Positions 1-64,000 of a stretch of DNA of 64,000 nt are shown here, piece by piece. The stretch covers positions 742,156-806,155 of the forward strand of contig JAAOMT010000523.1 of NCBI GenBank assembly GCA_016748015.1, written 5' to 3'. Both the position numbers and the translations under genes were made by a program. The notes below the pieces were generated by a model, which worked only from the letters and a program-made list of their open reading frames with translations, searched no databases and had not been told where the DNA came from. This DNA is from Geosiphon pyriformis uo1 (Eukaryota > Fungi > Glomeromycota). How positions within the stretch are numbered: position 1 is the first letter of the stretch; every line of letters begins with the position of its first letter.

Positions 1-176
1 CTTGTGTTTTTCTTATACGGGTGATATTTTTGTGCATTTGGGGCTAAATTTGTAACTACTTCTGTTTGGGTATAATTAATGTGGTTTCCAGTAACAATAA
101 TAGATAATTCGGGTATTGTTTTTAAAGCTAACATTAGTTTTTGGGATAATTGTTAAATGTTTTGAGGAATAGACAT
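1..176 (-). pseudogene. Start of an extra ORF downstream of the G1 integrase (unknown function)
   Basis: ATG at 176 reads MSIPQNI*QLSQKLMLALKTIPELSIIVTGNHINY...; same position as, and loosely similar to, the extra ORF at 37989-38645 in G2. Confidence 0.5.
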
Positions 177-329
177 TATAAGAGATTTTAAAATAAAAGA
201 AAATTATTTTTGGTGTATGGGTTTTTATGTTATTTTTGTTTTTGTTTTTGTGAGATTGTTTCTAAATTATAATGATATAACTATAATGATAAATTTAAAT
301 TAAGTGTTCAAGTTGAGAGGTTGTTCAAT

Positions 330-1685
330 GACAACTATTGGTTCTAATTTTCGGAGAATATCTTTGGGATTGATTAAAGGGGAATGTGTACCAATTTGTG
401 GAATTAATGATTCAGGATTGTTTCTGGAATTATAGTGTTTCAAATGATCTCCATGTGCAACTTTTGCTAGGATTTTGTCATTAAGTCTTAGCTTGTATGA
501 TCCGTTGCCTAGGACTTCATGAATAAAGAATGGTCCATCTCATTTATTTTCAAATTTTCCACTCCATTGTTTTTTAGCTTTAGTTCTGTGTAAGAGAACT
601 TTGTTTCTGATTTTAAATCCATTGGTAACTGGAGGCAATTTGTCATTATGCCATTCTTTTTGTTGAGCTTGGGAGTGTTTAATATGGGTGGCTGCTATTT
701 GTCATTTTCTTTTTAACATGCTAAGCAAAGTGTAGGCTCTTTATTGTAGTGTTTCTTAGAAATTGTTTTTATCGATTGTTTGTGTTGGGTATGTTTTCAC
801 AGTGAAACTAATTGGTAATGTTGTTGTTCTTTCATAAGTTAAATTAAATGGTGTGTGTTTTGTGGTATCTTGTTTTAGTGTTCTATATGCCAGTAACACT
901 GATGGAATAAAGAAATCCCATTTTTGCTTAAAATTGGTTGAGACTTTGGCTAATGATTCACACAATGTTTTGTTGAAACATTCTACAAGTCCATTTGTTT
1001 GTGGATAGTAGGACAAAAATAATGGTCTCTTAACATTAAATTGTCCACAAATTTTCTGGATTAAATTGTTCACAAAATGTGTTTCTTGATCAGATAAAAG
1101 TTCTATTGGGCATCTATGTTTACAAATGATGTCTTCATAGATGAAATTTATTACTGATTTCACATCTGCTCATTGAATGGCTCTGGCTTTAGGCCATTTG
1201 GTAAGATAGTCTACAGCTACTGCAATATAACAGTTTCCTTGGTTTGTGATAGGGAGTGGTCCGACTAAATCAATACCAATTCGGTCAAATGGCTGTTCAA
1301 TTTTGATTGGGTTTAAAGGTTCTGTAGGGCGAGTTTCTCTTCTTCTTTGACAACTATTACAAGACTTAACATATTCATAAATGTCTTTTTTCATTTGAGG
1401 CCAAAAATAATATGCTAGTGTTCTCTGGGTGGTGCTTTCTTTTCCTAGGTGTGCTGATGAAGGGTCTGAGTGCATGTTATATAAAATGGTTTCTTTTTCA
1501 TGTTCTTGTATTAATCTAAGCGGATTGTCTGGGTTTCTGAAGTTTCGATAATAAATAATGTTGTTGTGTAAGAAGTATTGTTTGGCTTGTTGTTGTAACC
1601 AATGTTTTTCATTTGGGGACCAATCTGTTGGAATTGTTAATGTCTCCAGATATTGTTTAAGATTGTTGTAATTTTCAGGGTTCAT
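330..1685 (-). pseudogene. Retrotransposon integrase (HHCC zinc domain, rve core, GPF C-terminal part)
   Basis: ORFs 1170-1685 (H..H..YFWP..CNSCQ, PFDRIGIDLVGPLP) and 756-1163 (LSDQETHF, YYPQTNGLVECFN); WDGPF visible near 530-545. Confidence 0.92.
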
Positions 1686-1731
1686 TGTTTGTTGTTTTGT
1701 TGTTAATTCAAATGAGTGTTGTTTTTATGTT

Positions 1732-3100
1732 CTAATCTTGCCTCATTCTTGAGAGACAATCAACATTGGTGTGGAGTTTTCCTGGTTTGTGATGTACAAT
1801 GTATCAGTAGTTGGCTAAAAATCCTGTCCATCAAGTTTGTTTGGCATTTAGCTAAGTGTTTTTGTTTTGAAGCTATTTGAGTCCAATATTATCAGTGATA
1901 ATATCGAATTTTTTGGGTCTGAGGTAAAAGTTGAAGTAATGTAGGGCCCAGATTACTGCTGCAGTTTTTAATTCTGTTGCAGGGTAGTTCTTTTCAGCTG
2001 GCTTCAATGTTTTGCTAGCATAAGCAATTACTTGCTCATTTCTATTGTCATCTAACTGTGATAGGATGGCACCAAAGACAGTATAAGAAGCATCTGTTGC
2101 TAACCAGAATCGGTTACTAAAATCTGGGTAGGTGAAAATTGGAGCTGTGGTTAGTTTTTCTTTGAGAATTTCAAATGCATTTTGGTGTTTAGCAGTCTAT
2201 TTGTATTCGACGTTTTTGGTGGTAAGATAGTTGAGAGGTTTTGTGATTTCTGAGAATCTTTTGATAAACTTTCAATAGTAGAAGGCTAACTCTATAAATC
2301 CTTTTAATTCTGTAGTGTTTTGAGGAGTTTTAAAGTTTTTAACAGTGCTGATTTTTCCAGGGTTTGGTTTGATTCTATCTTTACTAATGACGTGACCAAG
2401 AAAAACCAAGTTTGTTTTTCCAAAGTAGCATTTTTTGATGTTGAGTTTCAGTCCTGTTTTTTGTAATCATTGAAATACTTCTCACAGGTGTTTTAAGTGT
2501 AATTTGAACGATGGAAAATAAACATTAGTATCGTCAAGATAAATGACTACTGACTTCCAAAGAAGTCCTTTGTACACAATATCCATTAATCTCTGAAATG
2601 TTGCTGGTGCATTGCATAATCTGAAAGGCATTACATTGAATTCATAGTTTCCTCCTTGGGTTGTGAAGGCTGTTTTGGGACAATCTTTGGAATCCATAGC
2701 AACTTGCCAGTATTCACTTTCTAGATCTAGTGTTGAAAAGTATTTGGATTTTCCAAGAGCATCTAACATGTCATCAATTCAGAAAAGAGGGTAGACATCT
2801 CCCATGGTGATGTTGTTGAGTTGTCGATAATCAACACAAAATCATATCTTTCCATTTTTCTTTTTAACTAGAACCACAGGCAAGGCTCATGAACTCATTG
2901 ATGGTTGAATAAGCCTATTGTTAAGTATCTGTTGTACTTCTTCTTGGATAAATTGGTGACTTTCTGGAGCAACTCGGTAGGCTTGTTGTCGCCTTGGTTT
3001 GGCATCTCCTATATAGATTTGGTGTTAAACCAAATCAGTTCTTCCTAAGTCATTGTTGTTTTCGGCAAAGATATTGGCAAAGATATCGGCAAATTTTGTA
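1732..3100 (-). pseudogene. Reverse transcriptase and RNase H of G1
   Basis: ORF 2482-2769 LDLESEYWQ, KTAFTT, MPFRLCNAPATFQ, YLDD; RNase H remnants ATDAS, VIAYASK, KPGKLHTNVDCLSR. Confidence 0.92.
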
Positions 3101-3579
3101 ATTAGCTCTTTAAGCTGGTTTTGTTGTTGTGGTTCAAGTTGTTCCATGTTAATTCGAAATAGTTTTTCTATAACAACATGGTAGTTTTCAGAGCTGGTGT
3201 TTGGGTTGATTTTTGGTAGTAAATGTTCAATAATTTCAGAGAAATCAGGGATTGTTTGGGGTAATTCTTATTGAAAAATATTGTTGTGAATAACTCCAAT
3301 TTCTAAGTTATTTAATAAAACTATGGAGAAATTGTTGGGATTGTAAAAAATAACTTAGATTTTCTTTGTTCCTTCTGGAATATAAATATTTGGGATCAAA
3401 ATATTATATTCCAAGCAGATTTGTTCATTGAACTCAAAAATTTGTTGTGTGGTTGTTGGCTTTTCACAAGTGTAAATTTCAGGGTGTTCTTCAAAAGGTG
3501 AAATGATAATTGGTTGTAAAAGTTGTAAAATCTGGTGAGATTCTTTCTGTTTGTTGAGAGCTATGTTTACTGGAACTGT

Positions 3580-3975
3580 GAATTGTCCAGTTGAACCAAA
3601 ACCTTGGGTTCCTTTTTCACTTTTTCCCAATAGTTCTCTTTGATTGACTAATTGTAAATCCGAAATGTTGATTAAGAGTAAATAAATGGCTTGGGCAATT
3701 TTCTCAGCATGTTCAATCTTAAACAGCTTGTCAGTTTTGTTTTGGAGTATTACTGTTATGTCACCAGTATATCCAGCATCAATTATTCCTCCTCTGACAT
3801 TGATTCCTTTGCTTGACAGAGAGGACTGGGAGGTGATTTGAACCATTGCTCCTGGCAGAATTTTGAGAGCAATTTTGAGGTTAATTTTTGTGAGAGATTT
3901 GGGTTTGAGAATAAGAGTATCCTTGTCTGGATATCTTAGGTCATATTCAGTATCAATTTCATGTACTTTTTAGGA
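3580..3975 (-). pseudogene. dUTPase domain of G1 pol
   Basis: Motifs EYDLRYP, SQSSL, GGIIDAGYTGDI, KIAQAI, KGTQGFGSTG in and upstream of ORF 3355-3846. Confidence 0.9.
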
Positions 3976-4099
3976 TTTTATTCCTTGTCCATTGTTGTTG
4001 AAGTATTTGAGTTGTAAGGCAGGCTGGTTTTCAATGAGATAGATGGGTGTTGCTTTAATTTCTTCTGCTGCTTCAGGTTCTCCAAATTTAATTTCGTTC

Positions 4100-4900
4100 T
4101 CATCATTTTTACTGGACAGAGGAATGCTAAGAGCATAGCATTCAGGACACTACTGTTCATCACAAGACATAATGCATTCTTCACATAGTCTAATGTTTAT
4201 TTGCTCTAATCATTGAATTTGAGCTTCTTGGGTTGAGTAAATGTGACTTGGAATTTGGTAGTAGACTTCTACTTCATCTTCGTAATCAAATCCAGCTAAT
4301 TCTATAATGTATTTAATGTATTCTGCTTCCTTCATTTAATGAACATTTTCTTTGGTAGCTCCATTAATTAATACCATTGTTAGGTTGAAAATCATCTCAG
4401 CATTATGGGGGTAGTGATAAAATTTGTTGAGAGCACTGTTGTATGCCACATTAAAGGGTGTTCCTCTTTTTACTTTTTCTGAAATTGATAAAGCATATTG
4501 GCAGGTCTGATTGCAGACTCCTCCTCTTATTGCTACATCAATCCAATTGCATTCTTCTGATAGCATATCTCTACAAGTCAAACAAGGGGTGTTATCTTAT
4601 TTTCCACTTCTTTTTATTAGATGGCCCCATTGTTCTTTGTGACAAGCCTTGCAGTAATAACAAGTATAATTTTCATATTCTTCTTCAGGTGAAATGCAGG
4701 CTCCTATTGAGGAGAGCTTCTTGTGGCAGTCCTTGCATTTGAGTGGAATGTAGGGGTGTTGTTTTTGTGGTTCTGGTTTTGAATAGGGGACATTCCATTT
4801 GGTTGTCACTGGTTCTTTTGTTTCAAAAGAATCATTTGTTGAAAAGTACTGTTGTTCAGTTTCATTGGCCCAATTGGAGGTTGATCCAAGTGCCATAAAT
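4100..4900 (-). pseudogene. Cys-rich domain between protease and dUTPase (G1)
   Basis: CKDC, CYYCKAC, PCLTC, GGVCNQTC clusters in ORFs 4597-4896 and 4336-4581; homologous segments occur in G2 and G3. Confidence 0.7.
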
Positions 4901-5007
4901 GTTTCAATGATGGACTTTTCTTCTTCCAGTTTGAATTTAAAAGCTGGGGCTTTTTTGGAGCATTTGTTGAATGTACCACAAGTGGCAGATACCCAGGCGT
5001 GTTGTCC

Positions 5008-5340
5008 TTAGTAGGAAATTGTTAACTCTTGTCTCTCCCAATTCAGATTAGCATTGGCTTTTTGAAGCCAATTATTTCTAACAAAAGCTTGGTACTGAGA
5101 CACGTCCATTACAAGAACTTTGACTGGAATAATGATTCCATCAAGAGTGAACAGAAAATTGTCAATTTCTCCTACTGGAGTCTTTTTCATGTTATCAGCA
5201 GTAATGATTACTGTTTGAGCTGGTTGGTCGACATTTCTCTTTAACTGTTGCATTAACTGGTAAGTGATGATGCTTCTGGCAGATCTACTGTCTAGGATCA
5301 AGTAAATTGCCTTTTCTTCGACTTTTGCTTCAGTGTACAT
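5008..5340 (-). pseudogene. Retroviral-type aspartic protease of G1
   Basis: LILDSRSA (decayed LILDSGSA); the homologous ORFs in G2 and G3 retain LILDSGSA. Confidence 0.88.
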
Positions 5341-5689
5341 AGCAGTGATTGCTTTTTGTTTGTTGGTGGCTGCATTGCTAAGCAGGAATAGTGATTCATT
5401 TGCTTCAAACTTAAAAAGAAATATGTCTAAAAGGTTGGTGTTTTCAGCAATTCTGGCTGGTGGGATTGTGGTAGGAGTATAGAAAAGGTTTTATTGTCAT
5501 GCTGCAGCTCTACCTTCTGAGAGTGCAGTATGGTAAAAATCTTGTTCTTCAGGTATTGTAAGATAGCTAGGTTGAGTATGATAATGGGTGGGTCTTAGCT
5601 AAGCTGGATTTTGGAGAACTAATTGGTTGTTCAAATTAATTCTATTGTTGTTTACTTGGTATTGGTTTTGTGGTGTAAATTGATTTTGC

Positions 5690-7377
5690 AGGATTAATCT
5701 TTGAGTAGACACCTGATAATGTTGTGTGGGTGGTTGTTGGTATTGCTGTTGAATTGGCTGTGGGGCAGACTGATAATAGTTACTTTGATATTGGGATCTT
5801 GGTAGATAGTAAGCTGGTGGTGGTTGTTAATAATAAGATTGCTGTGGTGGAGGGTAACATTGATTACTCCTATTTTGTTGGTCTCATTGTAGCTTTCTGC
5901 AATCTCTTTTCCAGTGGCCAGGAATTCCACAGTAATGGCAACTCTGAAACTGGTTATTAGAGAGTGATGTAAAATTGTTTTGATTCCGTCTTTGGGGTGG
6001 TTAATATCTTTGGAGTTGCTGTTTTTGTTGGTTGGTGAAATAGTTTTTGACTTTTTTTGCGAGTTAGTCAATTTTCTCTTCAGCTGCTGAGCTGGTTTCT
6101 TCAATGGCTAAGTTCACAAGTTTTGTATAATTGGCTTCTTCTATGGCCATTTCATATCTCTTTGCATGCTGAATGGCAGAGTTTAAATCTTCTGGGACAT
6201 GTGGGCAAACCTTTTTAATCAGTTTATCCTTTAAACCAGTGATAAATTGATCCAAAATTTGAGCATCAGAATAATAATCATTAGTTTCAAGTTGGTGAAT
6301 TTGTCTAAGAAGTTTGTTGAATTTCCCAATATAAGTCATAACAGATTCGAAGGGTTCTTGTTTGATATTGCAAAAATGATTTCGAAGAGTGATTAAGGTG
6401 TTGTTATCAGTGAATTGTTTTAAGAAGGCAGTTTTGAAAGCTGTCCAGTCATTAAAAGAGGTGGTCAAGTTTTCAAACTATTCATCTGCTGTTCCTTTGA
6501 GAAAGTAGGGAATTGTTCTTAACATTCTGGCAGCATTCCATCCATTTGCATCTCCAGCTTTAGTAACTTGGTTGAGTCATTCTTGGGGACTGGTTTCAAT
6601 GTCTTCTCCATTGAATTCAAGAATTTTTGTGATATATGCTGTCATTTTGTCTTTTTTGTTTTCACTGTCTATTGATTTTTCTTCAGATATTTCAGAGTCA
6701 TTTTCTTCGTTCGCTGCTGTCTCAGAGTGTTCACTTCGATTTTCAGCTAGAAAGTCAAGGAGATTAGAACTAATTTAAAGAGATTCTTGTTGTCTGGTGG
6801 GACTTTTGGGTGATGTAAAATCTTCTAGTTTTGCAAATCAATTTAAGGGTGAATTAGATGTTTGTGCTTGTGCAAGTGAAGCTGGAAAAGATGTGATAGT
6901 AAGTGGAAGTTTTGAACTGGTTCCTTGTTCAGGTGTTTGTAAGTATTTGGCAGTTGTTTTTGGTAGTATTGAAGTATTTGGGGTGGTTTTTGAGTATTGC
7001 TTCAATTTTTGTTTGCCTTTGTTGCTTGTTTCTGTTTCTGATTCAAAATCAATGGAGTATTGAGACTGCACTAGATATGTTTCTTTACAGTACTTGATAA
7101 TGTTAAAATTTAGTTCTTGAAAGTAAGTGGCAAGTGTTTCACTGTTAAGGTCTTCAGTTTCCAACTGTGAATAGTGTACTAAATTATTGTAAAGGTTGCT
7201 TCTAACTTCTGAAATATTGTAATTTCCAAAAAGATAATTGTTGATGCGGTTTTCAATGTATTGGTATACTGATTTCTTGACAACTTCAATTCCGTCTGGA
7301 ATGTTGAATCTTTGCTTGCAGTGAGTGTAAATTGATTGGTAATACTCTAGAGTTGTTGTGTCTGGTGTGGTTGCCAC
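5690..7377 (-). pseudogene. gag of G1 (long N-terminal extension, retrotransposon capsid, CCHC knuckle)
   Basis: ORF 6064-6468 (WTAFKTAFLKQF..KQEPFESVMTY..QFITGL); CHYCGIPGHWKRDC at ~5898-5940. Confidence 0.88.
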
Positions 7378-7409
7378 TTTGAAGTTGTTTTGCTGTGTTG
7401 TTTCTGTGG

Positions 7410-7419
7410 GAGAGCACCA
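7410..7419 (-). promoter_or_regulatory. Primer-binding site of G1
   Basis: TGGTGCTCTC two bases after the LTR end (...GTAACA); same PBS core in G2 and G3; cognate tRNA not identified. Confidence 0.85.
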
Positions 7420-7421
7420 AA

Positions 7422-8220
7422 TGTTACTGGAGGTTTTTGGTCTCTTCTTAGCTCTTGTATGTTTGTTGTAATGCTGTTAATTTACGATTATAGAAAGTGT
7501 TTGAACCTCTGATAACTGAATTTATCTTCAAATTATCTTCTATAATTTGAACTGCTGGGCTTATAAGTGGAATGACCAAGTCCATGCCAGTTACTTTGTA
7601 TAGTTATGTTGTAGTAAATGTCAACTCTTTCCCAGGAATTGCTCATCTGGAAGCTCACTAAAAATGTGTAGTTACTTTGCTGTGAAAGTCAACTCTTCTA
7701 TAGAAATTCTCATCCGTAGGCTACCCAAATGATTTATAATAAGAAAAGAAAGAGAATAAAAGAAATGTAAAAAAAAAAGTAAAACTGATGATTTATGGAA
7801 GTCATTTTGGATCCAAGCCTGGAAGTGCTTTAACAGTCTACTGAAATTGGTAGCTAATCAATTTCAACCTGTTAGTAGAAATTGGTTAATTTTAAAGGAA
7901 ATAATTAAGAATTTGGCTTTTTGAATTTATTTGATATTTATTTTGTTTTTATGTGTAAAGAATGATTCTAATTATTAAATCTGAAGTAAAATACATTTTC
8001 TCAAAGAGAGAAGCTCTTCTTTTATACAACTTGTTGTAACACTATTTTATAAACTTGAACTTTGCTCTTTTCTACAATTTTGCTGAACTAAAGATATATT
8101 TTGGTGAACTACAAGTTATTTCTGCGAACTATTAAATATTTTGGTACACTATCAATTATTTCAGCAAATTTCTACAAATTTCGGCGAACTTTTAAATGTT
8201 ACATATTTCGGGGTATTACA
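7422..8220 (-). repeat. 5' LTR of G1 (~800 bp)
   Basis: On the minus strand begins TGTAATA and ends GTAACA next to the PBS; ~20-bp GAACT-type tandem repeats at ~8050-8190. The outer end is inferred from the TG..CA termini only. Confidence 0.7.
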
Positions 8221-8374
8221 TGATTGATTATCGCACTTAGGTTACATTTGTGTTATATACAAATTGGGTTATTAATTAAATGATAATTTTGGACATTTTG
8301 CTAATGTAATAAGTAATAATTTGAAACGATAATATATGTTAATTAATGATAAAATTTATAAGGGTAATTTCATG

Positions 8375-10085
8375 CTAAACAATATCTCTAATTTTGTCTG
8401 GTAACAACAGATTAAGAACTGCACCCATACTCAAGCACAAATTCAACAAATTCAAAAAACAGGCCAAAATCTCCCCACCACAATGCTTCCAAAATTCATT
8501 AGGCATTCCAGATAACCTAGCTGCTTTATCATTTGGCAGATTATCAACAACCAGAGACAATTTTTCCATACCAATATTAACTATTACATCAGAGAAAGCA
8601 TTATCATCTACATAATTTAAAGGCATATTGTTGAGCCTAAAGGTCAGGTATTACTGGAAGAACTGATTACTTCCTTGTCCATTATTTCATAATTTTATTA
8701 ATCTTGAGCTTTACCTTATTAGGCTCAATCACCAGCTCATCATTTACTACCAAGTGATTCAAAACCACCTTGTAAAATAAACATTTTAGAATGCTTTTTA
8801 TCATCTTTCCTTTATCAGAACAGAAATTTTCCATATAATAGTCAATTGCCTTTCTTATAGCAGTATTTTCAGCAATTTTAGACTCATAATATTTGGACTT
8901 ACAATACCCTTTCTTTATTACCGACAAATGTTTAATCAGCTCCATCAAGCTTACACTATTCAAAACTATGCTATCAATCTTAGAAGCTTTAACTATATCA
9001 ATAGCCAACCAGATCTTAATAAGGTGGTTGAAATTCAAGAGATCATCAGAGTTTTAATATTTCACAACCTTTGCAACAAACAGCTCTAATTTAAAGAATT
9101 TGGAAGATTGTTTATTCCTCGAACAGTTATATTCATTATATTATATCCTAGAGAAAACTGTGTCAGCAGTCTGTACTATGACCTCTTTCAACATCTTCCA
9201 CATTGTATTCAAGTTACCATTGACTTTTGTCTCCTTAAACATGTCTGACCTAACCAAAAACTTGGCAGAAGAGCAGTCTTTAAAGCTTAACTATTGAACA
9301 TTATCTGCATTTTTTAATTTGAACTTTTACCGGTCATGGTTGGCTTGTTTGTGAATGCTAATAAGATGTGTATTCAGCAGTCCATCTAAACCAATTGAAA
9401 TGAAAACTGACTTATGATCTGTATCAAAAAACTCAAACACACTATTGACAAAATACAATGCCATAGCAGATGCCAAATTTTCACTTACTAGAATAAAATC
9501 AATCACTTTTTCAACACCCTTAGAATTGCTCCAGGTAGAAGCCTTGGCCAATAAGTGTCCATTAAAAGTATTAACCAGACCCAAACCCAAACAGAACTTG
9601 AAACTTGCACTTTTGCTAGACCCATTTTCATTAAAGTCACCACCTATAACCACAAAAGAGCTGGAATTAACCACCTTGGAAACCATAGAATTAATATCAA
9701 CAGCTTAACAAAACTGTGTGCTGATGGATGCACTAGTATACAGACCTAAGATCATAATTGAAAGCTTGTTCTTAAACAGAAGGCACACAGAAATCAAATG
9801 ACCAGGAACCTCATCCATTTTTGAAACATGCTGAGCCAAAGAATTGTTCATAATTATGGCAACTCCAACACCACAAAACCCAACATCTAAGCCAAAAGTA
9901 AAAACCCGAAGTCTATCAAATTTATTCATGATCCAAGGCCTAATGTCAGATCTTAATTTAGTCTCAGTAACAATTAAAATCATATTTCCTAAATCCTTAT
10001 GCCAACAAACAATGTTTTCCTGTTTAGCTAAATTAGTCATACCCCTAATATTACATGTAGCCACTCTTCAAATGAACTCACTCAT
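8375..10085 (-). pseudogene. LINE ORF2: AP endonuclease and pre-RT region
   Basis: ATCNIRG, ETKL, GGDFN, TWSN, IDFILVS, DTDH motifs; LPNDKAARLSGMPNEFWK (decayed KAxGxSG pre-RT motif) in 8375-8626. Confidence 0.88.
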
Positions 10086-11953
10086 TGATGCAAAGAATGT
10101 ACTAAAGAACCTGAATTTATGCACAACAGATCTAACTTCCCCAAGATCAAGCCAATAGAAACCTCAAGAGCCATTATCTTGGATTTCAAACTGCCAACTT
10201 TGGAGATAAGAACTTTTGAACTGCTTGGATCTAGATCCACCATCTTGTCTTCTAATACTAAAAAAAAGGAAGGAAGAGATGGTCATAAGACATTCAGAAC
10301 CATAACAGTATCTGGTGATGCCAAAGTAGGGACAGAAGTGGCTGAAGATACAACTTAAGTAATAGGCACCAGGGGCACCAGCTCTATACCATTTAATCTA
10401 CACATGATACCTGACACTTGATCAGCTAGCAACTTTAAAGAACATTCAAGCAAAGCTAGGCAATCATTAATTGAGAATTCATTTTGAACAACCAGCATGC
10501 TTCTCTTAATACCTGAAAAACCAGAAGGAAAAGGATCAGACCTAGAACCAGAGTTGAAATAGAGATTACCAGAAGGAAAAGCAAGTGAGACCACTTACAC
10601 CCAAGATTTGCCACCAAAGACAGCAGATCTAGAAATAGGAATATTCTTTTTAGCATACAATTTTGCTAGCTAAAGATGATAGTCTTCTGAAGTAATTCTT
10701 TTAACAATTTTCGAAGGTTTGGCAATAGATAGAGATAGTACATTACACTCTAAAGCTGAATGGCCAAGATAACCATATTTTTCACAGCAAACCAAGTCCA
10801 ATCTAGTTCAAGATAATTTAACACCACTAAATATTGGCTCAGTATGATAAGCAGATTCCATTGCATCTTCAAACTCAAAGCCAATCACAGCACAGTGAAT
10901 CCTATTGCCAGAATTCAATAAACAATTTATAATACAAGTCTTCTTACCAACTCCTTCCAAAAAAGTGCCCAAATTATGAGCAGTCATTCTCATAGACAAA
11001 GTAAACAGCAAAGCCCTGAACTGGTTTCTTGATACCCATGTTCCATAATCTCTCACAGTCATAACCACTCGCACCAATCAAAAAGAACTATTTAGCAGCT
11101 AAATGTTCAGTCTGACTTAGTTCTGCAAATTCCACCACCACTTTTTGCCACAATCCAATAAGTTGAATTTTGATTGACTTAATTTCACCAAACTCAGCTA
11201 GTGCAGCGACGATCATTTCTTTTAGTATATCTATGGAAATTTCTTTGATGACCACAGCCCAATTTGAACAAATTTTTTGTTTCTTGAGATTAGTGTTTAC
11301 AATAATCCCTTTTTCCTTGGCCAATAATGCAGCTTTTTCCATACTGCTCTCTGATGTAAAGGTAGATCTGATGATCTCTTCAAATTTTAAGGGGATAGTG
11401 GTTTCCCCAAAACCATTGATTGTTAAAAAAATTTTTCTAATGAGTTGGGTTTTTGCCATCACCGATTTCCCTTCTACAGCCGAGAGATTAATATCCAAAG
11501 CAAATGATTTTTTAATTGATACCTCCACAGAAGTCTTAATAATTTTTGGATTAATTCACTTTTTTTTCAAAGAAATAGACAAGCAAGAAAGAAACACAAT
11601 TTCATCATCATCTATAGTAAAATCAGGAGAGCCAAGTAGAGAGCCAAACATAGTACCAGTATTGATACATTTCACCTTGGGAGTGGTTGCAACCAAACCC
11701 AAAAGAAACCTTCTATTTACATCAGTCATGCCAATATCTTCATTATCATCAAACAGACTATCTACATTAGAATACACACTATTATCAGGCCCAGATTTAC
11801 TCAAAGAAATATCCTTCTCATCACCAGAGTGTTTAACATTCCCAAGAACCACTTTTTTTTCTGAGTAAAAGAACCACCAGTAGGACCATAGAAAACATCT
11901 TTGGGCACTTTCTTTTTTGACATATCACTGCTCGAAACAGTTTTTAAATCCAT
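10082..11953 (-). pseudogene. LINE ORF1 (nucleic-acid-binding, RRM-like plus zinc knuckle)
   Basis: ORF fragments 11088-11528 and 10808-11077; CEKYGYLGHSALEC at ~10745-10790; lies directly upstream of the endonuclease. Confidence 0.75.
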
Positions 11954-12719
11954 AACAAAAGGGTTATTATTTAAAAAAATGTTGAAAAAAACTAACAAGA
12001 AAAAATAGAAAACTTTTTTTTTAGAAAATGTGCTTTTTGAGGATTTTTAGAGGTAAGAAAGAAAGAAGTTATAAATTAATTATATAATTAATATATTAAT
12101 TAATTAAAAATATAAGTCTATATAAAATAATTATTGTTTATTATATATATAATTGTTTATAAAATACAATTTTTTTTTTGAAATATAAAACATAATTTTA
12201 CTTTTTACAAAGTAATTGTAAAATTTAATAACAAAAATTAATTTGTTAAAATTTTTAATTTTAATTTTATATAATTCAAAATAATCCTTAAATATTTTTT
12301 TGGTTTTTTTTAATGCTTTAGCTAAAAATTATTCTGTTTGTAAAATAATTTTTTATTTATTATTAATTTAGATAACTGATTATACATAGTTTTTTGTACA
12401 ATTTACATTTAATATATAATAAATACATTGTATAAAAATAGTTGGTAGTTGGATTATATTATAAATGCAAAAAAAACAATTATTAATTAAATATATAAAC
12501 ATATAATATTTTGGTTAAAATTTTAATAATTTTTTTTTAAAATTACTTAAATTTTATATTTATATGTTTTTATTAAAAATTACTTATTTCTCAAAATTGG
12601 TAAAATATTAAAAATTGATAACAAAAATAAATACTAAATCGGGTGGCTGGTCACGTGTTGAAACCGCACGATCCACGTCTATAGTTGCCTTTGTTGTACC
12701 TAGCAAATAAAATAAAACA

Positions 12720-13920
12720 AACTAGAAAAATTCTTTATTTGTGTATATATCAAAAACTTTTCACGAATGTACAAAGAAGAATTAACTATAGTCTGTCTAC
12801 TGTACAACTCCGGGCTTCATTCACGTATTGCAGCAAGGAAAGCCTATATCTCAAGAACATATGCTTATACAAAAAGTAACGCCCGATTCAAAAATTATAT
12901 TTTTAAACAAATAAAAAATTATATCTAATTAACACTTAGTACTGCTTCAATCCTTCGAGAACAGAGGCATTGAAAATTTCCCAATTACAGGGCTCACAAG
13001 ATATCTGGATAGTTCCAGATATTTTATAGAATTTGCGGAAAGGATTGGTTTTTGAGGAGTGGTCATCACAGTGTTGTTCTAGACTAATGGAAACAACATT
13101 AACCAGGTATAATTCTCAAAAACTAATTAAATTCCATAAAAATTAATTCGACTCCAACTTACACCATCGTCATTGTTCCTCATTTTTAGATGCACGCTGG
13201 AGGAATTGTCATATGAGCAATTTTTAATCCTTCATCGCGATACCATCATTGGTATACCACCATTCAATGATGATTGGCATGCGCTAGATGGAGCTTGGCA
13301 AAAGAGATTTCAATTGAGAGACGATATAATAGGAAAATATTAGCATTTTAGAATTTAATTTTATTTCCATTGAATTTTTTCTGCAATGTGGATCGACACA
13401 TTATCTTGCTGAAAAATCGGGTAGCTTCTAATTAACATATTATTTGCGTTCTGAAATGGTAACAAGTTGGTTTTTAACATTTCAAGGTAACTATTTGCAT
13501 TTATTTTTCCGCCATTTTTTGTATTTATCATAACATACTAATCCTTTTAATCTCCCCCTAACCCATTACAGATTTTCGTCCAATTTTGAAAGTAGGCGTC
13601 AAGCAATTAGCATTAAATTTCTCTCTAGTGTGCCGACAAACTCTTAGTTGTCGTGATTGCTTTCCAATCTCCACATTCATTCATCAGAGAAGATAACTTT
13701 TCGCCAATCGTAAGCGCTTTTATTTTTATTTTCCTCCCAACACCCAACAAGGATATAAATGTGTGTTCTGTGATATAGGCTTTCTTTGCTACAATACGTG
13801 AATGAAGTCGGGAGTTGTACAGTACATTTGCTGCGGCAGTTGACAGACTATAGTTAATTCTTTGTATATTCTCGCAAGTGAAGCTTTGTATAAGGTTCGG
13901 CTTGGATGTAGTTTTCTAGA
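12720..13920. repeat. Imperfect inverted-repeat pair (~12720-12870 and ~13755-13920) flanking ~0.9 kb
   Basis: TACTGTACAACTCCGGGCTTCATTCACGTATTGCAGCAAGGAAAGCCTATATC matches the reverse complement of GATATAGGCTTTCTTTGCTACAATACGTGAATGAAGTCGGGAGTTGTACAGTA; GAATTAACTATAGTCTGTC is also mirrored. Confidence 0.85.
13087..13343 (+). CDS. Putative two-exon 57-aa ORF or gene fragment inside the inverted repeats
   Basis: Exons 13087-13106 and 13190-13343 with a GT..AG intron join in frame: METTLTRCTLEELSYEQFLILHRDTIIGIPPFNDDWHALDGAWQKRFQLRDDIIGKY. Confidence 0.4.
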
Positions 13921-14320
13921 ATTGATGTGTTATCCACCTTAATCGAGTCTAACCAGATACCAAAACGCCGCGAGCCTGGTCGCGCCAAAGACTCTTGCAA
14001 GTCTAAAAGAAACGAATTAGCGAACCAAATTGTGACAATTTCGCAGGTCGTTTTACATACGACTAAATCTTTTCGTAAAAATTTTTTACTTTTTCCTGTT
14101 CTTTTGCACTTGACAATGAAGCGGTGTATTGTTGTGAGATCAAATCACGTCCAAGCAGTTTTGCGACTTGAGCAGCAGTATGGTTTCCATGTATGCCAGA
14201 ATCTGCCTTTTTCAATTTTTACATGATAAAAAGTAAATAAAAACTTAATTAAAAAATGGTTACACATGGGTACTGTACAAATAGATGTTATGGCATCTTA
14301 GATTTTGAATATCGCTTGCA

Positions 14321-15653
14321 ATGATTTTGTTAGACTACCACAACGTTGTTGTAGAGGAAACTTTACAACCCCTGGTGAGGTACAGGTCTTTTAACCCTAT
14401 CAAATATTTCTATTCTCTTTACAATTTCCTCATTTAACGATTCTTTCTGCAGTCTTGAGCCTATTACTTTGGACTCGACTGTAGTAGATTTTGACGGTGT
14501 TGCTTACCATATTACCACTCCTACTTCCAAATCTATTATTCTCTTTTCTCTTTCGTGGCAATGTTTTAAAGAGCTTGTCAAATGGGGCGCCAACGATATG
14601 CTTCTCAGAGAGTACGGTCCTTATATATACCAAGACACAGAAAAAGGGTTCGACTTGACACTTGAATTCAATTTAAAACAGTTGCCGGAGTCAAAAGGTG
14701 TTGGTTTTCGTGTTATATGACACCAGAACATTAAAAGGTGCTAATAATTTATGATTCAAATATGATACAGAGGAGAGGGAGCAACTTGTAAAAAAATTAT
14801 CTCTTATAAAGCGCAATCTCCTTGCACAGCCTTTCGAGCGAGCTTTTCTACAACAAAGGCAATTTGAAGATGAAAATCAACCAAATCCCGATCCTGATCT
14901 CATGCAAATTCATTATAGAGAACGAGAGGCTATTTATATTCAGGCGCAACATGACCGGGTAACAGTTATATTTTCTACTTTATTCAAAGAAGAGACTGAC
15001 CGGATTTTTGGCAAAGTATTCCTTCAAGTAAGTGAAATATAATATGCAACTTTTTCATTTTATTGATTATTTTCTAATTGTCGCGTGTTTTCTTTGAATG
15101 ATTTTGGACTATTTGATAGGAATTTGTCGACGCACGTCGTCGTCCTGATATACAAAATGCGCCACAAGTTCTTTACTCTAATCGCGAACCACCTCTGGAA
15201 ATTAGACATCTCCCGGAGTTCAAGGCATCGGGAGATAGTGAAGAAATTGGCTACGTTACATTTGGTTAGTATCTTAAGATATATCGTAGCCTTATCATGC
15301 TGGATCGCTAATAAGCTCGCATAATTCCTTCATAATTTTAGTTCTTTTCCCTCGTCACTTTGGAAAACCAGATGTAAAGGAGGCAACCATATCTCAAATA
15401 CAACTTTTCCGTGATTATCTCCACTACCACATAAAGTGTTCGAAAGCCTACATGCATTCTAGAATGCGTGCACGCGTGCAAGCTTTCTTGAAAGTGCTAA
15501 ATAGGGCTAAACCGGAACCTGGTGTTGTGGAAAAGAAGACAATCAGGTTGGAATCTTCACCTTTAAGCTTACTGAATTGAACTCTGATCGAATTAATCTT
15601 CTTTATTGCCTTATCTACACTTCAATAGCGGGAGGACTGTGGTGCTTTCCTAG
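14321..15653 (+). CDS. ARPC2: Arp2/3 complex 34 kDa subunit (6 exons)
   Basis: Exons ~14321-14379, 14453-14697, 14771-15027, 15120-15264, 15342-15546, 15629-15653; MILLDYHN, DFDGVAYH, IHYREREAIY, FGKVFLQEFVDARR, FRDYLHYHIKCSKAYMHSRMR. Confidence 0.96.
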
Positions 15654-16296
15654 AGTTGATCACGAAAATCCAGCATTGTTTCATCCTGCCACGATATACT
15701 GAATTCAGAAGACGAAATTTTGTAATCTTTAAGAGTTACAAATTAATAGAAAAGTCATTTGATTAGAGTAATTTATAATGGTTTTATTCATGCTTAAAAG
15801 GTTTTGAATGTTGATTTGGATTACAGGGTTAAAGTGTCCAGGAGTTTCGCGTGTAGACATGTATATCCGGTGTGCCCTCTTTGGAAAAGTTAACGTCATA
15901 CCTGAAATCCTTGAAATTCATATCTTGAAAAAGCATACCGGAAATTCTTAATAATGAACATCGGGCCAGAACTATATAACCACAAATGGAATCCACCTTT
16001 TCGGATTCTTTAAGATGTAAACTCATTAAATTATTATTTGGGTATTATAGTGACTAATACTAATGGTTTGAAGTATATTATATTTATTATCTGACCCGGG
16101 ATATCAAAAAATGGATGACGATTTTATCGTCCCCAAAAGGAAATTGGAAAATATTAAAGCTGAAAATGATTAGGCATACTTAGACGCTGTTCATTTGGCA
16201 CTTCATCATTCTCTTGTCATTCAATGCAAGGTTTTGTTTCAGGATTTAAGATGCTCCAGTATTGGCTAGTCTGAGCGTTTACCATCTTTAGAACTC

Positions 16297-19200
16297 TCAC
16301 CAATCTTTCAAAAGATGTTCCACCCTTTGCAGAAATTGGTCTCTCAACATACCGGAAACTCCAGGGGGCTCTCTCCAAGGATCTGTATCCGTAGAAGTGA
16401 ACGAGCCTAGTTCCATTGCATCAAAATCGATTTCATCGACGATCTGATTATATCCACAATCAGTAGGGGTTTGGTCATTTTGATCAAGTCTTGGATTTGC
16501 CATATTGACGGACTTTTCCATAATCGGGGAATTAATATTTTGCTGTTGCGCCCGACCCATATATAACCATGGCATCCTCTTGCCAAGCGATTTGATGAGT
16601 TTATCCAGTTTTGTTTCCTCGCAATCCTGTCGCCAGTATTCTTGAAAATTGACACGTTGTTCAGAGGTTCGATATTCTTCTACAAGTTTAAGCTGAGAAG
16701 GACGATTAATTAAAATTAGTTCGAGATCTTTTAATCAAGATTGCTGTAGATAGCCTATGTATCATCGAATTGTGAGCTTACAAGTTCGTCAGCTTCTTCT
16801 TTGGAAAATTCATCATTATTGATCAAATCATAAGTAAGCTGTTTAGGCTGCCCACGCTCTTCGAAAGATGTGTTCACATAATACCAGTTAATTACAGAGA
16901 GAGAGCCGGGAAGTTGGCGATCGTATGGCCCTTTAACAAGAGAAGGAGTATTAATTGAGAAACTCTCAAGGTCATAGATCTCATGTGGTTCTTATAATTG
17001 ATTGCCTGCTTTTTTTAATTTCCAAAGATCTAACTAACCCACCCACCCACCGATGATAGCTCCAACAAAAGGTTCTTCATTTTTGGTGTCATCTCTGAAC
17101 AGTTGTTGATAATTTTTCTGATTCTGCAGGTCAATGATTGATGGATCTGGGGCGAATGTTGGATGGGAATGATACCAACCGACCACACGCATATCTCGAT
17201 CATGAATCGCTTGACGTACTTCCCATTCAGAGGTTGGGTCCATTTCTACATTGGTATGATCCTGACCAGTTTCTAGTGATCGACATGGGAAGGTTGCTTT
17301 GATAATCAATTCTAAGATGTGATATATAAGCGACCAAAAAGGAATTTCTTGAAACTGAAGAAATTGTAATCAACAAAATTTTGCAATCAAATCAAAATAC
17401 TCTTTTCTTCAGCATTCCAATGCCCTGCCAAAAATCCAATGATTTCAGTCTGCATAAGATGGGCATGGAAATCCATTGCCAGTAATACATTTGACTCTAC
17501 ATTGATGGAAAATGGCTGACAACCATATGTATTCGAATTCGGGATACCATAAAATGGTTCGCATTTTACCATCGCAAAAGGATCTCTATATCAATTTTTG
17601 AAATATTAATCAAAAATTTGCATAGAGGAAAATCGGGTTCTGACTTTAAATCGTTAAGCCATACGTATCTTCCCCATCAATCTGAACAAAATTGATGGAT
17701 GGGCGTTCTCTGACACTTCGCAACCTGCTCTTAGCGTATTCTGTTCGTCCATCAGCACCATAAGAGTTTTCAACATTTAAATCTGGAGGGGACTCTTTCG
17801 TAACTTTTTGCTCTTTTCGTTTATATCTGGAAAAGTTGTCCCGATCAATATACTATTATTATTGAACTTTGACCATTTTTAGGATTTTTACTCACACCCT
17901 TGGAATCTTTTTGTCTCTCTCTTCTTTTATTTTAGGAATTTTGTATAAGCGAGAAGAAATTCTGCCGTCAGGTGTAGTAGATGCGCTAGTGGAAATGGGA
18001 ACATAAGAGTCAGACCTAGGATCACCCCAACTTTTAGGTGTTGTTGTTCCAGAGGGCGGTGATCCTGTTTGTACAGGGAAGTCGTTTCGAGATTTAAGCT
18101 TGCTAAGATAAGGTTTTGCTGCCGCAGAATCGGGGTCGAGGTCTTTCCCTGACAATGTGTAGCCACATCCTGATTCTTGAACCTAAAACATGAAAATTTT
18201 TATAATAGACTCGCCCATTAATTCAAATACAGGTTGCCTCAAGCCTACTTTGACTGGCAATGGAAGACCGTCACGATAAAGTTTAATGAAATGCTTTTGA
18301 GCATGACTTCTGATAGAATTAGGGTCTCTGGTACCAATGTGTTCTGCAAGCTAGATAATAAAATGTTCTTAAGAAAAGATTCACATATAAAAGGCAATAA
18401 ACTTTTTGCGTATCTCACTTTTTGCCAGTCACGTCCCCAAAGCTCTAAAGCTTCTATAAATAAATACTCCTCCTGTTCGGTGTAAGTGCCACTGTTTGTG
18501 CCCGGCGTCTTGGGCCTTGAAATTCTTTCCTTGCGCTTTTTGAAAGCAACCTGGTCAGATCCTGGTTGTGGACCAAATGTTGATATCAAATCTGATTTCA
18601 TCGTTGATTTGATAGCCGATGAAAAATCAGTCTTGACTGAGATCTCGTTTGATAAACTTGGCTCAGATCCTGGCAGAGGTTGAACAACACTTGGTTTTAT
18701 CTCGGATGGAGGCTCAAAGTATTGTTTTGACTCAAATTGAAGCACACCATCCACAACTGTATTATGTACTCTTGGCTCAAAAAAGCCATCAAAATTATCA
18801 TTTTTGATAGTTTCATCAATAACGCCCGGGAATTCCTCATCTGAGTTTTTGGGAAACTCATCGAAGATTTTGACTGCGCCAGAAAATTTGGGGGGTTTAT
18901 GGTTGTTTTTGAAGGTCTCTGCTAGGCCCTCATCTGCTGTCGGCGAGGACTCATTTTGTAATTTTCTTTTCTTACCGCGCGTATTTGCTAGAGAAAGAGG
19001 AAGATTAATCAGAAAAAAAACTAAATTCAGAGCATATTGATAATTGAGCTTGCAATATATCGCGAGGTATAAAATCAACGCGTCTCAGAGATTTACATTA
19101 AAAACGTGATTATAGTTTTTTTTCTTTGGTGGTGAGTCAATGGTGGCGTAGATTCTACACAAGCCTAACCTTGTTTTTTGGGTTTCCCGTGCCTGTTTTT

Positions 19201-19467
19201 GGAATGAGGGTTATAATCATCATCTCGACCTGTATCATCTGATTCATAATAGGTTTCATATGTGCCACTATTATATTCAGAATAATATGGATGTTCTTCA
19301 AGATATTCGTCTTCAGCCAACAATTTAGCAATGTAAGCATTTGACATTTCCTCTTCCTCTTGTTTGGTTAGTGACCCAGAGTCGGGCTTGGGGGTATCAA
19401 GACGGTGACGTTTTGCGGGGGGCAATTTACTCCCATCAGTCAAAGCGGTTTGAGCTTTCGGAGGCAT
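16297..19467 (-). CDS. Myb/SANT plus MPN(JAMM) domain protein, MYSM1-like deubiquitinase (multi-exon)
   Basis: SANT: YTEQEEYLFIEALELWGRDWQK|LAEHIGTRDPNSIRSHAQKHF; MPN: MDFHAHLMQTEIIGFLAG and VGWYHSHPTFAPDPSIID; start MPPK at 19467; the 3' end (KDW*) is less certain. Confidence 0.85.
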
Positions 19468-20512
19468 ATTGCGGGCTGTTTTATATCTCCAATTTGTGAT
19501 CACCTCTCTCGTAGGACGCGCCTAGTGTAAATAATAGTGAATCACTGTCTTTCCACCAAAACGGGAGCTTCTCGCTAACCGTTTGAGGGCAGACAACAAA
19601 ACTTGTCGGGGTAATCAAACTCTGTTCGCGCGTCATCAGTGAGCGCGTTCGATAATTACATTTTAGGTCCAATTCTGACGGTCTGAGTCAGTCAGTCAAT
19701 TTATGGGGGAGATTTATTGTAAAACTATTTTACAAAAAGCTTTTCTTGTCAATTTTTTAAAATATTGAAATTATTCGTAATAGAGTTCATGTTAACATAA
19801 AAATTTCACAGTATATTAAATTAAAGCAATAAAATATAAACTAAATTATTAATAAGATTTTCAAAAAAACAATTTCAAAAATTATAAATATTAAATCGTA
19901 AAATCAGTTTTAATTTTGTATTAAAATTAATTAATTAAAATTTATATAGGCATATATAAATATCATGCATATTTTTTTACTTAATAGTTTTATTTTAAAA
20001 GCAAAAATGATAGTTATATTAATTAAAACATAAAAGAGAATTTTAATTAAATATAAAAATCAATTAAGTTACAGAATATTAAATATAAAACATAAATGTA
20101 ATATAAAAGATTTTATTAAATACTTGACTATACGTATGTACAAAAGTAACGCCCGATTTTTTATATTGTTACACATGTTACTTTTGGTGCCTACTGTAGA
20201 TATTAAAATAAAATGTTTAAACAATGATATTTTTATCACTCAAGCCTTAGTTTTTGATCCAATCTTTGGTGCAAAGAAATAAAAGCTAAGAATAAAATGG
20301 TTTTTTAAATCAATTCTTTTCTATGTTTTTAATTTGAACAAGGTAATATTCCAAAATTGCTAATTACAAGTCGCAAAAATGTTTGACCCACTTGAAGCAC
20401 CACTAGAAACATGCTCATCAATATTAAATGAACTATAATGCAAATCTAAATCTTAGGCACTAGTGAAACTCATCAATATTCATTGTTTGCACCGTCAATT
20501 ACTAATTTCAAT

Positions 20513-22792
20513 TCAAAATCCCACCTTGAAAGATATCGTATTACATGTTAAATCATGTAAATTTACCAGTACAATCAGTCCAGTTTCAGCAAAAGACGGC
20601 AGCAATATGATTCGGGTATATTGCCCATCAGCTCCTAAATAAAGTTAAATGTTGAGCGAGGGTGGTGAAAAAGAAAAGATTAGAAAGTACCTTCAATAAC
20701 AGTTGTCGCAAATTCTTTTTGATTTCCAATAAAATAAACATGGGGTGTTTGGGAAAGAATAAAAGGATCCTCGTCACTGAACGGATAGCACCCTTAAATA
20801 AAATACCAGTCATGAAAATTTCTGGAAATTTAATAAATGTTATGTATATCATCAAAGAATTGCTTCACGTACATAGTGTGTCTGGAGATGTCGGAGCAAT
20901 GTGACGCCACAGTAGTGTTTTCTCGGCAAATTCTAGGCGATTATTGCTTTCGACATACTTGAAAATATCATCAATAGTTTGACCCGATGTACCAAGAAAA
21001 CTATGTAGTTTGCAGAAATAAATAAGTGTAAAACAGACAAGACACTAGGCAAAAATCAGAGTAGACTTACATGACATCATCTATTTCACACCAATAAGGA
21101 TTAGTAACAGCATGAAAAGATGAATATCTAGAAGCCTTTGGCAAAAAATTTGAATTAATTGGTTGCTGTGGTAATGTTGCATTCGAAGGGTCCTGAGGTC
21201 CAGGCATTAGATCAACATTAATTGTTGGAACTACAGCTTCCAAGAAGGTATCGAATTCACTGGTTGGCTCTTCATCATAATTACAAACATCATATCCGTA
21301 TTTTTTCTTTGTTGAGCAATGGGAAAAACTTTTGTTGATGAGTGGATGAAATCCATTGAATCAAGATGAGACATTATATTTCCTACCAGTTTGTTTTCAT
21401 CTTCAATAAACCTGGCTTCTGTTAGGCTATTACCCGCAATAACCAGACGAGCTATCTTCGAGCTCATTTTTTGATCCTTCGATAAAGAATTCAACAAGAA
21501 GCTTGTCAAAAAGCAATTCAGATCAAACAAGCAAAAGATGTTTGAATATAAACTTTATACCTGTGAACTTCCCAAGTCGCCGGTCATATAATCCATGAAA
21601 AGGTCTAACTGCGTTGATTTTGAATAGTCATTACCAATATTTAAACCTGAAACAAGTGCCACATATTTCGCGTCCGACTCTTCTCGCTCTGATCAAAAGA
21701 GCTTTGGATTGATCTTATAATTTTTGATAAAGCTCCACTTATAAATTATATCATTATAACTACCAGTTTCCATTTCATCCGAATGTTTTTGGGAAGGAAG
21801 ACCAGCATAACAAATATCTACAACCTCAAATTCACCAGCTGTATTTTCATTACCCAAAACAGCCATGATTATCCCTAGAGAGCGAAAAAATTTCAGATAA
21901 ATAGGTCAAAAAATCGGCAAAACGACTAAAGTATCAGGAATAGAAAAACTTGCCTGTTACCAAAATCTCCTTTTTCAGTTTGTCGCCGGTTAGCTTTATT
22001 CGCCCAAATTTATCTTCCAACATGTACTCATCTTTTTCACTATAAAATTTTTCGCGCGGTGTCGGAATATCTGTCCAGTGCTTCATAATAAAGATCCAGC
22101 TCTAGTAATCTGGGGAGAATTCAGTCTTGGTGAGATAATAATGAAATATTCGGACACACCTCTTTTGTGACCTCATCAAGGATATTAGGCTTTAATTGCA
22201 TCTCAATGTATAATGTTCCAATGATAAAACAAAGGATGCCGGGTTTCACATTCAATATTTTATTAACATATCGTGATCCATGTTCTACACTCTGGATTCC
22301 TTTAGAAGATTCAAAAAAATCGGTCAGCTACAAAGTTCTCTTTATTAGGACATATAGTAGTGAAACTATTATAATTGACGACTATTCTCAACAACTGATC
22401 AGAGGTTCTTTCCATCTCACCATCATCAATCGAATCCCATTTTCTACGGGCAACATCCAAAACAATAGGTGCCAGTTGTGTGTATCTAATAAAGTATAAA
22501 TTAGCATATTGGTGACTATAAGAAGCTTCCCTAAGCAGCAACGCGTCTCGTAAGTCTGGGAGTTCATTGTAAGTAACTTCAACGCGTTCAAGCGTCCTGC
22601 TAGTTGAAGATGTTGCCACGTTCGAAAGTAGATGATGGGCAGGTCTAGCACAGTTTAACTTCACATGAGTTCATCCAAGTTCTCTCTATCAGCAATAAAC
22701 GAATAAAGTGACAAAACTAAGTACATGTTTGAGTCTGTAGACCCATCAGAAAGTGTAGAGGAATTCCCAGCCATAGCGTCAACAGAAGGCAT
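20513..22792 (-). CDS. POL31: DNA polymerase delta small subunit (multi-exon)
   Basis: QYANLYF, VALVSGL, IARLVIAGNS, MPGPQDPSNATLPQQP, FLGTSGQTIDDI, WRHIAPTSPDTL, PHVYFIGNQ, LLPSFAETG; first exon MPSVDA.. splices in frame to PAHHLL. Confidence 0.94.
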
Positions 22793-23669
22793 ATCAGAAA
22801 GTTTTAAACCTTATCCTGTTCACAATAAAAATAACAGGTACAAGTTTAACAAGCCAAACGAGTTTGGCATAAAGACGTCGCCATTATATGTTACATCTTT
22901 ATCCCATACAATTAATAAATTTCCTGTTTTCTATTCAAGATTTACAGGATTCATCTGAAAACTGGCCAAAATTTTGATGATCTCAAAATACCTGTGATTA
23001 TAAAAATCTGGTTTACCGAATAATTCTTTCACAACAAAAACTTTCTACAGGCATATGTATTTTATCTTCCACATTTTATAAGGCTTATCTGATTTCTACA
23101 AGAAATATGAATAAAAAAATTAGGGGACTTAAATATGTGAGTGTATTAACACTGTGATTATGTGAGAAAGAAATTTGCATAGACTTGTTGCAAAGTTTTT
23201 GTGTTGGCCGATATGATAAAAACGGGATCGGAATTTCCTTTAGAAAACAGTTCTCTTCGTTGAGTCCAAAATCACATTTATTGAGATTTTAGCGATTCCG
23301 AAGATTGAGTTGAGGAAAAATGACCGCTTTTAAACTTGATCTTATTTGATCGGCGAAATATCATTCTTATTCGTTGTTACCTATTATTACTACTATTATT
23401 TCTTTGTGTTAGTATGTATAATTTCGCTAATTGCACCATATTTTAATTTATATTTCACGATATCGGGGAGAAACATAATAAAAGAGGATTATCTTAAACT
23501 CGGATCATTTTTTTGAAGACACGGATGTTATTCGTAATTTCGTTACAACACAAATAGTTTCGCGTGAGATTAAGAAATAGTCATGAATTGCATTTAAATA
23601 TCGATACAGAGGAACATAACCTTGGTCAATATTTTTCTAATGATACACAATTTTCCTCCCGGCAATATA

Positions 23670-25255
23670 TCAATCCAAACCGGAGGTTAGGGAAATTTTC
23701 CTGATTCGCGCAACAAAAAATCCCGAGATTTTGGAAATCACCGGATCAAAGCGAACTGTTAGTGAGAGATCCGCCATGTATTGAGTTTTCTTTATAGTTG
23801 CTGTCTTCAAGTCACCAATAATAATAGGTTCTAGCTTAGAATCTAAATGTTGAGTAAGAAACCATCCAATTACATCCTCGTTCTGCTTTGGTGATAAGGT
23901 ACATGTACTATAGACAAGGATGCCCCCAGGTTTAAGAAGCTTCCAAGCATTCTCAAGAAGATTACGCTTTGTTTAAATAATGTTGAGATGGCAATCAGTG
24001 AAACCCATGACAAAAATCGGAGGCAACAAATCACCTGCAAACTCCAAAGATTTTTAACTCGATCTGGATCCATAAAATTTTTTTCAAAGGCTTCCCATCC
24101 CCATTTTTCATACTTATGAAAGAAAATTAATACACATCAGAAAATCCCAACAGATTTTAGGAAACATTCAATGAAAGCTGGAATACTTTAAGAATATGAG
24201 CTATTGATCCATCGTGTGTGCATTCTGCATCCACAATCACCTTCACAAGGATTATAGATCAAAACATTGTTAAATTTTGCTTAAAGGAATAAATACTTTA
24301 ATTAAAAGACTGAAATCTGAAAAACCAATATACCTTATCATATAAATACAAAGGATCTTTCTTTTGTGGATCATTTCGAAGAATTTTTGGTGCCCAAAAA
24401 GGCTTAATCACAATATCTTCTTTACATTGAGGTGATGAAAAGTTCCCTTCTCGATTTAAATCTTCATCTCCAAAATTTTCGTCTCCCTGACATTCAACAA
24501 TTTTGAGAGCCCGCTTTAAAGGTATTAAATCAGATGGCGCAAGCACCGAAAATCTGGTTCCATCCTCGACAAATATTCTCGCGCGGATCACTTTGTATTT
24601 CTTGAGCAAGCTTCTACATGTGGCGGCGCGATTTTTCGAAATATCAACTCCGGTCACTGTGCCGACCCCTTTATTCCCTAATAGATCACATATCATGCAG
24701 AGCTTGGCACCAGGCGCACAACATAAATCTAAGATATGATCGTTCGGCTGGATTTCAAGAGCGTGAACAGCTATTCCGGAACTTAGGTCAATTCCAAATA
24801 TCTACTTTGATAACTTTTAATAAAGATTTTAATGGTTCATTCATTTTCTTGAACTATTTTGGTGATAAATGGCCTTTTTTTACCTTGCCTTCCTTGTACC
24901 TATTAATTGTATAAAATTTCGAATCAATCAAGTTTAGACCATTTCAATTCCAAAAATAAATTAGTTCACCATACGATTGGCAGGTTGCGATCTTGCTTTT
25001 TCCATCTACTTCAAAAAAACCATCAATCCCAGTCACCGGTTTCACCGGCCCCTTTAATTCAGCCTCCAATTCATCTCTGCGGACCGGATTTTTATGGTTA
25101 GTGTTCAATCGAATGTAACGAGGGAGTGCCTGATTTTGGTAGATGATGGGGTTGATTTCGTTTTCTTTGAGGAACTCGAGAAAAGTTTTAGGTAGTGATT
25201 CAATTGAAAACTTCTTGACTTTAATGATTGATTTGTCGTGGTCAATAAAAGACAT
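23670..25255 (-). CDS. RsmB/NOP2/NSUN-family RNA m5C methyltransferase (multi-exon)
   Basis: ILDLCCAPGAK (SAM-binding), DKVIVDAECTHDG (motif IV), LVYSTCTLSPKQNE (motif VI), SGFFVARIRK. Confidence 0.9.
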
Positions 25256-25816
25256 TTTATCAAAGAGGTATGATTGATAAATTGATAAATTTAATCTCAG
25301 ATCATATTTTATATTAGAGGATGACAAAATCGCTATATGATAGACTGAACAAGTCTTATCAGTTATAATGTTTTATTATAATTAGATATGGCCTAATTAA
25401 AGTAGCCTAATGTGAATTATAGATTTGGTATGCAATTGCCATTCCGAATAAGTATTAAGTTGGTTTTTAAACATCATCATTAGGACATTACAAAAAATTG
25501 CCTCGCAAAAATGTAGAATACATTTACATATTAAGATGTAGTGTGGTGTAATATTGTATTTTAAAAGAAATCATTGTGCAGACGAATCATTATCATAATC
25601 CACAACCCCAATCCCTTGCTTTTGCTGGCACAATTGAAAACACAATTTTTTGGAAGGAGGATGGAAAAAGCGGGCGAATTTTTTTTTGCTTCAATAAGCC
25701 ATAGATGGAAAGATGTCAGAATAGGTGAGAAATATAATAGATAGTAAAATAAACAAAAGAATTTCTGGACAATTTGCATTTGAAATAGTACATAAACAAT
25801 CCAAGACTTTTCATTT

Positions 25817-26672
<856 letters not shown>

Positions 26673-27551
26673 CTAAACTGCAAAAATAAGCTAATAAATT
26701 CTATAAGATAAAATCTAAGGTGGGAAAATGAAATAGCTTGTGATTTTATAAAATTCAAAAGCGAAACAATAGTGATGAAGTGTGTTGGCAAACTCCCTGA
26801 CCAAAGAGAGTTGGCTAAATTTATATGATTTTTTCGACAATTTGCTGTCTTTGATGATGTGCAGAATTATTGGTTGTAGTTTACGGCACGTGACTATTTA
26901 GGTTGTACAAAATGCAGGATGATTTCTATAATTTCCAAATTATTAGGCCAAAGATAATTGGATAAATTTGAACAATGCACAGTGTTCAATCAACAATTGC
27001 CAAGTGGGCCTAACTTAAAATGCCAGGTATGAAGGTCCAATAATATTAAAAATTATGTTTGGCACAGTATAAATAAATAGTGACGTGTAAAAATATTACT
27101 GAGCACACAATTAGAGGTTTCTCCGCGGTTAAAAAAGCACGAATTTACTTTGTATAGTCACGTAATAATAGCGGGACTGAATCATATTTCATGAAATTAA
27201 GTTCTTTTATCGCTGAAAATAATTTTTCAATAACAATCTAATTTTAAATTTAATAAATGCTTTATTTTGTAAAATTATATACTATTTAATGTTTTAAACT
27301 AAAAATATTATTTTTATAAACATTGTAATTTCAAATTCATTTACATGTAAAAAAATTTATTATAATATTTATTATCAATTTTATAACTAAAATAAACAGT
27401 AGAAGGACCACACTTTGTTAAACTAATAAAAAAATATTAATTTGATTATTAATAATAAATAAAAACAAAATTATCAAAATACTTTTTATTAATTAAATAT
27501 TGTAATATATATAATTAAGATAAAATAATTAATTAATAAAATAAGTTTTAA

Positions 27552-27575
27552 ATATATATATATATATATATATAT
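27552..27575. repeat. (TA)n microsatellite
   Basis: Run of about 12 TA units. Confidence 0.85.
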
Positions 27576-28369
27576 TAAATAATTTTTTATAACAAGTTTA
27601 AAAATTTTAAAAATAAAAATATAGCAATTTTTTAGTTATTATTAAACTATTTTTACTTTTAATTAAAAATTTCTTTTTAGTAAAAATTTTTTAGAAAATA
27701 TATTAAAAACAGTTTTAATATTGTTTTTATCATTAATTAAATTTTAACAATAAGCTTGTATTAAAGTTTTTGTTTTTTAGTATTTTTTAATATTATTATT
27801 TTTTAAATAATCAAAAAAATAAAGCCAATAAAAAATTATTATTATTATTATTATTGTTATTATTATTGCTTATAATAACAGCAATTCTTTTTAATTTTTT
27901 TTGGTTTTATTAATTTAATTATTAACAACAGTGTTTTTTTAATTTAAATAACAATAATAATATATGCTTATTAGAATTAATACAAATTATTATTTTTTTT
28001 TTTTTAGGTTAACAAATAAGATTCAATTATTATTTAATATAATACAACAATTAAATATTTTAAATTAAATATAATTTATGTATTTTTTATATATAACCAA
28101 TTACTTAAACCAATTAAGACTATATTATATACTATATTAATTAAAATTTTATTATTTAAACCAAAAAAAAATAAACAAATTTTTTAATTCAAATTTTATA
28201 GCATAATTTTTTAAAATTTTAAGCAACTATATTATATTATTTAATAAGACAATAAAAAAACTATAAATAATATTAAGCATTAAATCATTTTTTAACAACA
28301 AATTTTTTTTTTAATTTAATTCAAAGTTTTAAATTAAACAATTAAATATGTTTTTATAACCAAAAACTT

Positions 28370-29170
28370 CTTTTTTCTATATATTTGAAAATTTTTAAAG
28401 AGCCAATTTTGAAAAAAAAAGTTTTTATTTTTGTTTTTTTTGCTGTTTTATTTTTATAATTTTACAAGATATAAACTTTTTTGTTATTGTATTGACAATA
28501 ATTACTAATAATATCATGTTTAAGAAAAAATTAATTAAAAACATTATTTCAAACTTTATTAATAATAACTTAATATAAAAACCAAAATTGTTTATTAACA
28601 AAATAAAATATTCAAATAACAAAGCAAACTTAAAAATCAAATTATTTATATATAATATTAAACAGTTTAATAATATAAATATAAATTTAAACAATACAAA
28701 AAAAAATTCTTTAAATTTAAATATTGATTATGATATTAGAAATAAGAATAAAAAATTTTTAAATTTTTGTAATAATATTTTCAAAGCTAAACAAATTAAT
28801 ATTGGCAAAATTACAGTTTTTTTTAGTTTTTATAATTTTAATACAGAGAATAAAAGTATATATATCTTTTTTTTTTAAACATTTTTTAAACAAAAAATGA
28901 ATCAATTTCAAAATAATAAAAACTTAAGTAAAAATATCTATTAAAAATTTTTTTTCTCTAAATATTAATTTTTTAATAATTAAAAGTAAATTAATTATAA
29001 TTAAAATACAGACAATTAAGAAAATTTTTTTAAAAGTAAATAGTTTTGAAAAGTTACTATCTTTTTAAAATTTGAAAAAATTATCTAATCTATATTTATA
29101 TTAAAAAACAATATGAAACAAACAGTTTTTTTGGCTAAAAAAAACAAAATTCAGATTAATAGCAATCTTA
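28370..29170 (+). pseudogene. Hyper-AT relic of LINE 5' end and ORF1 N-terminus
   Basis: Reads ..FSLNINF..IKKIFLKVNSFE..KFEKII*SIF..AKKNKIQINSNL, collinear with FALDINL..IRKIFLTINGFG..KFEEIIRSTF..AKEKGIIVNTNL of ORF 11088-11528. Confidence 0.7.
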
Positions 29171-29829
29171 TATAATAAGAAATTTGTTTAAATTAGACTG
29201 TAATAATTAAAAAAATTCTTATAAACATATTAAAAAAAGGATTATCTTAATTCTATTTAATTTTGATTAAATTATATTAATTTAATTATAACTAATTAAA
29301 CTATAACAGAAAACTATGGTAAAATTTGCTAAATCAGATTAAGTTAACAAACTAATTAGAAAATAATTAATACTAATTAAGAAAAATTTGATGTATATAA
29401 TCAAAACTATTACAAATCAAATTATTTGAACTTTTAAAAATTAATTTAAAGCTTTGTTATTTATATTGTTTATAAAAACAACTATAAATAATTTGGATTT
29501 ATTATTAGATAGTACAAATAAAAAAATTTATATTATTAATAAGTTATTTATAATAAGTGCTAAATTTTATTATATAATTGTTTGTTTTGAATTAAAAAAA
29601 AATTTAATATAAATATTTTATATAATTTTTGTTCTTAATAATATTAAACTTTTTTAAACTAGACTAAATCTTATTTATTGTAATAATTGTAATTATTTTA
29701 AATATTTTGTTTTAAAATATAACAATTTAATTTTATAAAGCCATTTGTTAAAAAGTATTTTAAATACAGTTTTTTTGTAAAGAATTATGTAAAAAATAAA
29801 CAATATATACTCTTTGTCTTCTTAATTTT

Positions 29830-32095
29830 ATGACCACAATCAGAGCAAAGAGTAAAAAAACTGTATCTGATATCTTTCTTGAGATATCTAATAAAATTTC
29901 AACCAAAGAAGCTTTCTCTGTAGTAAAAGCGATTAGACAGAATGTTTTAGAAGCCTTTTTTTTACCTGATAATCGTAAAAAGCTGCTTCTGGTAGCTATT
30001 GAAACAACTTTTTTATCTTTGGCTGGTTTTTCACCAGTCAAAGTTCCCTCAAAGAGACACACTTGGATTAGTCTCAATGTTGCCTCCACCCCTATTAAGA
30101 GCCCAAAAGTGTTTAATAATAGACCAGTTAACAAGTTGGTATTTCTTTTTATAGCTTTAACATCTAGTGCTTTTAGCATTTTTTCTTCAAAGAAAATAGT
30201 CAAAAAGACCAAAAGTTCAGAAAAGTGGGAGCAGTCACTTGCTTTTGCTATTGTTACATCAAACTCCTTTGTGGTTCCCAATGAGATCTTAGGTGAAATC
30301 TTTATAGTATCATCTGGCATGTCATCTAAGATGAACCAAAATCAATCATTGGTTGTATTGCCAAATATGGTGTTTTCTGATAGATTATTGCCAGTTTTAG
30401 AAGCAAAACAATTATCTCCAATGGTGTTACCTGTTTTTAAGAACTGGACTGACCAAATAAAAACTGAATTATTTCCTTCTCTGGTTTCTAATACTGCTAC
30501 TGATGGTGCTTAGAAAACTATTATTAGTCATTAAAGATTTGCTGGATAAATGGCCTCCATTCTGGTGCCTGGTGCTACTTTCAAGATCAAATTGGCTCAT
30601 GTTAAGACTGTTTTTCAGTCTGTGCATGGTTTCTTGGGTGCAAAGTCAGTATTAAAAAACAATGTGAAGCTGTTTTGTGTGGAATTTGCTTTTTATGTGT
30701 CTTTAGAAACTGCATTTTTGGTTGAACTTACAAACTCTGTACATTTGGTCACCCTTAAAATTGCCAAGTCTTTGATGGTTTCTGAGTCTGGTTCCCTTTC
30801 TGCTGCTGTTGTACTGTATAATATGTCCTTGGGTGTATCTGTTGCTAATATTAAGACAGCTCTTAATGTGTTTGGTGGTGTTACTCATGTTGTGCTGAAG
30901 CCTGCTGGCATTTGGCAGTATGTGGTGGTTTATTTTGAGAAGTTGAACTCTGCTATGTCTGCTTTGAATTACTGGTCAGTTTTAGTGAGCAAGAATAGTA
31001 TTAGAATCCTCTTTCTGATAAATCAAAATAAGACTATTTTGTTTTGTGATAGATTTAAGGCCAAGTTGATCAATCTTTTTTTTGGATGCACAGCTTTTAA
31101 AATTAGTGATATGATTTCTTAAGTTGGTAGTCAGACATGTTTTATTCCTCATTCTCTTAAGTTTGGTTGTTGTTTCCAGTTTGCTTTGGTTACATTTGGT
31201 TCTCAAGCTAATTTGAATTCTGTTATTGTCAAAACTGGTACACTGAAAAAATGCTGTATTTGGTGGGAAACTCCTAGTTGTTGGCATTGTTTCAAGTGTC
31301 AAGAAATGAACCATCTGGCTGCAGACTGTAAGATTTCTTTATCTTTTCCTCCCAAGTTTCCCAAGATGTTTACACCACACTTTGTTAGTTCTAAGTTTTA
31401 TGTCAAGACTTCTGCTCCCTTAAGCTCCTCTGGATTTCCATCTTTGTCATTTTTTGCTTCTTCTTCAGTTGTTGTTGGTAATCTTTTGGTGCTATTTCAA
31501 TTGTTTTTTTTGAAATCTGATTTAAATAAGCTTTCTGCTTTAATTGAGTCTATTGTTAAGCCTATTGGCTCTTTGGTTACAACTTTTAAACAGTTTATTA
31601 ATGGTGATTTGGTTTCAAGTAGTGTTCTTAATTTTAGGATCAATAAGGTTTTGGTGCATATGAGTTTTTTTAGTAGAACTGTTAATAAGTTGGGAAGAGA
31701 AATAGTTTTTTTGAAAAAAAAAATGCTGCATAGAAGATATTGATATGTCTGATGATTCAAAACTTTCACTTATTATAAGTAATGAAGTGTTTTCCAACTT
31801 AATGTTCTTTGGAAGCATGAGTCTGTTAATATTAAAATTAATTCTTTTAAAACTGCCGAGTGGCTAGTTGAATTGGTTTCTTGTAGTGCAACTTTGTTTT
31901 TTGTTATTCAAAAAATATTGTCTTTGAGTAAGTTTTTTTTTGTAGCATCAATATAGTATGTTCTTAACTGGTCTGAGTGACTGGTTATGTGTGAAAAGTG
32001 CATAATTAGCACTTAGTTTAGATTACTTAGTTTAATGTATTGTTTTAGGTAACTTTTAGGCTTTGCTCATTAAACTTTAATAATAATAAAAAAAT
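29830..32095 (+). mobile_element. LINE-type ORF1-only element (decayed ORF1 ~29830-31957, short 3' UTR, A-rich tail)
   Basis: ORFs 29830-30513, 30550-31122 and 31186-31743 with RRM-like segments and CFKCQEMNHLAADC; ends TAATAATAATAAAAAAA with no ORF2 before the tail. Confidence 0.65.
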
Positions 32096-32099
32096 TCTG

Positions 32100-33700
32100 T
32101 ATATTTTGTATATATTTATGCCAAAAAAAATGTTTTTATTTTTCAACTTTTAGGTTTTAACAGCAAATTTTGAACATAAATAGTCAGTTATAATGCTTTT
32201 AATTCTTTTTTTAATTTTTTATTTAATAGTAATGCTATTTTTGGTGTTAAATTTAATCTTGTTTCTTTTTTTGTTTTATTTTTAGGTGTTTAATTAAGTA
32301 TTTTTAAGTGTTTTTTGGAATTTTTAAATAATAAAGTTATGTAGTTTTTGTTAAACTGAATATTTTTATAACAATTTCTTTTGTAATTTCATATTTTTTT
32401 TATTTACTAATTGTTTTGTCAGAAAATATTGTTTCCTAAGTTAATATATATGTTTTTTTTTCAATCTTATAATAAATAATACTTATTATTTAAATTTTAA
32501 TGATTATAAGATTTTTACTGTTAAAATTACCAAACTAAAATTCAAAATATTGGTATTAAAAGATTTTATTAATGTTTTTTTGATTTGTTTAAACTTTTTG
32601 GTTTCTGATAATAATTTTTTTTTTTATATTCTTTTAATAACTGGTTTTACTTAAAAAATAACCATATATAATATTTAGAATATTAACAATCTTATTAACT
32701 AATTAAATATTATTTAATAATATATAAAATTATACAATTTAATATTAATAGTTTTAAAAACCAAATTATATAGTAAAATTAAACTGTAAATTATAACCAA
32801 ATTTGTTAAAGTTGGTATTTTTATGTTAAATATAGAGTTTAATTATTTGGATTTTAAAGTTGTTATTATAATAAACAATAATTTAATTAGATATATTAGT
32901 AAAATTTTAAAAATAGCTAATTAGCTTTTGTTGATATAACTACTATTTAGAAATAAATTCTTAATTACAATTTTGAATTTATATGTTAATATTACTTTAA
33001 ATAAAAGGCTGGCTTAAATACATAACATTAATTTAATAATTATTATTGCTTTAAATACTAATATATTAGTGGTTTTTAATAATAATTTAAATAAAAATAT
33101 TTTTGATTACTGTACTAATTTTTAGAAATTCGTGAATTTAGGTTTTTTTAATTCTTTTAATAATTTTTTTTAGTAAAAATTATACATAATTCAACTTGAA
33201 AAAAGTTTTAAAATGTATTAATTTTGTTTTAATTAGTAATAAGCTTTATAATTTAATTTTTAACCAATTTATTTATTGATCAAATAAGTATTTTAATATT
33301 AATCACTTTGTAATATTTATAAAAATTAATTTAAAAAATTTTCTTAATTTTCAAATTAATTTAATATATAAACAAGCCAATAAAAACACAAAATTGTTGA
33401 TATTGATAAAAAAATTTAAAAAAAATTTAGTAATTATATATTAGGTTCTGCTTTGCAAATAGTAAATAAATTTAAAGAATAAAAACTAGAAAATAATTTT
33501 AATAAAATATAAATTTTATTTGTTCAAATATTATATTTTGTAACTAATGTTATTTTTTTAATATTTTGGTTTAATAATAACAAAATTGTTAAGCATATAG
33601 TTTTTTCTAAATTTTATTAATTAAAACTATTTATTTTTAAGATATTAAGAATATTTAAAGTTAATAATCAAATAGACTTACAATTTTATTAAACAAATAA
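32100..33700 (+). pseudogene. Hyper-AT relic of LINE ORF1 C-terminus and ORF2 AP endonuclease
   Basis: From ~32655: KITIYNI*NINN..IVLKTKL..IIINNNL..LLFRNKFLITILNLY, collinear with RVATCNIRGMTN..IVTETKL..IIMNNSL..LLFKNKLSIMILGLY (9705-10064). Confidence 0.75.
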
Positions 33701-35230
33701 TGTTACAAATAGATTTTTTAGATAGATTTTTTGAGTAAATTTTAAGTAATTTCTATAACTTGGTATTTAAATTTACTGTAATATATTTTAAAGGTTTCTT
33801 AAAAGTGTCGTATTAAAGTTTTTTGTATAATAAATAATAATTTATTAAATAATAATTGGTTATAAACTCAATAATTTTTTTGGTTTAATAACTAATTTAT
33901 TATGGTATTTATATTTTTTTAATAAGTAATTTTAGTTTTTAACTATATTTATACTTTTTTTTGTTATTTTTTATTAAGCAATTCTTAATGTTGTAATTTT
34001 AACACTTTTTTTTACAATTAATTAATAATTTAAATAACACAATTAATAAAATAATAAAATAATAATTAATATTTTATTAATAGCTATAATTAAAAATTAT
34101 TCTAATATTATTAAGTAGTCATTATAAATATTAATAATATTAATATTATAATAATATAAGTTTTAATATAATAGTCTTAAATTTATTAATTAATAAATAA
34201 GATAAAAATTTTTATTAACCAATTTAATTAATTTAAAATAATTAATAAAGTAGAATAATTAGACTAATTTTAAAATAAGCTTGTTTTGTTGTTTTGTTTA
34301 AATAACTAATTAATAAATTGATATTTTTTGATTTCTACTATTTTTATTATATACAAGAGAATATAAAAAATATTGAACATTTTTATAAATATTTTATATA
34401 AAAAAATTAACTTATCAATCATTAATTTTTTATTATTATATTAAAATACATGTTAATATTTTGTTTAACTTCTATTTATTTTAAGAATAACATGAATTTA
34501 ACATAGTATAAACTTGATTAAATTACAATAGTAATTTATAAATATCACATCTCATTTTTTTTAATTTATTGTTTCAATTATATAATATTTAAGGGTTGTA
34601 AATTATGTTAACAAATTTTAACTTTAATATATGACCAAAAATTTTTTATTGGAGTAATATTAAGACTTTGTGTTGGCCAAAGAAGTAATTTAATATTTAA
34701 AAAAACAAAAAAAACATGTAACTTTTGATGTATGAATTAATGTATTGTCTTTCTAAAAAAAAACTTTTTTTTGGTTTTTTTTGCATAAAGTTTTACTAGA
34801 AAATTGCATAATTAGTCAAAATTTTGTGATATATAACTCTAACTAAAACTAAAAAACTTAAACCAACTTATAAAAAACATTTTCAAAACATGTGACCAAA
34901 GCTTTTTTTAACTGTAGTTATAATACAATTTTTATAAAATTTTTTAGAAGATTTATGCTATATATATTCAAATTTTGTAATTTTAAATTGTATATATATA
35001 GATTTATTTGACTAAACAACTTATTTAAAAATTTTTATTGTTTAATTTTCATAAGTACAAATCTATTGTAAATGTTTTATTTTATTTGATTTTTAAAATA
35101 AGATTAAAATATTTAAAAAAGAAGTAATATTTGTTCTTTTTTGTGTTTTTTTTATTTGTTAAAACTACTTGTTTTTATATATATTTTCTAATTTTAAAAG
35201 ATTGTTTTCAATTACTTGTTATTATTAGTT

Positions 35231-35385
35231 ATTATTTGCTATTTCTATTATAACTTTATTTTTTTATAGTATAACTAATTATCTTATGTTATAACTAATT
35301 ATTTTGTGCTATTTTATGTTATTGTGTATTATTTTGTATTATTTTAAATTGTCTTATATTATTTTGTATTATTTTATATTATCAC
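35231..35385. repeat. Degenerate 10-bp tandem repeat (ATTTTGTATT-like)
   Basis: About 15 units with 10-bp periodicity. Confidence 0.6.
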
Positions 35386-37143
35386 ATTTTTTTAATGTTA
35401 TTATGTATTAATTATATTTTTTTACTAATTTTAGATTAGTTTTCTACTTAGATAGTACTACTATTTTAGAGTTTTTTTTAAAGCTATTCTTGTAATTATC
35501 TAATATAGTTTTTTAATTTAGAAACATAAAATATTAATAATCTTTAACATTTTTCTTAATTTTACAATAAAGTTTTTATTAATTAGTAATAATATAAATA
35601 ATTTTGATTAAAAATTATTTTTTTAAGAGATTTGGTTAATAAATAATAATTTTATTTAATAAATAACACAAGTAAGTTTCATAATACTTTAAATTATAAT
35701 AATTCTGTTTTTAATATTATTTTTGATTTCTTTTTAATTTAAAAGTTTTTTTAAAAGTTTATTAGAAGTAAAAACTAACAGATAGTTAAAATAAAAAATT
35801 GAAATTTGGCAAAATTAAACTGTTAAATTAATTGTTGTTTTTTTTAATATTAAAGTTACTATATATATTTGTAGTTTTATAAAAAAACACATTATAATAT
35901 TCTCTTTTTGATATCTTAATTTAGTGTTTATTGCTATTATCAGTTAATACTTATTATTATTATAAGTTTGTATTTGCTGCTATTATAAGATAATAATTGT
36001 TACTATATTAATTATTGTTTTTTTAAAATTATTATGTTATATTATAATTAAATAATTTATATTATTTTGTAATTTTTTTGTTAAATTCTTAAACTGTAAT
36101 AATACTTTGAAAAAAAACAAAAAAATTTGGTTGGTATTTTAAAATATGCACAAAGTACAGTAAATTCTCTTTATAATCACACTTTTTGGTCAACACATTT
36201 GTGGTAACTATAAAGAGATAAGACTATAAAAAATGATTAATATTTTATCACATAATCTATATATCACATGTATAATATAATAACCAATTATATATATTTT
36301 ATTTAAAAAAGCCATCTATTTGCAACTGTTTTTTCTCTTCTTAAACTTTGAGAACAGTATTACAAATTAATGTTTTCAAAGTTTTAAAAAAGTTTGAATC
36401 AATTTTTTCACTATACTGCTCTTCACAATAATGCAATGTATCTTCAAGTGCAATTTTACTTTAATGTGTAGATAGCAAAGACAAAGATTTATATTTATTT
36501 TCACTTTCTAAATCTTCATTTGCATTAGAATTTTTACTATACTTGTTGTTAATAAAATCCACAATTTCATCCTCTGAGGCATAAGTGAATAATAGTTCAA
36601 ACTTGTCAATATTAACATGCTCAATAAAAACTTATATTTCTTGTAGGAATTCTTGTTCAATATTTAATAGATGGGCTAACATTTGACTATTATTCAGAAT
36701 TCCTATATAATGCCAACAGTTTTGGATTGTAGTTGTTGTTACTATTGACCATGCATTAATTAGAAAGTCAATTGCATCCTTTAATATTACTGTTAATATT
36801 GGAATCTTGTCATCATACTGATTAATAAAATGGAAAAGAAACAACTTTCAGTATTGTGCCTTAAAAGATGCAATAATTCCTGCATTTAATGGTTGCAAAT
36901 GGGATGTTGTATTGAATAATAGATATCTAATTATAATATTAGATAATATGAAAGGTTCTCTATCATAGAGATTAGCATTATCAAGCAATAGCAAAATTTT
37001 TTTTTTCTTACAACATATTTCTTCATTTAATAAATTAAGTCATTGACTAAAAATATCAGTTTGCATCCATGTTTTTGTATTGTAATGATAAGTAATTGGA
37101 AATACATTTATATTAATATTGCAAAAACATTGTGGCTTTGCAA

Positions 37144-37974
37144 TATTACAGGTGATTATTTGAGGTCTCAAATTAAATAACAAACCTGTAACTTAGTACT
37201 TAATTGATAGAATTGTTGGTAATATCTGAAGATGTTGTTTTATCTGAAAGTTTTGTTGTGGAGTTTTTTGTATAATGAACAAAAATTTAATTGTTATCTT
37301 CCCAGTAGCCTCCCGGAATCACAATTCCATCAAATTTTTTTTTCAGCATAGTGGCTGGTAATCTGGCAGAGATGCCCTTCTGGTAAGCTATCTGTTAATA
37401 TATATAATTCCTATACCCTTCCTATAGGGTCTTTTACCAAGTTATTCTTAATGTTAATAACTTAGTGCTTAATCTTCAATCAATTAGTAAAACAAAGAAA
37501 ATAAACAAAAGCAATTGCAAATTAGTATCCTGTTAATAGTTATGATCAAGAGCTATTGTTCTAGCATAGTTAAGTATCAATTACTATCAACATGAAGTGT
37601 TGATAGTGGAGGATGAATTGAGATAGTAAATAATTATTTATTAATATTTGTGAATTTGAAAGATTGCTTAGATTAAATCTAAATGAGAAGGTTTCTAACT
37701 AAAAAATTCTGTCTTTTTCTGCTTCTATTATTACTGCTATATATACATAATTGAGATTTCTTAATTCCTCAATTTTTTACACCAGGAATCTTGCAATTCT
37801 TTTTGAGAAGAATCCTGAAATTCTGAAATCTTGCGATTCCTTATATGAGAATTCTGAAATTTCTGGAATCCTGCAATTCCTTTTGAGAAAAATTCTGGAA
37901 TTCTACATTTACTATGGCTACTTCTGATTGGCTAATTTATGCTAATATATACTTCCTATATTCTATGAGTAATA
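37144..37974 (-). repeat. 3' LTR of G2
   Basis: Direct repeat of 46343-47209; purine tract AAAAGAAAGGAATAA (minus strand, 37975-37989) abuts it. Confidence 0.92.
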
Positions 37975-37988
37975 TTATTCCTTTCTTT

Positions 37989-38645
37989 TTAATATTGAGC
38001 TTCGTTGAGATCTTTTAAATCTCCTAACTTTAATTCTCCATCTTTGAGTATTTCTTGAACTTCTTTTTCGAGAATTACTTGTGTTATTTTGTTCTGTAAT
38101 TTTTCAAATTGGGTGTTAGTTATTTTTCCCATTTGGTTAACTATAATAGAGTCCATTTTTGGATTAAGTAAAATTTCTGGTCTGTCTTGGAATCCAGTAT
38201 GCAATCAATAGATAGCTCTTATATGTGTTGTTAGATTGTTCTTTTCCACAAATTGTTCCAGTTGTTGCAGTATTGTTGTGTCAAATAATTGTTTTGTTTT
38301 ATCTGTGTATAAGTTCTGAATATTCAAGCATCATTCCAAGTGGAAATAACAAAAGTTTCTTGGAAATTTGTGTATTCATCATTTCCAAGTTTCTTTGGTT
38401 AACTCTTGATATGTGGTGACACTTGTTGGTTCTTCTATTGCTAATTTTATTTTCAGAACTATTTTGTTAATATTGTTTTCTGTTTTTCTTTGACTTTTGT
38501 ATTTGGGTATTTTTCTGGTATCTTGGTATTAAATAGTTTGTTGATTAATGATGATTTCTATATTCTGTTGTTGAATCAGTTGGAAGAGTTGTTGTGTTAG
38601 TAAGTGGATATTGTTAGTAATTTCCATTTTTCTGAAGTTTTCCAT
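37989..38645 (-). pseudogene. Extra ~218-codon ORF between integrase and PPT of G2
   Basis: ATG at 38645 is in frame with ORF 37989-38204; interrupted only by a few in-frame stops. Confidence 0.6.
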
Positions 38646-38699
38646 TGCATCTACTATGTTTTTATATACTTTTTTTATTGTTCAATTTTATGTGTTTGG

Positions 38700-40050
38700 T
38701 TTAATGATGATAATTGGTTCCAGATCTCATGAAATCTCATCTGGTTGTACTAGTATTCTCTGTACTTCTAATTGTAGAATATTACTGGTAGATGGTAATA
38801 CTATATGGTGATATGGTTTCAATCAATCACCATATGCTGCTTTGTCTAAAATTTTGTTGTCCCATCTTAATTTATAAGCTCTATTTTCAAGAATTTCTTC
38901 TATGTGAAATGGTCCATCCTATTTGGGGTCAAATTTTTCACTCCATTGTTTTTCCACTTTGGTATGATGTAAAAATACTTTGTCTCCAATTTTGAATTCA
39001 ACTGGTTTGTCTGGTAGTTGGTTATCATGTTTTTCTTGTGACTTTTGGATATTATCAGTTGCTTTTCACTGTTTATTTTCTAGTGTTTCCATTAAGTTAT
39101 ATGTTCTTCTTAGCAACATTTCCTGAAAATTGTCTTCAATTATTGGTTTTGTTGGATAAATGGTAACTTTTATCTCAACTGGTAATGTTGCTGTTCTACT
39201 GTATACTAATTTAAATGGTGTTATTTGTGTAGTGTCTTGCTTCATTGTCCGATAAACAAATAATACTAATAGTATAAACAAGTTTCATTCATCCTGGTTT
39301 TTTTGACTGATCTTGGCAATTGCTTTACACAGTGTTTTATTGAATTTTTTTACTAATTTATTGGTTTGTAGATGGTATGGTAATAACAATAGTCTTTTGA
39401 TTCCAAATCTTTGACTTAATTCTGTCAATGTTCTGTTCACAAAGTGGGTTTTTTGATCTAATAGTAGTTCTTTTGGACATCTATGTTGACAGATCAAATC
39501 TTGATGGACGAATTTGGCAAAGAATTCTGCATTTGCTCTTTGAATGGCTTTTGCTTCTGGCCATTTTGTGAGATAATTCATGGCTATTACAATATATCTG
39601 TTGCTTTTGCTGGTGATTGTTAATAGTCTAACTAAGTCAATTCCAATATGGTCAAATGGTTGTCCCACTTTAATTGGTTTTAATGGTTTACTGGGTTTTG
39701 TTCTACCTCTTTTTTGACAAGCATTACAACTTTGAACATATTGGATGATGTCTGAATACATTGATGGCCAATAGTATTTTTTTCTGGTCCTTTCCATGGT
39801 TGCTTCTTTATGAAAATGTTCTGCTGTTGGGTCTGAGTACATGTTAAATAATATTGTCTCTTCTCCAGTTCTGTAATTACTTTGGTTGGTTGGTCTGGAT
39901 TTTTTTTGTTCTTCCAATAAAATATATTTTGATAGTTAATAAAATGTTTTGATTGCTGTTTTATGTTGTTTTGTTCTTTTTGAGATAATTTCTTCTTGAA
40001 CAATTGGGTATTTATATAATGTTAGAGTTGTTGGTATTTTTGTATATTTA
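38700..40050 (-). pseudogene. Integrase of G2
   Basis: ORF 39285-39917: KYYWP..CNACQK, PFDHIGIDL, YLTKWPEA, PYHLQTNKLV. Confidence 0.92.
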
Positions 40051-40081
40051 TCTTTTGTTATATTTTTGGGTTAAAATGTTT

Positions 40082-41450
40082 TTAGATTTGTTTCATTTGT
40101 AACAATCCATCAGTATTTTCATTGTTTTTTTCCTTTTTGTAATGTACTGTATAATTAAATGGTGAAAGTTCTATTTTCTATCTGGCATGGTGATCATCTC
40201 CAAATTTTTGTTTCTGGATTGAAATTAATCCTTTGTGATTAGTGTATACATCAAACTTCTGACTCAAGTATTCTTTCTATTTAATAAAGGCCCAATAGAT
40301 AGCTAAGTGTTCCAGTGCTGGAGTTCCATAGTTTTTTTCTGCTGGACTTAAGCTTCTACTGGCATAAGCTACTAAATGCTCTCTTTCATCCAGTCTTCTT
40401 TGCGATAGTACTGTTCCCAATACTTGACCAGATGCATTGGTTGTTATTATGAATAGCTTGCTGTGATCTGGATAGATCAATATTGGGGCTTGAATAAGCT
40501 TTCTTCTCAATATATCAAAAGCTTCTTGTTGAGTTTCAGTCCATTCATATTTGGTGTTCTTTGTTTGGAGTTGGTATAGTAGTTGAGTTATTTTGGAAAA
40601 GTCTTTAATAAAGTGGCAGTAGTATCCAGCAAATCCCAAGAATGCTCTTAATTCTGTGAGATTATTTGGTACTGGAAAGTTCTTGACAATTTCAATTTTG
40701 TCTGAATCTGTTTTGATTTCATTTTTGCTCATCACATGTCCCAAAAACTTGAGTTCAGTTTTTCCAAAGAAACATTTAGTTGCATTTAGTTTCAATTCAG
40801 CTCTTCTTAATCTTTCAAATACTTGTTGGAGATAATGCAGATGATCATTGAATGTTTTTGAGAACATATTGGTATTATCCAAATATACAACTACTAATTT
40901 CCATAGTAATCCAGTATAGACAATTTCCATGAACTGTTGGAATGTTGCTGAAGTGTTCATCAAGCCAAATGGCATGACTTCAAACTCAAAATTTTTTTTT
41001 TTGTGGTAAATATTGTTTTCTCTTTGTTGGCTGGGTTCATGACTATTTGCCAGTAATCACTATCTAAATCCAGTATCAAGAACCATTTATTTCCTCCAAA
41101 AGCATTGAATAGTTTTTGGATCTTTGGAGTTGGATAACTATCACCTTTAGTTACTTCATTCAGTTTTTGATAATCCATACAAAAACGGATTTTTCCATTT
41201 TTCTTCTGGACTAGTACTATTGGTGATGACCATGGACTTATTAATGACTGAATTAGTCTATTGTCAAGCATCTAATTGATTTCTTGATAAATGATCTCAT
41301 GGCTAGTTAGTGGTACTTTATATGCTCTTTGTTTAATTAGCATTGCATTTTCAGTCTTAATCTAATATTGGATGATGTTGATGTGGCCAAATTTATTTTT
41401 GCTAGCAAAGATGTCATTGCAATTGCTGAGTAATATCTTTAGTTGCATCT
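40082..41450 (-). pseudogene. RT and RNase H of G2
   Basis: SPWSSPIVLV, RFCMDY, MPFGLMN, YLDN, FLGH, AYASRSLSPAEKNY. Confidence 0.93.
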
Positions 41451-41899
41451 GTTGAAGTGGGTCTAGATTTCCCATGTTTATTTGTTCCAATTGTTTTGGT
41501 TGGAGCAGATAATATTCACTTTGTCCATAGATGGTTTGTGATATAATGTCCATATATCTGCAAAGCTGTGGAAAATCTGGAATGTAGTTTGGTGGTTGAT
41601 CTTCAACTTTGGTGGTTAAATATCCAATAATAGTTCCTTTTGGTATTTCAATAACACTTCCCATTGTGTTGTAGATAAGAATTTTGATGTTTTTGGGGCT
41701 TTTGGCTAATATGTAGAGATTAGTGAGTCCAATTTCTCCTGATTTATAAATGGTGACTTCTGCTTTAAACAACTAAGCTTGATTTTTTACTTCTCTTTTT
41801 ATGGCTAACATATACTGGTCATATGGTAGAATAGAAATTGGTTGATGGGTTGATATAATTTCTCCTTTGTCAATAACCTTTTCCTCTGCCATATTAACT

Positions 41900-42306
41900 G
41901 GTACATCTATTCTATCTGTTGATCCAAATTCCTGTATCCCTCTTGCTGTTATCTCTAATTCTTTTCTGTTTCCCACTAATACTAATTTAGCTATTTTAAC
42001 CAGGGGTAGAAATATTGCCTGTGCTATTTTTTTGTTTGGATCTATGGTGTAAGTTTTTTTTGAGTCATTTTGTAGCATAGCAATAATATTTCCCACATAT
42101 TCTGCATTAATTATTCTTCCTTTGATGTTGATTCCCTTTTTCGCTAGGCTACTTCTAAATGCTAATTGTATTATAGTTGTTGCTGGAATTTCTAGTGCTA
42201 TTTTGAGATCAATACTGATGTGCAAATGGGATTCTAATTTGATGACATCCTTCCCTGGATATCTTAAATCAAACTCTGCATCGGTATTATACACACATTC
42301 TGGCAT
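41900..42306 (-). pseudogene. dUTPase of G2
   Basis: TDAEFDLRYP, RSSLAKKG, IINAEYVGNI, KIAQAIF, RGIQEFGST. Confidence 0.9.
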
Positions 42307-42559
42307 GATACCTTTATTATTGTTATTATACTATTTGAGTTTCTGCTTCTTGAAGAGATCAAAAAGCACAATATATATTTCAGAGTTTGAATTGGAGTTT
42401 AAATCATTGATATTTTTGTTGCCATTTTGAACAAAGCTAGAACTGTTATTTTCATTGTCATCATTGTCGGAGTTTGAATCAGGATTAAAATTTGATTCCA
42501 ATTCTGATGTGCAGCTGCTCATTGGTTTGTTTTCTTTAGGAATTGTATAGATTATATAT

Positions 42560-43915
42560 GGTGATAGATTGTAAATGAGGTCACACTCATTACAATATTA
42601 AAAGTCACATAAGATTAAGTAATGTTAACATAATCGAGTATTTAACTGCTCTAAATGCTGCTTTTGTTCTTCTCTAGTGGGTGTTAAATACTGGTAATGT
42701 TCATGGAATTCTTCTGGGTTGTTTTCAATGTTGCCAAAAATGTCAAAGGTTTGGACATATTCGGGTTTAGGAAGAGATAAAAAATTGTTTTTGATTTTCA
42801 GTAGTTTGCTAGTTGTTGCATCTTCTGCTTTTGCACTTGTTATTCTCCATAATTTGTGTTCATTGTGGGAGTATTCTTCCAATTGTCGCAATGCTCATTT
42901 CTAAGCATTGTCAATTGGTGTGCTCTTGTGTACCCAATCATTGATTAGGATTGTATACTAACACATTTCATTACATGTTCCTCCTTGTCCAGAAATATTG
43001 TTCCACATTCCTTTATCTGGGAGAGTTTCTCCACAAGCCAAGCATAGTTCATTGTCCTATTTTCCAACTTGTTTTGGTCTTCTAAAGCATTCAATAATGC
43101 ATGAGTGGCAGTAAAATTTGGTTGCCAAAGTGTACTCTTCATTGTTGCCACAACAAACACTCATTGATGACAATTTCTTGCCACAATCAATGCATATCAG
43201 TTTTGGGTAGTGATAAGTGGATTGTTGGAGTGTAGTGTAGAAATTATAAGTAGTGGTGCTGTCAGGTGTTGGTTTTTCTACCTTCTCCTTTTTTTTTTCC
43301 TTTTTTATTTTTTTCTTACTCTCAATTTATTAGTCCTTTCTGGTTATTGTTGGTTTCTCAGACTTGGTCAGTATTCTAGGTAAGTTCTTCCTTCTACTTT
43401 TCTTTGTTGTTGTCATCCCAGAATAATATTGGTGGTAGTTTGTTGTGGTTATTGTCAGTCCACAAGACTTGATAAGCTTCCCAAGTAGGTTTCTCTTTTT
43501 CTTCTTTGAAGTCGATGAGTGGTCACATCTTAATGCTGAGTTTGAAATGGCCATGTGTTGTTGGTACTCATGTGTATCAGCCATTCTGACTAATTTGCAA
43601 CTCTTGTGTTGTCTAGTCAAACATTATGTTGGTTTTAAATAGCCAGTCATTACCAACTAAAGCTTGATACTGAGTAGCTTCTATGACCAAAACTTTGATT
43701 GGTACTGTAATACCATTGACTTCAATCGGGAAGTCATCTATTTCACCAATAGGAGTTTTAGTCACTCCATTGGCTGTAATGATTCTGGCACTAGTAGTGT
43801 GGTCAACTTGGCAACCTAATTGATCCATGAGTTGCTTGGTAATGATGCTGTCAGCTGATCCACTATCTAGAATCAGTTTGATGACATGATCATCAACTTT
43901 TGCATCAATGTACAT
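42560..43915 (-). pseudogene. Protease followed by Cys-rich domain (G2)
   Basis: LILDSGSA..ALVGNDWL (43613-44158); CIDCGK, FYCHSC, LCLACGE, GGTCNEMC clusters downstream. Confidence 0.85.
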
Positions 43916-44499
43916 GGCGGTAATTGGTTTAGTGTTAAGAGCAGTTCTACTGAATAATGAGACTGGTGTGGTTTCCTCAAATTCGAATGGAAAAATTGTG
44001 GCTAGTGATTTGTCATTGGTTACAGTAGCTGGAGGTATATTGCTAATAAGTAATTTGTGTTGATTGGATTTCCAGTTGTTGGGTGAGACATCTTCTGAAG
44101 TAACCAGAAGACTTAAATAGTGTTGGGCATTTGGGTTTTGGGAGTTCTCAGTACTCAAATTCCATTGTCAAGATCCTGATGGCTGGTTTGAGAAACTGGG
44201 GATTGGTTGATGGACTACTATCAACAATCTTCAGCTTTGTTGGATCAATTTCAGTCTTTGGGTTCTATTTTGAGATAAAGTTCTGTGGCAGTGTTTGAAT
44301 TTGTTGAGGCTGATAAATTACCTGAGGCTGCGGCTAATAAATGTGTTGGGGCTGTGGTTGATAACTGACAGATGTTGTTGGCTGATAAATTGGTAGTTGA
44401 TAAATTGGCTGTTGTATTATAAGTAGGTAATTCAATTGATACAGTTTTGGTAATTAATTACTGATGTAATTCCAAGTTTGTAATTGGTGATCAGAGTTT

Positions 44500-46300
44500 T
44501 GATATTGATGGTCTGATTTTTGTTCATTTAGCTGTTTACAGCATTCAAACTATAAATGTTTTTGTTTACCACAATAGTGGCAAGCACGTGTTCTTTGCTG
44601 CCACTGTTAATTGGTCGAGGATGTTGGACATGACTAATTCTGGAAATAATTCACGTTTTTGGAATTATTACATTGTTGTAATGGTTGATAAATTGTGCAA
44701 TTGTCAGCTAAGTATTCTTCTAATTTTTGATTGATAAAATCACTAAATTGTTTCAATTTGGAATCCAATTCAGATGATCTATTTATTACTAGATTAACAG
44801 CTTAGGCATGGTTAACTTCAAGTTCAGCTGCTTCAAAATCTCTGGTGTTTATAACTGCAGCTTAGAGGTCTGCTAGATGCATAGGGTGTATACATTGGAG
44901 GATGCTACTGTGCAGACCTTTAATAAATTGATTTAGAATTTGTGGTGCTGTGAAATAATCAGCTTGTATGGCCTGAATTTGGCACAGATTTTTGTGAAAG
45001 CATCCTAAGTAAGTAGTGACTGCTTCATTTTTTCTTTGTTTAATGATGGTGAAAGTGTTTTCTAGGCAATTAATGCTGTTATTATTACTGAAATATCCTA
45101 AGAATACAACTTTAAATTTCTGGAATGTTTGAGATTTGACAGCTAAACTTTGATATCACAAGTCAGCAGTATCCTGTAAGAAATAGAAGATGACTTGGAG
45201 TGTTTTCATGTCATTCTATCCATTAACCATGATGGCTTTTTCAATATTGTTGAGCCATATTTGGACATCATTCTCTTTGCTGGTAAACTTCTCAAGTTTT
45301 GCTATTGGAACATAGGCCATTGGATCCAAGTTCAGTTGTTGTTGTTATTGTGGTAGTAATTGAATCAGAGGTTGTGACAGTGGTTGTTGTGGTGTGTCAA
45401 CTGGTAGTAGGTCAATTGCTGGAGATAAGTGGTGTTGATTATTAATGTTGGGATTTTGATTGTTCTGATTGTGCTGCATTTGAAAATTTGGAGTTTCGAT
45501 TTCTGGATTTTCTAAATTCAGATTTTGCTGAGTTTGAAAGTTCAGGATTTCAATGTCCAGATTTTCTGGAATTGGGTTTTGGTAAGTAAACTCTTGATCT
45601 TTGGTTTCTTCTTCTTCTTTTTTATCTGATTCTGTTATCTTCCAAGGACTCATGTTTCCGAAATCTAGTTAAAGTGACAGTGATCGGAATCCTGATGGTG
45701 TTGGTGATCACAATTTAAATTCTTTAAAATAATCACCATAGATTTCCAGTAATTCTGCTTTCTTTTGTTTACTTTGAAATAGAAGTCATCCAAATGTAGA
45801 TGTCACATGTGATGTTGATGTGTCTGTTAATAAGATATTGATAGCACTTCCTGATATGTAATAGTATAATGGATTGGTTGGTGATTTAACTCTGGTTTTC
45901 TTCCAAGTAGGTAGTTGTATTTGTTTTGGTGTTACTACTAGTGTTTGCAATCTTCTTTTGCCTTTGTCTATGTAAGTAATAGAGAATTTTTGTTGTGTGT
46001 ATTTTTCAATGGTTTGATTGATTTTCCTGATGATTGGTACAAAACTGTAGTTTTTTGGTAAGCTGGTATGTTGAAATAATTCTGTATAAAAATTTTTCCT
46101 TGCAGATTCAATATTAACTGTTCCTCCTAAGCAGTCTGTGATTTTATCATTAATGTAAAAGTTAAAGGTGAATTCTGCTGAGAAGTGGTTATAGTTTAGT
46201 CCTAATTGTTGGCTGTATTGTTAGAACAAGGATTTAGTGAATCTTAAATGGTTTGCTCCTATGTTTTCTAATTCTGCCACTTTTAGATGATTGTTGTTGG
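44500..46300 (-). pseudogene. gag of G2
   Basis: MAYVPIAKLEKF, QFIKGL, CHYCGKQKH knuckle near 44545-44582. Confidence 0.85.
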
Positions 46301-46330
46301 TGCTGGTTCTTTGTAAGATTATACCTTAGA

Positions 46331-46340
46331 GAGAGCACCA
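46331..46340 (-). promoter_or_regulatory. Primer-binding site of G2
   Basis: TGGTGCTCTC two bases from the LTR end. Confidence 0.87.
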
Positions 46341-46342
46341 AA

Positions 46343-47209
46343 TGTTACAGGTGATTATTTGGGGTCTCAAATCAAATAACAAACTCATAACTTAGTGCTT
46401 AATTGATAGGATTGTTGGTAATATTTGAAGGTGTTGTTTTATCTGAAGGTTTTGTTGTGGAGTTTTTTGTATAATAGACAGAAATTTAATTGTTATCTTC
46501 CTAGTAGCCTCCCAGAATTGCAATTTTGTCAAATTTTTTTCTCAGCATGATGGCTGGTAATCTAGTAGAAATGTCCTTCTGGTAAGCTATCTGTTAATAT
46601 ATATAATTTCTATATTCTTCCTGTGGGGTCTTTTATCAAGCTATCTTTGACATCAATAACTCAGCACTTAACCCTTAATCAATTAGTAAAACAAAGAAAT
46701 AAAAGAAAATAAAAGAAAATAAACAAAAGCAATTACAAATTAGTATCCCATTAATAGCCGTAATCAAAAACTATTGTTCCAGTATGGTTAAATATCAATT
46801 ACTATCAACATGAAGTGTTGATAGTAGAGGGTGGATTGAAATAGTGAATAATTATTTATTAATATTTGTGAATTTGAAAGGTTGCTTAGATTAAATCTAA
46901 ATGAGGAGGTTTCTAACTAAAGGATTCTGTTTCTTTCTGCTTCTATCACTACTGCTATATATACATAATTGAGATTCCTTAATTTCTCAATTCTTCACAC
47001 CAGGAATTCTGAAATTCTTAGAATCCTGCAATTTCTCTTAAGAGAAATCCTGGAATTCTAAAATTCTGTGATTTCTTGTACAAAAATCCTGAAATTTCTG
47101 AAATCCTGCAATTTTTTTTGAGAGGAATCCTAGAATTCCATATTTACTATGGCTATTTTTGATTGGCTAATTTATGCTAATATTTACTTCCTATATTCTA
47201 TGAGTAACA
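46343..47209 (-). repeat. 5' LTR of G2
   Basis: TGTTAC...GTAACA inverted termini; contains CCAAT, GGAATTCC-type array and TATATATAG. Confidence 0.93.
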
Positions 47210-48158
47210 ATGGTTTTGCCAATAATTAAAGGCTGCAACTTGATGCTGCCTGTTGTATTATAAGCAAGAAGTATGGTAATTCAACTCTTATCATGCTTGG
47301 TGCCAGAGATAAATTTTGTTGCCAAAGTTGCATTTGGTAACATTCTAAAGAATAATGCTGTCTCATTGGCATTGTAAACATTATTTAGATCATATTTACT
47401 GATAATCTTATGCAGTTTTTTTCATTCCTCTGGTAAAATTTCCAAAAGAGCACTGATTGCTTCATCATGCATCTTAATGTGATACAAATTATAACATTTT
47501 TTGAACTTTTCTAACCAACCATCTGATGCTTTAAAGTTATTTTCTTCTAGAAACTTTTTAGCAAATTTGAGGGCTTTTGTTTGTAAAATTTTTCCAGTAA
47601 GAATGCAGTTGGTAGCTAGTGTGCCAAGCATCCATTCTTCCAGTGTGTCATTTATTTTCAGAAACATTTCTTTCCTGTTCTTTGTCAATTGACCAGAGTT
47701 GTCAGATATATTCTTTTCAATCTATTGGTCTGATTTTATGAGTATCTTTGTTACAGTAGAGCAGTTAATCTTTAGATTAAATATTTGATAAGTCTATTTG
47801 CTGAGTAGTCAGAATGTTCTAGTTTGTACTGGCAGAGAGCCTTTTTAGTCTCTAAGGAAATTGCTGCTCATTTTTGGTTCATGTTTTTTGGCATGTTAAT
47901 AAGAATATACTTTTTATTGCATTTTGCTTTTATAATACATTGATGTATCTGTTATGTCTTAAATGTCATTTTGTCTTATATTTAATTGGACATGTGAAGT
48001 GTCTTATGTCATATGAGGTGCCTTAGATTATAAAAAGTGGCCAAATTATAAAAATGAAAGTTTTAATCCAACTGTAGAATTCTAAGTGCAAATAACAGAT
48101 TTTTGGTAAAAATAAATCTAATTTTGATAATGCATCTGTGACACTTTTTGTCTCTTAC

Positions 48159-48271
48159 CCCTAACTGATGATCAATAATAAAGACTGTCAATTTAATCTT
48201 CCATATACTTGCATAATCATCTAGAAGATAACACAATGTTATGTTGTCAAGCCCCTCAAACACAGCAACAT
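48159..48271 (-). pseudogene. Captured exon resembling the TilS (tRNA-Ile lysidine synthase) PP-loop N-terminus
   Basis: VAVFEGLDNITLCYLL..LTVFIIDHQL resembles VAVSGGxDSMAL..L.AFxVDH.L; bounded by TAG acceptor and GTAAGA donor. Confidence 0.7.
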
Positions 48272-48349
48272 CTATATCAATTATATAAATATTATAGCTA
48301 ATAGAAGTGGTTGACAATTTATTTCCCCACTCTAAAAACACTTACTGAC

Positions 48350-48930
48350 ATGCTTCACAAGTTTATTAATTAAAAACATAATGATAAAACATAAAGCATC
48401 ACAATCCATTTTTAATGCCAATAAGGCAACATATTGTGAATTCATTTTATCAATTATCTATGGTGTTGTATTAGTATTTAATGGCTAAGTCAAGGTTTGT
48501 TCGCAATATAAGATATCTGAGAGCTATGGAAAGGAACCAGTTGATTGGACAATCAAGGTACATGATATGATAATTGTAATTACAGAGGCAAAGCAGAAGA
48601 TATCAATTAAAATGTTGACCAATATATAATTCAACTTCAAAGCATCTATGCAATGTAATAAAAAACATTCTTATGACATAGCCTTGCAAGAAATTGAGAT
48701 GTTTGGAATAATTACTGTGAGTGATTAGGTAATTATTAAAGTGGTTTCAAGCAGAATCAATGATAATAGTAAAGTTGAGATATTGTTAAGTTTGTGCTCT
48801 CCTCTTTCCTTGTCTATTAGTGAGGCAACATTGAATAAAAACCTTTTGTGTGGTCAACTTGAAAGCTTGTTTGGTCAGATCAAGTGGAGTTTTGACCAAC
48901 AAATTGAGTCTTAGAGTTTAAGTAAATGAC
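48350..48930 (+). pseudogene. Captured Crinkler-type restriction-endonuclease-like domain fragment
   Basis: NKATYCEFILSIIYGV..YKISESYGKEPVDWTIK..IVITEAK..MFGII..*VIIK resembles the EATRxEFI..GxGPVD..EAK..GI pattern of CRN C-terminal PD-(D/E)xK domains; assigned by pattern recognition. Confidence 0.62.
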
Positions 48931-48939
48931 AACATATGG

Positions 48940-49665
48940 AATTCACTCTTATTCTGATTAACACTATTATACTCATAGCAATAACCTAAATTGTATATTG
49001 CAATAAAACTCCCTACATCAACCACCTTTTAATATAATTTGACTCCTTTACTCTTGTCCTATTAATGTTTTTGCTATACTCATAGCAATAATCTAACCAA
49101 TTCATTACACCAGAATTCCCTACATCAACTACAATTTGAAAAAATTTGATCACTTCACTCATGTTCTGATAAATGCATTTGCCATTAAAGTAACAATAAC
49201 CTATCTAATTTATTGTTCCAGAATTTTTCATATCAGCCATCTTTTGATACAATTTAACAGCTTGATCCATGTTCTAATTGATGCATTTGCCATTAAAGTA
49301 GCAATATTCTAATCGAGTTATTGTTTCAGAATTTCCTGTATTACTTGTCTTTTGATACAATTTAACAGCTTGATTTATGTTCTGATTGATATTTTTATCA
49401 TATTGATTGCAATGACCTAATTGAGTCATTGCTTCAAAATTTTCTGCATCAACAGCCTTTTGATATAATTCAACCCCTTGACTTTTGTTCTAATTAATAC
49501 CTTCATTATGCTAATAGCAATAACCTAAATTTTTTATTGTAGCAGAATTCTCTGCATTATTTGTTTTTTGATATAATTTGACAGCTTAATCCATGTTCTG
49601 ATTAACATCTTTGCTGTAAAAGTAGCAATTTTCTAATTTATCTATTGTTGCAGAGTTTCTAGTAT
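48940..49665 (-). pseudogene. Captured Sel1-like repeat gene fragment (~7 repeats)
   Basis: 108-bp period; units such as AMT(Q)LGHC.QY..NQAVKLYQK..GNS and NLGYCYEY. Confidence 0.88.
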
Positions 49666-49734
49666 TTAAACAGAATAGATAGTAAAAATCTAATTCAAGA
49701 TTTTTACATTTTTAAAAAATACTTCCAAACAGCC

Positions 49735-50105
49735 ACAACAATTAACATGACAATGATAATTTAGTTCACATACCTTCCAATAGCCTTAACAATTGATACA
49801 ACAATAATAATTCAGTCACTTACCTCTTAATGGTTTCAATAATCAATGCAACAATAATAATTAGATTTACTTACCTTTGGATAGTCTTAGTAATTAATGC
49901 AACAATAATAATTCACTTATCTTTAGACAGCTATGACAATTTACATGAATATATTAATCAAATTTGCTTATCTCTAAATGGTTATGGCAATCAATGTGAC
50001 AATAATAATCAGATTCACTTATCTTTGGATAGTCTCAACAATTAATGTAACAATAATAATTTACTTCATTTATCTTTGGATAGTTATGGCAATTATTACA
50101 GCAAT
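49735..50105. repeat. ~51-bp tandem array in pogo copy A
   Basis: Units like CAATGCAACAATAATAATTAGATTTACTTACCTTTGGATAGTCTTAGTAAT, ~7 copies. Confidence 0.8.
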
Positions 50106-50789
50106 GCTAAATAAATTTACTTAGTGGCTTGGGCAATTATTCAATATTTATTACCAAAGCAAAGCAGAGCATGCTATTTTACACCAATTTGCTTGTTGTA
50201 ACTTTTAAAATTATACCAATAAAATAATAAATTAATGAATAAAGCAAACAATAATAGATTAATATAAGTCTTATTATTGCAATACTTAAATGCAAAATAG
50301 AATCAACATTTTAAAATCATATTTGGGACATCTTTTATAATCTGAAGTATTTTACATGTCCAATTAAATATGAGATGCTATTTAATGTTTATATCTAATA
50401 TCATATGATTATAGTGTGACTATAGAGAGTGGAAATTACTTATATTTTGCTATCATATTTGTGGAAATAGGGACTATAAGAAGATATATATAGTAAAAAT
50501 AACTATAAAGAGATAATATTATATATAAATGGTTTTGGTTTTAAAAAAATGTGATTATAAGAAGATAGTGACTATAATCAAAGAGACTATAGAAAGAGTT
50601 TACTGTATATAATTTTATAAGTTAATTCTATTATAAAATGGTTTAACAAAAATAAAAATATATACCAAGTTTATTAGATTTTTTAGACATATTTATAATA
50701 GTTATATTAATAAGATTATAATAAATTTTAATTTGTCTAATAGATATAAAGTTTTTAATAGATTGAATTAAAGTAAAGTTTTTTTTTTA

Positions 50790-51505
50790 TAAATAATTAT
50801 TTATTGATATTTGGGTATGGAAGGGTTGCTTAGATCAAATGTAAACTGAGAAGTTTTTTTTTTTACTTCTAATGCTACTGCTATATATACATAATTGAGA
50901 TTTTTTCATTTCTCAATTTTTCATACCAGAAATTCTGAAATTCCTGGAATCCTGGAATTCCACATTTTTACTATGTCTATCTTTGATTGGCTAATTTATG
51001 TGCTAATATTTTTTCTATATTTTATGAGTAACAACAAGAATTTCAGAATTCCTGGTGTAAAAAATTAAGGAATTGAGAAATCTCAATTATGTATATATAA
51101 TGGTAACATTAGAAGCAGAAAAAACAGACCTCTCCATTTAGATTTTATCTAAGCAATCTTTTACCTCACAAATATCAATAAATAATTATTTGCTATCTCA
51201 ATCCATTTTTCTACTATTAACACTTTATGTTGATAGTAACAAATACTTAAACACACTGAAACAATAGTTCTTGATTATGGCTATTGACAAAATACTAATT
51301 TACTTGTCTTGGCTTATTTTTTTTTCTTTAATTTATTTTTTTTTTTTATTTTTTTATTTATTGTTATATACTAATTAATTAAGGATTAAGTACTGAGTTA
51401 TTGACATCAAGAATAGTCTGGTAAAAGACTTAAAAATAAGAATAACACATTAATATATATTAACAAATAGCTTATCAGAAGAGCATAACTACCAGAATAA
51501 ATTGA
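50790..51505. repeat. Two partial G2-family LTRs in opposite orientation (50790-51033 minus; 51034-~51490 plus)
   Basis: First ends TATGAGTAACA like 47209; second matches the solo LTR from the GAATT array onward. Confidence 0.8.
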
Positions 51506-52384
51506 TATTATTCATTAAAAAAAACAAATATAGAAAAATAGTAGACCAATAAGAGAGTAGTAGTTAGTATATGAGCACATTTCTTAGCAATGTGGAGCAA
51601 TGTCAAAAATTATGGCACATTGTTCAGCAATGTGAAGCAATATTAGAAAAGTAAAGCATATTGCTTAACAATATGAGCATTGCTCAAAAAATCATAGCAC
51701 ATTGTTTGAGAATATGAGTGATCTTGTAGAACATAAATTAGGTATATATAGCAGTAGTATTAGAAGCAAAAAAGACAAACCTCTCAGTTTTAGATTTGAT
51801 CTAAGCAACCTTTCCATTTACTAATATCAATAAATAATTATTTACTATCTTAATCCATTATCTACTATCAACACTTTATGTTAATAATAATTGATACTTA
51901 ACTATATTGGAACAATAGTTCTTGATTATGGCTATTAACAGAATACTAATATTTATTGCCTTGGCTTATTTCTTTATTTTTTTTATTTTGTTTTGTTATT
52001 TTTTGTTATGTACTAATTGATTAAAAGATTAAAGTACTAAGTTACTGACATCAAGATATAGTACTGGTAAAAAACCCAAGAATAAGAGTAGACACTCAGA
52101 TTTAAGGATAGCTTACCAGGAGATTGCCAGCCACCATGTTGAGAAAAAAATTGATGGAATTGTAATTCCAGAAAGCAATGGACAACAACTACTTAACTCA
52201 CAGATTAACACTAGAAACACTATTTAAAGAAAATCACATTGAAATTTTTGTCCATTATACAAAAGACTCAACCAAAATCTTCAGATACCATTAACTTTTA
52301 AAAACCAACATTATCAGCCATCAATTAAGCATTAAGTTACAGATTTATTATTTGTTTTGAGATCTCAAATAATCATCTGTAACA
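51506..52384 (+). repeat. 5' LTR of G3 with variant U3 repeat block
   Basis: Starts TATTATTCAT (decayed TGTTACTCAT), CCAAT at 51546, TATA at 51743, ends CTGTAACA before the PBS. Confidence 0.78.
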
Positions 52385-55300
52385 TTTGGTGCTCTTTGTA
52401 AGATATAATCTTATAGAGAATTAGCACCAACAAACACCCATCCAAAACAGTAGCAGAATTCAAAAAAACAGGAACAAACCATTTAGAATTTGCAAAATTC
52501 TTATTCCAACATTATTACACTCATCTCAAATTAACAAATAATAGTTGGCCAACAGAATCAGCTTTCAACTGTTATGTCAATGAAAGAATAATATATCATT
52601 TAGAAGACCAAAGAGATCTAGAATCCGTCTTTAACAATTTTTTCAGTGAACTACTCCAAAGTACCACCCTCTTACAAAACTACTTATTTGCACCCCTAAT
52701 CACAGAAATAAACAGAAAAATTGAAAAATATACCAAGCAAAGATTTTCTATCACTTTTGCTGACAAAAGAAAAAGAAGGTTACAAACACCAACAGAAACA
52801 CCAAAACAAATTCAATTACTTACTTGGAAGAAACAAAAATTTGATTCCCCCACTAATCTATCATATTGCTATATACCCAAAAGTACTATCAATATAATAA
52901 ATGTGGCTACCACAAGTGCAACAACACCACTAAACAGAATTCTGTTTTAAAGTAAACAAAAGAAAGCAGAGTTATTAGGAACATATGGTGATTATTTTGA
53001 AGGATTTAAATCGTGATCCCTAATGCCATCAGGAATTCAATCACTACCACCACAACCAGATTTTGGAGCTGTTAGTTTTTGGGAAATAACCAACTCCAAG
53101 AAAAAGAAAAATAATGATCAAAAAATTAGCAAGCAAAACCCAATCCTAGAAAATTCAAAAATTGAAACTCTGGTTAATCAAACTCCAAAAAATCAAAATG
53201 ATTCAAATCCTAACAATATTACTAAAAAAAAAATTTATCTTTAGTAATCATGATTAATCCATCACCAGCCTCACCAATCAACGAACAGCAATAATAATAG
53301 CCACAACCACCACCCCAGCAGCAATTACAATAACAACCACAACTACAACAACAACAACAACAACTATTATTAGTACTAATGGCATATACATCCATCACCA
53401 AAATTGAGAAATTCACTGACAAAGAGAATGACACCCAAGTATGGCTCAACAACATGAAAAAAGCCATTGCAGCCAATGAATGGAATAATGACAGAGTCTT
53501 TCAAGCAATTTTCTATTTTTTCTAGGATACTGCTAACTCATGATATCAGAGTTTGGTCAACAAACCTTAAGATTTTAATGTATTCAAGCTTGAGTTTTTG
53601 AAATATTTTAGCAACAACAACAGTATTAATTACTTAACCAATACTTTTACCACTATCAAGCAAAAAAAAAATGGAAGCAGTCACTATATATCTAGGACAC
53701 TTCCATAGAAACTTGTGCCAAATACAAGCAATTAATATGAATTACTTTACAGTATCACAAATTCTGAACCAGTTCATCCATGGACTGTGCAGTAGCATCC
53801 TCCAATACATATGTCCAATGCATCCACAAACTTTTCAAGATGCAGTTACCAATACACAGAATTTCAAATCCACAGAACTCAAAGCTAATCATGCTCAAGC
53901 TGTTAATCTAGTAATAAATAGATCATCTAAACTGAATTCCAAATTGAAACAACTTAGTAATTCAATTAATTAAAAATTAGAAGGATACTTAACTGACAAT
54001 CATACAATTTATCAGTCACCTCAACAACACAATAATTCTGAAAACATAAATCACTCCCAAAATCAGGCACATCTTTCATCATCATCCAATCAGCCATAGC
54101 AGCAAGAAACACATAACTGCCACAATTGTGATAAACAAAGCCATTTGAGAATTGACTGCCATTTTTATAATAAAAACTCATAATCGGGAAATTAATATCA
54201 AAATCCCGATTGCAGGTTTCAAACTTCAAATCAATACTCAAATTAAGATTAATATCAACCCACTTATCTGCTCATGATGCAGCAGTCAATTTATCAACAA
54301 CCAGTATATCAACTGCCAATATATTAAATCCCAACACCCATAATCTATTAACCACTACAACCTATCTATCAGTCACAGTCTCAAGTAATCTATCAGCCCC
54401 AACAAATTTCAACACTGCCACCAAACTCAGCTCAGATAACATCAAGAAATTCCTGATCTAAGGTCACTTAAAACTGGAGATTGGCAATAGTTGTTTACCA
54501 ACTAATCTCCAGTTTTTCCAACCAATCATCAAGATTATGTTCTTGGAATTCAGAAACTGGGCACACCCAAAACCCAAATTTCCAACACTATTTAAGTTTT
54601 CTGGTTATCTTAGAAGGTGCCACACCCAATACACTAGAACCCAACCAACAGCAATCACTTATCAGTAACATTTTATTAGCAATCATTACAAATAACAAAT
54701 TTTTAGCAACCATTTTTCCTTTTAAGCTTGAAAAATTTTCAGCAGTTTCATTGTTCAGTAAAGTTACACTAGAAGAAAAACTGATCACTGCCATATACAC
54801 TGATGTAAAAGTTGATGGCCACTTCATCAAACTGATTTTAGACAGTGGATCAGCTGGCAGCATTATTACAAAACAACTCATGAACCAACTAGGTTACTAA
54901 GTTGATTGAGCTGCCAGCACACAAATTATCATGGCTAATGGAGTAATAAAAACTCCAATTGGCAAAATCAATGACTTCCTCATTGAAGTCAATGGTATTA
55001 TTGTATCAATCAAGGTACTAGTCATGAAAGCCACCCAATACTAAATATTTATTGGTAATGACTGGCTGTCCAAAACCAACATAGTACTCAATTGGACTAT
55101 CCAAAAACTCCAGCTAAGCCAGAACAGCCAACATATAAGAGTACCAGCTGCCTATGACCACTTTAAACCAACCACCATGTGATCACTAATCAAGCTGGAA
55201 AAAAAGAAAACTAAACTCACCTAAGAAGCTTATCAAGTTTCCTGGGCCAACAATGATCACAATGAGCTGCTGCCAGTACCTTTGTGGGACAACCAAGGAA

Positions 55301-55410
55301 AAAAAAAGAGAAGAGAAGAATCTACTTAGGACACTGACCAATTATTGTGGACTGATAGCAATCAAAGCAAGTTACCACCAATTTGGACTTGAAAAAAAAA
55401 AAAAAAAGAG

Positions 55411-55446
<36 letters not shown>

Positions 55447-56248
55447 AAAACAAAAATGCACAAAACCCCAACCCTATATATATTCTATATTTGGCACTAC
55501 AACCACAAATCAGTTACTATCAATCCAACTTAGTACACATTGATTGTGACAGGAAACTGTTATCAATGAACACATGTTGTAACGACAATGAGGAATACTC
55601 CACAACAACCAAGTTTTATTGTTACCCATGTGTTCTAGAATGCTTTGAATAACCAAAATGACAAAAAAAATGGGACAACAAACCATGTTTAACTTGTAGC
55701 AAAACACTGTTAGATAAAGAAATATGGAACAACATTTCTGGGTAAGGAAGAACATGTAATAAATTGTGTTAATACATGATTCTAATAAGCAATTGGGTTA
55801 AAAAAGAGACACCAATAGAAGCCATCTGAAGAAGAGCCATACAATGATTAGACAGTTGTCCACACAATAACAATGAAATCTGATGAATAACACTTGTCAA
55901 AATCAAAAAAGCATCACTAGAAAAAATAAAAACTATTAAAAACAACTCACTAGAACCCATAAAACTCAATTAGGGCCCAAACCCAGATATTATCTTAAAG
56001 CCTATAGACCCAGAACAATTTTACGAGCACTACCAAGAATTAGCACTCACTTGAAAAGAACAAAAACAATAATTAAAAGAAATAAACACATAATTATGTG
56101 ACCATTGTTTGATTTCTTGTGACTTTTAATATTGTAATAAGTGTAATATTATTTACAATCCACCACTCTGTATGATCTATACAATCCAGGAAAAGGAAAA
56201 ACCAATCAGCAGCTGCACATCAGAATTGGAATCAACTTTCAATCTTCA

Positions 56249-57125
56249 TATTACTCATAGAAATATAGGAAATATATTAGCATGATTATTAGCCAATCAA
56301 AAGTAGGCATAGTAAATGTGGAATTCCAGAATTTCTTTCAGGAATTGCAGAATTCCAGGAATTTCAGGATTTCCTGACAAGAAATCACAGGATTCCAGAA
56401 TTCCAGGATTCCTTTCAAAGAAATCACAAGATTCCAGGAATTCCAGGATTCCTGTCGTGAAGAATTGAGGAATTGAGGAATCTCAATTATGTATATATAG
56501 CAGCAGGATTAGAAGCTGAAAAGACAGACCTCTTAGTTTAGATTTAATCTAAGCAACTCTTCAAATCACAAGCATCTAATAAATAACTATTTGTTATTTC
56601 AAACCCATTTCCATTATCAACACTTCATGTTGATAGTAATTGATACTTAACTACACTGGAACAATAGTTCTTGATCATGGCTATTGATAGAATACTAACT
56701 TGCAAATCACCTTGGCTTATTTCTTTTCTTTCTTTATTTTATTTTATTTTCATTATTTTCTTGCTTTGATTTTATTGTTGTTTACTAACTCTATTGAAGA
56801 TTAATGCACAGGACACTGGCGTCAGGATAAACATGATTGGTAAAAGACCCAGAAATAAGGGTAGAACACTCGATTGAGGATAACTTATCAGGAGGAATAC
56901 CAACCATTAAGCTGAGAAAGAAATTGACGAAACTGCAGTTTTGGAAAGCTATAGATAAAACTATTACCATTGAATCTCTGTCCATTATACAAAGAATTCA
57001 ACCAAACCCTTCAGATACAAAATTTTTAGATACCAAACCTTCAGACTATTGACAACAAAAATAGCTTTGAGCACCAAGTTACAGGTTTGTATTTAATTCA
57101 ACACCAGAAATTGTCACCTGTAACA
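56249..57125 (+). repeat. Solo LTR of the G2/G3 family inserted in G3
   Basis: TATTACTCATAG...CACCTGTAACA; the flanks rejoin the SELESTFN/DLNSDN coding segment that is uninterrupted in G2 (42331-42522). Confidence 0.92.
56293..56500 (+). promoter_or_regulatory. LTR U3 promoter: CCAAT box, (G)GAATTCC/GATTCC repeat array, TATA box
   Basis: CCAAT at 56293, repeated GGAATTCCAG-type units, TATATATAG at 56492; function inferred from position. Confidence 0.6.
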
Positions 57126-58294
57126 CCGATTTAAACTCTGACAATAACAACAATGAAAACAATGGTTCCAGTTCTATGCAAATTAGCAATAACAACAATA
57201 TTAATTCAAACTCAGATTTAAATCCTGAACAATACATTACACTCCTTGATCTTACCAAAGAGCAAATCCTGAAATAGTTTAGTAATAATAACAAAGACAT
57301 TATGTCTGAATGTGCACATGATACAGATGCAGAGTTTGATCTAAGATATCCAGGAAAAGATGTTATCAAATTGAAACCACATTTATGCATCTGCATTGAT
57401 CTAAAAATAGCCATAGAAATTTCAGTAACAACAATGGTTTAGTTAGCATCTAAAAGTAATTTAGTGAAAAAAAGAATCAACATCAAAGGAGAAATAATTG
57501 ATGCAGGATATGTAGGAAATATCATTGCAATGTTATAAAATAACTTAGAAAAGGCTTACATCATAAAACCAAACAAAAAGATAACACAGGCAATATTTCT
57601 GCCTCTGGTTAAAATAGCTCAATTAGTATCAGTAAAAAACAAAAAAAAATTAGAAATTATAGCTAAAGAGATACAGAGATTTGAATCAACAGATAGAATA
57701 GATGTATTAGTTAATATGGCAAAGGAAAAAATTGTTGACAAAAGAGAAATTATCTCTACTTATCAATCAATTTCTATTCCACCATATGACTAGTACAGTA
57801 AACTCTCTCTATAGTCTCTCTGGTTATAGTTACTATCTTCTTATAATCACATTTTTTTAAAAACCAAAACCATTTATATATAATATTATCTCCTTATAGT
57901 TATTTTTACTATATATATCTCCTTATAGTCTTTATCTCCACAAATATAATAGCAGAATATAAGTAATTTCCACTCTCTATAGTCACACTATAATCATATA
58001 ATATTAGATATGAACATCAGATATTATCTTATATTTAATTGGACATGTAAAATACTTCAGATTATAAAAGATGTCCCAAATATGATTTTAAAATGTTGAT
58101 CCTATTTTGCATTTAAGTATTGCAATAATAAGACTTATATTAATCTATTATTGTTTGCTTTATTCATTAATTTATTATTTTATTGGTATAATTTTAAAAG
58201 TTACAACAAGCAAATTGGTGTAAAATAGCATACTCTGCTTTGCCTTGGTGGCAAATATTAAATAATTGTCTAAGCCACTAAGTAAATTTATTTA

Positions 58295-58670
58295 GCATTG
58301 CTGTAATAATTGCCATAACTATCCAAAGGTAAGTGAAGTAAATTATTATTGTTACATTGATTGTCAAAACTATTCAAAGGTAAATGAATCTGATTATTAT
58401 TGTCATATTGATTGCCATAACCATTTAAAAGTAAGTAAATTTGATTAATATATTTGTGTGAATTGTCATAGCTGTCTAAAGATAAGTGAATTACTATTGT
58501 TGTATTGATTACTAAGACCATCCAAAGATAAGTAAATCTGATTATTATTGTTGCATTGATTGTTGAGGCCATTAAGAGATAAGTAACTGAATTATTATTG
58601 TTGCATTGATTGTTAAGACTATTGGGAAGTAAGCAAACTGAATTATCATTGTTATATTAATTGTTGTGGC
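58295..58670. repeat. ~51-bp tandem array in pogo copy B
   Basis: Reverse complement of 49735-50105. Confidence 0.8.
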
Positions 58671-58731
58671 TGTTTAGAGGTATTTTTTAAAAATGTAAAA
58701 ATCTTGAATTAGATTTTTACTATTCATTCAG

Positions 58732-59465
58732 TTTAAATGCTGGAAACTCTGCAGCAATGGATAAATTAGGAAATTGCTACTTTTATAGCAAAAGTATTAA
58801 TTAGAACATGGGTCAAAGCTGTCAAATTATATCAAAAAACAAGTGATGCAGAAAATTCTGCTACAATGAACAATTTAAGTTATTGCTATCAACATAATGA
58901 AGGTATTAATTAGAACAAAAGTCAAGGAGTTAAATTATATTAAAAGGCTGTTAATGAAAAAAATTCTGAAGCAATAACTTGATTAGATTGTTGCTATCAA
59001 TATGGTAAAAGTGTCAATTAGGACATAGATCAAGTTATCAAATTGTATTAAAAGGCAAGTGATGCAGAGAATTCTAAAGCAATAACTCAATTAGAACATT
59101 GCTATTTTAATGGCAAATGTGTTGATCAGAACATGGATCAAGCTGTCATATTGTATTGAAAGGCAGCTAATGCAAAAGATTTTGGGACAATGAATTAGAT
59201 AGGTTATTGCTACTTTAATAGCAAATGCGTCGATCAGGACACAAGTAAAGTAGTCAAATTTTTTTGAATTGTAGTTGATGCAGAGAATTTTGGTGCAATA
59301 AATTGGTTAGGTTATTGCTATAAGTATGACAAAGACATCAATAGAACAAGAATAAAGTGGTCAAATTATATCAAAAAGTGGTTAATGCAGGGAGTTTTAT
59401 TGCAATATACAATTTAAGTTATTGCTATGAGTGTGGTGGTGTTAATCAAAATAAAAGTAAATTCT
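58732..59465 (+). pseudogene. Sel1-like repeat fragment in copy B
   Basis: AGNSAAMDKLGNCYF..AVKLYQK..ATMNNLSYCYQ..CYFNGKCVDQNMDQAV..AINWLGYCY; preceded by a GT..CAG intron at 58680-58731. Confidence 0.88.
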
Positions 59466-59469
59466 ATAC

Positions 59470-60055
59470 ATTGTTGTTTATTTAAACTCTGAGACTTAAT
59501 TTGTTGGTTAAAATCCCACTTGATTTGACCAAACAAGCTTTCAAGTTGACTACACAAAAAGTTTTTATTTAATGTTGTCTTACTAATAGACAAGGAAAGA
59601 AGGGAGCATGAACTTAACAATACCTCAACTTTACTATTATTGTTGATCTCACTTGAAACCACTTTGATAATTACCTAATTACTCACAGTGATTATTCCAA
59701 ACATCTCAATTTCTTGCAAGGCTATGTTATAAGAATGTTTTTTATTATGTTGCATAAATGTTTTGAAGTTAAATCATATATTGGTTCACATCTTAATTAA
59801 TATTTTCTGCTTTGCCTTTGTAATTACAATTATTATATTATGTACCTTGATTGCCCAATCAACTGGTTTCTTTCCATAGCTTTCAGATATCTTATATTGT
59901 GAATAAACCTTAACTTAGCCATTAAATACTGATACAACACCATAGATAATTGATAAAATAAATTCACAATATGTTGCCTTATTGGCATTAAAAATAGATT
60001 GTGATGCTTTATGTTTCATTATTATGTTTTTAATTAATAAATTCATGAAGCATGT
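59470..60055 (-). pseudogene. Crinkler-type nuclease fragment in copy B
   Basis: Reverse complement of 48350-48930; includes ORF 59414-59662. Confidence 0.62.
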
Positions 60056-60131
60056 CAGTAAGTATTTTTAAAATGGAGAAATAAATTGTCAACCACTTCC
60101 ATTAGCTGTGATGTTTACATGATTGATATAA

Positions 60132-60244
60132 GTGTTGCTGTGTTTGGGAGACTTGACAACATAACATTATGCTATCTTCTATATGATTATGCAAGTATAT
60201 GAAGAATCAAATTGACAGCCTTCATTATTGATTATCAGTTAGGG
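60132..60244 (+). pseudogene. TilS-like exon in copy B
   Basis: VAVFGRLDNITLCYLLYDYASI*RIKLTAFIIDYQL. Confidence 0.68.
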
Positions 60245-60508
60245 ATAAGAGACAAAAAGTGTCACAGATGTATTATTAAAATTAGGTTTTTTTTTACCAA
60301 GAATCTGTTGTTTGCACTTAGAATTCTACAGTTAGATTAAAACCTTTATTTTTATAATTTGGCTGTTTTTTATAATCTAAGGCATCTTATATAACATAAG
60401 ACACCTCACATGTCCAATTAAATATAAGGCAAAATGACGTTTAAGACATAACAGATACATCAATGTATTATAAAAGCAAAATGCAATAAAAAGTGTGTTC
60501 TTATTAAC

Positions 60509-62067
60509 ATGCCAAAAAATGTGAACCAAAAGTGAGCAGCAATCTCTTTAGAGACTAAAAAGGCTCTCTGCCAGTACAAACTAGAGCATTCTGATTACTC
60601 AGCAAATAGACTTATCAAAATATTTAATTTAAAGATTGACTGCTCTACTGTAACAAAGATACTCATGAAATAAGACTGATAAATTGAAAAAAATGTATCT
60701 GGCAACTTTGGTCAATTGACAAAGGACAGGAAAGAAATGTTTTTGAAGATAAATGATGCACTGGGAGAATGAATGCTTGAAGCACTAGCTACCAACTGCA
60801 TTCTTACTGGAAAAATTTTACAAACAAAAGCCTTCAAGTTTGCTGAAAAGTTTCTGGAAGAAAATAACTTTAAAGCATCAGATAGTTGGTTAGAAAAGTT
60901 CAAGAAACATCATAATTTGCGCCATATTAAGATACATGGTAAAGCAAACAATGCCCCCTTGGAAATTTTATCAGAGGAACAAGAGAAACTGCATAAGATT
61001 ATTAGTAAATATAATCTAAATAATGTTTACAATTCCAATAAGACAGCATTATTCTTTAGAATGCTACCAAATACAACTTTGGCAACAAAATCTACCTCTG
61101 GCACCAAGCATGATAAGAGTCGAAATACCATACTTCTTGCTTGTAATACAACAGGCAGCATTAAGTTGCAGCTTTTAATTATCTGCAAAGCTGCAAAACC
61201 ACAATGTTTTCACAATATTAATATGAATGCACTTCTAATTACTTATTGTTACAATACAAAAGCATAGATGCAAACCAATATTTTTAGTGAATAACTTAAT
61301 TCATTAAATGAAAAAATGCATCACAAGAAAAAAAAATTTTGCTATTGCTTGATAATGCTGGTCCCCATGGTAGAAAATCTTCTGTATTATCTAATATTAT
61401 GATTAAATATCTACCATCCAATACAACATCTCATTTGCAACCATTAAATGCAGGAATTATTGCATCTTTTAAGGCACAATACCGAAAGTTGTTTCTTTTC
61501 TATTTTATTAATCAGTATAATGACAAGATTCCAATATTAACAGTAACATTAAAGGATGCAATTGACTTTCTAATTGATATATGGTCAGTAGTAACAACAA
61601 CTACAATCCAAAACTGTTGGCATTATATGGGAATTCTGAATAATAGTCAAATGTCAGCCCATCCATTAGATATTGAACAAAAATTCCTACAAGAAATATA
61701 AGTTTTTATTAAGCACATTGATATTGACAAGCTATTGGCAATAGACTTCATTAATATTGACAAGTTTGAATCATTATTCACTTATGTCTCAGAGTATGAA
61801 ATTGTGGATCTTATTACTAACAAGTATAATAGAAATTCTAATGCAAATAAAGATTTAAAAAGTGAAGATAAAGATGAATATTTGTTTTTACTATCTATAT
61901 ATCAATGTAAAACTACACTTGAAGATACATTGTGCTATTGTGAAAAGCAGTATAGTAAAAAAGTTGATTCAGACTTTTTTAAAACTTTAAGAACATTAAT
62001 TTGTAATACTGTTTTCAAAGTTCAAGAAAAAAAAAAACAGTTGCAAATAGATAGCTTTTTTAAATAA
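60509..62067 (+). pseudogene. CENP-B/Tigger-like DDE transposase of copy B
   Basis: ORFs 60773-61267, 61339-61701 and 61735-62067: FKASDSWLEKFK, VYNSNKTALFF, LLLDNAGPH, LPSNTTSHLQPLNAG, KKQLQIDSFFK. Confidence 0.93.
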
Positions 62068-63320
62068 AAAATATATAATTGGTTATTATATTATACATGT
62101 AATATATAAATCATGTAATAAAATATTAATCATTTTTTATAGTTACTACAAATGTGCTGACCAAAAGTAGTAATTATAAAAAGAGTTCATTGTACATGAT
62201 AACCATAGAAAGAAAAGTAAAAAATCAGGTTCAGATTTTTGAGGCCAAAGCAACACTTTGTAAATCAGAAAAAATCAGATTAGTCAATCTATACATACCA
62301 GCCAAGAATTACAGTAACATTAAAATTTCCATTTACAACAACACGGAAAATGTTATCAAAATATCAAAAAGAAACACTATTGAATACTTAACTATTAAAA
62401 TCAAAAACCAACTGCCAAACACCATTCCAGATTTTTCACAACTGTGCAAATACATAAACATCACATTTCAAACAATATACAGATGAGAAAAATGTTATTT
62501 GCTCTAACCAAAACAATTGGAACAGATAAATTTGGGAAATCTAGACCCACTACAATATATGCAATTTAAGATGTTACTTAACAACTTTAAAAACATTTTT
62601 GCAAGTAAAAATGAATTTGGAAGAACTAACATAATCCAGCATCAAATTAAGACTGAAGATGCAATGCCAATTAAACAAAGAGCATACAAAGTACCACTAG
62701 CCAGCCATAAGATCATTCATCAAGAAATCAATCGGATGCTTAACAACAGACTAATTCAGTCATCAATGAGCTCATGGTCATCACCAGTGGTACTAGTCCA
62801 TAAGAAAAATGGGAAAATCCACTTTTGTGTGAATTACTGGAAACTGAATAGAGTAACCAAAAAAGATAGCTATTCAACTTCAAAAATCCAAGAACTGTTT
62901 GATGTTTTTGGAGGAAAGAAATAGTTCTCGACTTTAGACTTAGATAGCAGTTACTGGCAAGTAGCCATGAAACCAAAAGACAAAGAAAAAAGGGCTTTTA
63001 CAATTCGAAAAGGAAACTTTAAATTCAAAGTGATACTATTTGGCTTAATAAATGCTTCCACCATATTTTAATGGCTTATAGAAATTGTCTATACTAGACT
63101 GCTATAGAAATCAGTAGTCATATATCTGAATGATACCAATGTGTTCTCAAACACATTTGATGATCACTTATATCATCTCCAACAAGTATTTGAAAGACTA
63201 AGAAGAGCCAGATTGAAGCTAAATACAACTAAGTGTTTCTTTGGAAAAACTGAACTCAAATTTTTGGAACATGTTATAAGCAAAGACAGAATCAAAACAA
63301 ATTCAGACAAAATTGAGATA

Positions 63321-64000
63321 CAGTAAACTCTCTTTATAATCACACCTTTTGGTTAGCACATTTGTGGTAACTATAGAGAGATGGGACTATAAAAAATGAT
63401 TAATATTTTATTACATGATTTATATATTACATGTATAATATAATAACCAATTATATATATTTTATTTAAAAAAGCTATCTATTTGCAACTGTTTTTTCTT
63501 TTTTTAAACTTTGAGAACAGTATTACAAATTAATATTCTCAAAGTTTTAAAAAAGTCTGAATTAACTTTTTTACTATACTGCTTTTTACAATAGCACAAT
63601 GTATCTTCAAGTGCAATTTTACCTTAATGTATAAATAGCAAAGATAAAAGTTTATCTTTATTTTTACTTTCTAAATCTTCATTTGCATTAGAATTTCTAT
63701 TATACTTGTTGTTAATAAGATTCACAATTTCATCCTCTGAGGCATAAGTAAATAATAGTTCAAACTTGTCAATATTAATAAAGTTTATTGTCAATAGCTT
63801 ATCAATATCAATGTGCTCAATAAGAACTTGTACTTTTTATAGAAATTTTTGTTCAATATCTAATAGATGGGCTGGCATTTAACTATTATTCAGAATTCCC
63901 ATATAACGCCAACAGTTTTGGATTGTAGTTGTTGTTACTACTGACCATGTATCAATTAGAAAGTCAACTGCATCCTTTAATGTTACTGTTAATATTGAAA
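63321..64000 (-). mobile_element. pogo/Tigger copy C (3' TIR and transposase C-terminus; continues beyond the window)
   Basis: TA|CAGTAAACTCTCTTTATAATCAC inside the G3 RT; closely matches 36158 onward. Confidence 0.92.

Follow-up and report, generated by a model that had tools for sequence, protein, structure and literature searches.

A pogo-type transposon family of Geosiphon pyriformis that carries Sel1, Crinkler-type nuclease and PP-loop gene fragments

We conclude with good confidence that copy B, a 4,397-bp element on the plus strand (57796..62192) of the 64,000-nucleotide window analyzed here, represents, in the genome of Geosiphon pyriformis, a cut-and-paste transposon of pogo/Tigger type; it belongs to a minor subfamily and is dead. 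On the structure, mobility, fragment identities and copy numbers that we observed, the explanation we favor is a composite one, in which the family would have taken up a PP-loop fragment, one subfamily would have added a Sel1 plus Crinkler-type nuclease block, and the whole then spread as a unit and decayed through C-to-T mutation.

Copy B is flanked by TA on either side (57794-57795 and 62193-62194) and has inverted ends of the type CAGTAAACTCTCTCTATAG... / ...CTTTTTATAATTAC. Its left terminal inverted repeat, CAGTAAACTCTCTCTATAGTC (57796..57816, plus strand), has its right partner at 62172-62192, and the consensus of both element ends is CAGT(A/G)AACTCTCT..., with a 21-nt inverted repeat of 86% in another family member, copy C. 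Elements of 4.3-4.4 kb, as found here, would be unusually long for the pogo/Tigger/Fot1 group. The family resembles that group (PMC7386202) in its TA duplication, its short CAGT-type terminal inverted repeats (TIRs) and a transposase that combines a DDE_1 domain with an HTH of Tc5/CENP-B type, and differs from it in its length of 4.3-4.4 kb, of which about 2.4 kb, lying upstream of the transposase gene, is non-transposase DNA. A first-pass annotation made from the sequence had proposed the layout TIR, 51-bp array, Sel1 repeats, opposite-strand nuclease, TilS-like exon, transposase and TIR, and each of these parts was found. The array (58279..58664; TRF) holds 7.7 copies of its 51-bp unit.

The Sel1-repeat gene fragment (58733..59464, plus strand) comprises seven 36-aa units with a 108-bp period and is cut mid-repeat at both ends. 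B's own pieces matched PF08238 at E values of 0.007-0.12 only, and the assignment was confirmed by above-threshold matches in sibling copies: five natural pieces scored 34-67 bits against a cut-off of 30.7, among stop-free pieces L008 reached 2e-18 (66.6 bits) and L006 1.8e-12, and a piece of copy A (window:49277-49489:-) gave 2e-8. Translations of the eight sequenced copies share one stop and one frameshift in this fragment.

Abutting the Sel1 homology tail to tail and with no spacer (element ~1669-1679) is a broken C-terminal PD-(D/E)xK (HSDR_N-like) nuclease domain from a Crinkler-family gene (59474..60019, minus strand; phmmer matches P0001-P0009). Residues 1-187 of homologue P0007 align to element 2224-1679 in a single frame with 41% identity (tblastn, E 5e-39), and identity to the cargo copies is 41-49% over about 180 residues; for P0002, residues 233-357 are 57-63% identical to eight copies. 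P0002 carries the Crinkler N-terminal domain (PF20147, 29.3 bits against a cut-off of 24.6), the R. irregularis members P0016 and P0014 combine PF20147 with the HSDR_N-like domain, and the cluster of P0007 contains proteins with both Crinkler and HSDR_N-like domains, one homologue being named 'Crinkler family protein'. The call of a Crinkler-type nuclease made in the first-pass annotation is thus borne out by collinearity with Glomeromycotina Crinkler proteins, for the C-terminal domain only. The minus-strand frame of the cargo is collinear with the C-terminal restriction-endonuclease-fold (HSDR_N-like) domain of modular Crinkler (CRN) proteins, but the cargo has this domain alone: it contains no counterpart of the Crinkler header (P0002 residues 52-118), P0002 aligning from residue 233 on. 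It differs further in its several stops and in B's ExK motif, where the glutamate is changed. Four in-frame stops lie in the aligned stretch of B, two of them in all 8 copies, and three more shared stops lie just outside it. A profile search of the PDB with the catalytic nuclease piece returned nothing even at E 10, and the ESM Atlas had no usable match to a nuclease piece of 75 aa.

The third fragment, at 60122..60337 on the plus strand, resembles the N-terminal part of a PP-loop (TilS-like, ATP_bind_3) protein and is shared with the majority subfamily described below. Thirteen of 16 natural copies matched PF01171 over profile positions 4-50 of 182, with a best E value of 8e-6 and a score of 20.7 bits in the first member, all below the 27-bit cut-off. 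The SGGxDS motif is altered, with F for the first S in 22 of 22 copies and N as the last residue in almost all, FGGLDN being commonest. The TilS-like call stands as to the recurrent PF01171 matches and falls short as to the Pfam threshold and an intact motif; a PDB profile search with the PP-loop alignment found nothing. Pfam searches with B's own stop-free nuclease and PP-loop pieces also found nothing, and both fragments were identified through sibling copies and homologue searches.

Copy C (63321..64000, minus strand) is a right end; the whole element measures 4,267 bp and extends past the window as L034:77-4343. The first-pass annotation had taken it for a third copy with its cargo end outside the window; it is instead of the majority type, with a different interior of 1.9 kb that lacks the Sel1 and Crinkler nuclease block. 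By blastn, C shares with B only B 1-254 (57796..58049, plus strand, common to the majority subfamily and 90% identical to C 1-254) and B 2327-4397. Among 40 places scored from 236 candidates, at least 30 are of the majority type, and the 2.07 kb shared by the two subfamilies contains one near-fixed difference. The majority cargo is a stretch of some 290-326 codons from an uncharacterized Glomeromycotina gene. Its homology to a Diversispora locus (L035; 62% amino-acid identity over 289 codons), near which no transposase was found, stops at the subfamily breakpoint. Pfam searches with majority-subfamily pieces found nothing beyond the sub-threshold PP-loop match and chance-level matches.

The transposase gene of B (60509..62067, plus strand) is a pseudogene of 519 codons from the ATG, with matches to PF03221 (HTH_Tnp_Tc5, 1.5e-9) and PF03184 (DDE_1, 8.9e-22) that are both above their cut-offs. 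The family frame of 538 codons opens 54 bp upstream of 60509 and holds 8 in-frame stops in B. Among 22 majority copies no stop reaches a frequency of 70%, and in the alignment of these copies the frame reads as ancestrally open in the majority subfamily. Because the stop sites are partly mutation hot spots, where as many as 68% of the majority copies are changed, the stops at codons 27 and 76 of B-type copies are likely, but not certain, to be inherited.

A 1.35-kb block made of the Sel1 and Crinkler-type nuclease fragments (58683..60030, element 888-2235) defines the subfamily of B. Its borders were placed by alignment coordinates against a related subfamily of about nine copies with 75-77% identity (examples are C784:501242-502050 and C646:359860-360632), which in a genome-wide DNA search matched query positions 1-633 and 1982-2071 with 45-100 bp between them and is without Sel1 and nuclease. 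Since the block is absent from this related subfamily, comparison of the copies identifies it as a later addition, and the PP-loop piece, common to both sequenced subfamilies, as older. The 51-bp array falls within query 1-633, outside the captured block, and belongs to the older backbone. The first-pass annotation held that the family amplified fragments from three unrelated host loci; three host-type gene pieces are indeed present, but they do not represent one acquisition, because the PP-loop piece lies inside the 2.07 kb that B and the majority copies have in common.

An internal inverted repeat encloses the array and cargo together with the PP-loop piece and has its arms at 58021..58073 and 60383-60435 (53 nt, 75% complementary, 21-nt exact core), which corrected for C-to-T changes measures ~45 nt at 80%; copy C has a 22-nt core at the corresponding positions. 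We considered a nested element bounded by these arms and rejected it, as no target duplication was seen adjoining them. The capture explanation leaves this inverted repeat unaccounted for.

We also considered, as a tentative and on balance doubtful extension, that a defined 'cargo bay' lies between the left end and the transposase gene of the family, bracketed by the ~45-nt internal inverted repeats, into which unrelated fragments were swapped at least three times (PP-loop, the Glomeromycotina gene of unknown function, and Sel1 plus Crinkler nuclease), each without a spacer. If true, this would point to a recurrent, element-specific capture mechanism in a transposase-encoding Tc1/mariner-type transposon. 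Alternatively, the pogo element captured nothing, and another mobile element already in possession of the pieces, such as a Pack-MULE or Helitron fragment, inserted into one pogo copy that was subsequently amplified. In its favor, the 1.35-kb block forms a discrete addition when set against the related subfamily, in R. irregularis MULEs are found close to genes for Sel1 proteins and kinases (PMC8647823), and the unexplained inverted repeat in the element would also suit such an origin. We nevertheless regard it as unlikely, for among the repeats found in B none is an inverted repeat at the block borders (element ~888 and ~2235), within the genome the block was found in pogo copies only, and the internal inverted repeat encloses more than the block and also occurs in the majority subfamily, where the block is missing.

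In the capture reading that we prefer, the ~2-kb interval between the left end and the transposase gene would have taken up foreign DNA more than once. A PP-loop fragment, now in both sequenced subfamilies, would have come first; the majority would then have gained its piece of the Glomeromycotina gene, and the subfamily of B instead carries the 51-bp array and the 1.35-kb chimera of an internal Sel1-gene piece and a C-terminal Crinkler-family nuclease domain. Capture may have proceeded by template switching during repair of the excision gap. Given that both fragments have stops common to all eight sequenced copies, they were probably broken, and thus pseudogenes, already in the founder. The composite then transposed as a unit to at least nine TA sites. 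Because B-type copies may carry two inherited early transposase stops, they were probably mobilized in trans by the transposase of the majority subfamily. Massive C-to-T mutation later ruined every copy. Parent loci, which the first-pass annotation expected in the genome, were not found there: a DNA search for the block gave no non-element match, and protein profiles for the nuclease gave only one match outside the elements, of 24.5 bits. With no donor locus in the genome, we infer capture from this host rather than observe it.

All copies have been inactivated by extreme C-to-T hypermutation, which is more surprising than the capture of cargo. C-to-T changes affect about 20% of cytosines in all copies, and the changes are almost only C>T and G>A, at a similar level across copies and on both strands. 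By context they are highest at CpG (50%), with 14-22% over all contexts and no CpA preference. Repeats with near-exclusive C>T and G>A changes, even across copies and strands, recall the RIP of ascomycetes, but the present pattern differs in that CpA is not preferred and CpG is changed most. In arbuscular mycorrhizal fungi, RIP signatures reportedly went undetected (PMC8647823).

A role of the carried fragments for the host or the element, either by supplying small RNAs against both the Sel1 and the Crinkler families or as raw material for new genes, would fit the expansion of both families in Glomeromycotina (PMC8647823, PMC11952901), and the convergent orientation of the Sel1 and nuclease pieces could yield double-stranded RNA if both were transcribed. 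We consider such a role improbable, as the fragments are truncated with stops common to the eight sequenced copies, about a fifth of cytosines are changed in every copy, and the genome has no close Crinkler-nuclease gene as a target, the one match being weak. The suggestion in the first-pass annotation that the element feeds the expansion of the Sel1 and Crinkler families is likewise unsupported, and the carried fragments show no sign of any activity.

Nine full-cargo copies were counted in the genome, along with a further nine or so that have the left half of the cargo region only. Copy A (36158..50605, minus strand) is the same cargo-type element in inverse orientation to B, split by a ~10-kb LTR retrotransposon at about 37159-47214 (LTR pair 37142-37975 and 46341-47210). 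It is 89% identical to B, with values of 88-92% along the whole length, and elsewhere in the genome B has siblings of 86-89% identity. The four complete copies read (B, A, L002 and L007) have TA duplications and flanks unrelated to one another. Empty sites for two family members were found in a paralogous Gypsy copy: that of B lies at ~41813 and reads GACCAG-TA-TATGTTAGCC, against GACTAG-TA-[B]-TA-CATGATAACC around the element, and that of C lies near 40689. These data agree with the earlier view that A and B occupy unrelated TA sites with a common layout and that a transposase-bearing pogo family moved the Sel1, nuclease and PP-loop pieces as a unit. Although A and B lie less than 22 kb apart in a repeat-rich region, their origin by segmental duplication without transposition, an alternative that the first-pass annotation had itself named and that we looked into, has a negligible probability and is rejected, as the flanks of A bear no relation to those of B, TA and the same inverted ends delimit both copies, the exact empty site of B exists in the Gypsy paralogue, and seven further copies are on other contigs.

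Pack-type capture had been presented in the first-pass annotation as described mainly for MULE, CACTA and Helitron elements. Gene capture by Mariner/Tc1-type elements has been published for rice (PMC8903248) and Pyrenophora (PMC3538342), and the present case is therefore less novel than was stated. Pack-Mariner elements of rice (Gisby & Catoni 2022, PMC8903248) likewise have TIRs and a TA duplication, hold several unrelated gene fragments between their ends, and are low in copy number with chimeric, non-functional fragments. Pack-TYPE elements are non-autonomous by definition and lack a transposase gene, whereas the element of B keeps a full transposase gene, and their host is a plant with the present one being a fungus in which no donor loci were found. 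The transduplicating Tc1/Mariner element of Pyrenophora tritici-repentis (Manning et al. 2013, PMC3538342) is closer in being fungal, in holding a transposase and a sequestered foreign frame between TIRs, and in its genome-wide multiplication. That element has 31 near-identical copies with both frames intact and transcribed; in the present family, by contrast, hypermutated copies carry truncated, broken fragments, and the cargo differs between sister subfamilies.

Taken in this setting, the family is a clear fungal case in which, in an early-diverging lineage of Glomeromycotina, a pogo element with its own transposase gene moved Sel1 and Crinkler-type fragments. Of wider interest is that repeats have undergone near-pure C-to-T hypermutation in a group of fungi for which RIP-like signatures were reported as undetected. 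In repeat annotation, counts of 'expanded' Sel1 and Crinkler genes can be inflated by such transposon-borne pseudogene pieces.

B, a pogo/Tigger copy of the cargo-carrying type at 57796-62192, is bounded by TA on both sides, begins with CAGTAAACTCTCTCTATAG, ends with the inverted form of CAGTAAACTCTCTCTATAG, and is housed in a Gypsy-like element. The window holds a second Gypsy copy, in inverse orientation at about 40.6-42.5 kb, that aligns with both flanks of B and reads GACCAG-TA-TATGTTAGCC, where the site of B reads GACTAG-TA-[4,397 bp]-TA-CATGATAACC. The Gypsy paralogue thus preserves the exact empty site of B, with a single TA. The sibling copy A (36158-50605, inverse) aligns with B at 88-92% over its full length and is interrupted by an LTR element of ~10 kb. 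The flanks of A are unrelated to those of B, and a segmental duplication as the origin of the pair is excluded. The element nested inside A (about 37159-47214) is Gypsy-like, and both B and a further pogo copy, C, reside in another member of its family, which extends from about 50.7 kb past the end of the window. This reciprocal nesting (window 36158-64000) indicates that the Gypsy and pogo families were active over overlapping periods.

With B as the query, a search of the assembly to which the window belongs returned 46 matches, with 40 of 236 candidate places scored. The majority of these matches span B 2327-4397 only, and upstream of this part the majority copies share a conserved sequence that differs from that of B. 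Copy C, which runs from window 63321 onward and is complete as a 4,267-bp element at locus L034 (L034:77-4343), belongs to this majority subfamily; it has B 1-254 and B 2327-4397 in common with B, whereas its 1,925-bp interior is different. The first-pass annotation had counted C as a third copy with its cargo end outside the window; C is not a cargo copy, its interior being unlike that of B. When the B interior served as the query, the whole interior was found at nine places in the assembly (two on contig C692 and one each on C439, C716, C595, C702, C701, C423 and C599), about nine places had only its first 1,151-1,227 bp, and about nine matched query 1-633 and 1982-2071 at 75-77% identity. 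In this last lineage merely 45-100 bp separate the two matched parts, which argues that the block at element 888-2235, comprising a Sel1 fragment and a Crinkler-type nuclease fragment, is an addition relative to it.

Broken frames were queried piecewise, with unjoined stop-free stretches taken as they occur in B and in its sibling copies. Read-through views came only from tblastn of intact database proteins against the natural DNA, with stops displayed, and the nuclease was left unrepaired and was not represented by a consensus. The Sel1 fragment holds, in one frame, classic units of the form ...AVKLYQKA.DAGNS.AM..LG.CY..G.GV.Q, and natural pieces matched PF08238 at 2e-18, 1.8e-12, 1.3e-9 and 3.5e-8, with copy A in the window at 2e-8. 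It consists of seven units, breaks off mid-repeat at both ends, and carries one stop and one frameshift common to all eight of eight copies.

The nuclease frame, on the minus strand, shows a D...ExK pattern. A 75-aa natural piece of it (from locus L003) matched nine proteins among 1.84 billion representatives. In one of the database homologues, P0002 (NCBI CAG8496530.1, recorded as Paraglomus occultum), the N-terminal domain scores above threshold as Crinkler, and the C-terminus is collinear with the cargo nuclease at 57-63% identity. Residues 1-187 of a second, P0007, map to element 2224-1679 in a single frame; its cluster contains Rhizophagus proteins, one of which bears the name 'Crinkler family protein', and two members, P0016 and P0014, have a Crinkler plus HSDR_N-like architecture. 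Of the Crinkler architecture, the cargo carries the C-terminal domain only. Five stops in the nuclease frame occur in 8/8 copies, two of them within the aligned domain. An own-genome profile search with two nuclease pieces returned the nine element copies and one 24.5-bit match, and nothing else.

The TilS-like PP-loop piece begins at most four codons from the subfamily breakpoint. ATP_bind_3 was matched by 13 of the 16 natural PP-loop copies, all below threshold (best 8e-6, profile positions 4-50), and no copy has kept the signature motif intact: the first S is replaced by F in 22/22, and FGGLDN is the commonest form. Since this piece lies within the part common to the majority subfamily, it is older than the Sel1 and nuclease block.

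The majority interior holds a frame of 326 codons without an ancestral stop (L034:2108-3085, plus strand of the locus; copy C 1259-2236, minus strand). Homologues occur in Diversispora epigaea, Gigaspora rosea, G. margarita and many environmental contigs, and neither the frame nor any of these homologues has a Pfam domain. The match at a Diversispora epigaea locus (L035:5866-6732) is 62% over 289 codons, stops at the subfamily breakpoint, and has no transposase homology within 6 kb. The Gigaspora homologues likewise do not adjoin a transposase. The 326-codon frame is a fragment of a Glomeromycotina gene. Together with the PP-loop and Sel1/nuclease findings, this indicates that at least three separate foreign coding pieces entered the same 2-kb interval of the family. 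The Sel1 and nuclease homologies abut at element ~1669-1679 without a spacer, as do the 326-codon gene fragment and the PP-loop piece at 2180-2185 (copy C coordinates). Such spacer-free joins would fit filler DNA having been copied into an excision gap as it was repaired.

An internal inverted repeat (58021-58073 / 60383-60435; a 21-nt exact core, ~45 nt when C>T changes are allowed) encloses the PP-loop piece together with the cargo and a 51-bp tandem array. It occurs in both subfamilies, with the core conserved in majority copies, and no target duplication was seen beside it.

The transposase has HTH_Tnp_Tc5 (1.5e-9) and DDE_1 (8.9e-22) domains in Pfam. Across 538 codons, none of the stops in 22 majority copies is found in as many as 70% of them, so the family founder encoded a full transposase. 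Over the common 2.07 kb, B-type and majority copies differ at one near-fixed site and by zero indels. A stop at transposase codon 27 is present in 6/7 B-type copies compared to 27% of majority copies, and one at codon 76 in 7/7 compared to 32%. The founder of the B-type copies was probably defective and mobilised in trans, although mutation hot spots lower the certainty of this reading.

Cargo copies differ pairwise by about 12%, with a transition to transversion ratio of about 30:1 and all pairs near-equidistant. On a per-copy basis, the 22 majority copies (L009-L030) show change at about 20% of ancestral cytosines and 22% of guanines, compared to 0.1% each for A/T transitions and transversions; C>T reaches 50% at CpG and 14-22% in other contexts. 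In 600 nt, the LTR pair of the Gypsy element inside A (37142-37785 / 46341-47003) shows 64 transitions against 3 transversions. Near-pure C>T / G>A change was also observed in window 57796-62192 and 47215-50605. The C>T / G>A change resembles RIP; however, the repeats here lack a CpA bias, and RIP signatures have been reported as not detected in the fungal group concerned (PMC8647823). Window 28001-36000, adjoining the transposon cluster, contains stretches of 13-14% G+C, the composition that would be expected had C>T hypermutation nearly completed there.

Known systems of the same kind as B are the Pack-Mariner elements of rice (PMC8903248) and a Tc1/Mariner element of Pyrenophora tritici-repentis that holds a sequestered frame (PMC3538342), and in R. 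irregularis a link of MULEs to Sel1/kinase genes has been proposed (PMC8647823). Because it retains a transposase gene, B does not strictly qualify as a Pack-TYPE element. The B subfamily is a further case of the gene-fragment-carrying Mariner-type elements already described.
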